Below are positions 1 to 64,000 of a stretch of DNA of 64,000 bases, in pieces; within the stretch, counting starts at the first letter, position 1, and every line of letters starts with the position of its first letter. The stretch is from a virus, in IMG/VR virus record IMGVR_UViG_3300036792_000176, positions 23,998-87,997 of that record; one strand, 5' to 3'. The notes beneath the pieces are model-generated. The model saw only the letters and a program-made list of their open reading frames with translations, made no database searches and had not been told where the DNA came from. The translations under genes were made by a program, and so were the position numbers.

Positions 1-113
1 AACGGGACGGTGTTCCTGACGATCTGCAACACCAAGCCGATCACCATTTTCGGCATCAACTACCCCGGCAGAGCAATCTACAGCCTGCCCTGCGCTCCGA
101 TCAGGAGGAAGCG

Positions 114-272
114 GTGAAGTACCGCACGATGGGCGTGGACGGCATCTACGGCAGTGATGTCGAGGCCGACACGGACGAGGAGGCCATCAGCAAGGCGACC
201 GCCATGGGCTACGATGTGCTGGACGTCACGGACAGCATGCAGGGCCCGCTACTGATAATCGAGGGAGACTAG
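114..272 (+). CDS. small hypothetical protein
   Basis: GTG start after AGGAGG; 52 codons read by hand; abuts next gene. Confidence 0.55.
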   Translation: MKYRTMGVDGIYGSDVEADTDEEAISKATAMGYDVLDVTDSMQGPLLIIEGD

Positions 273-273
273 C

Positions 274-708
274 ATGAACTACACCCAGGACCTGATCAAC
301 ATGATGCAGGGCAAGGTGACGCGAGGAGAGATGTCCAAGGAGGAGGTCGTAAAAATCCTCCAGTTCGCGCTCACCAACCTGCCGCATGAGGACGTCATCG
401 ACGCCATCAACGCCGAGTGGTACCTGCCCGAGCGGCAGGCGATCGCGGCCGGAATCACAGCCGAGAATGTCGAGACGCACCCCGTGATGCGCAAGGCGAT
501 CAAGGCGGCCGAGGAGGCTTTCCAGGACGATATGACGCCTGCGAGTGCGTACATGGCGATGTTCAAGGCTGCGTTCATCGTCGCCAAACAGCACGATCTC
601 TCGGACGAAGATGCGACCGTGATAGCAACCTCGGCTGCCACTGACGGGCAGTCTGACTCCGGTGAGGGCTACAAGAACTTCATCGCGCCCCGCAAGAAGC
701 GGTCATAA
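274..708 (+). CDS. hypothetical protein
   Basis: ORF with GGAG RBS and phage-like codon usage. Confidence 0.75.
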   Translation: MNYTQDLINMMQGKVTRGEMSKEEVVKILQFALTNLPHEDVIDAINAEWYLPERQAIAAGITAENVETHPVMRKAIKAAEEAFQDDMTPASAYMAMFKAAFIVAKQHDLSDEDATVIATSAATDGQSDSGEGYKNFIAPRKKRS

Positions 709-739
709 GCGGATCGTATAACCGCAGGTCAGAGGCACA

Positions 740-778
740 CTGCAGGGATCGTCGGCACTCCGTCGGCGGTCCCTGCAG
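740..778 (+). terminator. hairpin terminator candidate
   Basis: CTGCAGGGAtcgtcgg...tcggcggTCCCTGCAG stem just after a stop codon. Confidence 0.5.
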
Positions 779-992
779 CACGTGTGCACCCGCGGAATCC
801 TTTAGCGCCGCTAATTACCTAGGCTAACGATCTCGACGACTGCTGACTCCGATGCATCTGGCTCTGAGATCAGCCCGTCCTCTGCTCCACTCGGGACTCC
901 AGTGCACGGAATCGTTAGCCGAGGTAATTATCCGCCCTAACGAATGCCTGGGCCAGGTTTGTACCTCCCACGAGGTAAGGTATACTAGTTTC

Positions 993-1313
993 ATGGACAA
1001 CGAACTCATGTCATTCGAGCAGAGCACCGATCTCAACACCGGCTATGTCGAGCAGACAGAAGAGCCGCGCGCTGCCGGTACGAGGGGCCCGCTCGCTGTC
1101 AGACAGGCCGAGATACGTGGAGCACTCAAGGCTATGTTCTACATGAAGAGCGTCTGGAGGGCAAATGAGGCCCATGAAACGCTCCAGAACATCGGAATAG
1201 TCGCAAGTCCGAGGGTGATAAACATGGTAAAACGGGAGCTTGGCGTGAAAAGCGTAGCCGTTCACGTCCTTGGAGAACCAGGTGCAAAGCACTGGAATTG
1301 GGTAATGGACTAG
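993..1313 (+). CDS. stand-alone winged-helix-like protein, paralog of the primase-helicase C-terminus
   Basis: ATG 6 nt after TATACT (981-986), so leaderless; sequence aligns by eye to the end of 12282..14423 (RGP...MF...VW...GI...VK..LG..SV...G.PG...WNWVMD). Confidence 0.75.
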   Translation: MDNELMSFEQSTDLNTGYVEQTEEPRAAGTRGPLAVRQAEIRGALKAMFYMKSVWRANEAHETLQNIGIVASPRVINMVKRELGVKSVAVHVLGEPGAKHWNWVMD

Positions 1314-1358
1314 TGAGAATTTCTTCTGCGTGAGTTAGAAGGTAAAGTTTCCGGACTG

Positions 1359-1530
1359 TGTCCTTATATACCTACTACTCCCACTACTATAGTTACTGTA
1401 TATCCTTACTTATGATACGCGGGAGGGCCTGCGGCGATACCACTTCACCCAGCCCCCGAAATCATATATGACACCCCAAACATGAGATTTCAGTAGTGGT
1501 AGTAGTGGCGGTAGTAGAGATATAAGGACA
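1359..1530. repeat. 31-bp imperfect inverted repeat, origin-like region
   Basis: TGTCCTTATATACCTACTACTCCCACTACTA (1359-1389) versus TAGTAGTGGCGGTAGTAGAGATATAAGGACA (1500-1530). Confidence 0.85.
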
Positions 1531-1570
1531 TCACCCCGAAACTCGTACTCCTTACCCCGCCATACGCCCC

Positions 1571-1702
1571 CCAACCGGAAGCAATCACGCCCAACCGGAA
1601 CCAACCCGTATCAACCGGAACGAGCACAAATCCACCAGCGATCAACCCTCAGCCATCCGCGCCGACCCGAACAGCCGTACCCGAACTGAACAGCCGTACC
1701 CC
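1571..1702 (+). repeat. iteron-like direct repeats
   Basis: CAACCGGAA at 1572, 1592 and 1612 (20-bp period); GAACAGCCGTACCC twice at about 1669 and 1688. Confidence 0.75.
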
Positions 1703-1771
1703 GCTACTGCACGTAGGCACCCGCCCCCGAATGCTAACTCAAAGTAGTCGACGGAAAGGCTCCTATACGGG

Positions 1772-1801
1772 TAGCCATACCGGGTAGCACTACGGTATAC
1801 T
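1772..1801 (+). promoter_or_regulatory. phage promoter TAGCCA-N18-TATACT
   Basis: matches the recurring TAGC(C/G)N-N17/18-TANNNT pattern; a 5' hairpin follows at about 1814-1845. Confidence 0.6.
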
Positions 1802-1942
1802 GTTCATATCGGCCTCCCCCGCCGGTAAGCGGTACGGCGGGGGAAGCTGAGCCAACGGGAAACCGACAGGACACCCCGGCCCCGACAGACCAAACCGCAA
1901 CACCCCAGCCCCACAATGGGCACCAAGAGGAAGAAGAACAAA

Positions 1943-2935
1943 ATGTCCACTGTCATCGAGTGCGAGGGCGCAGGCCAGGCCTGGTCCTACCTCCTCCAGG
2001 ACTCCAACGGCAACTCCGTCGACCCCCGGACCGACAACGACACCAAGACCAAGACCACCACCCAGCTCCCCGGCTGCCCGGTCTGCCTGCTCACGGCCAA
2101 GGACCTCAAGATCAAGGTCAGCCGCAAGAACGGCAAGCTCTCCCCCATCCACATCCCCGAGCACATGGTCGAGGTCCCAGGCGACGAGCTGCTGTTCATG
2201 CTCATCAACGGCGAGTTCGATGTCCACGTCAAGGGCTGCAACCGGATCAAGGCCCAGCTCAAGAAGAGCGACTACGAGCGCCCCGGCACCGTCCTGGCCA
2301 CCGACCCCCACGACCTGGTCACGCAGCTGTGGGATGACATCATCCCCGAGGCCTGGGTTCAGGAAGAGGACCCGGAGGGCACCCCCGAGGTGCGCGACCC
2401 CGAGACCGACGAGCTGCTCAGCCCGATCAACCCCACCGACGAGTGGCTCGAGAAGCACAACTACTACAGCGCCACCGGCATCCACACCTGCGTCGCCAAG
2501 CTCGGCGGCGAGTGGGCCAACGGCACCGGCGCCAAGGGCAAGGCCAAGTCCAACGGCGGCGCGTCCCGTCAGGCCAAGCGGGACCTGGCGCTGGTCCTCG
2601 TCGAGGCCATGGCGCAGGCGATCAAGGAGCTCCAGGACGACCCGGCCAACGACCCGAACAAGATCATCCCCACCCTGGGATACGAGGAGGCTCGCCAGGT
2701 CGTCGCTCAGTGGATCCACCACTTCCCCGCCAACCGCGACGAGTGGATCAACCACCTCCCCCGCCCCAACCGCTCCGACTGGATCACCGAGTCGGAGGCT
2801 GCCGGCACCCAGACCAGCGACGAGACGGACGACGACACGAACAGCGACGCCGACGCCACCGACGAGGACGAGCTGGACGAGAACCAGAACGACGAGGACA
2901 CGGACCAGGAGGACGAGGACGACGCCGAGGAGTGA
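1943..2935 (+). CDS. highly expressed early protein with acidic C-terminal tail
   Basis: extreme C/G third-position bias; own promoter and terminator; CPVC motif; D/E-rich last ~40 aa. Confidence 0.8.
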   Translation: MSTVIECEGAGQAWSYLLQDSNGNSVDPRTDNDTKTKTTTQLPGCPVCLLTAKDLKIKVSRKNGKLSPIHIPEHMVEVPGDELLFMLINGEFDVHVKGCNRIKAQLKKSDYERPGTVLATDPHDLVTQLWDDIIPEAWVQEEDPEGTPEVRDPETDELLSPINPTDEWLEKHNYYSATGIHTCVAKLGGEWANGTGAKGKAKSNGGASRQAKRDLALVLVEAMAQAIKELQDDPANDPNKIIPTLGYEEARQVVAQWIHHFPANRDEWINHLPRPNRSDWITESEAAGTQTSDETDDDTNSDADATDEDELDENQNDEDTDQEDEDDAEE

Positions 2936-2970
2936 CCGGCCAGCTCCACAGCCCATCACCCGCAAGGCAC

Positions 2971-3010
2971 GAGAGCCCGGTACGGCCAGAACACTGGCCG
3001 CCGGGCTCTC
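2971..3010 (+). terminator. hairpin terminator
   Basis: GAGAGCCCGG...CCGGGCTCTC with inner CGGCCAG/CTGGCCG stem. Confidence 0.65.
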
Positions 3011-3061
3011 CGGCGTTCAGACGGACGCCAAAACCCGATATCTCACAGACTGCTGAATGGT

Positions 3062-3144
3062 GGAGCTCCGAAATAAGGCCGATTAGCCGTCCGCCCCTAC
3101 CGGTACCCGGTAGGCTAGCCGCGCGGTCCGTACGGCGGAGCTCC
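3062..3144. repeat. bipartite inverted element, copy 1
   Basis: GGAGCTCCG-aaa-TAAGGC ... TCCGTA-cgg-CGGAGCTCC; related copies at 11044 and 45757. Confidence 0.7.
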
Positions 3145-3275
3145 CAAAGGATTCAGGGGTATCCACGGGGACCGCCCCGGTAAGCTACCCTACCCGGTAC
3201 CCTAGCTTTACCACTCCGGCTGTAGTACCCTACCCCTTAGACCCCCGCCCCTACCCGAGAATAGGGCAGCAGGTT

Positions 3276-5715
3276 ATGAAACTGACAATCAGCATACCGA
3301 TTACTGAGGACATGCCGGCCCTCACAGAAACAGACCGCATCACCTACCCATCCCTCACCGCAACAATGATCCCCACCCAGTCTAACGCTGGCGGCCACCC
3401 GCTGTACGAGTTCACCGGCGAGGAGGCAGAACTCCGCGCATGGCTGGTGAACGAGTACGGCCTGACGAACGCAGAGGCCACAGCGGTCATGTGGCACACT
3501 GAGACTGACAGGAACTGAACGATCATGAACGTAACCAGCGACGTCAGCTATGACGACCCGGTATTCACCAGTACAACGTACGTCAACCCGAGCAGCGACA
3601 TCTTTGGCCGCAGGGTGAGGGCCGACCTGATCGCAGCCACCGTCGTCAAAGACGGGACCATTAAACCCCGATACAACCGATACATCTGGGGAGTCACGTC
3701 CAGCGGCCTCCTGCGGTGCTACCTTGACTGGGACGGGTCCCGGAGCTGGTGTAGCATTGCGCCACAGTCACTCGATGATCACCACATCCCCCTCCCCATC
3801 ACCTATCGCAATGCCGCCCAGCGCATCGTTCAGGTGCTCCACCCCCGTACCATGCGCATCCGCGCAATCGACCCCGCCATGATCATCGAGACGCTGTGAT
3901 GAACACCCATACACACACTAACAAGAGGACACAGTGCCCGAGATAGAGTATGACCGAATCTACGGCTATCACGTCGGCGGCATCAGCATCACATTCGGGA
4001 GGGCCAGGCAGGATGAGAAGCACGGCCCGAGATTCTACGGTGCTGCCCTCAGCGAGGAGCAGCTCAAGCGAGGGCTCGAGACAGGGTTCGGCGCTACCGA
4101 GTCTGAGGCGGTCGCCGACATGTTCAGGCACATCCGCCCGATACACTTCTGACACACAACACACGCAGCACAAGAAAGAAAAGGAGCATCATGGAAAGAG
4201 ACCAGATCCCCCACACCGCTGATCGTATCATCCTCACGAACGGGCGGGAGATCGTTCACACCCACCACGCTACAAAGAGCACATGGCACATCGTGCTCGA
4301 GCGGGTAGAGCGCCTGGGCAGGGCACTCACCGACACCGAGATATCCGAGTTCATGCAGAGCGCCCCGGTCGCCCGCATCGAGCACACGGACAGCACATCC
4401 CCCACCGAGTACTGGCGCGAGCTGGACGAGGACGCCAATACGCCGGACGTCATGGCTCTGCCCACAGACGCAATCAACGACGTCGACGAGGAGCTGGGCC
4501 TGAACATCAGGAAGCTCACGCCGGAGGAGCTGGAGGCAGACCGCCTAACCTTCGAAGAGTGGCTAGGGCGCACTGGCCGAGGGTCTATGCAGGAGTTCAT
4601 TGACCGGGCCGTGAAGAAGGCCAATGACCGCTGGCGCAGGACCTGGTACCTAGAGACCGGCGGCTGCCCGTGCGAGCAGGGCCCCGAGTGCGGCTGCAGG
4701 CTATGCCCCCAGTGCGGCCCCAACGGTACCATCGCGCGCAAAGACGCGGGTGAGATCGACAACGAGGCCGAGACGCTAGGAGCCCAGGCAGCCCACGAGG
4801 AAGCAATCCAGACAGGCCACCCCAGCGGCGATGTGTATCTGGAGGACATGCTGGATGACATGGCCCCGACCGCACAGAAGACGACCTACCCCGACTGGGT
4901 GGGCCAGATAGAGGAGGGAATGGCCCGCCCCGGGCCAGGACAGGCCGAGGACAACTACGTCTACCCCATGGAGTGCGGGCACGAGACGGACAGCCCGAAG
5001 CCACTTGTAACTGGCGCCATCGTACACTGCTCAGTTCACGGACAGACGTACATAGCAAAGGGCGAGGGTGATGGCGACGTGTAGGCACTGGCCGTACTGC
5101 GTGGGCAACGGCCGTTACTGCTGGAAAGAATGCCCGCCCAATCCAATGCTGGACTCAGACAGGTATCCGGATGAAGTGCAGAGCAGAACAACGGAAGGGT
5201 TCGTGATGGCAGACAACGCATTCATCCTCCTCAGGATGATCCAGTCCTACGCCAAGACGCCAGACCAGAAGGCAAAGGCGAACGACTACTACGGCTACGT
5301 CCAGAGACAGGGGTACAACGCAGACAGACAGGTCGCGGAGCTGGCCAAGGTCCTGCTGACCGGCCTCGTGGACAGCAACTGGCCCTGGTCCCCGACCACA
5401 GACCGCACAGCCAGGTACGGCGGCCCGCAGGGCGTCAACAGCCCCATCTCCCGTATCGACTGGGGTGCTAAGCCAGAGGAAGAGCAAGACAATGAGACGG
5501 TTCAGCCCGCGCACGACATTCCTGAGCTACGCCGGCAGTACCTGGAGATCATCTCGAGGAACATCACAAACGAGCAGATGTCCCAGGCCAACAAGTACTG
5601 GGACAATACCATGCCGATACTCATGTCTGAGCTGTACAACATGACAAGGAACGTGTCAAGAAGAGCGGACCTACGTCAGCAGACGACTACCGAGAATACC
5701 GAGACTACCGGGTAA
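3276..5715 (+). CDS. run of hypothetical early genes (3276-3518, 3525-3899, 3934-4152, 4191-5084, ~5068-5715)
   Basis: consecutive same-strand ORFs with RBSs; 4191-5084 has Cys-rich motifs. Confidence 0.65.
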
Positions 5716-5751
5716 GCGGGTACCTAGCCGCGCCTAGCCCTAGCCGTACCC

Positions 5752-5780
5752 TAGCCCTAGGGCCGTGCATACGGTAGGAT
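5752..5780 (+). promoter_or_regulatory. phage promoter TAGCCC-N17-TAGGAT, leaderless
   Basis: ATG at 5787 is 6 nt downstream; near-identical to the promoter at 8722. Confidence 0.7.
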
Positions 5781-5786
5781 ATACCT

Positions 5787-6339
5787 ATGAACACCCCTAA
5801 CGGGCCGAGCCCCGATAACAGCAGGATCGCCCCGACCACTCCAAAGGTACACCTGACGGTGGTCGGGGCGTACGGACGCCACTACGACGACAAGAACGCA
5901 GCCCTCGATGACTGGCAGAACGGGAAGGACTTCCGCATCGCGAGCGTCGGCCCTGACATGGGCCGGTACATGTCTAAGCGAGACACCGAGACCCGCCCCG
6001 AGCTGCACGTCTCGATCCGCTACAAGAGCATGGTGTACATCGTCGACACGGTCACCGGCCAGAGCACCGAAGACGACCACGAGTTCTAGGAAGGACAGCA
6101 TGGCGGGAACGCAGGATGGCGACGAGAGCATCTGGGAAGAGGCGACTCTGAACCAGATGCTCTCTGACCCTGACTTTGAGGCCGAGTTCGGACGCGAGCG
6201 AACCGAGGAAGAGCAGATCGAGCACGAGATGTTCAAGGCTGCCACTATCCTCTCCGAGCCGAGCACACAGATGAGCGTGGGCCGCGATGAGCCCACGGAC
6301 CCCGACGACCCAGACCCCGATATCTGCGAAGAGATTTAG
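5787..6339 (+). CDS. two small hypothetical proteins (5787-6089, 6100-6339)
   Basis: leaderless start and AAGGA RBS; second protein is acidic. Confidence 0.65.
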
Positions 6340-6376
6340 CACACAAAATCCCGAGGGGATAAGCAAGGAGAGCCCG

Positions 6377-7525
6377 ATGGGCAAGCAGGTGATAGCCTGT
6401 CCGCTAGACAGGATTGCGGAGCTAGCGGACAGGACGGTGTATGCGACCGAGGAAGCCAAGACGGTCGCCATTCTGGCAAGCGCATCCAGCCACGCGCTGG
6501 ACGCTAGCCAGACACAGCCGCGCGTGCTGGTTACCGGGAAGACCGGCCAGTGCGGCAAGAGCACACTGCTGTACTTCGCAGAAAACATATGCCTCAACGG
6601 ATGGTCATCAAACCCCACATCCTTTGCCCTCAGGGCAAAGTTCATCGAGGGGCCTGTGACAATTTTCATCCATGAGCTGAGCAAGATATTCGGCGAGAAC
6701 GGACTGCGTGGCGCGACGCACCCGGTGTACCAGATAGCCTGCGACGGCTACTCGGTGAAGGGCAAGCTGAGCCTGTCAAATGGCACAGCTCAGGACATCA
6801 GCTGCTACGGCGTCGCCTTCTTCGCGGGCATCAAGAAGGCCGCTCCAGACGACCTGCGTTCCCGCTGTATCATAATCGAGATGGCCCCGAAGCCGGAGAG
6901 CATGTATCTCGAGGACATACTGGACGAGGACGTTGAGGCCGAGGCGCTGGAGCTACAAGATGTGCTGCACGCCTGGGTACGCTCCGAGATCAAGAACCTG
7001 AAGGCGTACAACAAGGCGCTGAGGGGAGTTCACCCCCGGCTTACAAGCCGCAAGGCCCAGATATGGGGTCCGCTGTACGCCATAGCTAAGGCCGCCGGTC
7101 CCGTGTGGGTAGCACGCTGGCGGCGCGCGTTCGAGATGCTGGCTCTGGACGACGCGAGCCGCGCGCCGCTTATGCCGGAGCAGAAGATAGTCCGGGACGC
7201 CGGAGCGCTCATCCGCAGTAGGCCGGAGGATTCCGTCGAGCCGTACCTGACTAGCCGCGAGCTGCTGGAGTTCTGCCGCAACGTGGACGAGCGACTCTAT
7301 CCCCGGCTCAGCGACTACAAGATGGCCGTGCTGATGGCCCGGGGCCTCGGCAAGACCAACACGCTCACATTCCCCGACCGGCACACGCAGAAGGGCTGGT
7401 ATGTCTGCGAGGTCATGGAGATCGTTAAGGAGCAGGAAGCCGCACTCGAGCCCGACGAGGAGGAGATCCCCGAGCCAGACGAGTACGACACATTCTTCGA
7501 CGATGTGGACGAGGAGGTGGCGTGA
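6377..7525 (+). CDS. P-loop NTPase, DUF3631-like
   Basis: Walker A-like GKTGQCGKST, degenerate Walker B (IFIHE), LRSRCIII and W.PL..IA motifs; AAGGAG RBS. Confidence 0.65.
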   Translation: MGKQVIACPLDRIAELADRTVYATEEAKTVAILASASSHALDASQTQPRVLVTGKTGQCGKSTLLYFAENICLNGWSSNPTSFALRAKFIEGPVTIFIHELSKIFGENGLRGATHPVYQIACDGYSVKGKLSLSNGTAQDISCYGVAFFAGIKKAAPDDLRSRCIIIEMAPKPESMYLEDILDEDVEAEALELQDVLHAWVRSEIKNLKAYNKALRGVHPRLTSRKAQIWGPLYAIAKAAGPVWVARWRRAFEMLALDDASRAPLMPEQKIVRDAGALIRSRPEDSVEPYLTSRELLEFCRNVDERLYPRLSDYKMAVLMARGLGKTNTLTFPDRHTQKGWYVCEVMEIVKEQEAALEPDEEEIPEPDEYDTFFDDVDEEVA

Positions 7526-8696
7526 TGCCGGATGATGGAGACAATAACACAGTCGGAGAACTGATAAGGGCTCTGCGCAAGATCGACAGGAGTAAGATCG
7601 TAGTCTTGCAGGGGTGCGACTGCCTTAATGAGTGGGACGGTCGGGTAACAGAGAACGACAAGCCGAACGAGATAGTGCTGAGGATCGACGGATAGGAGAA
7701 GCTGTGCCAACACCGACTGGCCTGCCAAAGGTGGGCGAGGTCTGGGAGAGCACCAGGAAACTCCCAGGTCAGAAGACAAACGTCCAGCGGTTCGTCGTGC
7801 TAGAGCGCGGGCGTGGCGACTACTGGTCTATGCGCGTGTACATTCCTGGGAAGGGCGTTAGCCTATGGGTCGATCCGGCTTACCAGATGAAGATGGGCGA
7901 GCTGAAGTACATCGGCCCGGCGAATGCTGAGATCAAGAAGAAGCTGGGTCTGAAATGAGAGTGATCCTCGACTTCTACTTCGACGACCTGGAGCAGCGCT
8001 GCCTGAATCCGAAGTGCGACTTCAGAGTCGGGCCGTACAGCGAGGAGTGGCGCGGTGGCTGCCCCAACTACCTGGCCGAGGAGCGGAGGACATGCAACAG
8101 TGCGCTCGGATTCTTCCGGGCGTTCGGGAACGAGGCACAGCGCAGCGTTCAGGTGAGGCGGGAAGACGCCCGCCTCCCTGGATCGAACTGCAGGCCAGAC
8201 GTTATCTACGGGGAGAGGTTATGGGGTACAACAACGAGGCGATGCACACTGCGATGTCCATTCTCGAGGCCATCGCCATTCCGGAGCTGCCGGCCATGCT
8301 CAAGAAGATGGTGCTGGATGGCACAGCCGAGGTCATCTGGGACCCGCATGTTAGCGGTGTCGTCGGCTTCATCTACCCAGGCACCAACAGGGCCATGTGC
8401 GTGGTGTACGTTAACCGCAATGACTTCGAGCTTGAGGACGAGTTCGAGAACAAGGTAATGCGGTCCGGTACCGACGTCACAATCAAGGAGGATGGCTCGT
8501 GAATGAAGGATGCAATCACAGCAAGATAGGGTCGATCGCGTCCATCGAGGAGGGCAGGCACTGTGCATTCATGACGTGCCCGAACTACCGCGAGAAGTGC
8601 CCGTTGCACGCTATCGCGAAGACAGGGGAGGAATGCAACCTGACGATGCGGACCGACGTTACCCTAGCCGACCCGCCGGTACCGCCGGTACCCTAG
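7525..8696 (+). CDS. run of small hypothetical genes
   Basis: overlapping ORFs including ~7632-7958, 8221-8502 and 8499-8696. Confidence 0.55.
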
Positions 8697-8721
8697 CCGT
8701 ACCGCGTACGCCCCGGTACCC

Positions 8722-8751
8722 TAGCCCTAGCGGTATGCATACGGGTACGAT
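8722..8751 (+). promoter_or_regulatory. phage promoter TAGCCC-N18-TACGAT
   Basis: CTAGCCCTAG..TGCATACGG.TA.GATATACCTA shared with 5751-5787. Confidence 0.7.
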
Positions 8752-8807
8752 ATACCTACCGGGCCCCGGGCGATAGGCCAGAGGCCGTCAGGCAAACAGG
8801 AGGAATC

Positions 8808-9490
8808 ATGAGCTACGGAAGATCAAGGCACGTCTTTGGATTCGGCAACAATGCCGACGAGATCGATGACAGCGCGCTAGCTGAGGCAGCGAAGGCATTC
8901 AGGCCTGGCACTAAGCTGCGTGTCCATCCCACGTACACCATCACGGATGTAGGAGGTGCGGCATCTCCTACTCGCTCAATGATGGAAGAGATGGGCGTTG
9001 ACCCTACTAAGGTGGCATTCGCGGCGTCCGTCACGGTAAATGAGGTTCTACCCGAGGACGGCCGGTACGTCACGATGTTCATCGGCAGGAAAGAAGAGCC
9101 GACACGCCTGATCGGGATCACTGACACAGAGCAGGAGGGCAGGGAGCTGGCGCGCGAGGACTACGTATGGCCCGAGCAGCCTGCGATCAAGTGGGTCAGG
9201 CAGAGGGGGCAGGAGCCGACCCTGGTCACTACAGGAGAGACCGGCGACAGCACCGGTGAGTACCAGATCCACAGGGAGTTTGGGTGAAGGTACTGATCAC
9301 GATAAAAGACACCATCGAGGACGCACGTGAGGTGCGGATGATGGTGAACACAACGAGCGAAGTGTTCATGCACACATTCGCCGATGATGGCGTGATCATC
9401 CAGGACATGGAGATCATCGAGGACGGTCCGCCTGAACCTCCAAAGCCAAAGCGCAGTAAGCGCAAGATCTGTAAGGAGCCGTGGCAGTAG
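8808..9490 (+). CDS. two hypothetical proteins (8808-9287, 9284-9490)
   Basis: AGGAGG RBS; GTGA overlap. Confidence 0.65.
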
Positions 9491-9491
9491 C

Positions 9492-9920
9492 ATGAGCATC
9501 CACATAGGCTTCACCGGCACGCGCAAGGGCATGACAAGCGAGCAGAATGAGAAGATTCGCTTCACGCTGCAGAGCTTCAGAGACTACCACTTCGGGATGG
9601 ACCTGGTATTCCATCACGGAGACGAGCCGCACTCTGACCGCGAGGCCGCCGAGATAGCGCAGAAGATCGGGTATCGGATAAAGCCGCATCCGCCAGCGGC
9701 CATGACATCAGAGGACCTGCTAAAGAGGAATCGCGAGATCGTGGCCGCTGTCGAGAATCTATTCGCAGCGCCAGGCGGATTTAAAGAGGAGCTGCGGTCT
9801 GGTACCTGGGCCACTGTTCGCTACGGTAGGCAGGCTGGCCTGGAAGGGCTGATCATTTGGCCAGATGGCTGCCGCTGCCCTCTGTCGGCCAAGGAGCACG
9901 TCCACGGCGTACGATTCTAG
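9492..9920 (+). CDS. SLOG-superfamily (DprA/YspA-like) nucleotide-binding protein
   Basis: IGFTGTR, HHGD, RNREIV and SGTWATVRY motifs. Confidence 0.7.
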   Translation: MSIHIGFTGTRKGMTSEQNEKIRFTLQSFRDYHFGMDLVFHHGDEPHSDREAAEIAQKIGYRIKPHPPAAMTSEDLLKRNREIVAAVENLFAAPGGFKEELRSGTWATVRYGRQAGLEGLIIWPDGCRCPLSAKEHVHGVRF

Positions 9921-10080
9921 GAGTAAGCATGCAAAAGGAAGCTTCTGATACACCCCGGTATGTCATATACGATATGCCCGAAGACATTCCGCTGGGAGCA
10001 TTCGTGACCCTCCGAAGGATGTCGAAGCAGGAGATCGACGGCGAGGACACCGTCGTCTACGAGTATCTGGGGCACGAATA

Positions 10081-10764
10081 GTGAAAGACACCTATTACGA
10101 GAGAGAGACATGGGCGACTGTCGACATGATCAACCCGCCGTTGCCCGGCATATCATTCTCCGTAGTGTCAAGAGTGCGAGTCCGTCGCCGTGGGCGAGGC
10201 GCGGCTAAACGACTAATGGCGCAGGTACTCGAAGACGCCGACAGAGAGGGAGTGCCGCTCATCCTCGCGGTCGATCCGGATTACCAAGCCAACCCGGATA
10301 TGGATATCGACCGGCTACGCGCGTGGTACGAGAGGCTTGGCTTCCGCAGAATTATCAGCAACGAGCCTGACTTCCTCCTGCGCAACCCCAAGGTGTACGA
10401 GGGAACCGGCTGGCCACAGAAGCTGGAGTCAAAGCGGGCATACTGCACCAATCCGGCGCATGGCTACGGTGAGCACGACAGGATGTGCGTGCCCCCGGCA
10501 GATCCTACCAATCCCAACATACGCATGATCCGTGTCCTGTGGGGCCTGTGCGGATACTGCAACGACACGGACGATCACACACACAGTCTTGCCGATTTTG
10601 CCAGGTGGCATCATCAGCGGATGAGGGTCGGCTACTCAGAGAGGAACAAGTGGGCCAACCCGGATGAGGATGGATCCATAGTTATCCACGGAGACATGGA
10701 GATAATGCTGCTGTCCGATGGCTACCGGAAGGAGCGGAAGGATGGACGCCGAGAGGGAGCGTAG
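10081..10764 (+). CDS. GNAT-family acetyltransferase with Cys/His-rich C-terminal extension
   Basis: RGRGAAKRLM acetyl-CoA loop and WYERLGF motif. Confidence 0.7.
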   Translation: MKDTYYERETWATVDMINPPLPGISFSVVSRVRVRRRGRGAAKRLMAQVLEDADREGVPLILAVDPDYQANPDMDIDRLRAWYERLGFRRIISNEPDFLLRNPKVYEGTGWPQKLESKRAYCTNPAHGYGEHDRMCVPPADPTNPNIRMIRVLWGLCGYCNDTDDHTHSLADFARWHHQRMRVGYSERNKWANPDEDGSIVIHGDMEIMLLSDGYRKERKDGRREGA

Positions 10765-11038
10765 GTACGCCGATAGGCTCAGGAAGCATAACGATATGCT
10801 AATCATCCTGTCTGGAATGGGCAAAGCCGAGCGCGCCGTAAGATGGATCGTATTCATAACAGCGGCTGTATCGACAACCGTCGGTATATACCTTGCGTTT
10901 GACCACACCCCGAACATTGGCTACGGCTGGCCTATGATCGTGACCGGCGTAATCATGCTCATCCTGTTCGGGCCGCTCTACGACCAGTTCATGTATCTGT
11001 GCATAAGAGTGAACGACTGCTGGCCACCGAGAGGCTGA
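10718..11038 (+). CDS. two-TM membrane protein
   Basis: two hydrophobic segments. Confidence 0.6.
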   Translation: MATGRSGRMDAERERRYADRLRKHNDMLIILSGMGKAERAVRWIVFITAAVSTTVGIYLAFDHTPNIGYGWPMIVTGVIMLILFGPLYDQFMYLCIRVNDCWPPRG

Positions 11039-11067
11039 GCCCTGGAGCTCCGAGATACGGACGTAAG

Positions 11068-11099
11068 AGGGCCCGGTAGCCGTACGGCTACCGGGCCCT
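11068..11099. terminator. 32-bp perfect palindrome between convergent genes
   Basis: AGGGCCCGGTAGCCGT|ACGGCTACCGGGCCCT. Confidence 0.75.
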
Positions 11100-11141
11100 A
11101 GGCGCGCGGCGTAGGGGCGAGCTCCGCCCCGTTTACGCGAG

Positions 11142-11672
11142 CTAGAGGATCATAGGGTTCCATAGGCGGTCGCGTAGGCGGGCTGACTTACGGGCACGAC
11201 GTAGCATGGTGATGAGGTGACGGGCAGCATCACGCTTATGCATACTGCCTACAGTATCCTGGTACAGACCCCAGGCCCTGAGACGATCGTCCGTAGCGGT
11301 GCTCTTCGCCATACCGCGCGTCTGCTGCACGATACGCGCGTCATTCAGGAATCTACGATGCCTGGCATACTCGAGCATGGCATTTATGCGAACCGGAGAG
11401 AACACGTCATCGTCTGTGAAGGGGTTGTCATTATCGAACTTCTCGGTGACGACGGCCGGTCCTATTCCGTAGTCCAGGCTCTGTACCTCACGGACGGTTC
11501 GGGCGATAATGTCAACCTGGGCACATTCATCGCCGGTAACCTCTCGGCACTCGAAGCGCAGCCATCTTCCGGGGGCATCGCCGTAGATCGACATCCGAGG
11601 TACCTGTGCTATGCATATCCCAGTAGTTCCGCCAGGATCAAGTGCGACCATGTTCAGATGCGGGGGTGTCAC
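11142..11672 (-). CDS. RuvC-like Holliday junction resolvase
   Basis: N-terminal ALDPGGTTGI, central VVTEKF, C-terminal HKRDAARH. Confidence 0.8.
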   Translation of the reverse strand: MTPPHLNMVALDPGGTTGICIAQVPRMSIYGDAPGRWLRFECREVTGDECAQVDIIARTVREVQSLDYGIGPAVVTEKFDNDNPFTDDDVFSPVRINAMLEYARHRRFLNDARIVQQTRGMAKSTATDDRLRAWGLYQDTVGSMHKRDAARHLITMLRRARKSARLRDRLWNPMIL

Positions 11673-12182
11673 ACAGTCACCACGATTACTGCTATCACTG
11701 CCGCTAGTGCGACGACCATGCATGTCATGACGATGCCTAGCATGAAGCCAGCTACAGCAGGAGGGAAGTCCACTCCTGTAGCCATGAATGTAATTGTACG
11801 AATTCTCTCGTCCAGATCTGCGAGCCGTGTCATCACCGGATCACTTCCTTCCATTCTTCCCATTTCATATTGGGGTGGTCTTGCTCCCAGCGTCTTCGCT
11901 TCTCGAGCTTGCGGTACCGTTTGGCCGTGTAGAGCATGAAGCCACATATTGCAACTAGTAGGTACGGAATCATTTCCGTTATCATATCCGAATACCTCCG
12001 GCTAGTGTCTGTGATGAGAGGGTAAGGTAGCCAATTGCATGAGAAGCCATCGCCAGAATCTCGGGTAGTGGCAATGCCCTGCACGAGATATCTACCGGGC
12101 AGTGAAGGTCACCGGAGTACTCGTCATACTGCATATAAACACCGTGAATTCCGCAGAACGGCGATGAAGAGGAGTCGGGCAA
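11669..12182 (-). CDS. small membrane/hypothetical genes upstream of the resolvase
   Basis: overlapping short - strand ORFs with hydrophobic segments. Confidence 0.5.
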
Positions 12183-12281
12183 AGTTTCCCTTTCTGCGTA
12201 TTAAGGTTTCTCGGGCGGACCCCCGATCGGTACGGTAAGGTAACCGCTAGCTAAGCCCGAGCCCGGAGGTCCTGCCCGATA

Positions 12282-14423
12282 ATGAGTATAGCCGATCGTA
12301 CCCGAAACCGCGCGGTTTCGGGCGATTCGGAGGAGCGCCGTGACGCTGCGCTTCTCACTGCAAGGAGGCTAGTTCGCTATGGAATGCCCGTATTTCCAGC
12401 AAGGGTTGATGAAGATGGAAATCCCGACAGAGACGATAGACGATGGGCACGGTGGCAGAGGTACCCTGCAGATATGGATGTACTTGCAGGATACCGCCCC
12501 GGCGACGCACTGGCGGCAGTATGCGGCATCACATTCGATGTCATTGACATCGACCCGAGGAACGGCGGCAAGTTCTCATTCAACAGGATGTCGGATGAGC
12601 TCGGCGACTCGGCTCCAAAAGTGTACGGAATGTCTAAGACGCCGAGTGGCGGAACTCACCTCTACATCGCAGCTCTGGGCATAGGTAGCCATAACGGCTT
12701 TATGCCGGGAATTGACCTAAAGGGTGGATTCCCAGACGGTAGTGGACGTGGCTTTGTATTCATCCCTCCAACCATCCGTCCGGTCAAAGGACACGATGGC
12801 GAAAACGGTGTCATAACAGGCGGATACGCCGAACAGGGCGTACGCATGGGTACGTACAAATGGCTCGAGCAGATGTCGCCCCCAGGAGGAGACTCATCCT
12901 CAGAGGAGATCTCATCCTACATACTGGCAGCCGTAGAAGGATCGCGAACACAGAGACCTACTGGTCAGCATGGTGCGAGGATAACCGCTAATCGGCTACG
13001 GTCTGACTGTATCAAGGCCGAGGCCGGGGGACAGCGCGCAGCCATGCTCCGTTATGTTCACGAGCTAGAGCGCAAGGGCTACGACAAGAATGACATCCTG
13101 GTTCTACTTCGCAGTCTATGCGCAGATATGCCCGTTTACGATGAGCGTCGCCCTTGGTGGCCTGTAAAAGGTCGCAACCCGGACCGAGAGCTGCTGACGC
13201 TGTTCCATCGTAGCGGGACAGTGATACCGGACGCCACCGATGAAGAGCTAAGCATTCTTGAGGGTCCCAGCGTGGCACAGGTTGTGCCGATGGGACTGAC
13301 GCCATTCTCTGAGATAGACCGCGGTCTCAGCAGCTGGCTCTGGAAAAGATACATCGCTGTCGGTGACATAACCATACTGGACGGAGACGCTGGTAATGGT
13401 AAGTCACTGATAACGCTAGACATCGGCGCTCGCGCAACTCGAGGGCGTGAGATGCCGGATGACTCGGACGGGCCTGATTGCTGCTCTGTCCTGCTGCTAG
13501 CGCCAGAGGACAGCGACAAGGTGACGGCTGGACGTCTAGAGGCCGCGAGCGCGGATATGACGCGGATCTTCAGGCCAGCGCTCACCCTGAGGAAGAAGAA
13601 GGGCAACGATGATCCGAAGGCGTACTCTGGGGATGAGCTAGTAACATTCCCAAAGAGCGTCAATAGGCTCAGAAGATGGATCGTAGCCTACGGCATCAAG
13701 CTGATCATAGTTGACCCCATCTCTGCGTTTCTGGGCGAGAAGGTCAACAGCAACAACGACGCGAGCGTCCGCCAGGCCCTGGCCCCTCTGAGCGCAATGC
13801 TATCAGAGGTAGGGTGTAGCGCCATATTCATCCGGCACTACAACAAGGACTCTACCCTCAAGGCGGCGCACCGTGGCGGTGGCTCGGTAGCGTTCGGTGC
13901 GGTATCCCGCGTACAGCTGATCAGTGGCGAGGTACCGGCCGATAAGGCCGAGAAGTTCCAGTGTGAGGGCAAGGTCTTCGGTATAACGCAGGTGAAGAAC
14001 AACCACCTGAACCGTAGGCCAGGATACACGCTAGCGTATACCATTCAGGACAGTGACGTTGTCGCTGACACCGATGGCAACATGGCCCCTATGGTGCGCT
14101 GGCTCGGAGAGCTCACGCTGAGTGCGGACGAGCTAGCTGGCTCCGAGGTTAAGCCGAGACGCGGGCCAGAGCCGATGGTTCAGGATGAGATATCTGAAGT
14201 CATCCAGTCCATGTTCGAGCATCAGGAGGTATGGGACGCCAAGGATGCCGTGAACGAGATAAAGGCGGCGGGTATCTCTGCCAACATGAGTACGGTGAAC
14301 AAGGTGAAGAAGAAGATGGGTATCCGCAGCGTTCCGAGGCGCACGCGGGGTAAGCCTGGAACAACAGGCTGGAACTGGGTAATGGACGTAAAAATGAAGG
14401 TATCTGAAGAGGAAGAAGAATAG
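12282..14423 (+). CDS. bifunctional DNA primase/polymerase fused to AAA_25/RepA-type helicase
   Basis: GMPVFP, DVIDID, TPSGGTHLY and FVFIPPT Prim-Pol motifs; Walker A GDAGNGKS; IIVDP; RHYNK. Confidence 0.9.
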   Translation: MSIADRTRNRAVSGDSEERRDAALLTARRLVRYGMPVFPARVDEDGNPDRDDRRWARWQRYPADMDVLAGYRPGDALAAVCGITFDVIDIDPRNGGKFSFNRMSDELGDSAPKVYGMSKTPSGGTHLYIAALGIGSHNGFMPGIDLKGGFPDGSGRGFVFIPPTIRPVKGHDGENGVITGGYAEQGVRMGTYKWLEQMSPPGGDSSSEEISSYILAAVEGSRTQRPTGQHGARITANRLRSDCIKAEAGGQRAAMLRYVHELERKGYDKNDILVLLRSLCADMPVYDERRPWWPVKGRNPDRELLTLFHRSGTVIPDATDEELSILEGPSVAQVVPMGLTPFSEIDRGLSSWLWKRYIAVGDITILDGDAGNGKSLITLDIGARATRGREMPDDSDGPDCCSVLLLAPEDSDKVTAGRLEAASADMTRIFRPALTLRKKKGNDDPKAYSGDELVTFPKSVNRLRRWIVAYGIKLIIVDPISAFLGEKVNSNNDASVRQALAPLSAMLSEVGCSAIFIRHYNKDSTLKAAHRGGGSVAFGAVSRVQLISGEVPADKAEKFQCEGKVFGITQVKNNHLNRRPGYTLAYTIQDSDVVADTDGNMAPMVRWLGELTLSADELAGSEVKPRRGPEPMVQDEISEVIQSMFEHQEVWDAKDAVNEIKAAGISANMSTVNKVKKKMGIRSVPRRTRGKPGTTGWNWVMDVKMKVSEEEEE

Positions 14424-14431
14424 GTAAACCC

Positions 14432-14461
14432 TAGCCTGCAGTCGCCGAGATAGGGTAGGAT
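14432..14461 (+). promoter_or_regulatory. phage promoter TAGCCT-N18-TAGGAT, leaderless
   Basis: ATG at 14468, 6 nt downstream. Confidence 0.6.
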
Positions 14462-14665
14462 AGGGGTATGACGTACCGTACCGGGGCGACCCCCGAATAC
14501 TGGTGCGACCCCGGTAGGCCGAGAACAGAGGAATACCCATGAACTGGCCGTATGAGGAGTGCGAGGTTTGCGGAGGCGCTCTGATGTTCAACGGCGATGA
14601 CTGGATGCACATCAACTCCGGGAAAGACGACACCCTTCACATCCCTTCACCAGACAGGAAGACGA

Positions 14666-15808
14666 ATGCCTAAGATCGAAATCAAGACGCAGATGACTGC
14701 CCAGCAGCTGATCGATCTCATAATGGCGAGCGGGGCTGACCTGAGCAAGCCTGCACAGATCTTCATCGACCTGGGGAACGACGGTGCCGAGTACTATGGC
14801 ATCGGAAAGGTCGAGACCTGCTTCCATCCGGCCAGCAAGGACGACGAGCCCAATCCGTACACGAGCCTCGTTATCGGGCTCGGCGAATTCCACTGCGGGT
14901 GATGACATGCCTCGATCAAGCGAGTTCGCCAGGAAAGACCGGCAGCTCACGGGTGCCATCAAGAAGGTGCGCTCCGAGCTGCGCAACATCGTTCTGGACT
15001 GGAATTCTGGTAGCTATCACGACAAGACTGCCAAGGACAGGAACAACACCCTAGCCACAATGTACGCCGCTGCCGAGCGAGCCCAGTTTGAGGCGTTCGA
15101 GGTTAAGCAGCTGATCGCTAGTTGGAAGGACCTGGAATCCGGCATGCCGGTTACCGCTCCTACGCAGCCCCAGCGAGTCATCCCTCACGCTCCGGAGTGC
15201 GAGGAGTTCGCGCTTACTACCAGGATCGGCAAGCAGCTGGACGAAGAGTTCAATAGCGGAAAGCTCGACGAGGGCACCTACTACCACAGCCTAAACGCTC
15301 TCGTCGCAACGCTACACGAGGCCGAAGAGTGCCCTGGCCGTCACGAGAAGCCTAGGGGCTAATTATGCCCGATACACTCAAGAGCCGGAAGGCTGAAATC
15401 AGCCGCGATCTCCGCGCCCGAATAAATCGAGGTGAGGAGATTGCCGGCAGTATCCTCCCTAAGAATCCATTCACCATACAAGTCGTCGGCAAGTCTTTCA
15501 GCAATCTGCAGGCGAGGATCATCTACTCTGATCAGGCACCGTACTACATAACGGTTACCGAGGGTGATACATTCGCGGTCGATGGATCCGGAAGGACCGA
15601 GCCTGCTGTCAAGACCGAGCCTGCTGTCAGGCCCGACTTCTCGGTCGACATAAGCGAGGCTAAGTTCAGCAACCGTAACGGACTGGACCTAACGTTCTAC
15701 CCGCATGGCCCTAGCCATGGCTTTACGATATCAGATATGACGACGGCCGAGCTGGCCGTAGTTCACCGCTACATCGGTGAGTTTCTAGAGGGGCAAAAGA
15801 ATGGTTAG
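14666..15808 (+). CDS. hypothetical proteins (14666-14902, 14907-15362, 15365-15808)
   Basis: tightly packed ORFs. Confidence 0.65.
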
Positions 15809-16808
15809 TCTGGACAGCCGCAATTTCCATGCGGATGAGATGGACCTGGACGCGGCACTCAACAAGGTGCGCAAGCTCATCGAGCGGTCGAGCTACCATC
15901 AGGATCACGGCGAGCAGGATAGGGCTAACGACCTGCTCACACAGGCCGATGCCCTCATGTTCAAGTACTCCATCGACAAGGCGATGGCAGAAGCGGCGAA
16001 GCCCTCTGCCGAGCAGGCAAAGCCCAAGAGGATCAAGGTCGAGATGTGCGGCCCTGGCGACCCGCTGGCATTCGAGATCTCATGCCTGGTCAACGTGGTA
16101 GCCAGGCACTGCCGTTGCATGGCCATCTGGCTCCCCTCAGACTACAGGCCACATGTCTCGGAGATCTTCGGGTACGAGTCAGACGTACGCTACGCCGAGA
16201 TGCTTTACACCCAGCTCCTCATGCACATGACTTCGGTCCTCTTCCCCAAGATGGACCCAAGCAAGACGCTCGGCGAGAACTGTTACACCCTTCACAACCA
16301 GGGACTCAACTGGCTGGACATGGCCGAGCTTGATGGCTGGAAGAAGCTTCCGGCTGCTGACTATCCGGGCGTCAAGGTTCCGTTCACCAAGGACTTTGAT
16401 TTCAGCGTATCGCCGTCCACGAAGGTGGGCGGCATCTACAAGCGCGCGTACTACGCTGAGTGCAAGCGCCTTGGCGAGCAGCCTAAGATCGTGCCCGCCT
16501 CGGCAAGCAGGCAGGCGCGTACCGACGCATTCCGAAAGAGTGTGGCCAAGGGGTACGTCAATCGTATCGCAGAGCGTCTCTTCAGGGTCGAGAAGGCCCA
16601 GAACAAGGTCGGCACAGCACTGGTCCTGGCAGGCCAGAAGGACACGATCGAGGCTATGTTCGCTGAGGCATATCCGCACAGCAAGTCTTCGGTGGACGAG
16701 TTCAAGGCCAAGAGCAACCCCGAGGCGATGCTCAGGGGTATGAGGCGCGCGGACGAGGCCGACCTGAGCGTCGGCGTCGGTGGCGGCAGGGCGAGGGCCA
16801 TCGGGTGA
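15801..16808 (+). CDS. DUF2786-like protein
   Basis: LNKVRKLI...A..LM.KYSID N-terminus and FGYESD motif. Confidence 0.7.
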   Translation: MVSLDSRNFHADEMDLDAALNKVRKLIERSSYHQDHGEQDRANDLLTQADALMFKYSIDKAMAEAAKPSAEQAKPKRIKVEMCGPGDPLAFEISCLVNVVARHCRCMAIWLPSDYRPHVSEIFGYESDVRYAEMLYTQLLMHMTSVLFPKMDPSKTLGENCYTLHNQGLNWLDMAELDGWKKLPAADYPGVKVPFTKDFDFSVSPSTKVGGIYKRAYYAECKRLGEQPKIVPASASRQARTDAFRKSVAKGYVNRIAERLFRVEKAQNKVGTALVLAGQKDTIEAMFAEAYPHSKSSVDEFKAKSNPEAMLRGMRRADEADLSVGVGGGRARAIG

Positions 16809-17658
16809 CAGTAGAAGAGGTGAGGCGTGTCCAGAAGGTACTCGGCCTCCTAGACACGCACTTGGTATACGTGGATGCGGAAGAGGGATTCTGGATGGCG
16901 CACACTCAGCAGGAGCGCGAGAGTGTGCCAGATCTGCATGAGTGCCGCATCCACAGATACCTATGCCGCGAGCCTATCGTGGTTACCGGCTGGTACATAA
17001 TCGAGGAAGACGGATCGATCGGAAGGATTGACATGAGAATGGAATCGCCGTGATACGCGAGGGATTCGAGCGCCTGTACGCCACATGGGTGTATAACTTC
17101 GACAGATGGGCGTGGAAGCGGCGCTGGCGCATGATCAAGATGCGCCACAGGGAGTTCACCGATAGGTTCGAGCACTGGTACGAGACTGGCAACTGGTGGT
17201 ACGACCGTGGGTGAATTCATAGTGGCCATGGCGAAGGAGATTGCATTCATCGTCATGGCCACGACGGTGATCCTTGCCGTCCAGTACCTGATAGTACGAT
17301 ACATCCTGAACGGGATCATGGACGTGGTAGACCACACGCACCCCCTGGCTCTATGGCGTCTGCGTCTTCTGTTCTTCCGGCTCAGCGGTCGATGCCGTGA
17401 GTGTCATCTCAGGAACGGCATCCACAGGTTCGGGTGCACCAGAAGACAAGGCGAGGAGTGACTATGTATTTCTGGCCATGGCTTGCAGCACTTCTGTCAT
17501 CGCTAGTTGCATGCTTCGTTTTCCTGGCGGCTGCGATGCTGTCGAACCCTGGGTCTAAGAGGGAGAAGTTCATGGCTTACATGTGCGTGAGCTCTTTCCT
17601 TGTATTCCTGCTGCTGGTGTACATGTCCGCATCTATACACGGGGTAACCTCCAAGTAG
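16805..17658 (+). CDS. small hypothetical and membrane proteins
   Basis: overlapping short ORFs, two of them hydrophobic. Confidence 0.55.
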
Positions 17659-17757
17659 ACTGCGCGGCCGGTAGGAGGGTTTCTAGCCGAAACGGTAGCG
17701 GGCTCCGGCCCGGTACGGTACGCTTTACCTAGCGCCCGAATAGAGTAGGAGAGCCGA

Positions 17758-18531
17758 GTGTTTACCTGCGGCAACTGTCACGAACAGCACGAAACCGCCG
17801 ACGAAGGCAGGCGTTGTTACGCATCGGCCCCAGCGCGCGAGATGACGCCCGAGCAGCTGGAATTCATCAACACCCTCCTCGTGGAACGTGACATGACTCC
17901 GCTTCCGCTGGTTCCGAGGCCGAACCTGACGCTGTCGGAGGCTACGGCAGAGATCAAACGCCTGCTGCTGATCAAGGTGCGTGTTGCCGATACCGGCATA
18001 CCAGAAGGCTACTACGCAGTCGCATCCATCACCGGGAACAATGACTTTGACTTCTTCCGGATCGATCGCCCAGACAAGGGCAAGTGGGCTGGCTACACAT
18101 TCGTCAAGCGCGTCATCGGAGGCCACCCCGACGTAAATGTTAGCAAGGTAGAGGCTCGCAAGGCGATCGCGGCAATACGGCAGGCCGGGATTGATGAGTC
18201 CGGCGAGCTGTACGGCGAGAAGATGAAAGCCTGCTACAAGTGCAACACATCCCTAACCAAACACGCGAGCACCGTGCTTAAGGTCGGCCGCACCTGCGCC
18301 GGCAGAGTCGGCAAGGGCGCGCTCTGGGATTCCATCCAGGCAGAGTTCGAGAAGGAGGGTAAGAATGGCGACGAAGATAGTGCTGCTAGCGGTAGAGGTA
18401 GAAGACCCGACCCCCGCGGAGCAGATCCAGAGCGCAAACCCCGGGCTGTCGGAAGAGACGATCCAGATGTACCAAAGAGTCGCCGACCTTCTCGGCCCCG
18501 TGGGCGAGCCCGCGCTGCGAGAGCTGTGTAA
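17758..18531 (+). CDS. zinc-finger protein (DUF6011-like C-terminal domain)
   Basis: CGNC..H, PEGYYAV, CYKCNTSLT...S...VGRTC. Confidence 0.6.
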   Translation: MFTCGNCHEQHETADEGRRCYASAPAREMTPEQLEFINTLLVERDMTPLPLVPRPNLTLSEATAEIKRLLLIKVRVADTGIPEGYYAVASITGNNDFDFFRIDRPDKGKWAGYTFVKRVIGGHPDVNVSKVEARKAIAAIRQAGIDESGELYGEKMKACYKCNTSLTKHASTVLKVGRTCAGRVGKGALWDSIQAEFEKEGKNGDEDSAASGRGRRPDPRGADPERKPRAVGRDDPDVPKSRRPSRPRGRARAARAV

Positions 18532-18849
18532 CAGTATGTGCAGCGAAAGCAGGAACGAAGGGTACTACAACGGGTAGCATCCGTCGATAACGAGGAGAAC
18601 GGCATGAACGACAAAAGCCAGTACGTCGGCAACACGATGGGGGCGTCCAACTCTCAGGGTCCCTCGACGCCGAAGTGGTCGAAGGACTGGCAGTTTCAGC
18701 TGGCCAAGCAGTTTGAAGGAACCCGCTGGGACATCTAGCGTCCCCTGAATGTCCTGCTCGTGCGAAAGCCAACGAGTCCCGATGTAGTGGGTACTGCCAA
18801 GGCGAGCAGGGCCTTGAGGGGATGATCCCTCTGGGAGGAGGTGAATGTA

Positions 18850-18972
18850 ATGGAAACTAGCGTCGTCGAGAAGAACAACGTCACGATGCAGCAAACGGTG
18901 CACGGCACGTTCCAGCCCAAGGGCTGGGAGCTGGCCCTGGGCTGGGAGCTGATCCGCAACATGCAGCCGTAG
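18850..18972 (+). CDS. 40-aa peptide behind a structured leader
   Basis: GGAGGAGGTGA SD; METSVVEK...GWELALGWELIRNMQP. Confidence 0.6.
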   Translation: METSVVEKNNVTMQQTVHGTFQPKGWELALGWELIRNMQP

Positions 18973-19000
18973 TACCCGATCCCGAGTAGTCCTGTTGTGG

Positions 19001-19029
19001 ACCGGCCGGAGCTTCCCCCTCCGGCCGGT
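19001..19029 (+). terminator. hairpin terminator candidate
   Basis: ACCGGCCGGAG/CTCCGGCCGGT stem. Confidence 0.6.
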
Positions 19030-19049
19030 CAGTTAATGGAGGAATAATA

Positions 19050-19856
19050 ATGCTGCTTGAGCAGCGTATCGCTTACTACAACAAGCAGACCGGCCGAGAT
19101 GATTGCAGGCCAGGTCCGCAGGCAAGGAGGGCAAGGCACAAGAGGAAAGGAGGCAGGGCTCACAGCCATGATGGCAACCGCTGCCCGATCTGCCAGCCTC
19201 TTCCGCAGGTCAAGGTGCAGATGCAGAACCAAGAGACGGGAGATCCCAGGAATTGGGTTCAGAACTTGCTGTTGTCGCAGCGGCCGCGATAGTATTTGGC
19301 GGCGGCAGCATCTGGATCGGATGTCTATGGTTCAGGAACCATCTTCACGAGAGGTGGCTACGGAAAGAGCAGAACTCTTACGAGAGACAGAGAGTAACGG
19401 GAGACAGGAAACAGGAATGGCTACAATAACCAATCGAGAGGACGTCGACAAGCTTATCGACAATGCCGGGGTGTACCCTGGCGACGAGGACAGTTTCACC
19501 GGTCCTGTCGTAAGGATCGTCGAGTACAAGAACCAAGCCGGAGAGACCATATTCGGAGTGGTGTACGAGATCGAGGCTGCCAAGAACATGCTGGACCGGT
19601 ACGATCACCCTTCGCAGTACATTCGTAACCCGAAGGTGATCTGGCGACACGCGGAATGGATCTCATGAGTCGCACATTCGTAATCTCTCTCGACGTGAGC
19701 GAGGGGACGGCTCTGGGGTTTCTACGGGCAACCCAGAAAAGGAAATCCCTCCGGGCCAAGACGGACGACGGCACGGCATTCGACGTGCCGGTCCTGTTCA
19801 TCTACCCGACCGACGATACCGGTCACTGCAGTCAGCATACGGAACAAGAGAAATAA
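19050..19856 (+). CDS. small hypothetical genes (19050-19292, 19417-19668, ~19665-19856)
   Basis: RBS-preceded short ORFs. Confidence 0.55.
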
Positions 19857-19959
19857 CCCCTCAATCCTACCGTAACAGTAGGGTTTCCGGCAAAACACCC
19901 CGCCCCCGTTTTCAGGGAATGGGCACCCCCAGAAAAATCTCCGAGGGAGATAGATTCAC

Positions 19960-20811
19960 ATGACAGCTAGTACCCAGCGAATGATCCTGGTCTCGAACAT
20001 CCACCCCAACCCGAACAACCCTCGTAAAGAGGCCGGGAACGTCACCGAGCTCGCCCGCCAGATCAAGGACCGGGTCGACCAGGGTCTGCCCGCTCTCGTC
20101 CAGCCCATCATGGTGATCCCGGCACCACAGTACGGCGGAGACCACGTCATGATCGAGGACGGGTATCGCCGCTGGGTGGCCGGTAAGAGTGTGGTGCGCG
20201 CTCTTGAGTGCACAGTCAACTACCCGCGTCCGGACGAGGACCTTACCCGGAGGGCTCTGTCAATCGGCCTGGTCACGGCCCTCCACAAGATGGATCTCAC
20301 CCCGCTCGAGAAGGCGGATGCGTTCGGTCGTCTGCACAAAGAATTCGGCATGACGCAGGATGCCATCGGGAAACAGTTCGGTATCACCGGTAGCTCTGTC
20401 GGCTACTACATGGCTCTCCTCGATCTGTCCGATAAGTCCAGGGGTGACGTCGCATCCGGGAAGCTGTCGGCGGATCGAGCGATCTCTGCCGTCAGAGAGC
20501 ACAGGTCCAAGAATCGCAAGAAGAGCGGCAAGAAGCCTATCGATGTCGGCTGGGAGCCGGATCACTTCAGCGATAGCCATTACCTGGCGAAGAACGCCAA
20601 GGTAATGTGCGACGCTCGCGGGCACGGTAGCCGTCGGCGCTTCGCGGGTGCCTGTCACGCCTGCTGGGAGACGGTCATCCGTCGTGACGAGAATCAGGTC
20701 ACTAAGGTGGACTTCCTTACCGCCGGATCGAAGGAGCTCCAGTTCATGCCACCCGCCCCTCTCGAGAACGGCGTCGCTGGCGTGAACGGAACTACGGGCA
20801 ATCACAAGTGA
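19960..20811 (+). CDS. ParB/Srx-like nuclease-domain protein with HTH
   Basis: IHPNPNNPRK, LVQPIMV, IEDGYRRW, LTPLEKADAF..L...FGMTQ..IG. Confidence 0.85.
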   Translation: MTASTQRMILVSNIHPNPNNPRKEAGNVTELARQIKDRVDQGLPALVQPIMVIPAPQYGGDHVMIEDGYRRWVAGKSVVRALECTVNYPRPDEDLTRRALSIGLVTALHKMDLTPLEKADAFGRLHKEFGMTQDAIGKQFGITGSSVGYYMALLDLSDKSRGDVASGKLSADRAISAVREHRSKNRKKSGKKPIDVGWEPDHFSDSHYLAKNAKVMCDARGHGSRRRFAGACHACWETVIRRDENQVTKVDFLTAGSKELQFMPPAPLENGVAGVNGTTGNHK

Positions 20812-20983
20812 AGCGACTTCGGTACAAGTACTCCCCTGTATACCGCCGGATATACCTATTGTACGGCGAGAAGAATGGGCATGCCGTACTCAAGGGGAAG
20901 CGAGCATGGCGCAAGGTTAACGGCGTTGGATTTAACACCAGGAAGTTCGGTAATCGCATCATCCTATTCCGGCGCTACTAGGC

Positions 20984-21012
20984 TAGCGCGCTAGGCCGGT
21001 ATGGAGTAGAAT
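20984..21012 (+). promoter_or_regulatory. phage promoter TAGCGC-N17-TAGAAT, leaderless
   Basis: ATG at 21020. Confidence 0.65.
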
Positions 21013-21019
21013 AAGGGGT

Positions 21020-22483
21020 ATGGACGTTAATGGCACGCCGCCGGTAATCATCCGGCACGGGATGGGGTCCTGCAGCAGGTGTGGGGCCCCATTCAAGGCT
21101 GGCGACAGGCGCGAGTCTGACCCCTGCTGCTCCGCTCCTGACTGCGAGGCGATCAATGACGTCTCGCACTACGGGTGCCTCCCTCCGGCGCTCAAGAAAA
21201 TTGCCGACGAAGAAGCCATGTACACAAACTGGGGCGATCATGCCTAGGTATCACTGGGCCAACGTTATAGACGAAGAGTCCAAGAAGGTACGCATCCTCT
21301 CCGAGCAGTGCAAGACATGCATATTCCTGCCCGGCGACAAGATGCTACTCGGGTCACGCCGCATGCACGAAGTGGTCCAGAAAAACCTGGAATCCAACTC
21401 CCTCCTGACATGTCACGCAACCCTTCCGGGCATGCCGGATGACGAGAATTACCAGCCAGCAGTTTGCAGAGGATTCTGGAATCTGCACGGGCTCAAGACA
21501 GCTGCCGGCGCTCTCGCGAAGTCAGTTATCGGAATCATATTCGTAAACCCTCCAGAGAACGGTAAGAAAGATGACGATGCTGGCGCTGCCAATTCCGAGG
21601 TACGGCGTCCTGCTGTCGAGCGGCAATCTGATGAAGGATCTACGGGGCAAGGTAGCCTGGGGCACTGACTTCAAGGGCATATCGTCTGCCAGGATAGTTC
21701 TCGGAGGCAATGTGGTGCTGCTTCGCTACTGCCTATGGTGCGACGACTACCACCAGGACAGCCAGGATGGCTGCGTTAAGTTCCCGGCGCTGATCGGAGA
21801 CGACATATGAGCAACAGCCCAGACTTCCCGGTCATAAAGGGCCAGGTATGGCGCTGGAAGGGTATGAAGTGCCTGGTACAGAGGGTGGCCATTGACGGCT
21901 CCTGGGCCGACCTCCGGGTGTTCCCGCTGGACTATCCAAGGTCAAAGTACTGGCCGAAGAGGATGGACATTCCATTCCCGGACGAGTTTGTATTCGAACG
22001 AGAGAGCAAGGGGGCCATGCACACATTCCTGGTTACAGTAAAGACGCCAAAAGTACACAGTCACGATCCGTCCAACAAGAAGGTTGGTAAGTGCCCATTC
22101 TCCGATGAGTGCACCGATAGCACAGGCCAGCATCACACCGGCGTTCTCCGGGCCACTGACGACGATATATCTCTCATAAAGAATGGCTCAGGATCCATCA
22201 ACGGTGTCGAGTACAGCCACATCACGCGCATAGAGAAGATGCGCCCGTGAAGGCGTCGCTAGACCCGAATGCCCAGAAGCTGATGGATGCCGCCAATGAG
22301 GCGAGGAACATCTCTGATCTACTCAGGATAGCTTCCAGGACGATGGAATTCGACTCTGGCATGAGTCCCACCAAGGAGCATATAGACGCCGCGTACGCAT
22401 CACTGTACAGCATCAGGAAGAGGCTGAGCAAGCTGGTTGCAAATATGGGCGTAGGGATCCCGGGGAGAACGAGTGCGAGCTGA
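21020..22483 (+). CDS. run of small, often Cys-rich hypothetical genes
   Basis: 21020-21247, 21240-21668, 21571-21810, 21807-22250, 22247-22483. Confidence 0.6.
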
Positions 22484-24452
22484 CATCACCACGGACGGTA
22501 GGCATGTCATCGCGCATATCCCGTACGCTCGCGGAGAGGGGACAGAGTGGGCCAAGAAGGTACCCGGCGCTAAACCGGTGTACGAGAAGGTAGATGGTCT
22601 GGACAAGGATAAATTCAAGCACTGGTCTTATCCTCTCACCATGGAGACGTGCCGCACCTTCCGGCGCATATTCGGATCAGAGCTTACCGTTCGTAATGCC
22701 CTGTCAGATTGGGCTCGTGCCGCCATAGCTGCAGGCGAGCAGCTTGAGCAGCTACGCGACGGAGCTAGCGCCGCGCTCCCTCGTGTTGAGTCCGAGTCGC
22801 CATTCCTTCATGCCGCAATGATGGACAGGCCGTACCAGCCTGCCGGCACGGCGTTCATGGTTCTGGCCGGACAGTGCATCCTCGGTGATGAGCCGGGTCT
22901 TGGCAAGACGCTACAGACACTCGGCGCTCTGATCGAGTCTGACAGCAAGGACATCCTCGTCGGCTGCCCGCGCACAGCTACCCGTAACGTATGGGAGCGA
23001 GAGACGCGGCGCTGGGCACCTAACATCCAGGTGTTCGTTGCCCAGGGTACCCGGGCAGAGCGCGAGGCGGCTATGGACGGCTACGCCGCGTTCCGCAAGA
23101 ACTGGCCTGACATACAGTGCATGCTCGTTATCAACAACGAGATGATCAGGGCAAAGCGTTACCAGCAGTGCAAGCTCACCAAGGACTGGAAGAAAGATGG
23201 CAACCCCTACGCCGCCTGGTCAAAGATAAAGAGGCCATACGGATCCTGCAAGAAAGACCATCCGCACCGCACTGTTGCTGAATATGAGTGGCCGTTCCTA
23301 TTCAAGCGTAAATGGGACGCTATCGTCATCGACGAGTCTCACAATCTTCTTGCGTCTACATATAATGTTGGCAGTAAGAGCATCACCCAGGGACGTTACG
23401 GTGCAATGAAGTTGCGCAGACGTCTACGGCCGGAAGGGCTGGCTCTAGCCCTGAGCGGCACGCCATTCCGATCGAAGCTGACGAAGGGCTGGGGTACACT
23501 AAACTGGTGCCGCCCAGATGTATTCAGATCATACTGGAACTTTGCCGGACATCACTTCGGCGTAGAGCAGGGCAAATACGGACAGGTCGTAGCCGGAGGA
23601 GCCAAGGTACCCAAGCCGGTAGATCAGGAAGCATTCGATGCAATGCTACGACCATACTACCTAGCCCGGACAAAGGAGCTAGCAGCTCCTGACCTGCCAC
23701 CAGTGCTGTTCGTCGGCAATCCTCCTGAAAGTGATCCAGAGGGAATGCACGGCATATGGCTTGACATGGACCCGAAGCAGAAGAAGTCGTACCAGAGCAT
23801 GGCCGCTCTTGCCGAGGCTAGGCTGAGAGGTGGGCTACTCACGGCTAACGGCACCCTCGCGGAGATAACGCGCCTTAGGCAGTTCGCTACGGCGCACGGC
23901 AGGATGGAAGGGAACACATTCGTCCCAGACCTGCCCTCCAATAAGGTTGACTGGATTCTTGAGTTCCTGATGGAGCGGGAGGGACACGAGGAGAAAGTCC
24001 TTATCGCATCCAGCTTCACTCAGATCGTTCACCTTGTGTCTGAATGCATAGAGAAGGAATTCAAGGGAGAGGTGCTACGCCTTACCGGAGCGACAACAGA
24101 CCGCGGTCGTGTGGAGATCAAGGATAGGTTCAATGATCCAGATGATGATGCGCGGGTGCTTGTAGTTCAGTCCAAGACGGGCGGAGAAGCCATCACCCTG
24201 GACGGATGCTGCAGCGACCTTGTGATCATAGACCTACCCTGGACTTCTGACGAGGAGAATCAGCTTGTCGCTCGTATCCATAGGGTGAGCAGAGTACACC
24301 AGGTGATGGTGCATAGACTGTTCAGCCTTGGCTCTGTCGACGGCTGGATGGCAGCATACTCTGACGAGCAGAGGGCTGTCATCGAGTCGAACAAGCCAAA
24401 GGCAAGAAAGAGGACAGCCCTGGAAGCCATAACATGGCACAAAAATTCGTAA
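22473..24452 (+). CDS. SNF2-family DNA helicase
   Basis: DEPGLGKT, IDESH, LSGTP, GGEAITL, ARIHR. Confidence 0.9.
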   Translation: MRADITTDGRHVIAHIPYARGEGTEWAKKVPGAKPVYEKVDGLDKDKFKHWSYPLTMETCRTFRRIFGSELTVRNALSDWARAAIAAGEQLEQLRDGASAALPRVESESPFLHAAMMDRPYQPAGTAFMVLAGQCILGDEPGLGKTLQTLGALIESDSKDILVGCPRTATRNVWERETRRWAPNIQVFVAQGTRAEREAAMDGYAAFRKNWPDIQCMLVINNEMIRAKRYQQCKLTKDWKKDGNPYAAWSKIKRPYGSCKKDHPHRTVAEYEWPFLFKRKWDAIVIDESHNLLASTYNVGSKSITQGRYGAMKLRRRLRPEGLALALSGTPFRSKLTKGWGTLNWCRPDVFRSYWNFAGHHFGVEQGKYGQVVAGGAKVPKPVDQEAFDAMLRPYYLARTKELAAPDLPPVLFVGNPPESDPEGMHGIWLDMDPKQKKSYQSMAALAEARLRGGLLTANGTLAEITRLRQFATAHGRMEGNTFVPDLPSNKVDWILEFLMEREGHEEKVLIASSFTQIVHLVSECIEKEFKGEVLRLTGATTDRGRVEIKDRFNDPDDDARVLVVQSKTGGEAITLDGCCSDLVIIDLPWTSDEENQLVARIHRVSRVHQVMVHRLFSLGSVDGWMAAYSDEQRAVIESNKPKARKRTALEAITWHKNS

Positions 24453-24842
24453 GGCAGGTAAGGTACCTTGGGCCTAGTCTGACATTCGTCTCTAGCTCGT
24501 ATAATTTCAGTTCATGGTACTGCGACGCATTGAGGGTGGACGGCTTGCATATAAAAACAGAGTTGATGACAGGCGAGGACACCCTGACCTACCTCGCCAA
24601 GAATTATGGCGAGCCAGAGCTAGCGGGGCTGGGCACAGGCGATCCGGCCGCGACCGCGCGGCGTAATCTGGAGATTGCATGCCAGTACGGCATATCTGGA
24701 CAGCCTGTTGCTGGCGGCCATTACCACGTTCTTTGCTACCGTCCTAAGCGCGGAAAGAACAAAGTTATGTACCGGGTAGAGGATCACACCTCGAGATCAG
24801 ATAGAATCGGAAAAGAAAATCTAGCTGATCCCGTGATTAAGG

Positions 24843-24871
24843 TAGCGCCCCCGACTAAGAGCCGGTATAGT
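24843..24871 (+). promoter_or_regulatory. phage promoter TAGCGC-N17-TATAGT inside ORF 24434-25663
   Basis: pattern match, followed by a 5' hairpin GGGTCTC/GAGACCC and an AAGGAG RBS. Confidence 0.65.
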
Positions 24872-24922
24872 AGGGGTCTCGAGGTAAATGTACGAGAGAC
24901 CCGTTCGAATAAGGAGCAGTTT

Positions 24923-25663
24923 ATGCCTACCCGTGGAGCTACCAAGGCCAAGCCCGCAAAGGCCAAGGTCGTCGAGCCGGAGCCGGAGGAGCTTGAGGAG
25001 GAGCTCGACGAGGACGAGGAGCTGGAAGACGAGCTGGACGAGGACGAGGACGAGGACGAGTCCGAAGAGGACGAGGACGAGTCTGAGGACGACGAGGACG
25101 ACGAGGACCTGGACGACGAGGCGGACGAGGGCGACGAGGAGGAGGAAGAGGAGGAGGAAGAGGACGACGAGGACGAGGACGAGTCTGCCGTCGACTACAC
25201 CCCCTACGCCACCAAGCCGATCACGGACACGATGGCGGACTTCGCCACCTGGATCAACCAGGAGATCTTCGTGCCCGTCGGTTCCTCGATCGAGGAAGTC
25301 GGCGCTGAGGACCCGGTTCGCCTGATCGCCATCGCCGGCACGGCCCGCATGGAGTTCCAGCGCTCGCCGTTCAACATCTCGCAGCGCGAGGCTCGCAAGC
25401 AGGCCAAGCTGGACGCGGCGGCTGCCAAGGCCAAGCCGGTCAAGGAGACCCCGGCCAAGGGCAAGCCCGCAGCCAAGACCGCTCCGCCTGCGAAGGGCAA
25501 GCCGGTCGCCAAGGCCGCTCCCGCCAAGGCTGCCCCGGCCAAGGCCGCTCCCGCCAAGGCGACGGCTGCGAAGCCAGCCGCCAAGGCGACGGCTGCGAAG
25601 CCAGCCGCCAAGACCGGCGGCCGTGCCGTCACCCGCAAGAAGGGCGCTGCGGCTCCCTACTAG
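24923..25663 (+). CDS. protein with acidic tract and histone H1-like PAKA tail; in-frame N-terminal extension possible from 24434
   Basis: AAGGAG RBS; ~70-aa D/E run; AKAAPAK repeats. Confidence 0.75.
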   Translation: MPTRGATKAKPAKAKVVEPEPEELEEELDEDEELEDELDEDEDEDESEEDEDESEDDEDDEDLDDEADEGDEEEEEEEEEDDEDEDESAVDYTPYATKPITDTMADFATWINQEIFVPVGSSIEEVGAEDPVRLIAIAGTARMEFQRSPFNISQREARKQAKLDAAAAKAKPVKETPAKGKPAAKTAPPAKGKPVAKAAPAKAAPAKAAPAKATAAKPAAKATAAKPAAKTGGRAVTRKKGAAAPY

Positions 25664-25668
25664 AAGAT

Positions 25669-26115
25669 GTATCGGCAAGTATCGCCTCCCCGTCTTGCCG
25701 ATGCGGCTCCGGAAGGATGTAGCCAACCGGAGCGATAGATCCTGTCCCAACCCCCACCCGGGACAGGAGACCCCCAGCCCGTATGCAACGCCACCGCCAC
25801 TGGACAGTCCGGGGATCCCTCTTCCTCTGGAGAGCCGGACAGTGCGAGCGGGGCCCGGTGCATACGGGCTGGGCCTGGTCCGCCAAACCCCTCAGCCCAA
25901 AAGGACATACCTTGCACGCTCCATCACAGCGTCAGACGGAAGAGCTACCGTCCGCAGTAAGCGTACCGCGCTACTACATACCTAAGCATGCCAATCAGCT
26001 TGTCACATTGGAATTGGAACGTCGAGCAGAAATCAGACGCCGGTCTCCCGGCAGGGTGCAGCGCTTCCTCCAATACTTCGCTGCATTCCGCCGGAGGACC
26101 AGTCCTCCTCCTACC
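25669..26115 (+). ncRNA. putative multi-hairpin RNA with C-rich loops
   Basis: at least 5 strong stems including a perfect 15-bp one (25773-25787/25859-25873); no credible ORF. Confidence 0.6.
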
Positions 26116-26157
26116 GCCACCAGGCGCTAGGGTCTCAACCGAGAAGGACAAGCAAGT

Positions 26158-27096
26158 ATGCGTACGACAATCCGCCGAGCACTGCTCGGCATCAGCGCTG
26201 CGGCGCTGTGCGCGGTTGGCCTGGCTATCCCGGCCGTCGCGAATGCTTCTGCGAGTGTTGCGGCTACGCCGCTCAGTGTCGCTCTGTACCACAACGGTGA
26301 CAGCAAGGCGACATGGGACGCCAGCGGCAACCCGGTTCTTACTGCCGGGACGGACGCCGGAACGTCCGCCCAGGTGCAGATCAAGAATGTGCACGGAACG
26401 CAGCTGCCCACCACCGAGCCGTCGTTCACCGCGTCGGCGTCCGGCGGTGGTGACCCGCGCTGGGTGATCGAGCTGCACAACGGCCAGTACCTGTTCGGCT
26501 ACCCGTACCAGCCTGCGGCCACGCGCTGGTCGGTCAACCCGGGTGGCAACCAGAACACTGACTACGCAACAGCTGTCGCGGCTGCCGAGGCTGGCGGGTC
26601 TGATAACTACATCACCGCCGCGTTCATCGTGGACGATCAGGGCGGCAACAGCCTGGGAGCGGTCACCCTGACCGGCGTCCAGTACAACGGGGAGACCCTG
26701 GCTGCTCCTGTCGTGTTCAGCGGCGGGATCGTGAACAAGAACAGCGGCAAGTGCCTGGACGTGACCGGGGCGTTCGGGACGTTTGCGGCCGGACAGGGCC
26801 TGCAGCAGTGGACGTGCGGCGCGGCGGGCGGCGAGGACCAGCACTTCACGCTGACCACTGAGCCGGACAACTCGTCGTACCTAACCATTGGCGGCCTGTA
26901 CGTCACCACGAGCACCCAAGGTGCGCAGATGACCCTGGTGACGGCCCCGACCACAATGGTCAAGTCGGGCCCGTACTACAAGTGGACCTCACTGGTCATG
27001 GATGTGCGGGCGCGCTCGCTCTCCAACGGCGCGGTCGTTCAGGGCTACGCCCAGCAGGCGACTAACAACAACAACCAGCAGTGGTCGCTCCCGTAA
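26158..27096 (+). CDS. secreted protein with ricin-B (RICIN) lectin domain
   Basis: signal peptide; NKNSGKCLDV, LQQWTC, NQQW. Confidence 0.8.
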   Translation: MRTTIRRALLGISAAALCAVGLAIPAVANASASVAATPLSVALYHNGDSKATWDASGNPVLTAGTDAGTSAQVQIKNVHGTQLPTTEPSFTASASGGGDPRWVIELHNGQYLFGYPYQPAATRWSVNPGGNQNTDYATAVAAAEAGGSDNYITAAFIVDDQGGNSLGAVTLTGVQYNGETLAAPVVFSGGIVNKNSGKCLDVTGAFGTFAAGQGLQQWTCGAAGGEDQHFTLTTEPDNSSYLTIGGLYVTTSTQGAQMTLVTAPTTMVKSGPYYKWTSLVMDVRARSLSNGAVVQGYAQQATNNNNQQWSLP

Positions 27097-27110
27097 CACC
27101 TGAAGAACCC

Positions 27111-27148
27111 GCCCCGGTCCCTGGCGCTCGAGAGTCAGGGGCCGGGGC
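27111..27148 (+). terminator. hairpin
   Basis: GCCCCGGtCCCTG...CAGGGgCCGGGGC. Confidence 0.55.
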
Positions 27149-27178
27149 AGCCCCGAAAGATTTTGATTGACAATTGAA

Positions 27179-27310
27179 TAGTGGTGGTCGAGTCGCAGGG
27201 TAACACCTGGATCCTTGGAGGCGCTCTCTGGGCGAGCGGCGCATGACCGACAGTCCTTTCTGAGGGGTGGGGACTGGCTAGAGCGACTACGGACCAGGGC
27301 CATCACACTA
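27179..27310 (+). ncRNA. putative multibranched small RNA
   Basis: TGGTC-gAGTCGC pairs with GCGACT-acgGACCA, enclosing three short hairpins. Confidence 0.4.
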
Positions 27311-27339
27311 AATCTTGGGTAGCGATCGAAAGGATTGAA

Positions 27340-27885
27340 GTGACAGAAGTTCTGATGACGGAGGGTGTTCAGCCAGGAGACGTCCTGGCCGTTCACACAG
27401 CTAGTTTCACATCCGGGGCAATCAGGCTCGGGGCAGCCCTCATCGATGAGGAGACGGCTGCTAACCATATCGCTGTCCTTGACCACCAGGACGCGAAGGG
27501 CACATGGTGGTGCATCGAGGGCAGGCCGGGCGGCGTCGGGTGGCGGGACGCGACGGGGTATCTGGGCAGCGTGTTCACGATAACCAACCGCAATCAGCCG
27601 AAGACTCCTGTGCAGCGCACGGCCATAACGTTGGCCATGCGCTCCCTGCTAGGTGTGGGGTATGACTGGGAGGCCATCTTTCAGGATGGCGTGCGTGACC
27701 TGCACATCCCGGACCCGTGGGCCGAGAAGTGGAAGGGCGAGGTGGCCGGACACGTCGTATGTTCAAGTGCCGCGACAATCGGCTACTACCGGGCAGCGCC
27801 CCTCGAGTACCCCAAGAATGTTGCCCAGCCCCTCGTGCAGCCTGCCGACTGGGTGCAGTTCATCGTTGAGAATCAGTTCCAGTAA
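27340..27885 (+). CDS. permuted papain-like NlpC/P60 amidase (YiiX/YaeF-like)
   Basis: QPGDVL, NHIAV, IEG, GYD and C-terminal VVCS. Confidence 0.75.
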   Translation: MTEVLMTEGVQPGDVLAVHTASFTSGAIRLGAALIDEETAANHIAVLDHQDAKGTWWCIEGRPGGVGWRDATGYLGSVFTITNRNQPKTPVQRTAITLAMRSLLGVGYDWEAIFQDGVRDLHIPDPWAEKWKGEVAGHVVCSSAATIGYYRAAPLEYPKNVAQPLVQPADWVQFIVENQFQ

Positions 27886-27893
27886 GGGGAGTA

Positions 27894-28319
27894 ATGAGCT
27901 ATACCGTAGGATTCAAGGTCACTAACGGACAGGTCCACGAGGTGACCGTGTCTGGCGGCCTTCCTGATGGAGAGTACCTCATCGGAGGGCACGAGGACCA
28001 GCTCGGTAACAGCATCAACGTCACCCGGAAGCTCCCGACCGGTATGCACGTCGTCGAGGCCCAGCACTACCAGTCCTACCACAACTACGACCCCGACAAG
28101 TTCCAGGTTCCGGTCGAGCCTGTTCGCAGGCCGTACGTAGAGGATGTCAGTCTTCCGGATGCTCCCGTCGTGAGTCCAGCCCGGCGAAAGACGGCCGAGC
28201 AGCCGGTCACTCCGCAGGACCCGAGTGAGGCCGAGCTGTACAACCCTGTGGCCAGCGTCAAGGCTCTGATGGACGATGACGATGACGAGCACGACGGTCC
28301 GGACAACGCCTGGCGGTAA
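27894..28319 (+). CDS. hypothetical protein
   Basis: AAGGGGAG RBS. Confidence 0.7.
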   Translation: MSYTVGFKVTNGQVHEVTVSGGLPDGEYLIGGHEDQLGNSINVTRKLPTGMHVVEAQHYQSYHNYDPDKFQVPVEPVRRPYVEDVSLPDAPVVSPARRKTAEQPVTPQDPSEAELYNPVASVKALMDDDDDEHDGPDNAWR

Positions 28320-28379
28320 ACAAGCTCCTCGGCTGGCCGTAAGTACAACGCGGACGTAAGTATGGCCAGCCGGGGTCAT

Positions 28380-28453
28380 GGCGGGGTGGAGCAGTTTGGT
28401 AGCTCGCCGGACTCATAATCCGTAGGTCGTCAGTTCGAATCTGGCCCCCGCTA
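28380..28453 (+). tRNA. tRNA-Met(CAT) with initiator-like body
   Basis: full cloverleaf GGCGGGG/CCCCGCT, GAGC/GCTC D-stem, CTCATAA loop, TTCGAAT T-loop; no encoded CCA. Confidence 0.9.
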
Positions 28454-28490
28454 CGTGCATCCGCACAATTCCACCCGAGATTGGAATAGA

Positions 28491-29273
28491 ATGGAAGCTA
28501 CACTCAAGGAAGTCATCGAGAAGCCGGTTACCGGCCTCGCTGGCCGTACGCCCAGGGCGCAGTTCGAGATGCCGAGGACCAGCAAGAACAAGAAGGGCAA
28601 GGAGGTGCGCCTGTTCCTGGACGTCTCCGGCTCTGAGCAGGAGCTGGCCTCGCCCGACCTGGACCTCACCAAGGCGCAGGTGATCGAGAACAGCCTGCCC
28701 ATCATCGTCGGCAGGATCGCCAAGTACGACTCCAAGATGGTCGACGAGCAGTCCGGCGGATCTCCCGCCAAGGGAGGCGTGCTCACCTTCGCGTTCAGCT
28801 ACGAGGGCGCGTACGAGGGATTCAACAAGGACGAGGCCAAGTTCGAGGACGAGCGCTTCCTGGGTGACATCAGCGAGGCGAACAGCCCCGAGAAGATGGC
28901 GCGCATCCACGCACTCATCGAGATGGGATGCACCACCAACATCGTCCCGGCCCTGGACGCCGCCAAGCTGGCGTACGAAACCGAGTTCCCCAATGGCGAT
29001 GAGGACACCGCCATCGTCGACCTGGTGATCACCGACGGCAAGGTCAGTGACCACAAGAAGTTCGAGAACTGGCTCGATGACAACGCCGGTCCGTCGCACG
29101 TCATCGTCGTGGTCATCATCGGCTATGGCCCCGGGGCGCAGGACGCCAAGAAGCACTACGACCAGATCGCCGACGACAACCGGTACCTCACGGTCGTGTG
29201 GCTCCCGGGCGTCGTCAACCCCGATGAGATCGCCACGGACGTCGAGCTCGCCTGCGGCCTTATCGCCGCCTAG
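28491..29273 (+). CDS. von Willebrand factor A (vWA) domain protein
   Basis: MIDAS-like LDVSGS, TT, VITDG; highly biased codon usage. Confidence 0.8.
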   Translation: MEATLKEVIEKPVTGLAGRTPRAQFEMPRTSKNKKGKEVRLFLDVSGSEQELASPDLDLTKAQVIENSLPIIVGRIAKYDSKMVDEQSGGSPAKGGVLTFAFSYEGAYEGFNKDEAKFEDERFLGDISEANSPEKMARIHALIEMGCTTNIVPALDAAKLAYETEFPNGDEDTAIVDLVITDGKVSDHKKFENWLDDNAGPSHVIVVVIIGYGPGAQDAKKHYDQIADDNRYLTVVWLPGVVNPDEIATDVELACGLIAA

Positions 29274-29384
29274 TACTCCTGCCGCGCTAACGACACCGTG
29301 AGATCGACGGGGCAGGACACAACTGAATAAACAACTGAACGTCCTGCCCGCACCGTGTGGATCACAAGGCCGAGCAGGACACGG

Positions 29385-29453
29385 GGAGAGCTACCTCAGT
29401 GGAAAGAGGACCGGGTTGCCGGGAAGTGACGGGTTCGAGTCCCGTGCTCTCCA
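29385..29453 (+). ncRNA. tRNA-like RNA with truncated anticodon arm
   Basis: perfect acceptor GGAGAGC/GCTCTCC, D-stem CCTC/GAGG and T-arm ACGGG-TTCGAGT-CCCGT; anticodon arm only CCGG-GTTG-CCGG. Confidence 0.8.
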
Positions 29454-29569
29454 CGGCAGGCCAGGGCCTGAAAATCCCTGAATCCTGCAACCGGATGCTA
29501 GTCTGGGGCCGGGTGCGCCGTCGCTCGCTAGCACGATCGGCGGGCACCCGGTTGACTAAGGAGGAATTG

Positions 29570-29920
29570 ATGAGTGACGTACGCGACTCCGCTACCGATC
29601 AGCCCCTGCCTAAGCCTGGCAAGAAGCTTGTCCAGGAGAGGCTTATTGGATTCATACGTGGAGAGCATTTTAGCAACGATGTCTCGTTTGAGATAACAAG
29701 CGGCATAGAGCAGCGCCGAGAGCTGGGGATCAAGAAGTACGGCACTCCCGTTCAGACGTTCAATGGCAGGGATGCGCTTCTTGATGCATGGCAGGAATCT
29801 CTTGACCTGTTGACGTACATTTATCAGCTAGACCTTGAAGAAGGAGGATGGGAGGAAACCCTTCACAGAGTTATAGTGGTAGTAGAGGATCTTGCATATG
29901 CAAGGATACGCAGATCCTGA
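29570..29920 (+). CDS. small MazG-like/all-alpha NTP pyrophosphatase-type protein
   Basis: RRELGIKKYG...DAWQESLDLLTY pattern; AAGGAGG RBS. Confidence 0.5.
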   Translation: MSDVRDSATDQPLPKPGKKLVQERLIGFIRGEHFSNDVSFEITSGIEQRRELGIKKYGTPVQTFNGRDALLDAWQESLDLLTYIYQLDLEEGGWEETLHRVIVVVEDLAYARIRRS

Positions 29921-30126
29921 TGCCAGTTCCAGAGCGCGTGACGGCATCCGTCCGCCCAGAGATATTCGAGGACCTCCGCAAGAGTGTAGAGAGGAATGGG
30001 GTCTCGCAGACGTATATCATAAACCAGGCTATTAAATTGTACGAGTTTGTTGACTCCGAGATCGCTGCTGGTGCAGACATGATACTGCGCCGAGATGGTG
30101 TAGAGAAGCTTATAGAACTGTTCTAG
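29920..30126 (+). CDS. ribbon-helix-helix DNA-binding protein
   Basis: RVTASV...L......GVSQTYIINQAIKLY. Confidence 0.65.
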   Translation: MPVPERVTASVRPEIFEDLRKSVERNGVSQTYIINQAIKLYEFVDSEIAAGADMILRRDGVEKLIELF

Positions 30127-30199
30127 GGGTGTTAGCTCAGCCGGTCAGAGCAGCGGACTCATAATCCGCCGGTCGTGGGTTCGAGCCCCACACACCCCA
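30126..30199 (+). tRNA. tRNA(CAT), probably Ile2 (lysidine type)
   Basis: cloverleaf GGGGTGT/ACACCCC with GCGGA-CTCATAA-TCCGC arm, resembling actinobacterial Ile2. Confidence 0.85.
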
Positions 30200-30201
30200 C
30201 A

Positions 30202-30292
30202 GGGAAGGAGGAAGCCGTATGTGAGCACCTAGATCACACGCCGTGCCTTGCGTGTCGTGCACCACAGCGACGGCAGCGGCATCCTTCTTCCC
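30202..30292 (+). ncRNA. putative structured small RNA
   Basis: 16-bp closing stem GGGAAGGAGGAAGCCG/CGGCATCCTTCTTCCC with two inner hairpins. Confidence 0.6.
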
Positions 30293-30315
30293 GCAAGGTT
30301 GCCACGGGATCCCAC

Positions 30316-30369
30316 GGGGTAGGCGAGAGTGGCAGGGCATGTCGGTTCGAATCCGGCCCGCCTACCCCA
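30316..30369 (+). ncRNA. tRNA minihelix-like RNA (acceptor stem and T arm only)
   Basis: GGGGTAGGCG/CGCCTACCCC-A enclosing GTCGG-TTCGAAT-CCGGC. Confidence 0.65.
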
Positions 30370-30389
30370 CCTAAGTAAGGAGAGGTTAA

Positions 30390-30999
30390 TTGACTGATCA
30401 GGTCCCAGAGAAGATCCCCGCTCCGGAATACGACCCCACAGCCGGTCGGCCTAATCCAGTGCCGGAAACGGTAACCCCTGAGTCGAGGGCGGACGAGGCG
30501 GGCCAGGAGACAATCGCTCCCGAAGTCAAGCACGTCAGCATTCAGGGTGTGGGCGCTACGGCCGGAACCGCTGTGCCAGCAGTCACCCCGGAGAAGCTAC
30601 AGGCTGACGTGCAGGACGTCGAGGCGAAGGCAAAGCCGGTCGTAATCAAGCTGGAGCACGCCATCGCGGCCATCGACAAGTTCCAGGTCGAGAACCCCGG
30701 CATCAGGTCCTGGGTTGTCGAGGGACTCAAGGACGCGCTGACCGCCATCGAGCATCACGAGAGCTAGCCGATCGCCCCGCCTGGGATATCCTGGGCGGGG
30801 CAGCACTCGTTAAGGAGCGGATATGTATTCAAGTCACGAGCTAGCCAGGCGCTTGCTAGAGCTGCCCGACATCGATGTCGTCCTGACGGAAGACGGAGAA
30901 GCCATAACCGGAGCACACGAGAGCACATACGACGATGGCCAGGCAATAGACGTCGAGTGCATCACTCTCGAGACAGGATCCGAAGAAGAGTCTGAGTAA
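30390..30999 (+). CDS. two hypothetical proteins (30390-30767, 30823-30999)
   Basis: AAGGAG RBSs; a hairpin lies between them at about 30774-30801. Confidence 0.65.
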
Positions 31000-31000
31000 C

Positions 31001-31999
31001 ATGGCACCGATCATCCTCCCTATCGTAACCACTAGCGAGCGAACGTGCTTCCGTCGCTGCCCACAGAAGTGGTACTGGCGCTACGTTGATGGCATGGTGC
31101 CCAAGGGAGACGTACCGGATGCTCTCTGGTTCGGCATAGGAGTTCACGAGGCGCTCGCTGCATGGTATCTGAAGGGGAAGAAGCGTGGCCCGCATCCCGC
31201 TGACACCTTCCTGGAGTGGATCGGTGACGAGCAGCGCCACATTCTCGTGTCCCCGGCCGACCACGAGCGCGCCGACGACGAGCGTGCCAAGTTCGACGAT
31301 GCCAGGGAACTCGGTGTGTCCATGCTAGAGGGGTATGTCGAGGAGTGGGGCGAGGATAGCCACTGGCAGGTGCTAGCGATCGAGCGCCCATTCAAGGTGC
31401 TGGTCAAGCACAATGGCGTATCTATCGCTCGCTTCTGGAGTACATGGGACGGCGTGTACCGCGATCTGCGTGACGGCCGCATATACCTCATGGAGCACAA
31501 GACCGCCTCTCAGATACAGACGTCCTACCTCGAGCTCGATGACCAAGCGGGTATCTACTGGGCGCTAGCCGGTGCTATCCTCCGTAAGGAGGGTGTGCTG
31601 AAGGATCGCGAGGAGATCGCTGGCATACAGTACAACTTCCTGCGCAAGAGCAAGCCTGATGAGCGCCCACGGGACGCGAGCGGCGCGTACCTGAATCAGA
31701 ATGGCTCTGTGAGCAAGCGTCAGCCGCCTGAGCGCTACGTCCGGCCGGATCCTATCGAGCGCAGCCCCAGAGAGCGCAAGACTCAGCTCGAGCGTCTCGA
31801 GGGTGAGGTGGTCTGGATGAATGCTATGCGTTGGGGCGATATGCCTGTCATCAAGAGCACCCAGAAGGACTGCACATTCTGCGAGTTCTTCATCATGTGC
31901 AAGGCCCACGAGCGCGGTGGTGAGAACTGGAAGCAGATAGCCAATTCTCAGTTCGCCATTGGCGAAGACCCCTACGACCGATACCGAAAGGCCGCCTGA
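31001..31999 (+). CDS. Cas4/RecB-like PD-(D/E)XK exonuclease
   Basis: S....FRRCP, WDGV, EHKT, Q..IY, CTFCEF...C. Confidence 0.85.
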   Translation: MAPIILPIVTTSERTCFRRCPQKWYWRYVDGMVPKGDVPDALWFGIGVHEALAAWYLKGKKRGPHPADTFLEWIGDEQRHILVSPADHERADDERAKFDDARELGVSMLEGYVEEWGEDSHWQVLAIERPFKVLVKHNGVSIARFWSTWDGVYRDLRDGRIYLMEHKTASQIQTSYLELDDQAGIYWALAGAILRKEGVLKDREEIAGIQYNFLRKSKPDERPRDASGAYLNQNGSVSKRQPPERYVRPDPIERSPRERKTQLERLEGEVVWMNAMRWGDMPVIKSTQKDCTFCEFFIMCKAHERGGENWKQIANSQFAIGEDPYDRYRKAA

Positions 32000-32004
32000 C
32001 AATT

Positions 32005-32032
32005 TTGCATTACGCTCCGGATACGGTATAAT
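32005..32032 (+). promoter_or_regulatory. sigma70-like promoter TTGCAT-N16-TATAAT
   Basis: near-consensus hexamers upstream of the recombinase. Confidence 0.6.
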
Positions 32033-32047
32033 AGTAGTGATGAAAGG

Positions 32048-32956
32048 ATGCAGATGGCACCAGTCAAGCGGGGCGCTCGTCGTGGCCGGCCAACCGCTAA
32101 GTCACAGCGTGAAGAGCCAGAGAGCATGGAGGTTGATGAGGTCGAGGTCGATATTGAGGATCTCGGCTCATTCGCTGAGAGCATCAACATACTGCTCTAT
32201 GGCCCTAGTGGTGTGGGGAAGACCGTACTTGCCGGTGGTGCCCCGAACGCTACTTTCTTCTCGACAGAAAAGGGTGTCATTGCGGCTCGCCGAGCAGGCC
32301 ACAAGGCTGGGCTGATCCGTGTGCCTACCTGGGAGCACGTCGTGGCAGGCCTCAAGGTGGCAGACGCCAGACTGGGCCCTGAAGACTGGCTTATCGTCGA
32401 CAGCATCACGAAGATGCAGATGCTGTACATTCGATGGATCCTCAAGGTCAACAATCAGCGCAACGGCTCTCGTGACCTTGACATCCCTGCCATCCAGGAT
32501 CACCAGAAGTGGCAGAACGGGTACATGCGCTTCATCGACCATATCGTCGATGCGCAGTACAACTCCATACTGATCGCCACGCAGATGATGAAGGAGGACG
32601 AGGAGGGGGAGGACATGATCCTCCCGGCTATCACCGGCAAGGGATACGCGATAGCCGAGTATGTCTGCGCCCAGACAGACGTGAATCTGTACTACAACGT
32701 CTCGGCCACTGCCAGCACCGACGATATGACCATCCGGAGAGCCCTCGCACAACCATATCCCCCTTACCACGCCAAGGACCGGTACAACTGCCTCGGGAAG
32801 TTCGTGGACGTGGAAGAGAACGATTTCGGAGCGATGAATGGAATCATCGGCAGTATCCAGTCAAGCCTCGACGAGCCCGCAAACGACGAGGTACATCAAG
32901 TGCAGCCAGCACAACTCAATCGTCGCACGCGGAAGCGGAATAAGGCTAGTGCATAA
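32048..32956 (+). CDS. AAA_24/Sak4-like RecA-fold recombinase
   Basis: LLYGPSGVGKT, LIVDSIT, AKDR. Confidence 0.85.
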   Translation: MQMAPVKRGARRGRPTAKSQREEPESMEVDEVEVDIEDLGSFAESINILLYGPSGVGKTVLAGGAPNATFFSTEKGVIAARRAGHKAGLIRVPTWEHVVAGLKVADARLGPEDWLIVDSITKMQMLYIRWILKVNNQRNGSRDLDIPAIQDHQKWQNGYMRFIDHIVDAQYNSILIATQMMKEDEEGEDMILPAITGKGYAIAEYVCAQTDVNLYYNVSATASTDDMTIRRALAQPYPPYHAKDRYNCLGKFVDVEENDFGAMNGIIGSIQSSLDEPANDEVHQVQPAQLNRRTRKRNKASA

Positions 32957-33358
32957 GAAGTCTGGCGTGATTTGCACCAGCCAAATGTTCCAGGTCGTCG
33001 AGGTTCCCAAGGTGAACCGAGAGACGGCATTCGCTGAATTTATGGGATGGGATGGCGATGGGCCCGAGCAGCGATCGTCCTCTGCACCCTGATGAGAAGC
33101 TCGGGATCACCGAGCATAAGCCCGAGACATTCTTCATCGTGACAAATGGAGGTCCGCATCCAGGAACCAGGGTGACGGATGAGGGCCAGATGCCATGGCC
33201 ACTACCCGGCATCCTAGGCGACTCGGGCGGACGGTACATCAAGATCTCCGAGAGCAATCTCGGTCCGCAGGGCGCTGGCAGCCGTATCGTGCGAAGCGCT
33301 CTGTACAAATGGGAGTCGGATACCCCATCCGGCGTCGTAGAAGGAGAGGCAGGCCAAG

Positions 33359-34228
<870 letters not shown>

Positions 34229-34247
34229 CAATCCCCCTCAAATAGAC

Positions 34248-34282
34248 GTCCGGCCTGGGCTCTCGCGGGGTCCAGGCCGGAC
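34248..34282 (+). terminator. hairpin
   Basis: GTCCGGCCTGG/CCAGGCCGGAC. Confidence 0.65.
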
Positions 34283-34614
34283 CCAGGAGCAGTTGTGAAT
34301 GATCTAGTCTTCAGGGAAATACAGCTCAACGGCAAGATTACGGTAGAGCTTCCGGCGCATGTATGGATCGGATTCCTCTACGAGTACTCCTCCTGTGAAT
34401 GGAACGGCATATGCGCCAATAGCATAGTTGGCGCTATCCAGGACGGCATGCTTAGCCCTCTGTACGTCAAGGAGAGGGAGGCGGCCATACAAGAGCATTC
34501 GGCCAAGCACAATTCGATCTTCGCGTCATTCCTTGGCATGCCCCCTGGCGTTCCGCCGAACATCTCCGGGATAACCGACGTCGAGCCGAACGAGGAAAAC
34601 GGAGAATCGACAAG

Positions 34615-35445
34615 TTGATAGTCGAGGTGATTGGGTGCGGACCGGCCGGTCTGGCAGCAGCTCACGCCGCTAAGGGTCTGGGCGCAGACGTCGTCATATA
34701 CGCCCCAAAGGCGATGACACCCCAGCGCGGGCCGCTCCTTATGCAGCGTCCAATACCGGGCATCAACACAGGACACCCCGATGGCACGATACACCAGGTC
34801 GTTATCAACGGAAGCATCCTTGACTACCGATACAAGCTATACGGTGACATCAACATCGGTATCAACGGGGACATCCTGAAGCCGCACTACCATGCCTGGA
34901 AGCATAACGAGACGTACGAGACACTATGGGGGATGTACGAGCATCTTGTGGTAGACCGTCGAATCAGGGCTACCGAGCTTGCGTCCATGCATCGCCAATC
35001 TGATCTCGTTGTGAGCACAGCGAATGCGGAGAGCATGTGTATGCGTGGACATACATTCGTCAGCAAGAGTGTTGCGGTAACGACTAGGGCATCGTTTCTC
35101 GATCAACCTGATAACACGATCATATTCAATGCCGGGGACAGCCCAGACTGGGTTCGTAGCTCACTTGTCTTCGGCGTAGGATCAACAGAGTGGCCGACAG
35201 ACAGAGCGCCATCCGGGTCGCACATCATCCGGAAGCCGGTCAGTACGGACTGCGACTGCTATCCTCATGTTCTCCGTACCGGCCGCTTCGGGAAGTGGCA
35301 GAACGAGACCTGGGTAGATACCGCTTACTGGGACGCGTACAATGCCGTGTACAGCATAAAGCACAAAGAAGAAAGGTACCTTATCGATGGCATCTCAGGC
35401 GGGTTCACAGGAGCAGGACTGCTCGATCTGTCTACTGATAGCTAA
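34615..35445 (+). CDS. FAD/NAD(P)-binding oxidoreductase
   Basis: VIGCGPAGLAAA Rossmann motif; C-terminal GRFGKW. Confidence 0.8.
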   Translation: MIVEVIGCGPAGLAAAHAAKGLGADVVIYAPKAMTPQRGPLLMQRPIPGINTGHPDGTIHQVVINGSILDYRYKLYGDINIGINGDILKPHYHAWKHNETYETLWGMYEHLVVDRRIRATELASMHRQSDLVVSTANAESMCMRGHTFVSKSVAVTTRASFLDQPDNTIIFNAGDSPDWVRSSLVFGVGSTEWPTDRAPSGSHIIRKPVSTDCDCYPHVLRTGRFGKWQNETWVDTAYWDAYNAVYSIKHKEERYLIDGISGGFTGAGLLDLSTDS

Positions 35446-35755
35446 CAGGAGGTACATCGAGCTCCACGAACACGGCGTACTCTTCATACCGAACAATGCG
35501 GTCAAGGAAGGGCATATATGTATCGCCCCTCGCATACATGTCCGTAACGTAATCACCAACCCGGTGATAACCGCCCAGGTGTTCCGGCTCGCTGCCATGC
35601 GAGCGGCGGTACTAGCTCCGGTATGTACCATGAGCACAACGGCCGGTAGTGAGTCGGCAAAGATAATCCCCCATTTCTACATTCACGTGATCCCCTCGAC
35701 GGACGAGGAGATAGCCGAGCAGCTTAAGAAGAGGATCAATGAGTCAGGATCGTAA
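35387..35755 (+). CDS. HIT-family nucleotide hydrolase (degenerate triad)
   Basis: GHICIAPRIHV and IPHFYIHVIP (HxHxH changed to HxYxH); start uncertain. Confidence 0.65.
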   Translation: MASQAGSQEQDCSICLLIANRRYIELHEHGVLFIPNNAVKEGHICIAPRIHVRNVITNPVITAQVFRLAAMRAAVLAPVCTMSTTAGSESAKIIPHFYIHVIPSTDEEIAEQLKKRINESGS

Positions 35756-36656
35756 CACAGGCAAAGAAGTCGCCCGCTTCGCTGATGTGGCGATGTACCG
35801 CGCGCAGCACAACGAGATGGCAGACCGTGGAGAGGAGGTCGTGCCCAGGGTATACCTCGTTGCCATGACGCCCAACCCCCTTCGCGTAATGGCGGCCGCT
35901 GCGGAGCTGTACGCTGGACGAGTGGTGACCGACCCGGAGGACATCAGCCGAGAGACAGCGCTCAAATGGTTCGGCGACATGACGCGAACCGCTCTGCAGG
36001 CCCCTCTGGAATTCATCGATCTCCACTTCATGTTCGAGGGCGTGACCCGCGCCTTTACCCACCAGCTCGTGCGGCAGCGTACCGCTGTGTACGTTCAGGA
36101 GAGCCAGCGCTTCGCTGTCAAGGACAACGCTATGCTCGAGGTGTCATACCCTCCGTCCATAGCTAAGCTGAACGATGACCACCCAATGCGCGTCGTCTGG
36201 GACAAGGCCGTAAGCGAAAACTCCTGGGCGTACAACGCCATGGTCGAGGGCGGAATACCGGCTGAGGATGCCCGCGGTCTTCTGCCCACGAACATCACGA
36301 CAAGGGTCCACTACAAGACCAACCTGCGCAACCTCGCTGAGCACGCTGGCATGCGCCTATGCTCGCAGGCCCAGTACGAGTGGAAGCAGGTCTGGTTCGG
36401 GATTCTCGAGGCCATCAACGAGTACGGTCCAGACGATCAGCGGTGGCAGCAGAAGCGTATCGCAAGCCTGTTCCGTCCAATCTGCTATCGCACCGGTAAC
36501 TGCGAGTTCCGGGCAGAGACGGACCGGTTCTGCGCAATCCGCGAGCGCGTTATGGCGCATCACGCCCGTGGCGAGGGGCCACAGACGTGGGTCGACATCG
36601 ACTCCAGGGAAGCTCTGCGAGAGGGCGCGGCGCGGCTAGCGCCCGACATGACGTGA
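35739..36656 (+). CDS. thyX: flavin-dependent thymidylate synthase-like protein
   Basis: PLEF, VTRAFTHQLVRQR-X7-SQRF, EDARGLLP, TNLRNL, RLC..AQ.E. Confidence 0.85.
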   Translation: MSQDRNTGKEVARFADVAMYRAQHNEMADRGEEVVPRVYLVAMTPNPLRVMAAAAELYAGRVVTDPEDISRETALKWFGDMTRTALQAPLEFIDLHFMFEGVTRAFTHQLVRQRTAVYVQESQRFAVKDNAMLEVSYPPSIAKLNDDHPMRVVWDKAVSENSWAYNAMVEGGIPAEDARGLLPTNITTRVHYKTNLRNLAEHAGMRLCSQAQYEWKQVWFGILEAINEYGPDDQRWQQKRIASLFRPICYRTGNCEFRAETDRFCAIRERVMAHHARGEGPQTWVDIDSREALREGAARLAPDMT

Positions 36657-37655
36657 GCAGCAACTACCGACTCATATGCATGTCGCATCACCCCGCAATA
36701 ACTGTAGGCGACGACATGGTTATAGATACAGCCATCAGGTCGTGGGAGAAAGGTGACGACCGGATAGTCGGCCACGAGAATTGCGATCTCATGGTGGGAC
36801 AGTTCTCGTACCCTCTCGTGAGCGTAGGCTGCTTCGGTATGAGCATGCCGAACTCAGGTTGCAAGGGGCATCATCCGAACATAGCATGGATGGACACGGA
36901 GTGGCTGCGAGTCCTCTCTTATGTGATGGTTATCGATGACGAGACCGAGGGTATGCTACGCCCATTCGTGAATGGCTGCTGGACGCCAAGAAGAATGGAT
37001 AGGCTTCAAAATCTCCTCAAGAGGCAGTGATGGCAAAGCTTACCAGGTGGGGATTTGCAGATGCACTGGTAAGGGCTGGCGTGTTCTCGAAAGATCAGAT
37101 TAATGACATAAGAAGGGTGGTGATAGACTGCCCTTTTAATGACAACCCGGTCATGTACGTAGAGATGTCCACATCCCCGAAGGTTATGGACGTATTCCTG
37201 TCCCTAGATGGCATCAAGATAGTCGGTATCCCAACGGAGGACATTCCGGGTGAGCCAGAAGGAATCGACATACGAGCCGCACGGCCTGAGCAGGGTGCTG
37301 AGGCACCTTCTGAATAAGCACGGGTATGAGGGCATAATCAGTTGTCTGAATAACCTGATGGACAATCCGACGGAACGTTACCTATCGCTATGGCCAGAGG
37401 AGGCGAAAACATATGCCGCAGCTAGAACCAGAAGAGAAGGCTTCAAAGCAATCAATGCCAGCTGGCGGAAAGATCGAACACTTCGCTCTTGAGGCCCGTC
37501 TGTATGTCGAGCTAGATGGTCCGGGCTCACACTCTGATGCAGTCAGGCAAGTAGAGGACAGGCTGTCTCTGGTCATGTATAAGGACGACCCCTCGGTAAG
37601 CGGCCCAAAGATACGTGTCATAAAAATCGAAGAGGTAAGGACCAGAAGGACTTGA
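36653..37655 (+). CDS. small hypothetical genes
   Basis: overlapping ORFs ~36653-37030, 37027-37317, 37250-37492, 37413-37655. Confidence 0.5.
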
Positions 37656-38317
37656 GCAAGATGGACGAGAAAGAACTGTTCATATCGATTGACATCGAGA
37701 CTGATGGCCCCTCCCCCGGGCTGAACAGCATGCTATCCCTCGGGGCAGTAGCATTCACGATGGACACCATCGTGGTGGACAGGTTGTATTCATTCTCGAG
37801 GAACATCCTACCGATAGATGGAGCATTCGAGGACGCCGATACCATGGACTGGTGGGACACCCAGGGAGATGCCTGGGAAATGTGCCACAAGGACCAGGTA
37901 GATGCCGTCGACGCAATCGGAGAATTCGCTGGGTGGCTCGAGGACCTATCCGCGTACGGTAAGCTAGTAGCGGTAGCGTGGCCAGCTGGCTTCGACTTCA
38001 CATTCGTTAACTGGTACATGCACCAGTTCTACGGAAAGAACCCCCTCGGATTCGCATGCATGGACATCCGCAGCTACGCGAACGGCCTGTTCGCTGTATC
38101 CGGGTACTACGAGAAGATACCGGAAGGTGATCTGTACAAGATATTCAGCGTCAAGCTGGATGACATAAAGCCACACGTAGCAGTAGACGATGCTCTGCGA
38201 CAGGGTCGCCTCCTCCACTCTCTCCTCCAGTACGCCGAGGACCTCAGGCGTAACCCGACAGAGGCTAGGGCCTGGCTGAACACAATGGCACGGGCTAACG
38301 GAACAGGCTTGGAGTAA
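37652..38317 (+). CDS. DEDDh 3'-5' exonuclease (Rv2179c-like)
   Basis: IDIETDG, FDF, DIRSY, HVAVDDA. Confidence 0.8.
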   Translation: MSKMDEKELFISIDIETDGPSPGLNSMLSLGAVAFTMDTIVVDRLYSFSRNILPIDGAFEDADTMDWWDTQGDAWEMCHKDQVDAVDAIGEFAGWLEDLSAYGKLVAVAWPAGFDFTFVNWYMHQFYGKNPLGFACMDIRSYANGLFAVSGYYEKIPEGDLYKIFSVKLDDIKPHVAVDDALRQGRLLHSLLQYAEDLRRNPTEARAWLNTMARANGTGLE

Positions 38318-39036
38318 TGGCCGAGCCATGCTGTGCCGAGGGTGCATGCTGTTGCATGTCCAACAATAGCGAAAAGGCATGCTTCTGCGTACACAGGAGG
38401 ATAGTTACCTCGCAGAGGATCTTCGGCCTGCAGGATATATCAGTAGACATCCCGCTAACCCTGTACCCGGGCGCATTCACGAGATTGTCAGCAATGGGAG
38501 AACGAGTGACCGAGCACAGCCACCCCCAAACCCTGGAAGCGCATTTCCAGATTGCAATGCTAAAGAACATGGAGTTCGGGAACACCGCTCCGGTTCGTGA
38601 CGGCCGATATGTTCAGCTGGGTGCTGGCAAGAAGTTCATCAGGAACTGGGTGAACCTGGACTACCCCGAGTGGGACGCCGAGAAGATGCCGCTGCCGTTC
38701 GCTGACGAGGAAGTAGACGGCATCGCTAGCTACCACACCCTCGACCATATCAAGGCGGTCATCCCTCTCCTCGCGGAGATCCAGCGGGTGCTAGTGCCGG
38801 GCGGATGGTTCGTAAACATCGTGCCGCACTACGACTCGGAGCTATGGCACTCCGACCTTACCCACGTCAGCCAGTTTGGCACCGAGACGTGGCGCAGTAT
38901 CTTCAGCACGAGGCACTACAACCACGATGCCGTCGAGGGCCACACAGACTGGCACATGAAGATCAAGTTCAACATGGTGATGGCGGTGACCGAGCGGAAC
39001 GCCGTTCTGGTTACAAAGCTAGTCAAGGAGGATTAG
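38317..39036 (+). CDS. class I SAM-dependent methyltransferase-like protein
   Basis: VQLGAG, LPFADEEVD, HTLDH, EIQRVLVPGG, DLTH. Confidence 0.75.
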   Translation: MAEPCCAEGACCCMSNNSEKACFCVHRRIVTSQRIFGLQDISVDIPLTLYPGAFTRLSAMGERVTEHSHPQTLEAHFQIAMLKNMEFGNTAPVRDGRYVQLGAGKKFIRNWVNLDYPEWDAEKMPLPFADEEVDGIASYHTLDHIKAVIPLLAEIQRVLVPGGWFVNIVPHYDSELWHSDLTHVSQFGTETWRSIFSTRHYNHDAVEGHTDWHMKIKFNMVMAVTERNAVLVTKLVKED

Positions 39037-39037
39037 A

Positions 39038-39544
39038 GTGACTGAGATGGATGACCGAACGATGCAACCAGGACAGCACGAAAGAGGAGGTATCCTGGCA
39101 AACTTCCATAACGAGGGAAGAAGGAGAGAGGCGGAAAGAGTCGCTCACGACCCGCTATCGGGCGGCAATGTAGGTGTTCCTGCTTTCGAGGACAGCATTG
39201 CCATTCGCGCCGCCAAACAGTTCATGGATGAGTGCGGCCTAGTGCCAACACCGGATGCCACGGGACAACTGGTGGAGGTGTTCCTCCCGTGCCTTGCGAT
39301 CATGTGCCAGCGTGGCTACGACCCTAACGGAGGCACCTGGCGAAAGTCTGGCCGTCTCGGCGCGCTATCAGACGTCAGGAAGAAGTTCGAGCGTCTGTGG
39401 GAGCGTATGTGGATCAATGGAAAGCGTCACGATGACTCGGCGTTCGATCTCATCAACTTCACCGGCTTTCTTCTGCGCTCTGAAAGGGAAGGGTTCGGGG
39501 AATGGGGAACCCCTAACCTGGACGGCCTTATGCTCGAGGAGTAA
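39038..39544 (+). CDS. nucleotide-modification-associated domain (Nmad1/DUF1599-like)
   Basis: GY...G.W...G....VRKKFERL.......DSAFDLINF pattern. Confidence 0.55.
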   Translation: MTEMDDRTMQPGQHERGGILANFHNEGRRREAERVAHDPLSGGNVGVPAFEDSIAIRAAKQFMDECGLVPTPDATGQLVEVFLPCLAIMCQRGYDPNGGTWRKSGRLGALSDVRKKFERLWERMWINGKRHDDSAFDLINFTGFLLRSEREGFGEWGTPNLDGLMLEE

Positions 39545-39986
39545 CTATGTCTCATATCATTCTGGCGGCAGCGATACTCGTTGTCCTGGGGGTATTCTTG
39601 TTCGCTACCCTCACGCGAGCGATGTCGCGCTCTGGTCTAACTGTCATTACGAGCGGGGACCCGGACTACAAGATGGTCCTGTGTACCGCAAAGGGGTGCA
39701 AGGACGGGTACATAGTCCTCCGCGGAAGCCATGACATGGTCAGCGCCAATCTGTTCCCGTGCGCGATATGCCATGGAACAGGCCATGTCATGAGGAAGGT
39801 GACGAATGCCTAGTAGTCCTGAGGACGAGCTGAGGGAAGCTACGATCGGACTCGCCAACTCGTACAACTACGTGTGCTCGTTCGGCAATGCGGACGATTA
39901 CGTGAATGAGGAGAACATAACAACCAACACATTCAAGTTCACTCACGATGGCAAGATGTTCAGGGCTACCGTAGTGAAGGAGGGGG

Positions 39987-40925
39987 ATGGTAAAGAAGAA
40001 GAAGTTCTGCAACATGCATCACCATAACACGATGTCATTCGGTGATGGATTCGGAACTGCGAAACAGCATGCAGAGCGCGCCGCTGAGCTAGGGTACCAG
40101 ATCATAGCCGCAACAGACCATGGGAATGTAAGCTCTCATTTCCAGCTAGAGAAGGCAGCCAACAAGGTAGGTCTGAAGGCGGTCTTCGGAGTGGAGGCAT
40201 ACTGTGGGTCTGTGGACCCGGATACGAGGACGCAGTTCAAGAATCACCTCACAATTCTCGCCATGGATGCCGGAGGGTACCGAAGTCTCAACCGAATCGT
40301 CACACAGTCATGGCGGGACTATTACTATCACCCAACGGTCAGCGAGACCTCGCTACGTGATAACAATGACGGTCTCATCGTCCTATCTGGATGCTCTGGA
40401 AGCAGGCTGGCTTGCGCAATGCTTGGAGGAAAGGGCACAGAAGAACATAACGACACTCCTGACCTTGAGGCGGCGGCATTCGTCGTCGAGCAGTACCAGG
40501 CAATCTTTGGGGAGAGATATTATCTAGAGATTCAGCCGTTCTATGAGCTTGAGCGTAGCTGTACCATGAATCAGTCATACGTTCAGCTTAGCCAGTGGTT
40601 CGATATCCCCCTCGTGGTTACGCACGACGTCCATTACCCGCGGATGGAAGACGCCGAGATGCAGGCAGTCCTCCATGCCGCGAGGCGCGGCGGTGATAGC
40701 GTTGACGACGCTATGCGCAAGTGGAATTACGACGTGCCGCTAACCCTACCGTCCAAGGACAGCCACCTAGCATCTCGCCTGATGAAGACCGGCCTGAGCC
40801 GCGAGGACGCATGGCAGGCCATAGAGAACAGCGAGTACGTAGCCAGCCTATGCAACGTAACGCTGCCTAAGGCTGAGCGCCTACGCTACCCCGTCGCCGA
40901 GAAGGACCTGGAGCCATGGACATAG
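39987..40925 (+). CDS. dnaE: DNA polymerase III alpha, N-terminal PHP-domain part
   Basis: MHHH..MSFGDG, TDHG, GVEAY, HLTILA, LSGC, YLEIQ, THDVHY. Confidence 0.9.
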   Translation: MVKKKKFCNMHHHNTMSFGDGFGTAKQHAERAAELGYQIIAATDHGNVSSHFQLEKAANKVGLKAVFGVEAYCGSVDPDTRTQFKNHLTILAMDAGGYRSLNRIVTQSWRDYYYHPTVSETSLRDNNDGLIVLSGCSGSRLACAMLGGKGTEEHNDTPDLEAAAFVVEQYQAIFGERYYLEIQPFYELERSCTMNQSYVQLSQWFDIPLVVTHDVHYPRMEDAEMQAVLHAARRGGDSVDDAMRKWNYDVPLTLPSKDSHLASRLMKTGLSREDAWQAIENSEYVASLCNVTLPKAERLRYPVAEKDLEPWT

Positions 40926-41650
40926 AGGAGGCGCTAGATCTTCTGGAGAGCGTGGTGATTCGTCCGGAGCCTAAGCCGATTCTATTCACTCTGTTCTACG
41001 ACCCCAACATCCCTCTGAAGGACCAGATATGGCCGAAGCACAACTCGTAAGGTGCCGATGCGAGTCATGCTGTCCATGGCAGCCTCCATGCCCAAATGCC
41101 GCCACCCAGGAAGACTGGCTGTGTGATGTATGTAGGGTAGCGGTAAACGGAAATCAGGAAGACGATCAGCACTGTCACACCGAGATGATAGATGAAAGGA
41201 ACAAGGGAATAGACGGCGATATTGATGCGAAAATAGAAGAGCATCTTCGCAATACTCTTGGTGCCCGTAGGATTCCGTACATACCCGCAAACGAGCTAGA
41301 AGGAAGCCAAGACGGTACGGCAGCTTACACTTGGCCGGACGATGCCGCGTAGGGTAGCGCCGGGAAAATCTGGCAAAGTCGGCATAACAGATGAAGAGCT
41401 AGAGATCTTCATGCCTCAACTAGATGCTGCATGGAAGGTGATTGATAGCTGGCCACTAGGACAGCCGATGAAGGACATGGCTGCGCTCATAGTTCTCAAG
41501 GTTATTGCAGTCACATCGAAGCAGCTCGACGATGTCGGTGTGTACGGTAGGCTAGAGCGTAGAGCTACCGGTGTTCGGGACGAAATGATGGAGAAAGCGT
41601 ATGCCGACAAAGCAGCTATCGAGTTCACTGACGACTGCGGTTTCTTCTGA
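40916..41650 (+). CDS. three small ORFs inserted between the dnaE halves (40916-41050, 41029-41352, 41342-41650)
   Basis: mutually overlapping + strand ORFs; the middle one is Cys-rich. Confidence 0.6.
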
Positions 41651-43979
41651 AGACCTGATATGGCAATGGTGCCGATTCGGCTGGACATTCCGTGGCATCG
41701 GCAAGCGCCCCCAAGAGCAAAAGGACTGGTATGTCTCCCGTCTGAAGTACGAGATGGGTCTCATCATCAGCAAGGGTTTTGCAGACTTCTTCCTGGTCAC
41801 AAGTGACATGGTTCGCTGGGCTAAGGATTACCGGGGCCCGGAGGCTCCGCACGGTATACCCGTAGGGCCCGGACGCGGTAGCGTCGCGGCTAGCGTCGTC
41901 GCCTGGATGCTGAGGATAACGGAGGTCGATCCTGTACGGTACCCCAACCTCCTATTCGAGAGGTTCCTTGATATCACCAGGTCCGATCTTCCTGATATCG
42001 ACCTGGACATATCTGACGAGCATAGGTATCTCGTCCGTGACTATATGGCAAAGAGGTACGGGCAAGATTGCGTTGGGAGCGTCGCAAACTTCGTCCGGTA
42101 TCGAGGTAAGAATAGCCTGGCCGACGTAGCACGGGTGTATGAAGTCCCCAGCTACGCGAAGGAGGTAGTGAGCAACCTGATCATTGAGCGATCAGGCGGA
42201 GACTCACGATTCGACTCCGGGCTAGAGGATACTGTGAATATGTTCCCGGCCGCCAAAGAGATATTCGACGCTTACCCCAAGCTCTGGCAGGCTACGCGCC
42301 TCGAGGGCAACGTACGCGGCATGAGCGTTCACGCCGCCGGGCTGATCGTTACCCAGACCCCTCTCACAGACATATGCGCCGTGTACGAGCGCGAGGCCGC
42401 CGGTGAGATCCGGCAGGTGCTTAGCATCGACAAGTATGACGTTGAGTACGCCGAGATGATCAAGATGGACCTTCTCGGGCTTAGCACTATGGGAGTTATA
42501 GCTAACTGCCTTGAGATGACAGGACTAACCCTGGAGGATCTTTATGGTATACCAGATGATGACCCTAAAGCGCTGGCGGTATTTCGCAACGGTGACGTCA
42601 CAGGGATATTTCAGTTTGAGGGCCGGGCGACCAGGCTGGTCAACAGGGATGTACATCCTGATAATTTCTCCGAGGTCACCGATATCAACGCGCTATCACG
42701 TCCGGGTCCGCTTTTCTCCGGTACCACCGCAGAATATTGCGACGTCAAGCACGGCCGTCGTGAGCCCGAACGATACCACCCCCTCGTCACTGATATCACA
42801 GCTCACACAAAGGGCCAGATCATATACCAGGAACAGATCCTGCAAATTGTACGTGATGTGGGAGGATTCGACTGGACCCACGCAGTCGAGATACGACGAA
42901 TCATCAGCAAGAAGATGGGTGAGGCCGCATTCGGCGTTTCGATGGGAGCGTTCGTAGAGGGGGCAGCAAGGCTACATGGAATCGATGAACACACCGCAGA
43001 CAGAATCTGGAAGCGTCTCGTCACTAGCGGCACTTATGCTTTTGTCTATGCTCACTCCGTCAGTTACTCTATCCTTGGACTATGGTGCGCCTGGCTCAAG
43101 GCACACTATCCTCTTGAGTTCTATGCCGCCCACCTCGCGAAGACGGAAGACGCCGAGCAGCGATTCAAGCTGATGAGAGACGCCCAGGCTCACGGCATAA
43201 CGATAATGCCGCCCGTTCTCAATTGGAGCGGCAAGAGCTGGAAGCCAGTCCGAAAGATGAATAGCCTAGTAGCGGGCTGGCGCGAGATACCGGGCATAGG
43301 CGAGAAGACTGCCGACAACATAGCCAAGTTCAGAGAGGAGAACGGTAAGTTCCGTAGCTGGGGTCAGCTTCAGGAGATCAAGGGAATTGGCCCAAAGACT
43401 GTAGATAAGATGTACGCATTTTCCACATCAAATGATCCATTCGGACTTAAGATCACCGGTCAGCGCCTAGAGCGAGTGCGCAAGTTCATAGAGACCAATA
43501 ATAAATTCGCAGAGGAGATGTTCGCCGAAGGATCATTCAAGCAGCAGACGGCAAGGGTCCCGGTTCCTACGCATAATGGAGCTGAGGTAGCGGCGATACA
43601 CATCAAGGAGGAATATGGAGCCAACGCCAAGAAGAACTATGGCAAGGGACCACGCGTTGTTTATATGGGTATTGTACGCGAGAGAAACATGCAGGATGCC
43701 GTCGAGAACCGACGATCGCGTACTGGCGAGGAAGCAGAAGATATTCTCGCCAGCCTATACCGACCGGATCTCCTCAGCTATTGCTCGCTACGCTGTATCG
43801 ATACCACGGAAGAGGAGGTCTACATACGAGTCAATCGTTTCGTATTCCCTCGCGTCAAGAAGAAGATCCAGTCAATCGTAGAGGGCCGCGACGTTATCAT
43901 ATGTGTGGGCCAGCGTATAGCCGGTTTCGGCACCCCGGTAATGGCCGACGAGATATACATAATCGATCCAGACGATTAG
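41601..43979 (+). CDS. dnaE: DNA polymerase III alpha, catalytic part
   Basis: GPGRGS, LLFERFL, PDIDLD, HAAG, KMDLLGL, GIFQF, YQEQ, LKAHYPLEFY. Confidence 0.92.
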   Translation: MPTKQLSSSLTTAVSSEDLIWQWCRFGWTFRGIGKRPQEQKDWYVSRLKYEMGLIISKGFADFFLVTSDMVRWAKDYRGPEAPHGIPVGPGRGSVAASVVAWMLRITEVDPVRYPNLLFERFLDITRSDLPDIDLDISDEHRYLVRDYMAKRYGQDCVGSVANFVRYRGKNSLADVARVYEVPSYAKEVVSNLIIERSGGDSRFDSGLEDTVNMFPAAKEIFDAYPKLWQATRLEGNVRGMSVHAAGLIVTQTPLTDICAVYEREAAGEIRQVLSIDKYDVEYAEMIKMDLLGLSTMGVIANCLEMTGLTLEDLYGIPDDDPKALAVFRNGDVTGIFQFEGRATRLVNRDVHPDNFSEVTDINALSRPGPLFSGTTAEYCDVKHGRREPERYHPLVTDITAHTKGQIIYQEQILQIVRDVGGFDWTHAVEIRRIISKKMGEAAFGVSMGAFVEGAARLHGIDEHTADRIWKRLVTSGTYAFVYAHSVSYSILGLWCAWLKAHYPLEFYAAHLAKTEDAEQRFKLMRDAQAHGITIMPPVLNWSGKSWKPVRKMNSLVAGWREIPGIGEKTADNIAKFREENGKFRSWGQLQEIKGIGPKTVDKMYAFSTSNDPFGLKITGQRLERVRKFIETNNKFAEEMFAEGSFKQQTARVPVPTHNGAEVAAIHIKEEYGANAKKNYGKGPRVVYMGIVRERNMQDAVENRRSRTGEEAEDILASLYRPDLLSYCSLRCIDTTEEEVYIRVNRFVFPRVKKKIQSIVEGRDVIICVGQRIAGFGTPVMADEIYIIDPDD

Positions 43980-43987
43980 GAGGGGTG

Positions 43988-45771
43988 ATGGCATACTCTA
44001 GTAACAAGGCCCTGATAGTCGAGGTTGAGTCAGAATTCGAAGACTCGTATGACGGCACAGAGGTGTACCTGAACGGCTGCAAGATAGGGTACCGCGCCTG
44101 GGACGGGAAAAGCAGGGAAGAGATAAGCGAAGAAGTGTCTCAGGCGCTAGCAGAGCTGCTTCGCGAGAAGCTAGGGTGGCCAGAGAACAGCTACGATCCG
44201 ATATCAGAGGAATAGTTAGATACCGTACATGGTGAAGGATTCGTACAAAGGATGGCCATATCGTGGAGATCGTTACGACCAGAAATAGATATGGTATCAC
44301 ATAGCTCGTCTCCGCGAGGCCGCCGGTGATCTGGATGGTGCAGCGCGGGCCAGACAGACGGCTCGTATCCTCCCGAATATGAAACTCAGAAGAAAGTTCT
44401 GGTACTGATGGCAATTCAGGTACACATAACAGATAGCTTTATGGTTGATGGTGTCGCCATATACATCACAGAGAAATTCGATCGCAGCAACAGGCGTCTG
44501 CTCCAGATCAACGGTGACACAAGGGAGTGGAAGGAAATCGTCGATCCTGGCATAATCGAAAAGCCCACATTCTCATTCAACGGGGAAGAGGCGCGAGCGC
44601 TTCACGAGGCGCTCGCAGGATTCTATCAGGGCTCTCCTGATCTGCATATGGTTAGAGCTGATCTAATCCACGAGCGCGGCCGCGTCGACAGGATGATGGA
44701 AACGATGATGCGGCTGGCCGAGACGCCACAGACTGTTCGTCTGATAACCGGTGGTGACTGATGGGGACGTCTAGGCTTAATCCACGCAACACCAGGAAGA
44801 TAGCCCGTGCCACCGGCCTGAACGTAATCATGGCATGGAGTGGCGGCGGATACGACCTGGGCTTCGTGACATCGGATCATGTGCACGGAGTGTTCCACAA
44901 GAAGGACGAAACGTGGGAGGTATTCGATAAAGACCCTGACAAACTAGGAAACCACATGACATCATGCCGTGAGCTATTTCCTGATGATTTCGATGATGTC
45001 TGACTACTGGTTCTGGCAAAGGTACGATGCCATCCTACTCCAGAAGCATGAGAAGGAACATGTTGAAGCAGATACCAGGGACGATAATTGTCCGCACTGT
45101 GCCTCTGGTCGTTAGCTCGGAGAGCATGGATGACGATGACTTCGTGATGCATATGAACAGGAGGCACAGGGATAGTTTTGGCGGCGGTTATGTAAAGTAC
45201 GAGACCCCGGCCCACATGGCGGATCTTAGGCACTTCCATGACCAGCTACATACCCTGAGGCTGAACGTAGCCCACGAGCACGAGTAGGGGATATGCGAAG
45301 AGAAGTCATCAGAACGAGCACAAGAAATATGCAGACAGGGGTAACGAGCACATATGACCAGACCACATACACTATGCCCGAGAAAGAGTTCCTAGAGAGA
45401 CTGGGGATAGAGTCTTCAGAAGGGGTTCTGGGTATCAGACATGACTTCATAACATCTGAGAAGAATATCACGATAACCATGAGGAAGAAGGCTGCAGAGT
45501 GAAGATATTCAGGCACAGGCACAGGTGGCGCGCTACCGGCGTAGAGCATGTCATCAGCCCCTTCTCATTCACGTCTATCAATGATCACGCCACAACCGTT
45601 CTATGGCACTGTAGGTGTAGTCTCGTATGCTCGACAGAGGTTCGCGGGTACTGGACGCTGGACCAGATACATGGAAATTCCGTGATATCGGATGGCCTGA
45701 TGATCTATGCAGCTATGAGCGACGTTATGGCGAGAGCTGCGGTTCGTACGGAGCCCGTAGCTCCGAAATAA
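43988..45771 (+). CDS. run of small hypothetical genes
   Basis: 43988-44215, 44408-44761, 44761-45003, 45027-45287, 45293-45502, 45499-45771. Confidence 0.6.
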
Positions 45772-46033
45772 GGCGTCCGAACCCGGGCCCTAGCCGTTCC
45801 GCCGCCCGGCGATTTACTCTCCGTACGTGCGAGCTCCATAGGGTTTCCAGAGGGTCCCCGTCCGGCCGCGCTACCCCTCCGCCCGGCCGAATTATAACGA
45901 TTCTATTACGGGGTAACGAAACGATATACTGCACCCCTACCTAGCGGAGTAGCGTCACGTCTTGCAAGACGCGCTGCAGTGGCACCCAGCCCCGGTAACG
46001 AGTCGGCGCGTTCCTTCTTAGAATGGACAGGAA

Positions 46034-46912
46034 ATGTTCGGGAACATCTTTACCAGGAGTGTCCGTAGCATGCTCGGCATGCTCGGGATCGTCGGTGTGA
46101 CGATCGTGACCATGGTGATGCTAGCAACGTCAGCCATGGGCAGCCTCGCAATGAATGGTCCGTCTTCGTACAACGAGGAACAGGTGCAGGTTGCTGTGGC
46201 TCCGGCCTCCCACAGCACACTGGCCAAGACGGTCGCATTCCAGATGTCAGCTCTGGCAAGGGCCGCTCACAGCATGTCGGCGGCTACAGCTCCCGTCCTC
46301 GTTCACCTGCCGAGCATCTACCGTGTGAAATCCGGCCAGAGCCTATCGAGCATAGCAGCCGCGGTGTACGGCAACAGCAAGGCATGGACGGCCATCTACT
46401 GGGCCAACAAGAACACCATCAAGTACGCGAACATCGTCTACGTCGGGCAGGCCCTCAGCATTCCGGCGATGCCCGCGTCAATCCCCGCCCCTCCCTCGCA
46501 GCTCTCACCACCGGCTCCCCCGGCTCCCCCGGCTCCCCCGGCTCCGCCCCAGCCCAAGGTTATCCTGGCGTCGGACAACGACAGCGACAGCACCCCCTCG
46601 CACACCTCGTCGTACGTGCCGCCGCAGCCGGCACAGGCTCCCGCCCCTGCTCCAGTCACGTCCAGTAACTACAGCGTTAACTCCTCGTTCCAGGCATGCG
46701 TGATACGCGCTGAGTCCGGCGGCAACGCCCAGATCTGGAATGCCAGCGGGCACTACGGACTGTACCAGTTCAGCGAGCAGACCTGGGTCGCGTACGGCGG
46801 TAACGCCGGAGACTTCGGTCACGCCTCGGCGGCCGAGCAGACGCAGGTGTTCGACAACGCGATGGCGACGGCCGGTGGTGCGAACAATTGGGCACCGTAC
46901 GACGGCTGCTAG
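46034..46912 (+). CDS. secreted LysM + Rpf-like transglycosylase
   Basis: signal/TM segment; LysM YRVKSGQSLSSIA; Pro linker; AESGGN..GLYQF..TW..YGG...ASAAEQ. Confidence 0.85.
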   Translation: MFGNIFTRSVRSMLGMLGIVGVTIVTMVMLATSAMGSLAMNGPSSYNEEQVQVAVAPASHSTLAKTVAFQMSALARAAHSMSAATAPVLVHLPSIYRVKSGQSLSSIAAAVYGNSKAWTAIYWANKNTIKYANIVYVGQALSIPAMPASIPAPPSQLSPPAPPAPPAPPAPPQPKVILASDNDSDSTPSHTSSYVPPQPAQAPAPAPVTSSNYSVNSSFQACVIRAESGGNAQIWNASGHYGLYQFSEQTWVAYGGNAGDFGHASAAEQTQVFDNAMATAGGANNWAPYDGC

Positions 46913-46929
46913 TCAGCAGCCCAAACGCT

Positions 46930-46965
46930 GAAGGCCGGCCACCCAGCCCCGGGTGGTCGGCCTTC
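46930..46965. terminator. bidirectional terminator between the two genome arms
   Basis: GAAGGCCGGCCACCC/GGGTGGTCGGCCTTC between convergent genes. Confidence 0.8.
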
Positions 46966-46979
46966 TCTATGCCCTAAAT

Positions 46980-47738
46980 TCAGGCGGTTGTCTTGCCTGC
47001 TATCTTGTACGGCGGAGTCCAGTCCGCAGTCTCCGAGCTGACCCGCTTCGACTCGCAAAGCTCGCCGGACGAGTCGGTGCCTACCGCGTAGAGGTTGCCA
47101 GCCTTATCGGTATACACCCCGCACACCTTGATCGGGATGGCCGAGAATGTCATGGCGGGCTTCGGGGCCGGGGCCGGGGCCGGGGTGACCGTCGCCTTCT
47201 TCGACACGTTCTCCGCCCACGGGGTAGAGAACACATTGACATCGTACGTGCCTTCGTCCCCAAACTGCCACCCGACTATCGGGAACGGGCCGCCGCTGTT
47301 CTCCACCATCGCGGTAGCCTGGGCCTGCGTCACGCCCCACTTCGCTACCACGAGGCCGACGCCCGAGGTAACCCCGCCACTCACCAGTGCGTTGCACACC
47401 GGTGTGAGGTTGCTGTAGCTCGCGTAGATGGCCGGTGATCGCTGCCCGGGGCGTACGGCCTTTTCGAAGTTTGCCTTGGCAGCCTGGGCCCATTTGGCGA
47501 GATCCGCCAGGGTAGCCGCGCCAGCCTCATAGTCGAGGTAGTCAGCCGTCTCATCGATATTCGTTAGGACGGGACTCTGGTCGATGCGCAGACAGTTGGG
47601 GTTGGCGTCGAGCTGCGCGGCGGTGGCGATGATGTCAGAGCTGCCGGTTACGTAAAGGGCTCTGATGCGACCGTCGTTTGGCACGAGATGTAGATTGGCG
47701 CTTATGGCGTCGTAACCGACCTGGGTTGCTACTGACAT
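46980..47738 (-). CDS. endolysin, GH25-like muramidase
   Basis: LDYE, AIYAS, VAKW, GWQF, YDVNVF; PAPAPAP linker; at the end of the late operon. Confidence 0.65.
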   Translation of the reverse strand: MSVATQVGYDAISANLHLVPNDGRIRALYVTGSSDIIATAAQLDANPNCLRIDQSPVLTNIDETADYLDYEAGAATLADLAKWAQAAKANFEKAVRPGQRSPAIYASYSNLTPVCNALVSGGVTSGVGLVVAKWGVTQAQATAMVENSGGPFPIVGWQFGDEGTYDVNVFSTPWAENVSKKATVTPAPAPAPKPAMTFSAIPIKVCGVYTDKAGNLYAVGTDSSGELCESKRVSSETADWTPPYKIAGKTTA

Positions 47739-48405
47739 GCTGTCTCCTGAGTTTGCTCGGGCACTGTGTACTGCATTGTTTGTCCAGTCGCCAGTAAGCA
47801 GCGGTACTCTTTGCCAAGAGTAACGAATGCCTCATAGAACTGGTATGAGGAAACCCTTGACGGGTTCGCTCCAGGATTCGGGGGCTTAGGTACCGGTGCC
47901 GATGTGACCAGACTTACAACGCCACATAGCTGGTGATTGGACTGTGCTATGGATGCTGCTATCGCCTCCTGCTCTGCTCTTTGTATTGCGGCCAGAGCCT
48001 GCCTCTGTGCCTTCGCCGTGGTTGCCGCTGACTTTGACACAGCTTGATCAGCACGCCATCCAGACACGAAGTAGTCACCGATGAGGGCCGCGAGGATGGT
48101 GATCACGATGATCATCGATGCAACTATTACTACTGTTCCCCTGGACATCCTCTCTGATATGGACGTCCTATTCAAGGTCTGGCTCCATTTCGACGATCCT
48201 TGTCATGGTCTTCCAGGATGAGGACACGGCTATCGAGATTGCTGAATTTGGTAGACAGGTCCTTGATGTCTTTGCTGAGCTGAATAGTCGCATTCGTATT
48301 GCTATCTGTACTGCTAATCCAACGGAATATTGCGCGAGCGACTATCACAACCGCAGTACAGAACGCAACAACTCCGCCCAAGCTGCCAAGTACGGCAAAT
48401 ATCAC
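47729..48405 (-). CDS. two membrane proteins, holin/lysis-accessory candidates (47729-48175, 48172-48405)
   Basis: N-terminal TM plus coiled coil; next to the endolysin. Confidence 0.6.
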
Positions 48406-48442
48406 TTCCCCTTCTCCCTGCTCGGTTAATCTGCGGATATTG

Positions 48443-48736
48443 TCACTGTCCAGCCCAGTACTGCGATAGCTCCTGGTTGAAGTCGAAGTCGGTAGGCTGT
48501 GATGCACTACCGAAGTACACTTGTGCTACAGTGTTGAGGTAGCTTATGGCAGCCAGAGCGGTGGTCGCGTCCTCGGCGCTATACCCGATCGCCTCCAGCG
48601 ATGCTTGTCCACCACCTTGCCCATTGATCTGAATCGACAGATTGATGCACTTCTGCATGATATTGCGCATTGATACCGAGAGGTCGGTTATCGAGCTGTT
48701 GATTGTCGCCGTACTTGCCTGTGATCCTACGGTCAC
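48443..48736 (-). CDS. hypothetical tail-associated protein
   Basis: overlaps the stop of the tail gene. Confidence 0.65.
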   Translation of the reverse strand: MTVGSQASTATINSSITDLSVSMRNIMQKCINLSIQINGQGGGQASLEAIGYSAEDATTALAAISYLNTVAQVYFGSASQPTDFDFNQELSQYWAGQ

Positions 48737-51700
48737 GGACCTGTCCTTTCGAGGGATGAGAAGACCCCGGTTATAGACGGGCTTCCTGCTGTATTGCCCC
48801 AGCCAGCCTGAAGGGTTATATTGGATGCAGTTGTCGTGTCTATGCTGACAGGAGAGTTACCGCCTATGAAAGCGCTAGAGGCATTCGGACTATTGGAAGA
48901 TACCGGTAGCTGAGTGGTTCCGGTGAGTGGTGATCCACAGTACACGCCCATCTGTACCTTGCCAGATACAGAGCATGTTCCCGATGACCCTGTCGTCTTT
49001 ATAGCAATAGTGAATTCTGCGCTCCATTCGAATTGATCACTATTGGCCATGAATGTGGCGCCAATATTAATGGCTGCTGCCTGGCCCGTAATCCCATTGA
49101 TGCAGAACGAAAGCACGCTGGATACGGATCCCGTAGAGCCAAATCCGTTAGCCCGGAGTGTGTATGTCGTATTGATCTGGCCATCGAATGCAGAGTACGG
49201 CCATGCGATGGATACCGCAGACATCGTGCTCCCGGTCACGACCTTGGTCGTGGTATCATTCTGTCGTACCGGGAGGGAGCCTACGAATCCGCTCGGAAGG
49301 ATAGCCGCAGGAGTTCCGGATGTGTTCGCGTACAGCGAAGACATACCGGCCGCCGGTACCGGCGGCGTGCCGCTCGCGGTGAGGGTGAGTAGCCCTGCCA
49401 GAACCCCGAGAGGATAATTGTTGGAGTAGGGGTCGGTTCCCGCGACGGCGGATATCGCGGCAATTAGCTGCCGTCTGACAGCAGTGACGATTATCTTACC
49501 ATTGTTTCCGGTTCCACCGGTGCCCGTTGCAGAGCCAGTACCGCCGCCACCGCCGCCAGGAGGGTTACCGTTACTACCATTGCCTGTACCGTAGGCGCTA
49601 CCAGCACCACCTGCAGCTCCTCCGGCAGGAGCGGGCCCTCCTGCTCCGCCCGCATTGGATGTTGTGCTAGCTCCATCATTACCGGATGATGCAGGGCCAG
49701 CGCTAGATCCGCCACCACCGCCACCTCCTCCGAGCGAACCGTGGGTGGAGCTGGCACCGCCATTGCCGCCTGGATAGTGGATCGTATTGTTCGATCCGTT
49801 GCCACCCCAGCCCGGGCCATACGTCTGGTACGGCACAGATGGCGCACCATTTGCCAGAACGGTGGTATTGTCACCCGCGAATGCTGTGTTCTGTCCTGCG
49901 GTGCTAGCATTAGGCGCAGTAGCGCCAGCGCCCCCAGCGCCCACGGTATACGAGTAGCTATTCCCCGGGGTAACCGCGAGCTGCGGCTCTTCCGCATACT
50001 CACCACCACCGCCGCCAGACGTCTCGTGAGCGCCGCCACCTGCAGCGCCGGACCAGCACTGAACACGGGCGAATTGCGTGCCTGATGGGCACAGCCAGAC
50101 GCTAGACCCTCCGTTGTATGTGGTGGTTATGTTCGTCTGGGCGTACACCAGGATCGCGCCGTCTGATATGTCGTCTATGACGAACGATGACGATTCTACC
50201 GTGCAGCCGTTGAGGGTACTGGCCGTTAGTGAAGTGGTGCCAATTGACGCTGCCGTAATAGACTGGCCATTGATCGCACCAGCAGCTATCAGTGCCGCGG
50301 TGATCGAGTTGGCCACGAGCAGGTCGGTCGTTATCGTCCCAGAGCCAAGGACCTGGAATCCTGCCCATACTATTGGGATCCAGTTATTCCCGTCCCAGTT
50401 GTTTAGCTGGTAGTAGTTTGCACTGTCAATCCATATGTTGCCGACTGCCGGGTTGCCAGGAGGACTAGCGGCTACCGTGACAACCGTTGTGCCGATATTG
50501 TATGTAACAGAGCTGCTGACGGATGAAGCTGTTACGGAGGCAGGGCCGATCTGCGCACCGGTTAGCGCTGCCGCCCCAGACTGACCGCCGGTAACCGCCG
50601 TACCGGTACTCTGGCCACCCACGGTAGTACCGGGATTGAATCCTGACTGGTATGGTGCCTCGGGTACCGTATTGAAGCTGAATGTCCAACTGAAGTTGTT
50701 TATGGTTTCGGTGTAACCCCAGGCTAGACTATTTGCCTGTGAACCTACCAGCCATGCCGGAGGGTTAGATATGGCTAGATAGTCGCCGATCCTCATGGAC
50801 GGTACCGCAGAGAAGATGCTCTGTGCTTCTGCCGTGGCTAGGTTTACGCTGACAGACGGTATCCTCAGAGCGCTAGCTACGCCTGGGAACAGCACCCTCT
50901 GGGCGACAGTAGAGACATCAGAGTCATTCTTGAGAACAACGCTTACCGGATTTCCTGGGTAGTCCCCGACACCATTTGGCGGCGCAAGGATAGATCGGAC
51001 CCCAGTAACCAGCTGCAACTTGTACGTGTACCCGTCGTAGTTCTGTACCGTTACATCATTGTTTATATACTGGTCATCGTAAGACGGCACAAGCGGCGCT
51101 GACAGGACGTTCCCGGCATAGTTTATGGTGAGGGCTGCAGACTGATTGATCAGCGAAGAGTATGTGCGATATCCAAGACCAAGCTGGTCGCGGGTCTCGT
51201 ACAGAATACCCTGGTCTGTGCTCTCTATCGTCTGTAGTACTGCCGCGAGCGTCCCGTCGTACTGCGGACCCATCGCTAGAGAGGTGGTACCTATCACCTC
51301 GTATGCTATGCCCATCTCTGTGCATATGCGCTCGAAGCGGGCTATCGCAGTCTCTCCGCTGTTACCGCCCAGGGCCATAGCGGCAGCGGTTATGCTCGGT
51401 ATGTTGTAGTGTACGCTGAGCTGGCCGCCAGCAGTATTCGTAAGGACGCCTGCGCGGCTAACGAGAATCGCGGTAACCGCGCCTATGCTTCCGGTTGTCG
51501 ATGCCGTTATAGACTCTATTACCGATGTTCCGCCGGGAGCAATAGTTCTCAGGGCAGCATTTACCGTAGAACCGGATGGCGTTAGCTCAACAGATAGTAG
51601 AACCGGCACACCCTGGTAATTATTGGTACCGGTCGAGATGAACAGGGAACCGCCGGAAGAGTTCAGACCCTGTAGTTCAAGATCACCGTTAGGTTTGAGA

Positions 51701-54180
51701 TAAACGTCGATCGATGCTACGGTACCGGCAGTCTCTATGTGGAGAAGATTCCAGTCAGATCCGCCCTGAGTGCTGTCCCCACCCTTCGGAACAGCCAGCG
51801 CAAACCTGATGCAGTTATCGGTAGGCGTACCGCCGCCATAGAATCCCGAGAATGTGAATGCAGCCAGGTTGAACTGCGTTATTGCATCCGACCCAGGGAA
51901 GTCAGTTCCGTCGGCCGCGAGGGATGGCGTGCCCGTCCATGTTCCTGCGGTACCGCTACCTGCGCTGCCCATCCACTGCGGAAATACCGTGGCTCCAGAA
52001 CCATCTTCCATCGGATAGTACACGACGGGCTGGCTAGCACCGGTAAGCATTGTCATGTAGCGGTAGTAGGCGCTACCGATATTCGTCTGCGAACGAGACA
52101 GGCGACGCCATATGCCTGATACGGTTATCGAGGAGTAGACGTCGTTGCCGCTCTGGTCAGATGTAGGCGGCCACTCGCTTACCTCGCCGTAGAATCTGTA
52201 TCCGGCGTACGAGACGCTGCTGAGCGACTCCCCGTAGACGTATATCCTGAATGGGGTGTTCAGCTGGATATACGGGTAATAGGGTCCTGATGCATTCTCA
52301 GGAGAGAATCTTCCGTCTCGGTTGTTGAGGGTAAGCGTCAGCTGGCCAGGCTGAATTTGGCTGCTTTCATTCGGCCGACCCATGTCTGTTATCTGTATAT
52401 CGTTGCGCTGATAAACATAGGCGGATATGTCCACCCATGTACCGTTGATGTATATCTGTACGACTATCCCGAGAACATTAGTCGGGAAAGGCTTAGGAGC
52501 TCCTGTGGAAGTTACGCTACCAGAGCCACCAGACACACCGACCCGTGCGCCCACGCCAGACACGAAAGCGCCCTGATTCGCGGAAACGGATCCTACGCCG
52601 CCCGCCGTGCTTACGGATGCCCCGACACCCGAGACATTCTTGTTCTGCGTTATGGTGACGGATCCTGCGCCGCCAGCTATACCAACCGATGCGCCAGTTC
52701 CGCTAATGTTTACGTTGCCGCTGTTGGTGGCAGTTACAGAACCGATACCGCCAGCTATACCTACCGACGCTCCGACACCGGTTACGTTAACTGAACTCGT
52801 TGTGGTTACGGATCCGACGCCACCTGCAGCGGTTCTGGCGGCACCAACACCCGTTACATTTACCGTCTTCGTTGCGGTAACGCTACCTACGCCACCGGCA
52901 ATTCCTTCAGACGCACCTACGCCAGTGACATTTATGCTCGTGGTCGGTGGCGTGTTAACGTATGCTACGTAAGATGTGCCAGTTGGATCACTTCCGCCTC
53001 CGTAGTCGCCACCGTATGCATACCCGTACATATTGTTGACGGGCTGCACGTATGTCGACGACCACAGATTCGTCCATGTTGAGCCGTCAGGAGATGCATC
53101 CCAGTATATAGTTCCGGCGGACTCTCGGATTCGCCACCATGCGTGGTTTGTGGCATTGTACGCCATGCTGCCAACGGTGACGCTAGAGAAGTTCTGCGTC
53201 AGCTGTGCGTATAGCGTACCACCGCCATAGTACATCTCCGGACCATTGCTCTTGTCCTGTGTAGGCTGGAGACCAGTCTGTGCAGAAGGAGCTATGTACG
53301 GAAACATCTCTGCGTAGAATGAAGACCCGACTAGCGAAAATACGCCAGTGCTCTGGATCCACGAGTCGTATGCCGTGTCAGCCTGTATGCTGCAGCGTCC
53401 GCCAGAGACCGCTACGGTGCCGCCAGAGTTGCCCCATACAGTTGACAGGTCATTCGTAGAGAAGTTGTCTACGAGCGTGGACATAGCCGGAGCGGCCTGG
53501 GCTACCACGAACGTTAGGCCAGCGCCATATGCGGTAGTGTTAGTCGAGAAGTTGCCGCTATCGACTAGGTTGGCATTGTTGGCAGGATTGGCCTTGTAGT
53601 TGATCTGGGCGTGAACGTTACTGGCCCCGGACACCGGGTATAGCTGGGCGGACGTGTACCCGGATCCAGACTCAGTCCAGGTTACGGTAGCCGAAGTCGC
53701 TTCCTGCACCATGCAGGAAATAGCGAATCCACCAGTGAATGGATAGTATGTTGTTGACTGGGAGAAGACTACGGTAGCGGTACCGGTGCCAGAGCCAGAG
53801 CTGCTGTACGTTCCGTATGTGTACAGAGGATTGACATTAGCGTTGCTCAGCTCGAATATGGTACAGTCAACCGCGAAGGTCGTGCCCATAGAGAATGTGA
53901 AGGTAGGGGCTGCGTCCCCTCCCGCAGCTACCTTGTAGAATGCCTGGACGATAGCCTGGGAGCTACCTGCCCCAGTTGTGTTCTTGACCGGACCGACGAG
54001 AGGGGACCAACCGGTAGCAGTTGTGAATGAGTTGGCCGCGGCTGTGCTGCATCCGCCATCAAGGACGGCTACCAGAACATTGCCTGCAGTTGGTGACTGT
54101 CCGTACACACCGAGGATAGATGTGCCGGACGTTACCCGTGTGGCCTTACCTATGCTGCCAACTAGAGCAACATTAGTCAC
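48733..54180 (-). CDS. giant multidomain minor tail / receptor-binding protein
   Basis: 1815 aa; WWRIRE lectin-like domain, 24-aa repeats, LTLNNRDGRFSP hub-like region, Gly-rich C-terminus. Confidence 0.85.
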   Translation of the reverse strand: MTNVALVGSIGKATRVTSGTSILGVYGQSPTAGNVLVAVLDGGCSTAAANSFTTATGWSPLVGPVKNTTGAGSSQAIVQAFYKVAAGGDAAPTFTFSMGTTFAVDCTIFELSNANVNPLYTYGTYSSSGSGTGTATVVFSQSTTYYPFTGGFAISCMVQEATSATVTWTESGSGYTSAQLYPVSGASNVHAQINYKANPANNANLVDSGNFSTNTTAYGAGLTFVVAQAAPAMSTLVDNFSTNDLSTVWGNSGGTVAVSGGRCSIQADTAYDSWIQSTGVFSLVGSSFYAEMFPYIAPSAQTGLQPTQDKSNGPEMYYGGGTLYAQLTQNFSSVTVGSMAYNATNHAWWRIRESAGTIYWDASPDGSTWTNLWSSTYVQPVNNMYGYAYGGDYGGGSDPTGTSYVAYVNTPPTTSINVTGVGASEGIAGGVGSVTATKTVNVTGVGAARTAAGGVGSVTTTSSVNVTGVGASVGIAGGIGSVTATNSGNVNISGTGASVGIAGGAGSVTITQNKNVSGVGASVSTAGGVGSVSANQGAFVSGVGARVGVSGGSGSVTSTGAPKPFPTNVLGIVVQIYINGTWVDISAYVYQRNDIQITDMGRPNESSQIQPGQLTLTLNNRDGRFSPENASGPYYPYIQLNTPFRIYVYGESLSSVSYAGYRFYGEVSEWPPTSDQSGNDVYSSITVSGIWRRLSRSQTNIGSAYYRYMTMLTGASQPVVYYPMEDGSGATVFPQWMGSAGSGTAGTWTGTPSLAADGTDFPGSDAITQFNLAAFTFSGFYGGGTPTDNCIRFALAVPKGGDSTQGGSDWNLLHIETAGTVASIDVYLKPNGDLELQGLNSSGGSLFISTGTNNYQGVPVLLSVELTPSGSTVNAALRTIAPGGTSVIESITASTTGSIGAVTAILVSRAGVLTNTAGGQLSVHYNIPSITAAAMALGGNSGETAIARFERICTEMGIAYEVIGTTSLAMGPQYDGTLAAVLQTIESTDQGILYETRDQLGLGYRTYSSLINQSAALTINYAGNVLSAPLVPSYDDQYINNDVTVQNYDGYTYKLQLVTGVRSILAPPNGVGDYPGNPVSVVLKNDSDVSTVAQRVLFPGVASALRIPSVSVNLATAEAQSIFSAVPSMRIGDYLAISNPPAWLVGSQANSLAWGYTETINNFSWTFSFNTVPEAPYQSGFNPGTTVGGQSTGTAVTGGQSGAAALTGAQIGPASVTASSVSSSVTYNIGTTVVTVAASPPGNPAVGNIWIDSANYYQLNNWDGNNWIPIVWAGFQVLGSGTITTDLLVANSITAALIAAGAINGQSITAASIGTTSLTASTLNGCTVESSSFVIDDISDGAILVYAQTNITTTYNGGSSVWLCPSGTQFARVQCWSGAAGGGAHETSGGGGGEYAEEPQLAVTPGNSYSYTVGAGGAGATAPNASTAGQNTAFAGDNTTVLANGAPSVPYQTYGPGWGGNGSNNTIHYPGGNGGASSTHGSLGGGGGGGGSSAGPASSGNDGASTTSNAGGAGGPAPAGGAAGGAGSAYGTGNGSNGNPPGGGGGGTGSATGTGGTGNNGKIIVTAVRRQLIAAISAVAGTDPYSNNYPLGVLAGLLTLTASGTPPVPAAGMSSLYANTSGTPAAILPSGFVGSLPVRQNDTTTKVVTGSTMSAVSIAWPYSAFDGQINTTYTLRANGFGSTGSVSSVLSFCINGITGQAAAINIGATFMANSDQFEWSAEFTIAIKTTGSSGTCSVSGKVQMGVYCGSPLTGTTQLPVSSNSPNASSAFIGGNSPVSIDTTTASNITLQAGWGNTAGSPSITGVFSSLERTGP

Positions 54181-54219
54181 CTTAACACCTCCGTCATGAC
54201 AATTAGATCAAGCGAAGGA

Positions 54220-54681
54220 TTAGCTGCAAGTGAATGTAGCGAGGCCGAGCGACGGGTCTATGGTGTACTCCCAGGTACCGCTCACGCTAGTCTGCGTTCC
54301 GCCAAAGTCGATGATCGCTATGACCGGGGTGGCAGCGTCAGATCCGGCACCTATGGACGAGTCGAATATGAATGCTGATGCCGCTGCGATGCTTACGGAT
54401 GTACCGTATACGATCGGGCTTGTACACGTCCACTTTATAGTATTCGTAGAAATAGTCAGGGCGAGGCTGGCCAGAGTCACGCGAGCGTACCCGCCGCCGG
54501 TGACCTCGGTGTATGCACCAGTAACCGAAGAAACATACTGGTAGGCTTGCTGAGTGGCACCCCACGTAGCAGCGGAAGCTGTGCACAATCCCATCTTGAT
54601 TGTGTCAGCGTCCATGTCAACGGTTTTGCCCGTGAGGAGCAGCTTCTGGTAAGCGGGGTAGAGGTGGGATGTTACGGCCAT
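54220..54681 (-). CDS. virion structural protein
   Basis: IKMGL...EVTGGGYAR...IDFG motif typical of tail-associated proteins. Confidence 0.65.
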   Translation of the reverse strand: MAVTSHLYPAYQKLLLTGKTVDMDADTIKMGLCTASAATWGATQQAYQYVSSVTGAYTEVTGGGYARVTLASLALTISTNTIKWTCTSPIVYGTSVSIAAASAFIFDSSIGAGSDAATPVIAIIDFGGTQTSVSGTWEYTIDPSLGLATFTCS

Positions 54682-54690
54682 GATGGCTCC

Positions 54691-57600
54691 TTACTTGTTT
54701 CTTCCGAATGCTGCCTGGACATTTCCGCCACCCTTGACCCGTACATTATTGCGTATCCACTCGAGCATGAACTGGTCAAATGTCTGGTTACCACTAGAGC
54801 CAATCTCGAAGACAATGGGAACGGAATCATTGGGCCCTATAACCCGCTCTGGCTTGCCTGTCCCGTTGTAGGCCATCGTTAGACCAGGCTTTAGCCAGCC
54901 ACCATTGTCGTACCAGTTGTACTGCTGTTCGTGGGCAGCCGCTCCTATAGGACCGCCGTAGCTGGACGCCATGTAGTCCCACATCCACATGATCTGCGTA
55001 CGCGGGTCGCTAGAGCCACCGGCCCAAGAAGGCCATGCGGCCTTTGGCATCTTGTTGTACGGCAGCGCCTGCGCTATTCCGTACGCACCCGAGGTCGGGT
55101 TGTCCGCGTACTGGTTCCACCCGGACTCTCGCATGGCCACGTAGTTCCATGCGCTCCATATCGAGGGGTCGCTAGTGTACTGCGGGTATATCATCTTGGC
55201 TAGAAGGGCGTTCGCAGAAGGTGACCCGCCGCCGGTTGCTCCGGTAGCGCTACCCGGCCCAGCGGTGCCTGCGTTAACGGCATTCTGCAGAACTTGCTTC
55301 CAGTAATCAACGCTCTGGTGGCCGAATCCTAGAACGGTCTTCTCAGCCCAGTTCTGCGATATGGCAGATGCCCAGTTCTCGGGTCCAGCTAGATTTATCG
55401 GGCCGCCGCTAGCGTACTTTCCGTGGTTGATAGCATCAAGGAATCCGTATCCGTACTTCTTGACAGCGTCGGCTTGTATCATGTATTCGCCGTTGCTGGC
55501 CCATATGAGATTCTTGTCTTCCTTCGGACCGCCCGCACCCCAGATCGGACCGCCACCAGCCTTGAAGTCGATCATGTCGCTGATCTTCTGGTCGGCCGCA
55601 GTACCGCTAGCTGTGATCACGCCGCTACCGGCTACGGCTAGCCTGACGCTTACCGTGGTGCCATGTAGCGCATTTATAGCCGCCTGAAGTTTAGGTAGCG
55701 AATGCTGCCAGAGATAGTCAGTCTGGCTCTTCGTGAGACCAAGGGAGTCTTCGGCGAACGCATAAAACTCACCCTTGGCCAGAGTTACATTTCCGGTAAG
55801 GTGATAGAGGGAGTTGGCAAGGTTGTACGCGCTACCTTGATCCTTCTCAATATTGCTCTTGTTATTCAGGACTGCGGTAGCAAACTGATCGAATACCTTC
55901 TGTCCACCGGTGGCCTGGAATATAGCCGCCGCCATTGCATTATTCAGTGTCGTGCCAAGAGCTGTCGATAGGTTCTGTACGTCTTTGATTAGGTTTGCAG
56001 AGTCGTCTGTCAATTGGGTCGTTATGTTGTCAAGATTCTGCATCGGGTCTTTAGTCTTCCCGACCCACTGTGTCAGGGCCTTGAAACTATCCACGCCCTG
56101 GTATCCCGCTTGCTGCGCAAGACCGTACAGGATATCGGTGAGTGCCTTGCTACCCTTGGCGGCAGGCAGGAGCATCTGCACCATATCCTTGCCGGCCTGG
56201 GTGAGCATATCGGTGCCCTTCTGTCCCAGTCCAGCCGCACCAGCAAGGGTGTACAGATTGTTGTACTCTGTCTGTGCAGCTTGGGCTGCAGATACTATGG
56301 ATCCTCTTAGCGCAATATTGCTCTGCCAGAGCCCTGTGGCGTTGCCCTTAGCAGCCTTGCTGTCTACCGATACTGTCTGCAGTGCCTGCGAGAACGCTAC
56401 AAATCCAGACTCTCCTGACGTTAGCGTTCCGAAGAATGCACTCCATCCTCCGGTGACCCTTGATATGTCAGATGCTGTCTGCAGGCTAGCAAAGTCAATC
56501 GCATTGATGCTGTTTGTGAGAATGCCACCCTGTACACTTATGTTCTTGTACCCGGTTATGAGGTTGTTTACCTTCTGCTTCTGAAGATCGAAGTTATCTC
56601 CGGACTTTACCCCGGCAAGGTCCATGAGAGCCCATGCCTGGGACACAGAGTACCCTTGCTTTACAAGATATCCGGTCTCCTGGAACAAATATGTCTGCGA
56701 CTGAGTGAGATTCTCTATTGCTTTCTTGTAGGTCTGGACATCCTTAGTGGCCTGCCCCATTGCTGCACCGGTTGACAGGTATCCGGGGTCGAAGATGCCC
56801 TTGAATACATCTCCGAGGGCCGCGAGCTGGTGCCCAAGGGATACCGATGTATTGAATGTCATGCCGATGTTGTGCCCAAGGAACTGTACTTCGTTTCCGG
56901 CCTCGTTGAATGCGCTAGACCATCCCTTCCACTGCTGCAGAACATTAGCTGTGCTAACCGTATTGATCTGATTGTTGAGCTGTCCTATCGCGCCGGATAT
57001 TCCAGCTATGGCAGATCCGCCGCTAAGCTGGTTGAGCGCATCATTGATATTCGCTATGTTGGCAACGACAGACCTATCCGCCGCATTCCACGCCTTGACA
57101 AGCTCGTACGTTCCTAGCGCCATCAGGCCTAGTGCAGGATTATGGGCCACCTGGACGATTAGTTCGCCAACTGCCTTTATTGGCCCGCCCATGAGCCCGA
57201 ATCCCCTGCTCATGTTCACGAGAAGGCCACCCAGAACGCTACCCCACACGTACATGGAGTGCATCCCCAGTCCAATCTTGACGATCGGACCGGGAAGCTG
57301 CGAGACAACATCAAGAAGTTTAGCGCCAGCACCAAGTATGTCCAGGAGGAAGTGAGCGGTGCCGGGGTCGTCCTTGACCAAATGGTCTATCGCACCACCA
57401 AGGCTAGCCATTACATGGACCCACTGTCCCAGGAAGCCTATGCTAGCATTCATGAGGCCGTTTATGCCACCCTGCTTGCTCGACCATATGTCAAGCTTTG
57501 CGATCCAGTCATCGAACATGTTGACAACTGTTTTGGCGGCATCGGCATATGCGCCGGTCTTTTGGTTTACCAGGTTGAGCGCTCCGCCGTAAAACTCGAT

Positions 57601-59016
57601 GGTCTGGGGAGCCATAGCCTTGGAGAGGGCATTAAACTGGCCGGTCAGAGGAGGAAGCGACTGGCCCAATGCTAGTGATACATCGTTGGTGGAGGTAAGA
57701 TTGGTGAATAGGTCAGTTGCAGTTTTGACCATAACAGAGATCCCGGCGCCAGCTGCTATCATAGCACCGCCGACTGACAGAAGAGTCTCCATGATGCCAT
57801 CTAGTGCTACATGCCATAGACCGACACCACCGATAGTTCCGCCAAGGATACCGCCGAACCATCCGAAGCCACGCCCCGCGACTATTCCGCCTCTTCCTGC
57901 AGCCCCGCCAGCAGCAGCCAGACCGAATAGGCCGCCGCCTCCACCGCCCGCGCCGCCAGCCGCAGCATTTGCTGCGAACAGAAGACGGTTGAATGCACTA
58001 CCTGCAACGCCAGCGCCGTAAGCCGCGTACGCCCCGAAGTTGCTGAATGCTGTTCGCCCCTTGCCGACCATAAGGTTGAACAGATCATTCATGGGGTTAA
58101 GCAAGTTGAAGTATACCGCATTGCTGATATCGTTGAATGACGGGATGCTAGCGTTGCGAAGATTCCGGTAAGCGCCACCAAGATTAGCGGCCGCATTTAT
58201 CGCAGCACCCTGCATCTCGCCAACAAGAAACTGTAGCACACGATAAGAGCCTGTAGCGCCGTTTATCATGGAGTTCCAGATGTCGGCACCCGCAGGCATA
58301 GCGAAGAAGGCGTTGTACCTTTCCTGCAAATTCTTTAGCGCATCGGCAAGGTTGTTGAAGGAGGAATCTGCCTTGTCTGAGTAAGCCCCGAACCCCTGGA
58401 AATCCTCGCCAAGATTTCTGGTCTCGGTCCCAACCTTGCCCATGGTAAGGCCGAGGGCGTTCATGGCCGCGTCAACATCACGGATCTTATTCATCACATC
58501 TGGGTCTATGGTGAATCCAAACTTCTCGCTCAGATTCTGTGTCGGCCCAAATGTTGGGATATTACCAACATCAAATGTAACCGGGATATGCTCTGTCATA
58601 CCCCCTATCTTCTCAAGCTGGACCCTAAGTGAAGAGTCGTTTACGTTGAAATCAAGGATGTCACTGATTCCAGCCTGATTTATTAGGCGCTTCAGGAGCA
58701 TCAGCTGGGTAGTTATTCTACCGGGCGTGATGTTTATATCTGCTATGTCAGCGATGCCGAGGGACTGTATCTTGGCCTTCATGGCCATGAGGGATGACCC
58801 CATATCGCTTGTGTCTATCTTCCCAAAGGTCATCCCCTTCATCTCATCGTTAAGCTTCTCCATCTTATCTACGGCATCATTGACGCCAGAGCTAAGATTG
58901 TCTGTGTTTATTCCATTAGCCGCCCTCTTCAGCATCTCCATATCAGCTAGGGCACGGGCGAATGCCGGGCCACCGGTATAGTTGGCCTTGATCAGGATCT
59001 CAACTTCATTCGCCAT
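54691..59016 (-). CDS. tape measure protein with C-terminal lytic transglycosylase
   Basis: ~1440 aa Ala/Gly-rich helical protein; SNGEY; RESGWN..A.NP.SGAYGIAQALP. Confidence 0.9.
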   Translation of the reverse strand: MANEVEILIKANYTGGPAFARALADMEMLKRAANGINTDNLSSGVNDAVDKMEKLNDEMKGMTFGKIDTSDMGSSLMAMKAKIQSLGIADIADINITPGRITTQLMLLKRLINQAGISDILDFNVNDSSLRVQLEKIGGMTEHIPVTFDVGNIPTFGPTQNLSEKFGFTIDPDVMNKIRDVDAAMNALGLTMGKVGTETRNLGEDFQGFGAYSDKADSSFNNLADALKNLQERYNAFFAMPAGADIWNSMINGATGSYRVLQFLVGEMQGAAINAAANLGGAYRNLRNASIPSFNDISNAVYFNLLNPMNDLFNLMVGKGRTAFSNFGAYAAYGAGVAGSAFNRLLFAANAAAGGAGGGGGGLFGLAAAGGAAGRGGIVAGRGFGWFGGILGGTIGGVGLWHVALDGIMETLLSVGGAMIAAGAGISVMVKTATDLFTNLTSTNDVSLALGQSLPPLTGQFNALSKAMAPQTIEFYGGALNLVNQKTGAYADAAKTVVNMFDDWIAKLDIWSSKQGGINGLMNASIGFLGQWVHVMASLGGAIDHLVKDDPGTAHFLLDILGAGAKLLDVVSQLPGPIVKIGLGMHSMYVWGSVLGGLLVNMSRGFGLMGGPIKAVGELIVQVAHNPALGLMALGTYELVKAWNAADRSVVANIANINDALNQLSGGSAIAGISGAIGQLNNQINTVSTANVLQQWKGWSSAFNEAGNEVQFLGHNIGMTFNTSVSLGHQLAALGDVFKGIFDPGYLSTGAAMGQATKDVQTYKKAIENLTQSQTYLFQETGYLVKQGYSVSQAWALMDLAGVKSGDNFDLQKQKVNNLITGYKNISVQGGILTNSINAIDFASLQTASDISRVTGGWSAFFGTLTSGESGFVAFSQALQTVSVDSKAAKGNATGLWQSNIALRGSIVSAAQAAQTEYNNLYTLAGAAGLGQKGTDMLTQAGKDMVQMLLPAAKGSKALTDILYGLAQQAGYQGVDSFKALTQWVGKTKDPMQNLDNITTQLTDDSANLIKDVQNLSTALGTTLNNAMAAAIFQATGGQKVFDQFATAVLNNKSNIEKDQGSAYNLANSLYHLTGNVTLAKGEFYAFAEDSLGLTKSQTDYLWQHSLPKLQAAINALHGTTVSVRLAVAGSGVITASGTAADQKISDMIDFKAGGGPIWGAGGPKEDKNLIWASNGEYMIQADAVKKYGYGFLDAINHGKYASGGPINLAGPENWASAISQNWAEKTVLGFGHQSVDYWKQVLQNAVNAGTAGPGSATGATGGGSPSANALLAKMIYPQYTSDPSIWSAWNYVAMRESGWNQYADNPTSGAYGIAQALPYNKMPKAAWPSWAGGSSDPRTQIMWMWDYMASSYGGPIGAAAHEQQYNWYDNGGWLKPGLTMAYNGTGKPERVIGPNDSVPIVFEIGSSGNQTFDQFMLEWIRNNVRVKGGGNVQAAFGRNK

Positions 59017-59571
59017 CGTCACCCTCCTCTTCGTCTTCTATGTGCCCTAGCTGATGGATCTTCAGCATGCTTATGATGCCGGCTTCCTCTTGCCTTACCT
59101 GACTAGGTAGCGCCTTGAATCTGTCACAAAGCCCTATGATAAGCTCGGCATCCTGGAGCTCTTTCGGCTTTGTTACTACACGCCCAGACCGAGTGATTCT
59201 TCCAGCGAATCGCTTCCATTCGCGGAGTCTTTTCCCAGGTCATCTGAGACCCCGGCCATGGCGCTCTGCCACTGGGATAGAATCTCCCTTATGACAGGCT
59301 GCTCCTGGTCGGCGCATCCCTCGACGGTGTGAGGCGTTGGCGTGCCATCCTTGTTCTCGAGATTCCACTCGACCAGATAGTCGAGGAACCTCTGCAGAAC
59401 CTTGTCATTGTTGTCTGCCACTTCCTGGCCGGTGGACGCCTTCCAGCGAAGCATCTCGTTGAACTCTGATATGGTGCACGAGCCAACCCTGACCTTGAGT
59501 CCATCCAGCCAGGACCCCTTCTCGAACTTGAGGGTGTACACGGTCGGCTCTGGGCGGAATCCCATTCTCAT
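59006..59571 (-). CDS. tail assembly chaperone: short form 59176-59571 and -1 frameshifted long form
   Basis: slippery G GGA AAA at 59236-59230; -1 frame is open (..LCDRFKALPSQV..) to TGA at 59006. Confidence 0.85.
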
Positions 59572-59604
59572 TCTCCTTGTTGAATTTCCCGGTACCCGGT
59601 TGGA

Positions 59605-59637
59605 CCTCCGCCCGCGACCGGGCAGCGCGGGCGGAGG
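59605..59637 (-). terminator. hairpin after the major tail gene
   Basis: CCTCCGCCCGCG/CGCGGGCGGAGG. Confidence 0.65.
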
Positions 59638-59653
59638 CGATAGCAGTGTTAAG

Positions 59654-60082
59654 TTATGCGTGAGTTGTCCAGGTAGGGGCGTTGCCGTCAGCGAGCTGGC
59701 CCGGTACCTGCCAGGTGAGCTCGCCCGTGTTCGCCCGCGTGATCTGGTAGTCGGTCAGGATGTTGTTCACCACCAGGGAAGGAAGCCCTGTGGTGGCACC
59801 GAGCGGGTCGATTTCGACGGACCGCACGACGTTGGTCGACGGGATGGTCGAGAAGACAGCGTGCGACAGGTTGGCCGCGGTGTTGAACACACCGTTCAGC
59901 GTCACCGTGTAGTCAGCCAGAAGAAGAATCGTCTCGTTGGCGAACTTGTCGACGCCGGTGACGTTCTGCGTCGCCCGCGGAGTCGTGAATGCGTAGTTGG
60001 TGACGTCGTTCGTTATCGTGCGCGGCGTGGGTGTGGCGTCGGCCACGATGATCGCGCCGCCAAGGCCGGAAGTCTTTGCCAT
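59654..60082 (-). CDS. major tail (tube) protein
   Basis: position before the chaperone; optimal codon usage; MAKTSGLG. Confidence 0.75.
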   Translation of the reverse strand: MAKTSGLGGAIIVADATPTPRTITNDVTNYAFTTPRATQNVTGVDKFANETILLLADYTVTLNGVFNTAANLSHAVFSTIPSTNVVRSVEIDPLGATTGLPSLVVNNILTDYQITRANTGELTWQVPGQLADGNAPTWTTHA

Positions 60083-60085
60083 GAT

Positions 60086-60565
60086 TTAGCCTCTCTGAAC
60101 TATCGTTGCAATTGCATCCTGGTGAATCGAGAAGTCCTCGACCCAGTCCTCCGGCCGTGTGTGGACACGCCTTGGTATCTGTCGTGGGTTACCGCGCCAG
60201 TCGCCGCCGGTAACCGTGTAAACATGCGGCCTTCCGGTAGGCATCAAGTGATCGTGCTTCTCACCCGCGAAGCCGCGCTGCCCAGGAGGGTACACGAACT
60301 TGAACACGTACATGCTCTCGCGCTGCATGCTGTACTTGCGCGTCTTGTCATGCGTGACATAGTCGTACTGCTTCTTGCCGAGCTCTGTGCTGATGTCCAC
60401 GGTAAGGACGCCACCTTCGAGAAAGAACTCGCACTCGTATTCCTCGCAGCTGACGCGATGCCAGTGCGACCTAAGTGGTAGCGACATGTTGTACGTCTGA
60501 ACGTCCTGCGGCTGAAGCCTAGGCGTTATCCTGTTCAGCGGTCCTGGCATCATGCGAGGCGGCAT
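60086..60565 (-). CDS. hypothetical protein in the tail module
   Basis: intact ORF, translationally coupled. Confidence 0.7.
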   Translation of the reverse strand: MPPRMMPGPLNRITPRLQPQDVQTYNMSLPLRSHWHRVSCEEYECEFFLEGGVLTVDISTELGKKQYDYVTHDKTRKYSMQRESMYVFKFVYPPGQRGFAGEKHDHLMPTGRPHVYTVTGGDWRGNPRQIPRRVHTRPEDWVEDFSIHQDAIATIVQRG

Positions 60566-61515
60566 TAGAACAATACTCCCGGGGTTAGGTTCTGGTTGAA
60601 TGCGACCACGAAGAGCGCGTACGAGAATGTGCCCGTCGTTGCGACCTTCAGGAACTCATTGACTGTCGTGGTGTTGCTCACGGAGCCACGGACTGCCGCT
60701 GGCGCTGCAGTTAGGCTACCGAAGTCGATGAGCGATGTGTACGTGCCGCCGCTTGTTGTGGAATGTGTTATGGCCACATCGATACTCGAGCCGACAAGCT
60801 CAATCAGCTGCAGGTAAGCCTGAGCGCCGTAGTTAGACGCAGCACCCTGGTCATATACCGAACCGACAGTAGGAGCGGTATCTACCCTTATTCCTGGGGT
60901 TAGTAGCTTGCACCATTCCGTGCCGAATCCGTCGGCGGTTATCTCGGCCTGGAAGGTGAGCGCTCCGGTGTTGTCCCTAGTGCCATCGTAGTTCAGCTGA
61001 ACGCCACGCATGCAAGCAGACGCATTCCCGATGGCCGTTCCACGTGCATATGTGCATATCTCGTCAGCCCTCGGAAGTGGCGCTAGGGCGTTGTGCTCCG
61101 CCCCAAGAGCGAACCAGTTCCACGTAGGAGCTGCCGAGTAGGTGATCGCGATGTTGCCGCCTACCGGCACACTGTACGTACCGGCAGCAGTTCCAACGGT
61201 TACCCCGTTCACAGAGACATTGGATATAGTTCCACCGGTTATTGTCGCATAGACCGGAACGTTGTAAGTGTTTGGAGCAGGAGTAGTGCTAGCAGGGACC
61301 CCTGGTGTTACTATGGCGGGGGCATTCTCGAACAGCGATGTGAACTTCATGGTGCCGGATCTAAGCCCGAACAGCCTAGCCTCCGCGACCTGCTTTATCG
61401 TGGTAGCCTCTATGGCAGCCGGACCACCACTAATCTGGTCAACAGAGGCAATGTCTCCTGAAAGATCATAGCCCCCGATGTAGAAATTGTCTCCTAGCCC
61501 GGACTGCTTAGACAC
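60565..61515 (-). CDS. structural protein, possible tail-tube paralog
   Basis: MSKQSGLG start resembles 59654-60082; beta-rich. Confidence 0.6.
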   Translation of the reverse strand: MSKQSGLGDNFYIGGYDLSGDIASVDQISGGPAAIEATTIKQVAEARLFGLRSGTMKFTSLFENAPAIVTPGVPASTTPAPNTYNVPVYATITGGTISNVSVNGVTVGTAAGTYSVPVGGNIAITYSAAPTWNWFALGAEHNALAPLPRADEICTYARGTAIGNASACMRGVQLNYDGTRDNTGALTFQAEITADGFGTEWCKLLTPGIRVDTAPTVGSVYDQGAASNYGAQAYLQLIELVGSSIDVAITHSTTSGGTYTSLIDFGSLTAAPAAVRGSVSNTTTVNEFLKVATTGTFSYALFVVAFNQNLTPGVLF

Positions 61516-61530
61516 TTTACGCTACCTCCT

Positions 61531-62016
61531 CTAGGGCGTCTGTGCCCATAGATCATTGACGATGACCGGGATATTGACGGTCATAACACGGAACATCTTT
61601 CTGTCTATCTCGACATACCCGGCAGCCGCCGACATAGCAGTTCCGTACATGCCAAGAAGATCGAGGCAACGGACACTGACATCTGCAGCACCGAACGTGA
61701 AACTATTCGTCATAGCGGCCATTATGTCATTAGCCGCAGATGTGACTATTGGGTCTATCATGTCAAATGGCTGAGATATGAATGACATGTAAACTCTGGC
61801 AGCCAGAAGCAGTACGCCGGAGGTAGCGCTCAGCCCTGATCCATCTGCCACCGGCTTTATGGACTGAACCCAAACTGATCCAGTTATGCCGGTATTCGGG
61901 GCCTGCTTGGGCTCGTGCTGGTTTACAGAGTCAAGTGTCCCCAGCCCCTGCATGATGCTGACGATACTATTGATTATGCTATTGATACCATCAGCATCAA
62001 GCTGGGGAGTTGTCAT
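61531..62016 (-). CDS. tail terminator-like protein
   Basis: size, position, HEPKQAP motif and VNDLW end. Confidence 0.6.
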   Translation of the reverse strand: MTTPQLDADGINSIINSIVSIMQGLGTLDSVNQHEPKQAPNTGITGSVWVQSIKPVADGSGLSATSGVLLLAARVYMSFISQPFDMIDPIVTSAANDIMAAMTNSFTFGAADVSVRCLDLLGMYGTAMSAAAGYVEIDRKMFRVMTVNIPVIVNDLWAQTP

Positions 62017-63137
62017 GACAGTCCTGGCACCGCCAGACCATTAGCCACGGCGCGCTCAAGCGCGGACTTCTCTTCTCGGTTTATATGGCGAAGGCATGTC
62101 GGTGCCATTACGCATGCCATCATCAGGTTGCCCTGGACAAGCTTCTGCTCCCAGGATGGCACGGTGGTAATAGATTCATTCACCATGTTGCTATACTGCG
62201 GCTCCGGCCTCGTGTTCTTGTCGAGCGAAGCATTCCACACAGAGCGTGCCTCGAGGAACTCTGCCACACACGCGAGGCAGGCGTCTCGTTTGCTTTCGTT
62301 CAATTGTCTCACTCTCTCAGTAATCGTTGATCTCGTGGAGGTATGGCGGTAGCTCTTGCATGGCTATGTCGAATGCCATGTCGTTGAGCACGCCTGTTAT
62401 CTTACGGAAGGTGTGGTATCCCTCGAAGCGCGGGCTCATCCCGCGACTTACGCGCCCGGGCCAGAAGAATGTGTTGCCCACAGCGATGCCCTCTATCCAA
62501 GGACCGTATATCGCCTCGTCCTGAACAACAAGGGTGTGGTTATCGACAGATATGTCCTTGTGTATCGTAGACACAAGGAATCCGGCGTCCCCGGGAATCG
62601 GGTTGTTCTTTGGATTGCCACCATTGTGCCCCAGGTACATGTACTGTGTGGGGAGATAGGCGCGTGTCATGGACGCACCTTTGTTGCCGAGCTCGTCCTC
62701 CAGATGCGATCTGTAACGTTCCATTATCCCGTCGGCAAGACCTTCGGCAATGGCACCGTGGAGGTTTACTTCCATCCATATTGATACCTTGCCCATATCG
62801 GCCATCACGCACCCCCTCTCGCTACCCGATCGAGATGCTCGGCATGCAAACGGTGTATGAGCTCGTGATGCGGCTTCTGCCCCTTGAGGTCCGGGTGGTG
62901 ATGGCGACATAGCTTGAACATTCCGCCAGCAGCCTCATACTTACCGCGCCGAAGGCATTTCCATGAGTCGTGGCAGGTCTGCCCCATATACCATGTTACG
63001 ATGAACACAAGAGCTCCCACTATGAATGACCCAGATACCCCAGACCAGAAGTCATATGGCACCCACACGCCGTAGGGTGCACCATAGTCGCAGCCGAAGA
63101 AGTGAATCAAGAAGTGCAATATGATTATCGTTATCAT
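62013..63137 (-). CDS. hypothetical (62013-62312), HK97 gp10-like neck protein (62317-62805) and membrane protein (62805-63137)
   Basis: YGPWIEG...RFEGYHTFR motif in the middle ORF. Confidence 0.6.
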
Positions 63138-64000
63138 ATCACACGACTCCTGGCCTTGCGGACATAGATGCTGTCCTGGAACTGCGATATTAGCGCTGTC
63201 AGGCCGACGCCGGGGGCTGCCTCTTTCTGCGAGCCCTCTGTGCGCTGGTTGGATCCATACCAGCTAGAAGACATCGCCACGGCGTAAGCTGCAGGCTCGT
63301 TGGTGATTCCGACAACTGATAGCGCTACGGCAAGATTTTTCACAAGGCCGGGTACCGTGTTTATGTATGCATTAGTGCCGGTCGTGTGTGTGGCAGCAGT
63401 TGTCCCGAGCACGCCGCGCTGTACGGTAAGTAGCCGATTAGCCCAGAGGGAAGATCCGCTGTGCGTAGCGAGCACAGACCCGCTCCAGGAACGCTTGACG
63501 ATAAGATTGTTCCCCATTATCGTCTGTATAAGCATAAGCTCTGAATCGTACAGGATCGTCTCGTCCGGGCTAAACTTCGTGCCGTCAGCCACGACAATGG
63601 TGTTATCTGCAGCAGACTTGGCCGTCGCTCCTGATATCGGAGCGATTCCGGTATTCACGTACTGGCAGTCAGTCACGAGCATTCGCTCACCGTCAACTAT
63701 CAGCACATCTCCGGTACCAGCGCCGGATAGCGGCCCGTCAGACATCTGGACGGTATTCTGCGAAACGGTAGTGATGCCTGAAGCGATAGTCCCGACCAGT
63801 GACTTCTTGTTCCAGAATCCAAATGTTCCTGTTATCGCAATGTCAAGCTGAGGGGTCGGGTTGTTGCCGAATGATGAGCTGAGGTCCCTCCGTAGTTCAA
63901 TCTCGGTGAAAGGAGGGCCCTCGTTCACGGGCTGCATGATGTAATTGCCGGTCGGGATCACCACAGGGGAAGGGAGTAGTGATCCCGACACACGAGGGTG
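63134..64000 (-). CDS. head-to-tail connector-region structural protein, 5' end probably outside the window
   Basis: open frame to the window edge; ITGTFGF and VQRGVLGTTAATH motifs. Confidence 0.6.
   Translation of the reverse strand, partial: HPRVSGSLLPSPVVIPTGNYIMQPVNEGPPFTEIELRRDLSSSFGNNPTPQLDIAITGTFGFWNKKSLVGTIASGITTVSQNTVQMSDGPLSGAGTGDVLIVDGERMLVTDCQYVNTGIAPISGATAKSAADNTIVVADGTKFSPDETILYDSELMLIQTIMGNNLIVKRSWSGSVLATHSGSSLWANRLLTVQRGVLGTTAATHTTGTNAYINTVPGLVKNLAVALSVVGITNEPAAYAVAMSSSWYGSNQRTEGSQKEAAPGVGLTALISQFQDSIYVRKARSRVI

Follow-up and report, generated by a model that had tools for sequence, protein, structure and literature searches.

Related phage systems

The closest described counterparts of the locus analyzed here are found in the cluster D mycobacteriophages PBI1, PLot, and Benzema and in the Gordonia phage Madi (Terapinvirus), which carry the same families in one module according to the SEA-PHAGES annotation, including a Cas4-like exonuclease, a RecA-like ATPase, an oxidoreductase (28.7% identity to the protein described here), a methyltransferase (34-40%), a DnaE-like Pol III alpha (47%, polymerase core against the cluster D DnaE), and a ThyX-like enzyme (36-40%) with the same RQR/RTR motif and Cys residues. 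Madi comprises the oxidoreductase, the methyltransferase, a two-gene DnaE, and the ThyX-like enzyme, and a published description presents the gene set as typical of cluster D (PMC10893344). The cassette is also annotated in Microbacterium and Streptomyces phages, and part of it is common to Pbunavirus. The DNA of the Pbunavirus phages F8 and 14-1 contains a hypermodified thymidine in TG context, with about a quarter of T replaced and about three quarters canonical; no biosynthetic gene is tied to this modification in the accessible part of the report (Yee et al., bioRxiv 10.1101/2025.03.31.646159). A further thymidine hypermodification system, from the Pseudomonas phages M6 and PaMx11, includes an acetyltransferase and a 286-aa flavoprotein, PaMx11 gp47 (Lee et al., PMC8989533).

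Architecture and conservation of the gene block

The window, a stretch of 64,000 nucleotides from an IMG/VR virus record (IMGVR_UViG_3300036792_000176, positions 23,998 to 87,997), belongs to an uncultured 88-kb soil phage, probably actinobacterial; none of 50,697 phage records is similar to it at the nucleotide level. Positions 34615-43979 comprise a run of + strand ORFs whose stops and starts overlap or nearly abut, broken only at 37317-37413 and 40925-41029 by gaps of about 100 nt each. The block and the three conserved genes preceding it are as follows:

31001..31999, + strand, PD-(D/E)XK (Cas4-like) exonuclease, opening the conserved synteny (PF12705, 1.3e-15)
32048..32956, + strand, AAA_24 RecA-like/Sak4-type ATPase (PF13479, 4.8e-19)
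33359..34228, + strand, 289-aa conserved protein whose tail is acidic, rich in Ala/Lys/Pro, and ends in EEPPF (low-complexity Pfam matches only)
34615..35445, + strand, virus-only two-domain flavoprotein ('oxidoreductase'; phrog_8720, 7e-45)
35387..35755, + strand, HIT-like small protein, accessory (PF01230, 18.9 bits, under the 21.5-bit threshold)
35739..36656, + strand, ThyX-like enzyme from a divergent phage clade of flavin-dependent thymidylate synthases (PF02511, 1.2e-34, 120.2 bits)
36587..37030, + strand, 147-aa ORF (no Pfam, PHROG, or NCBIfam family; homologs only in L004 and G005)
37027..37317, + strand, 96-aa ORF (no Pfam or PHROG family; homolog in L004 only)
37413..37655, + strand, 80-aa ORF (no Pfam or PHROG family; homolog in L004 only)
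37652..38317, + strand, DEDDh 3'-5' exonuclease, DnaQ-like (PF16473, 8.5e-10; Rv2179c-like, 39 bits vs 27)
38317..39036, + strand, small class I SAM methyltransferase (Methyltransf_11, 1.1e-9; phrog_6636, 5.8e-44)
39038..39544, + strand, small helical protein, distant DUF1599/Nmad1-like lead (ESM Atlas nearest clusters DUF1599, score 0.90)
39547..39813, + strand, 88-aa ORF with a hydrophobic N-terminus and a Cys-rich CxxCxGxG-type motif (no Pfam family; homolog in L004)
39806..40027, + strand, 73-aa ORF (no family)
39987..40925, + strand, DnaE N-terminal PHP domain as its own gene (PF02811, 1.1e-29)
41029..41352, + strand, 107-aa Cys-rich ORF between the DnaE halves (no family; homolog in L004)
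41342..41650, + strand, 102-aa ORF between the DnaE halves (no family; homologs in L004 and L008)
41601..43979, + strand, DnaE polymerase core with palm/NTPase, fingers, and HhH (PF07733, 6e-63; PF17657, 1.2e-36; HhH families)

Comparison with 31 related IMG/VR viral loci, among which L005/L006, L015/L026, and L020/L021 are near-duplicates, discloses a recurrent order comprising PDDEXK, AAA_24, the 289-aa protein, the flavoprotein, ThyX, the 168-aa Nmad1-like protein, PHP, and DnaE; since this core order recurs across the set, the arrangement reflects more than chance. ThyX is encoded in 30 of the 31 loci, the single miss being a contig that ends at that point, and the 168-aa protein in 25. 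The methyltransferase (6/31), the HIT-like protein (3/31), and the DEDDh exonuclease (3/31) are sporadic and, with the small ORFs, are accessory genes outside the conserved core. Upstream of the block, PD-(D/E)XK homologs and the AAA_24 ATPase are kept in the related loci, their counterparts in Benzema and Madi being annotated as exonuclease and RecA-like DNA recombinase, respectively. The 289-aa protein, conserved over its N-terminal 160 residues, is probably SSB-like. In contrast to cluster D and Madi, ThyX comes straight after the flavoprotein in the window, which also encodes the Nmad1-like protein and two additional ORFs between the DnaE halves; the 5' nucleotidase and the FabG-like reductase are missing.

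An earlier note on this DNA had described one coupled block with a DnaE and genes for several nucleotide-type enzymes, and the block is indeed real and tightly packed. Its names for the flavoprotein, ThyX-like, DEDDh exonuclease, SAM methyltransferase, and DnaE genes stand, with the correction that DnaE is two genes, whereas the HIT assignment falls below the Pfam cut-off and the Nmad1-like one is a language-model lead only. Among the genes named elsewhere in the window, the supposed MazG-like ORF (29357-29920) matches no Pfam family at E<=1, the SLOG candidate (9492-9917) has YAcAr at E=0.11 as its sole Pfam match, and the GNAT (10081-10764) barely clears its threshold (Acetyltransf_1, 21.0 bits vs 20.7). 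The reported absence of characterised modification genes holds at the Pfam level, with no ThyA, dCMP deaminase, DNA kinase, glycosyltransferase, Que, or PurZ among the 118 ORFs scanned in the 88-kb genome (60 aa or longer).

The flavoprotein and ThyX-like pair

The flavoprotein has 298 metagenomic homologs and only sub-threshold Rossmann matches in Pfam (Pyr_redox_2, 20.8 bits vs a cut-off of 26.1). Its AF2 model (pLDDT 88.9) displays a two-domain FAD-enzyme fold, with Z scores of 10.9-13.6 among the 50 matches listed, where UDP-galactopyranose mutase, protoporphyrinogen oxidase, class A monooxygenases (aromatic hydroxylases), and amine oxidases are tied (Z 11-13.6). The gene adjoins ThyX in 30/31 loci, and the two are fused once, in a 563-aa protein (P0159).

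The ThyX-like enzyme scores 85.8 bits against the NCBIfam equivalog TIGR02170, just under the cut-off of 87.9. It shares the Thy1 domain with the canonical enzyme from T. maritima (PDB codes 1kq4 and 1o26) and retains all of Q75, R78, R80, E86, S88, R90, R147, and R174, the Arg, Ser, Glu, and Gln residues that we take to bind dUMP. In contrast, H53, H79, and H178, with presumed roles in the stacking of folate and contact with FAD, are replaced in this clade by Leu, Gln, and Gln; the RHRxxS motif reads RQRxxV (S83 to Val), and the clade gains four invariant Cys residues and about 80 additional residues at the C-terminus.

The split polymerase and the accessory enzymes

The PHP gene matches positions 2-278 of the NCBIfam Pol III alpha models and aligns to Benzema DnaE at 10101-11018, whereas the polymerase core matches phrog_11165 (2e-257). 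Among the 21 loci holding both parts, DnaE is split at the PHP/palm boundary in 13 and fused in eight. The exonuclease, assigned to phrog_255 and phrog_192 ('DNA polymerase exonuclease subunit'), preserves legible DxE, D, and HxxxxD motifs.

Homologs of the methyltransferase have a length of about 180 aa (172-243 aa), so its true start probably lies later than 38317; weak NCBIfam matches point to lipid and arsenite methyltransferases, and structural ones to PDB 2p8j and PE N-methyltransferase. The HIT-like gene, probably starting downstream of 35445, encodes a degenerate triad (H-F-Y-I-H) with the middle His changed to Tyr. The Nmad1-like protein gave no DUF1599 HMM match, either in its own genome (E<=10) or among 25 family members; homology to Benzema gp63 or Madi gp61 was not detectable, and no HMM match was found in either phage. 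Its AF2 model (pLDDT 77.7) best matches 2p06 (Z 7.1), with HisE and MazG entries next (Z 4.6-5.9), and in L016 the domain is fused to another with faint MazG and PRA-PH matches (E 0.015 and 0.051).

CA/TG-free islands

The genome contains 12 CA/TG-free runs of at least 70 nt where 0.15 are expected, including a 190-nt run (34040-34229) within the gene of the 289-aa protein, and the relatives G001, G004, and G005 contain 7, 10, and 8. The earlier note regarded the block as the natural partner of these islands, a proposal that the related genomes do not support. G002 (65 kb, estimated 87% complete) encodes the full set of flavoprotein, methyltransferase, ThyX-like, Nmad1-like, and DnaE and has no such run, Benzema carries the block and one run, and the TG-modified 14-1 has only two; islands and block thus do not co-vary. 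Islands were also present in loci without the methyltransferase, HIT, and exonuclease genes. Palindrome avoidance in the window's genome does not differ significantly with CA/TG content (O/E 0.95 vs 0.85, p=0.36), and the trend was the same in all eight genomes compared, a set that held no unmodified control.

Thymidylate supply or base modification

The block represents a type of replication and thymidylate module that is already known, and for this phage we put the reading as replication plus thymidylate supply at about an even chance. The divergent ThyX-like enzyme, paired in the genomes with a dedicated, virus-only flavoprotein encoded upstream, would convert dUMP to thymidylate, predicted to be plain dTMP, and the small helical DUF1599/MazG-looking protein may work on nucleotides of the pool. 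Copying of the DNA would then fall to the phage-encoded Pol III alpha, made as two polypeptides, the PHP domain and the polymerase core, and assisted where present by the optional DnaQ-like DEDDh exonuclease. The recognisable parts are explicable without assuming a new base, ThyX, DnaE, and the exonuclease requiring no new chemistry; however, the atypical ThyX clade and its dedicated flavoprotein partner weigh against an ordinary thymidylate synthase.

It is rather unlikely that the flavoprotein, ThyX-like, and Nmad1-like trio, with or without help from the methyltransferase, produces or initiates a TG-context thymidine hypermodification of the Pbunavirus kind that DnaE accepts or tolerates, the islands being stretches (promoters, hairpins, and two protein tails) kept without modifiable sites. 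The loss of the three His equivalents, the tight flavoprotein-ThyX linkage with its one fusion, and the excess of islands here and in three relatives are in line with such a role, as is the likeness to 14-1, where the accessible text of Yee et al. names no genes for the modification. In 14-1 a flavoprotein-like ORF65, ThyX, exonuclease, and DnaE follow one another in order on one strand; gp60 belongs to the same atypical ThyX clade with its Cys motifs (hhalign probability 99.8%), and the methyltransferase (gp13, PHROG 6636, encoded elsewhere in that genome), the exonuclease (gp57, phrog_192), and the DnaE core (36% identity, 3e-88) are also common; F8 likewise encodes all four. A 280-aa protein of Pbunavirus phage PA5, in addition, ranks third among the viral structural matches to the flavoprotein (E 1.7e-8, TM 0.48). 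Nevertheless, 14-1 has an unsplit DnaE, a HAD-type 'PNK/phosphatase', no Nmad1-like match, and a flavoprotein of another PHROG (4828 vs 8720 here), with similarity to gp66 confined to about 54 N-terminal columns (78.8% probability; HMM E 0.019), and the measured base chemistry is that of 14-1 and F8. Moreover, a TG-confined mark, in phages where most T stays canonical, must go onto DNA, whereas ThyX-type enzymes use free dUMP, and the block encodes nothing that resembles a kinase, a sugar transferase, or an enzyme that binds DNA or flips bases. The methyltransferase is missing from 25/31 loci, several of them island-bearing; the lack of co-variation and the non-significant palindrome split also count against a modification, and the genes in common may reflect mere co-inheritance with the replication module. 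Likeness to the M6/PaMx11 route is limited to the presence of a flavoprotein and the weak GNAT: the window lacks the 5-hmdU DNA kinase, aGPT-Pplase2, ThyA-type dUMP hydroxymethylase, and gp47 homologs, the flavoprotein aligning with PaMx11 gp47 at 11% hhalign probability over 40 Rossmann columns, and a search for nine PaMx11 hypermodification proteins found no homologs (best tblastn E 0.29). Less probable still is that the flavoprotein, methyltransferase, HIT-like, and Nmad1-like proteins are unrelated to DNA bases, travelling with the replication genes as host-takeover or metabolic helpers, for instance in the upkeep of redox state or cofactors, in the methylation of proteins or small molecules, or in the hydrolysis of nucleotide signals. 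The generic flavoprotein fold, the degenerate HIT triad, the sporadic occurrence of the methyltransferase, HIT, and exonuclease genes, and a methyltransferase resembling small-molecule class I enzymes and lying far from DnaE in 14-1 would suit such helpers; yet the near-constant flavoprotein-ThyX adjacency, with its one fusion, is hard to square with an unrelated role, and the L016 fusion and the neighbours annotated as 5' nucleotidase or phosphatase in cultured relatives point back to nucleotides.

Implications

The locus is a further example of a cassette that numerous phages carry, in which replication genes accompany an unusual ThyX and its flavoprotein. A modification role is doubtful, at a chance of about a quarter or slightly above; a TG-directed mark would nonetheless account for the excess of CA/TG-free runs in this genome.

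Genome Context and Organization of the Block

The window makes up the final 64 kb of one contig of 87,997 bp (58.4% G+C), whose ends carry a 136-bp direct repeat. The record is classified by the tool used as viral and ∼93% complete. A 2020 soil metagenome is the sole public run containing the block and is probably its source. The best protein matches of the DnaE core are found in cluster D mycobacteriophages, at 47% identity, with all 1,396 matching records below 60% identity, and a megablast search of the block against 50,697 phage records returned no nucleotide-level match. The soil source, the DnaE identity and the lack of a nucleotide match identify this as an uncultured phage from soil with a distant relationship to actinobacteriophages.

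The block comprises 15 ORFs on the + strand between positions 34615 and 43979, with stops and starts overlapping or almost touching and only two gaps of ∼100 nt. The genes discussed here are the following:

34615-35445, + strand, flavoprotein
35387-35755, + strand, HIT-like protein
35739-36656, + strand, ThyX-like protein
37652-38317, + strand, DEDDh exonuclease
38317-39036, + strand, class I SAM methyltransferase
39038-39544, + strand, 168-aa protein
39547-39813, + strand, 88-aa ORF
39987-40925, + strand, PHP piece of DnaE
41601-43979, + strand, core piece of DnaE

A scan of positions 30000-47000 gave 7 promoter-like sites (shuffle mean 9.5) and 5 terminator-like sites (shuffle mean 10.4); both counts lie below the shuffle means, so the scan is uninformative on transcription units. 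The 88-aa ORF, directly before the PHP gene, matches no Pfam family; its N-terminus is hydrophobic, and its C-terminal part contains a CxxCxGxG motif resembling the DnaJ zinc finger. Upstream of the block, between the RecA-like ATPase and the flavoprotein, a 289-aa protein (33359-34228) comprises an acidic stretch followed by an Ala/Lys/Pro-rich tail ending in EEPPF, a terminus that we take to resemble the C-terminal tip of bacterial SSB; a 190-nt run free of CA and TG (34040-34229) falls within this tail. The same protein shows a weak match to phrog_9460 ‘methyltransferase’ (4e-8), its Pfam matches being low-complexity only. Two tRNA-Met (CAT) genes, 28380-28454 and 30126-30200, are found among the middle genes, separated by 1.7 kb.

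A Cassette Conserved among Relatives

An IMG/VR scan with the flavoprotein alignment yielded 31 loci, whose gene content was established by tblastn of the window proteins; the number of independent loci is somewhat below 31 owing to the near-duplicate pairs L005/L006, L015/L026, and L020/L021. The recurring order is PD-(D/E)XK exonuclease, AAA_24 ATPase, 289-aa acidic-tailed protein, flavoprotein, ThyX, 168-aa protein, PHP, and DnaE core. ThyX follows the flavoprotein in 30 of the 31 loci, the single miss being a contig that ends there, and the 168-aa protein is present in 25/31, with truncated contigs accounting for three of the six misses. The methyltransferase (6/31 loci), the HIT-like gene (3/31), and the exonuclease (3/31) are sporadic additions and not core parts.

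The annotated set is also present in cultured relatives: the Gordonia phage Madi encodes an oxidoreductase, a methyltransferase, a two-gene DnaE, and a ThyX-like protein, and PMC10893344 lists an oxidoreductase/methyltransferase/DnaE/ThyX-type set as typical cluster D functions. The block, proposed in the earlier note as a candidate novel nucleotide-modification operon, is thus a member of a known, annotated cassette. A literature search returned genome announcements listing annotations only, and no functional study of the cassette.

The ThyX-Like Protein and Its Flavoprotein Companion

The ThyX assignment is borne out by PF02511 (1.2e-34; 120.2 bits vs a gathering threshold of 24.8), with a score of 85.8 bits falling just below the NCBIfam equivalog cut-off of 87.9 (TIGR02170). 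ThyX enzymes carry the motif RHRxxS(x)4S; the protein reads R112-Q113-R114-T-A-V...E-S-Q-R, and thus departs from it, Q113 being invariant in 22/22 clade members. In a profile of these 22 members aligned to T. maritima ThyX, residues Q75, R78, R80, E86, S88, R90, R147, and R174, taken here to be those that bind dUMP, all align to identical residues that are invariant or nearly so in the clade. The histidines H53, H79, and H178 of the T. maritima enzyme, the first of which presumably stacks on folate, are replaced by Leu86, Gln113, and Gln210, with Leu86 at least 90% conserved. The clade also displays four invariant cysteines (C208, C249, C255, and C265), three of them in a C-terminal extension absent from the classical enzyme. 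The same features occur in the cluster D mycobacteriophage Benzema, in Madi, and in gp60 of the Pbunavirus phage 14-1. In eight loci (L015, L016, L019-L021, L023, L024, and L026), the ThyX type of the window gives way to a more distant second type (29-35% identity, motif RTR, again four Cys), which still comes after the flavoprotein.

The flavoprotein shows sub-threshold Pfam Rossmann matches only, is a member of phrog_8720 (7e-45), and has 298 metagenomic homologs. Its AlphaFold model (pLDDT 88.9) adopts a two-domain FAD-enzyme fold, and the N-terminal GxGxxG dinucleotide-binding motif, GCGPAGLAAAHAA, is invariant, as are three cysteines; these proteins display the features of GR2-type two-domain FAD oxidoreductases. 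Structural matches span Z 10.9-13.6 over the best 50 flavoenzymes listed, with a Foldseek E of 1.6e-7, and the fold ties include UDP-galactopyranose mutase, protoporphyrinogen oxidase, aromatic hydroxylases, and amine oxidases. With at least 50 flavoenzyme classes tied in Foldseek and VIA, no specific function is assignable to the protein from its fold. In a sequence search of the PDB, no match fell below E 0.28. In the ESM Atlas, 24 of the nearest 30 clusters listed are viral, and the nearest named cellular clusters are flavin amine oxidases.

A search for longer flavoprotein relatives disclosed P0159, a single predicted protein of 563 aa on a 3,969-nt JGI contig, in which the flavoprotein is fused to a ThyX domain belonging to the second (RTR) type. 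The flavoprotein and the ThyX-like protein may work jointly on the same nucleotide; in the simplest case, the flavoprotein partner would share in, or feed, the flavin chemistry of a thymidylate synthase.

Accessory Proteins and Absent Families

Most gene names given in the earlier note hold, namely ThyX, DEDDh exonuclease, SAM methyltransferase, and DnaE, whereas HIT, Nmad1-like, and DnaE as one gene need correction. The exonuclease matches PF16473 (8.5e-10; 39 bits vs a cut-off of 27), with the Exo I DxE, Exo II D, and Exo III Hx4D motifs readable. The methyltransferase is of class I (Methyltransf_11, 1.1e-9, 39.2 bits vs 21.2; phrog_6636, 5.8e-44), with a core of just ∼150-180 aa; it matches small-molecule-type families only, with no DNA methyltransferase (N6A/N4C/C5) family HMM or target-recognition domain. 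The HIT triad HxHxHxx has a central nucleophilic His; the HIT-like protein reads H-F-Y-I-H-V-I, with Tyr at the central position, and its Pfam score of 18.9 bits is below the gathering threshold of 21.5.

The 168-aa protein, named Nmad1-like, is placed beside DUF1599 clusters by the ESM Atlas (score 0.90, 193/256 features, DUF1599 in 13 of the 30 matches listed, structure TM 0.43/0.55); the DUF1599/Nmad1 HMM (PF07659) has no match in the protein, in the whole genome at E≤10, or in any of 25 clade members. Its model (pLDDT 77.7) bears a weak likeness to small MazG/HisE-type helical bundles, the best VIA Z of 7.1 being below the meaningful range for helical proteins. An EExxE-type acidic metal motif characterizes MazG enzymes; this motif is not among the invariant residues of the 168-aa protein. 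Homology to Benzema gp63 or Madi gp61 was considered and not found. In one relative, a 399-aa protein (L016:1834-3033) has three parts: its N-terminal domain faintly resembles PRA-PH and MazG-like families (E values of 0.015 and 0.051), the 168-aa Nmad1-like domain follows, and the C-terminal domain is without a match.

Elsewhere in the window, the gene called MazG-like (29357-29920) matches no Pfam family at E≤1 and is not confirmed under that name, the SLOG assignment reduces to a faint match (E 0.11), and the GNAT gene stands narrowly above the Pfam threshold. The absence of ThyA, deaminase, DNA kinase, glycosyltransferase, Que, and PurZ genes, noted previously, is upheld at the level of Pfam families in the 118 genome ORFs.

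A Split DnaE

DnaE is present with its PHP, palm/NTPase, finger, and HhH domains (PF02811, PF07733, PF17657, and HhH families), not as one polypeptide but as a PHP piece ending in a stop at 40925 and a separate core, separated by two ORFs of 107 and 102 aa with no family. The two pieces align end to end with the unsplit DnaE of Benzema. Among relatives, the split occurs at the same boundary in 13 of the 21 loci holding both pieces, the remaining 8 being fused, and the insert between the pieces, absent in some cases, measures up to 1.1 kb.

Two other origins of the split were considered. For an intron, a window-wide Rfam search at the gathering threshold gave two tRNAs only. For an intein, the PHP ORF ends 3-18 residues past its family matches and the core starts ∼36 residues ahead of its own, short flanks that leave no room for an intein N-fragment. 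Both origins were rejected; DnaE in this genome has simply been divided into two genes, with ORFs inserted between them. ORFs in the PHP-core gap of relatives are, by eye, MazG-like (GEEAGE...ELADV) or, in L022, DEDDh-exonuclease-like (L009:19102-19446, L027:13910-14260, L008:6825-7088, and L022:14419-14889); this junction seems to be a favored site for the insertion of nucleotide-metabolism genes.

CA/TG-Free Islands

The genome displays 12 CA/TG-free runs of at least 70 nt, compared with 0.15 in first-order Markov simulations and 0-3 for other dinucleotide pairs of similar frequency; the islands are real. At least one such run occurs in 20 of the 31 loci of ∼20 kb and none in the other 11, and loci that lack the methyltransferase, HIT, or exonuclease gene can also contain islands. 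Counts in relatives fetched whole (G001-G005) and in two cultured phages are as follows.

CA/TG-free runs of at least 70 nt in relatives and cultured phages
G001: 7
G002 (65 kb, ∼87% complete; with flavoprotein, methyltransferase, ThyX, 168-aa protein, and DnaE): 0
G003 (31-kb fragment): 0
G004: 10
G005: 8
Benzema: 1
14-1 (TG-modified): 2

The block had been put forward as the partner of these islands. The co-occurrence check finds the block with no island in G002 and with one in Benzema, counts that make the block not sufficient for islands, and the islands are consequently removed as positive evidence for it. Conversely, the example of 14-1 indicates that islands are not a necessary sign of TG modification, and the co-occurrence result neither proves nor cleanly refutes a modification role of the block. 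Palindrome observed/expected ratios, split by CA/TG content as a test of palindrome avoidance, do not differ significantly in the genome (0.95 vs 0.85, p=0.36), with the same direction in all eight genomes, a set that includes no unmodified control.

Other observations concern the placement of the runs. In G001, the 73.7-kb genome with direct terminal repeats behind L027, six of the seven runs lie at the contig ends (1-446 and 73195-73693) and reach up to 254 nt. The window genes 17758-18531 and 24434-25663 are the only two common to G001, G004, and G005 yet absent from G002 and Benzema; both are also present in the island-free fragment G003. The former gene shows a short match (E 2e-4) to 14-1 ORF12 (DUF6011), which adjoins the 14-1 methyltransferase, and a 98-nt CA/TG-free run (17662-17759) ends at its start codon (17758).

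Comparison with Thymidine-Modifying Phages and Possible Roles of the Block

The nine hypermodification-cluster proteins of PaMx11, a Pseudomonas phage with a characterized thymidine hypermodification, gave a best E of 0.29 in a tblastn search against the genome, the kinase, the transferase, and the ThyA-type hydroxymethylase being without a match, and no Pfam family of the corresponding pathway (5-HMUDK, aGPT-Pplase, and dUMP hydroxymethylase) occurs in the 118 ORFs. A relationship of the flavoprotein to PaMx11 gp47 was discarded, the Rossmann motif alone being common to both.

The Pbunavirus phages offer a closer comparison. According to the available text of Yee et al. (bioRxiv 10.1101/2025.03.31.646159), F8 DNA is resistant to five restriction enzymes with TG-containing sites, and LC-MS of F8 and 14-1 discloses thymidine derivatives of 362 and 390 U replacing about one-quarter of T; in that text no biosynthetic gene is identified, and the words ThyX and thymidylate do not occur. 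The 14-1 gene order is ORF65, ThyX, phosphatase, exonuclease, and DnaE, and the phage has in common with the window (i) the ThyX clade (99.8% probability), (ii) the methyltransferase PHROG 6636, represented in 14-1 by gp13, and the exonuclease PHROG 192, and (iii) the DnaE core (3e-88). The flavoprotein differs, 14-1 ORF65, which encodes gp66, belonging to another PHROG and matching that of the window over ∼54 N-terminal columns only. A protein of the Pbunavirus PA5 is the third-best viral structural match of the window flavoprotein (E 1.7e-8, TM 0.48).

The most likely reading, with about an even chance of being correct, is that the block is a replication and thymidylate-supply module of known kind, ordinary although its enzymology is atypical. 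A role of the ThyX-like protein and flavoprotein core in thymidine modification of the Pbunavirus kind is kept alive by the genes common to the window and 14-1 (ThyX clade, PHROG 6636, PHROG 192, and DnaE core), together with the PA5 structural match, and appears possible though doubtful: a mark confined to TG has to be added at the level of DNA, whereas the substrate of ThyX-type enzymes is free dUMP; three-quarters of T are still canonical in F8 and 14-1; and the shared genes may just be inherited along with the replication module. It is distinctly improbable that the flavoprotein, methyltransferase, HIT-like, and Nmad1-like proteins serve accessory functions unrelated to DNA bases.

In its fullest form, which is rather unlikely, the modification proposal holds that the atypical ThyX-like protein and its obligate, virus-only flavoprotein would constitute a two-component flavoenzyme system whose product is not simply dTMP and that creates or primes a Pbunavirus-type, TG-context thymidine derivative. 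The block would then hold the biosynthetic genes, so far unassigned, of that derivative, and in this soil phage its effect would be strong enough to have driven promoters, hairpins, and two protein tails to be CA/TG-free.

Significance

If the replication and thymidylate-supply reading is true, the block is an ordinary phage replication module and the finding mainly corrects gene names. The phage ‘ThyX-like’ clade itself, which has lost the three classical histidines, gained four cysteines, and is accompanied by a dedicated flavoprotein to which it is fused once, spans cluster D mycobacteriophages, Gordonia phages, Pbunavirus, and many soil phages. The short list common to Pbunavirus and actinophage-like genomes, comprising the ThyX-like protein, the phrog_6636 methyltransferase, and possibly the flavoprotein, is a small, directly testable candidate set for Pbunavirus hypermodification. 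The CA/TG-free islands of the genome are an independent, so far uncoupled, hint of TG-directed chemistry, and the particular value of this genome is that it holds the cassette and a strong CA/TG-island system together.
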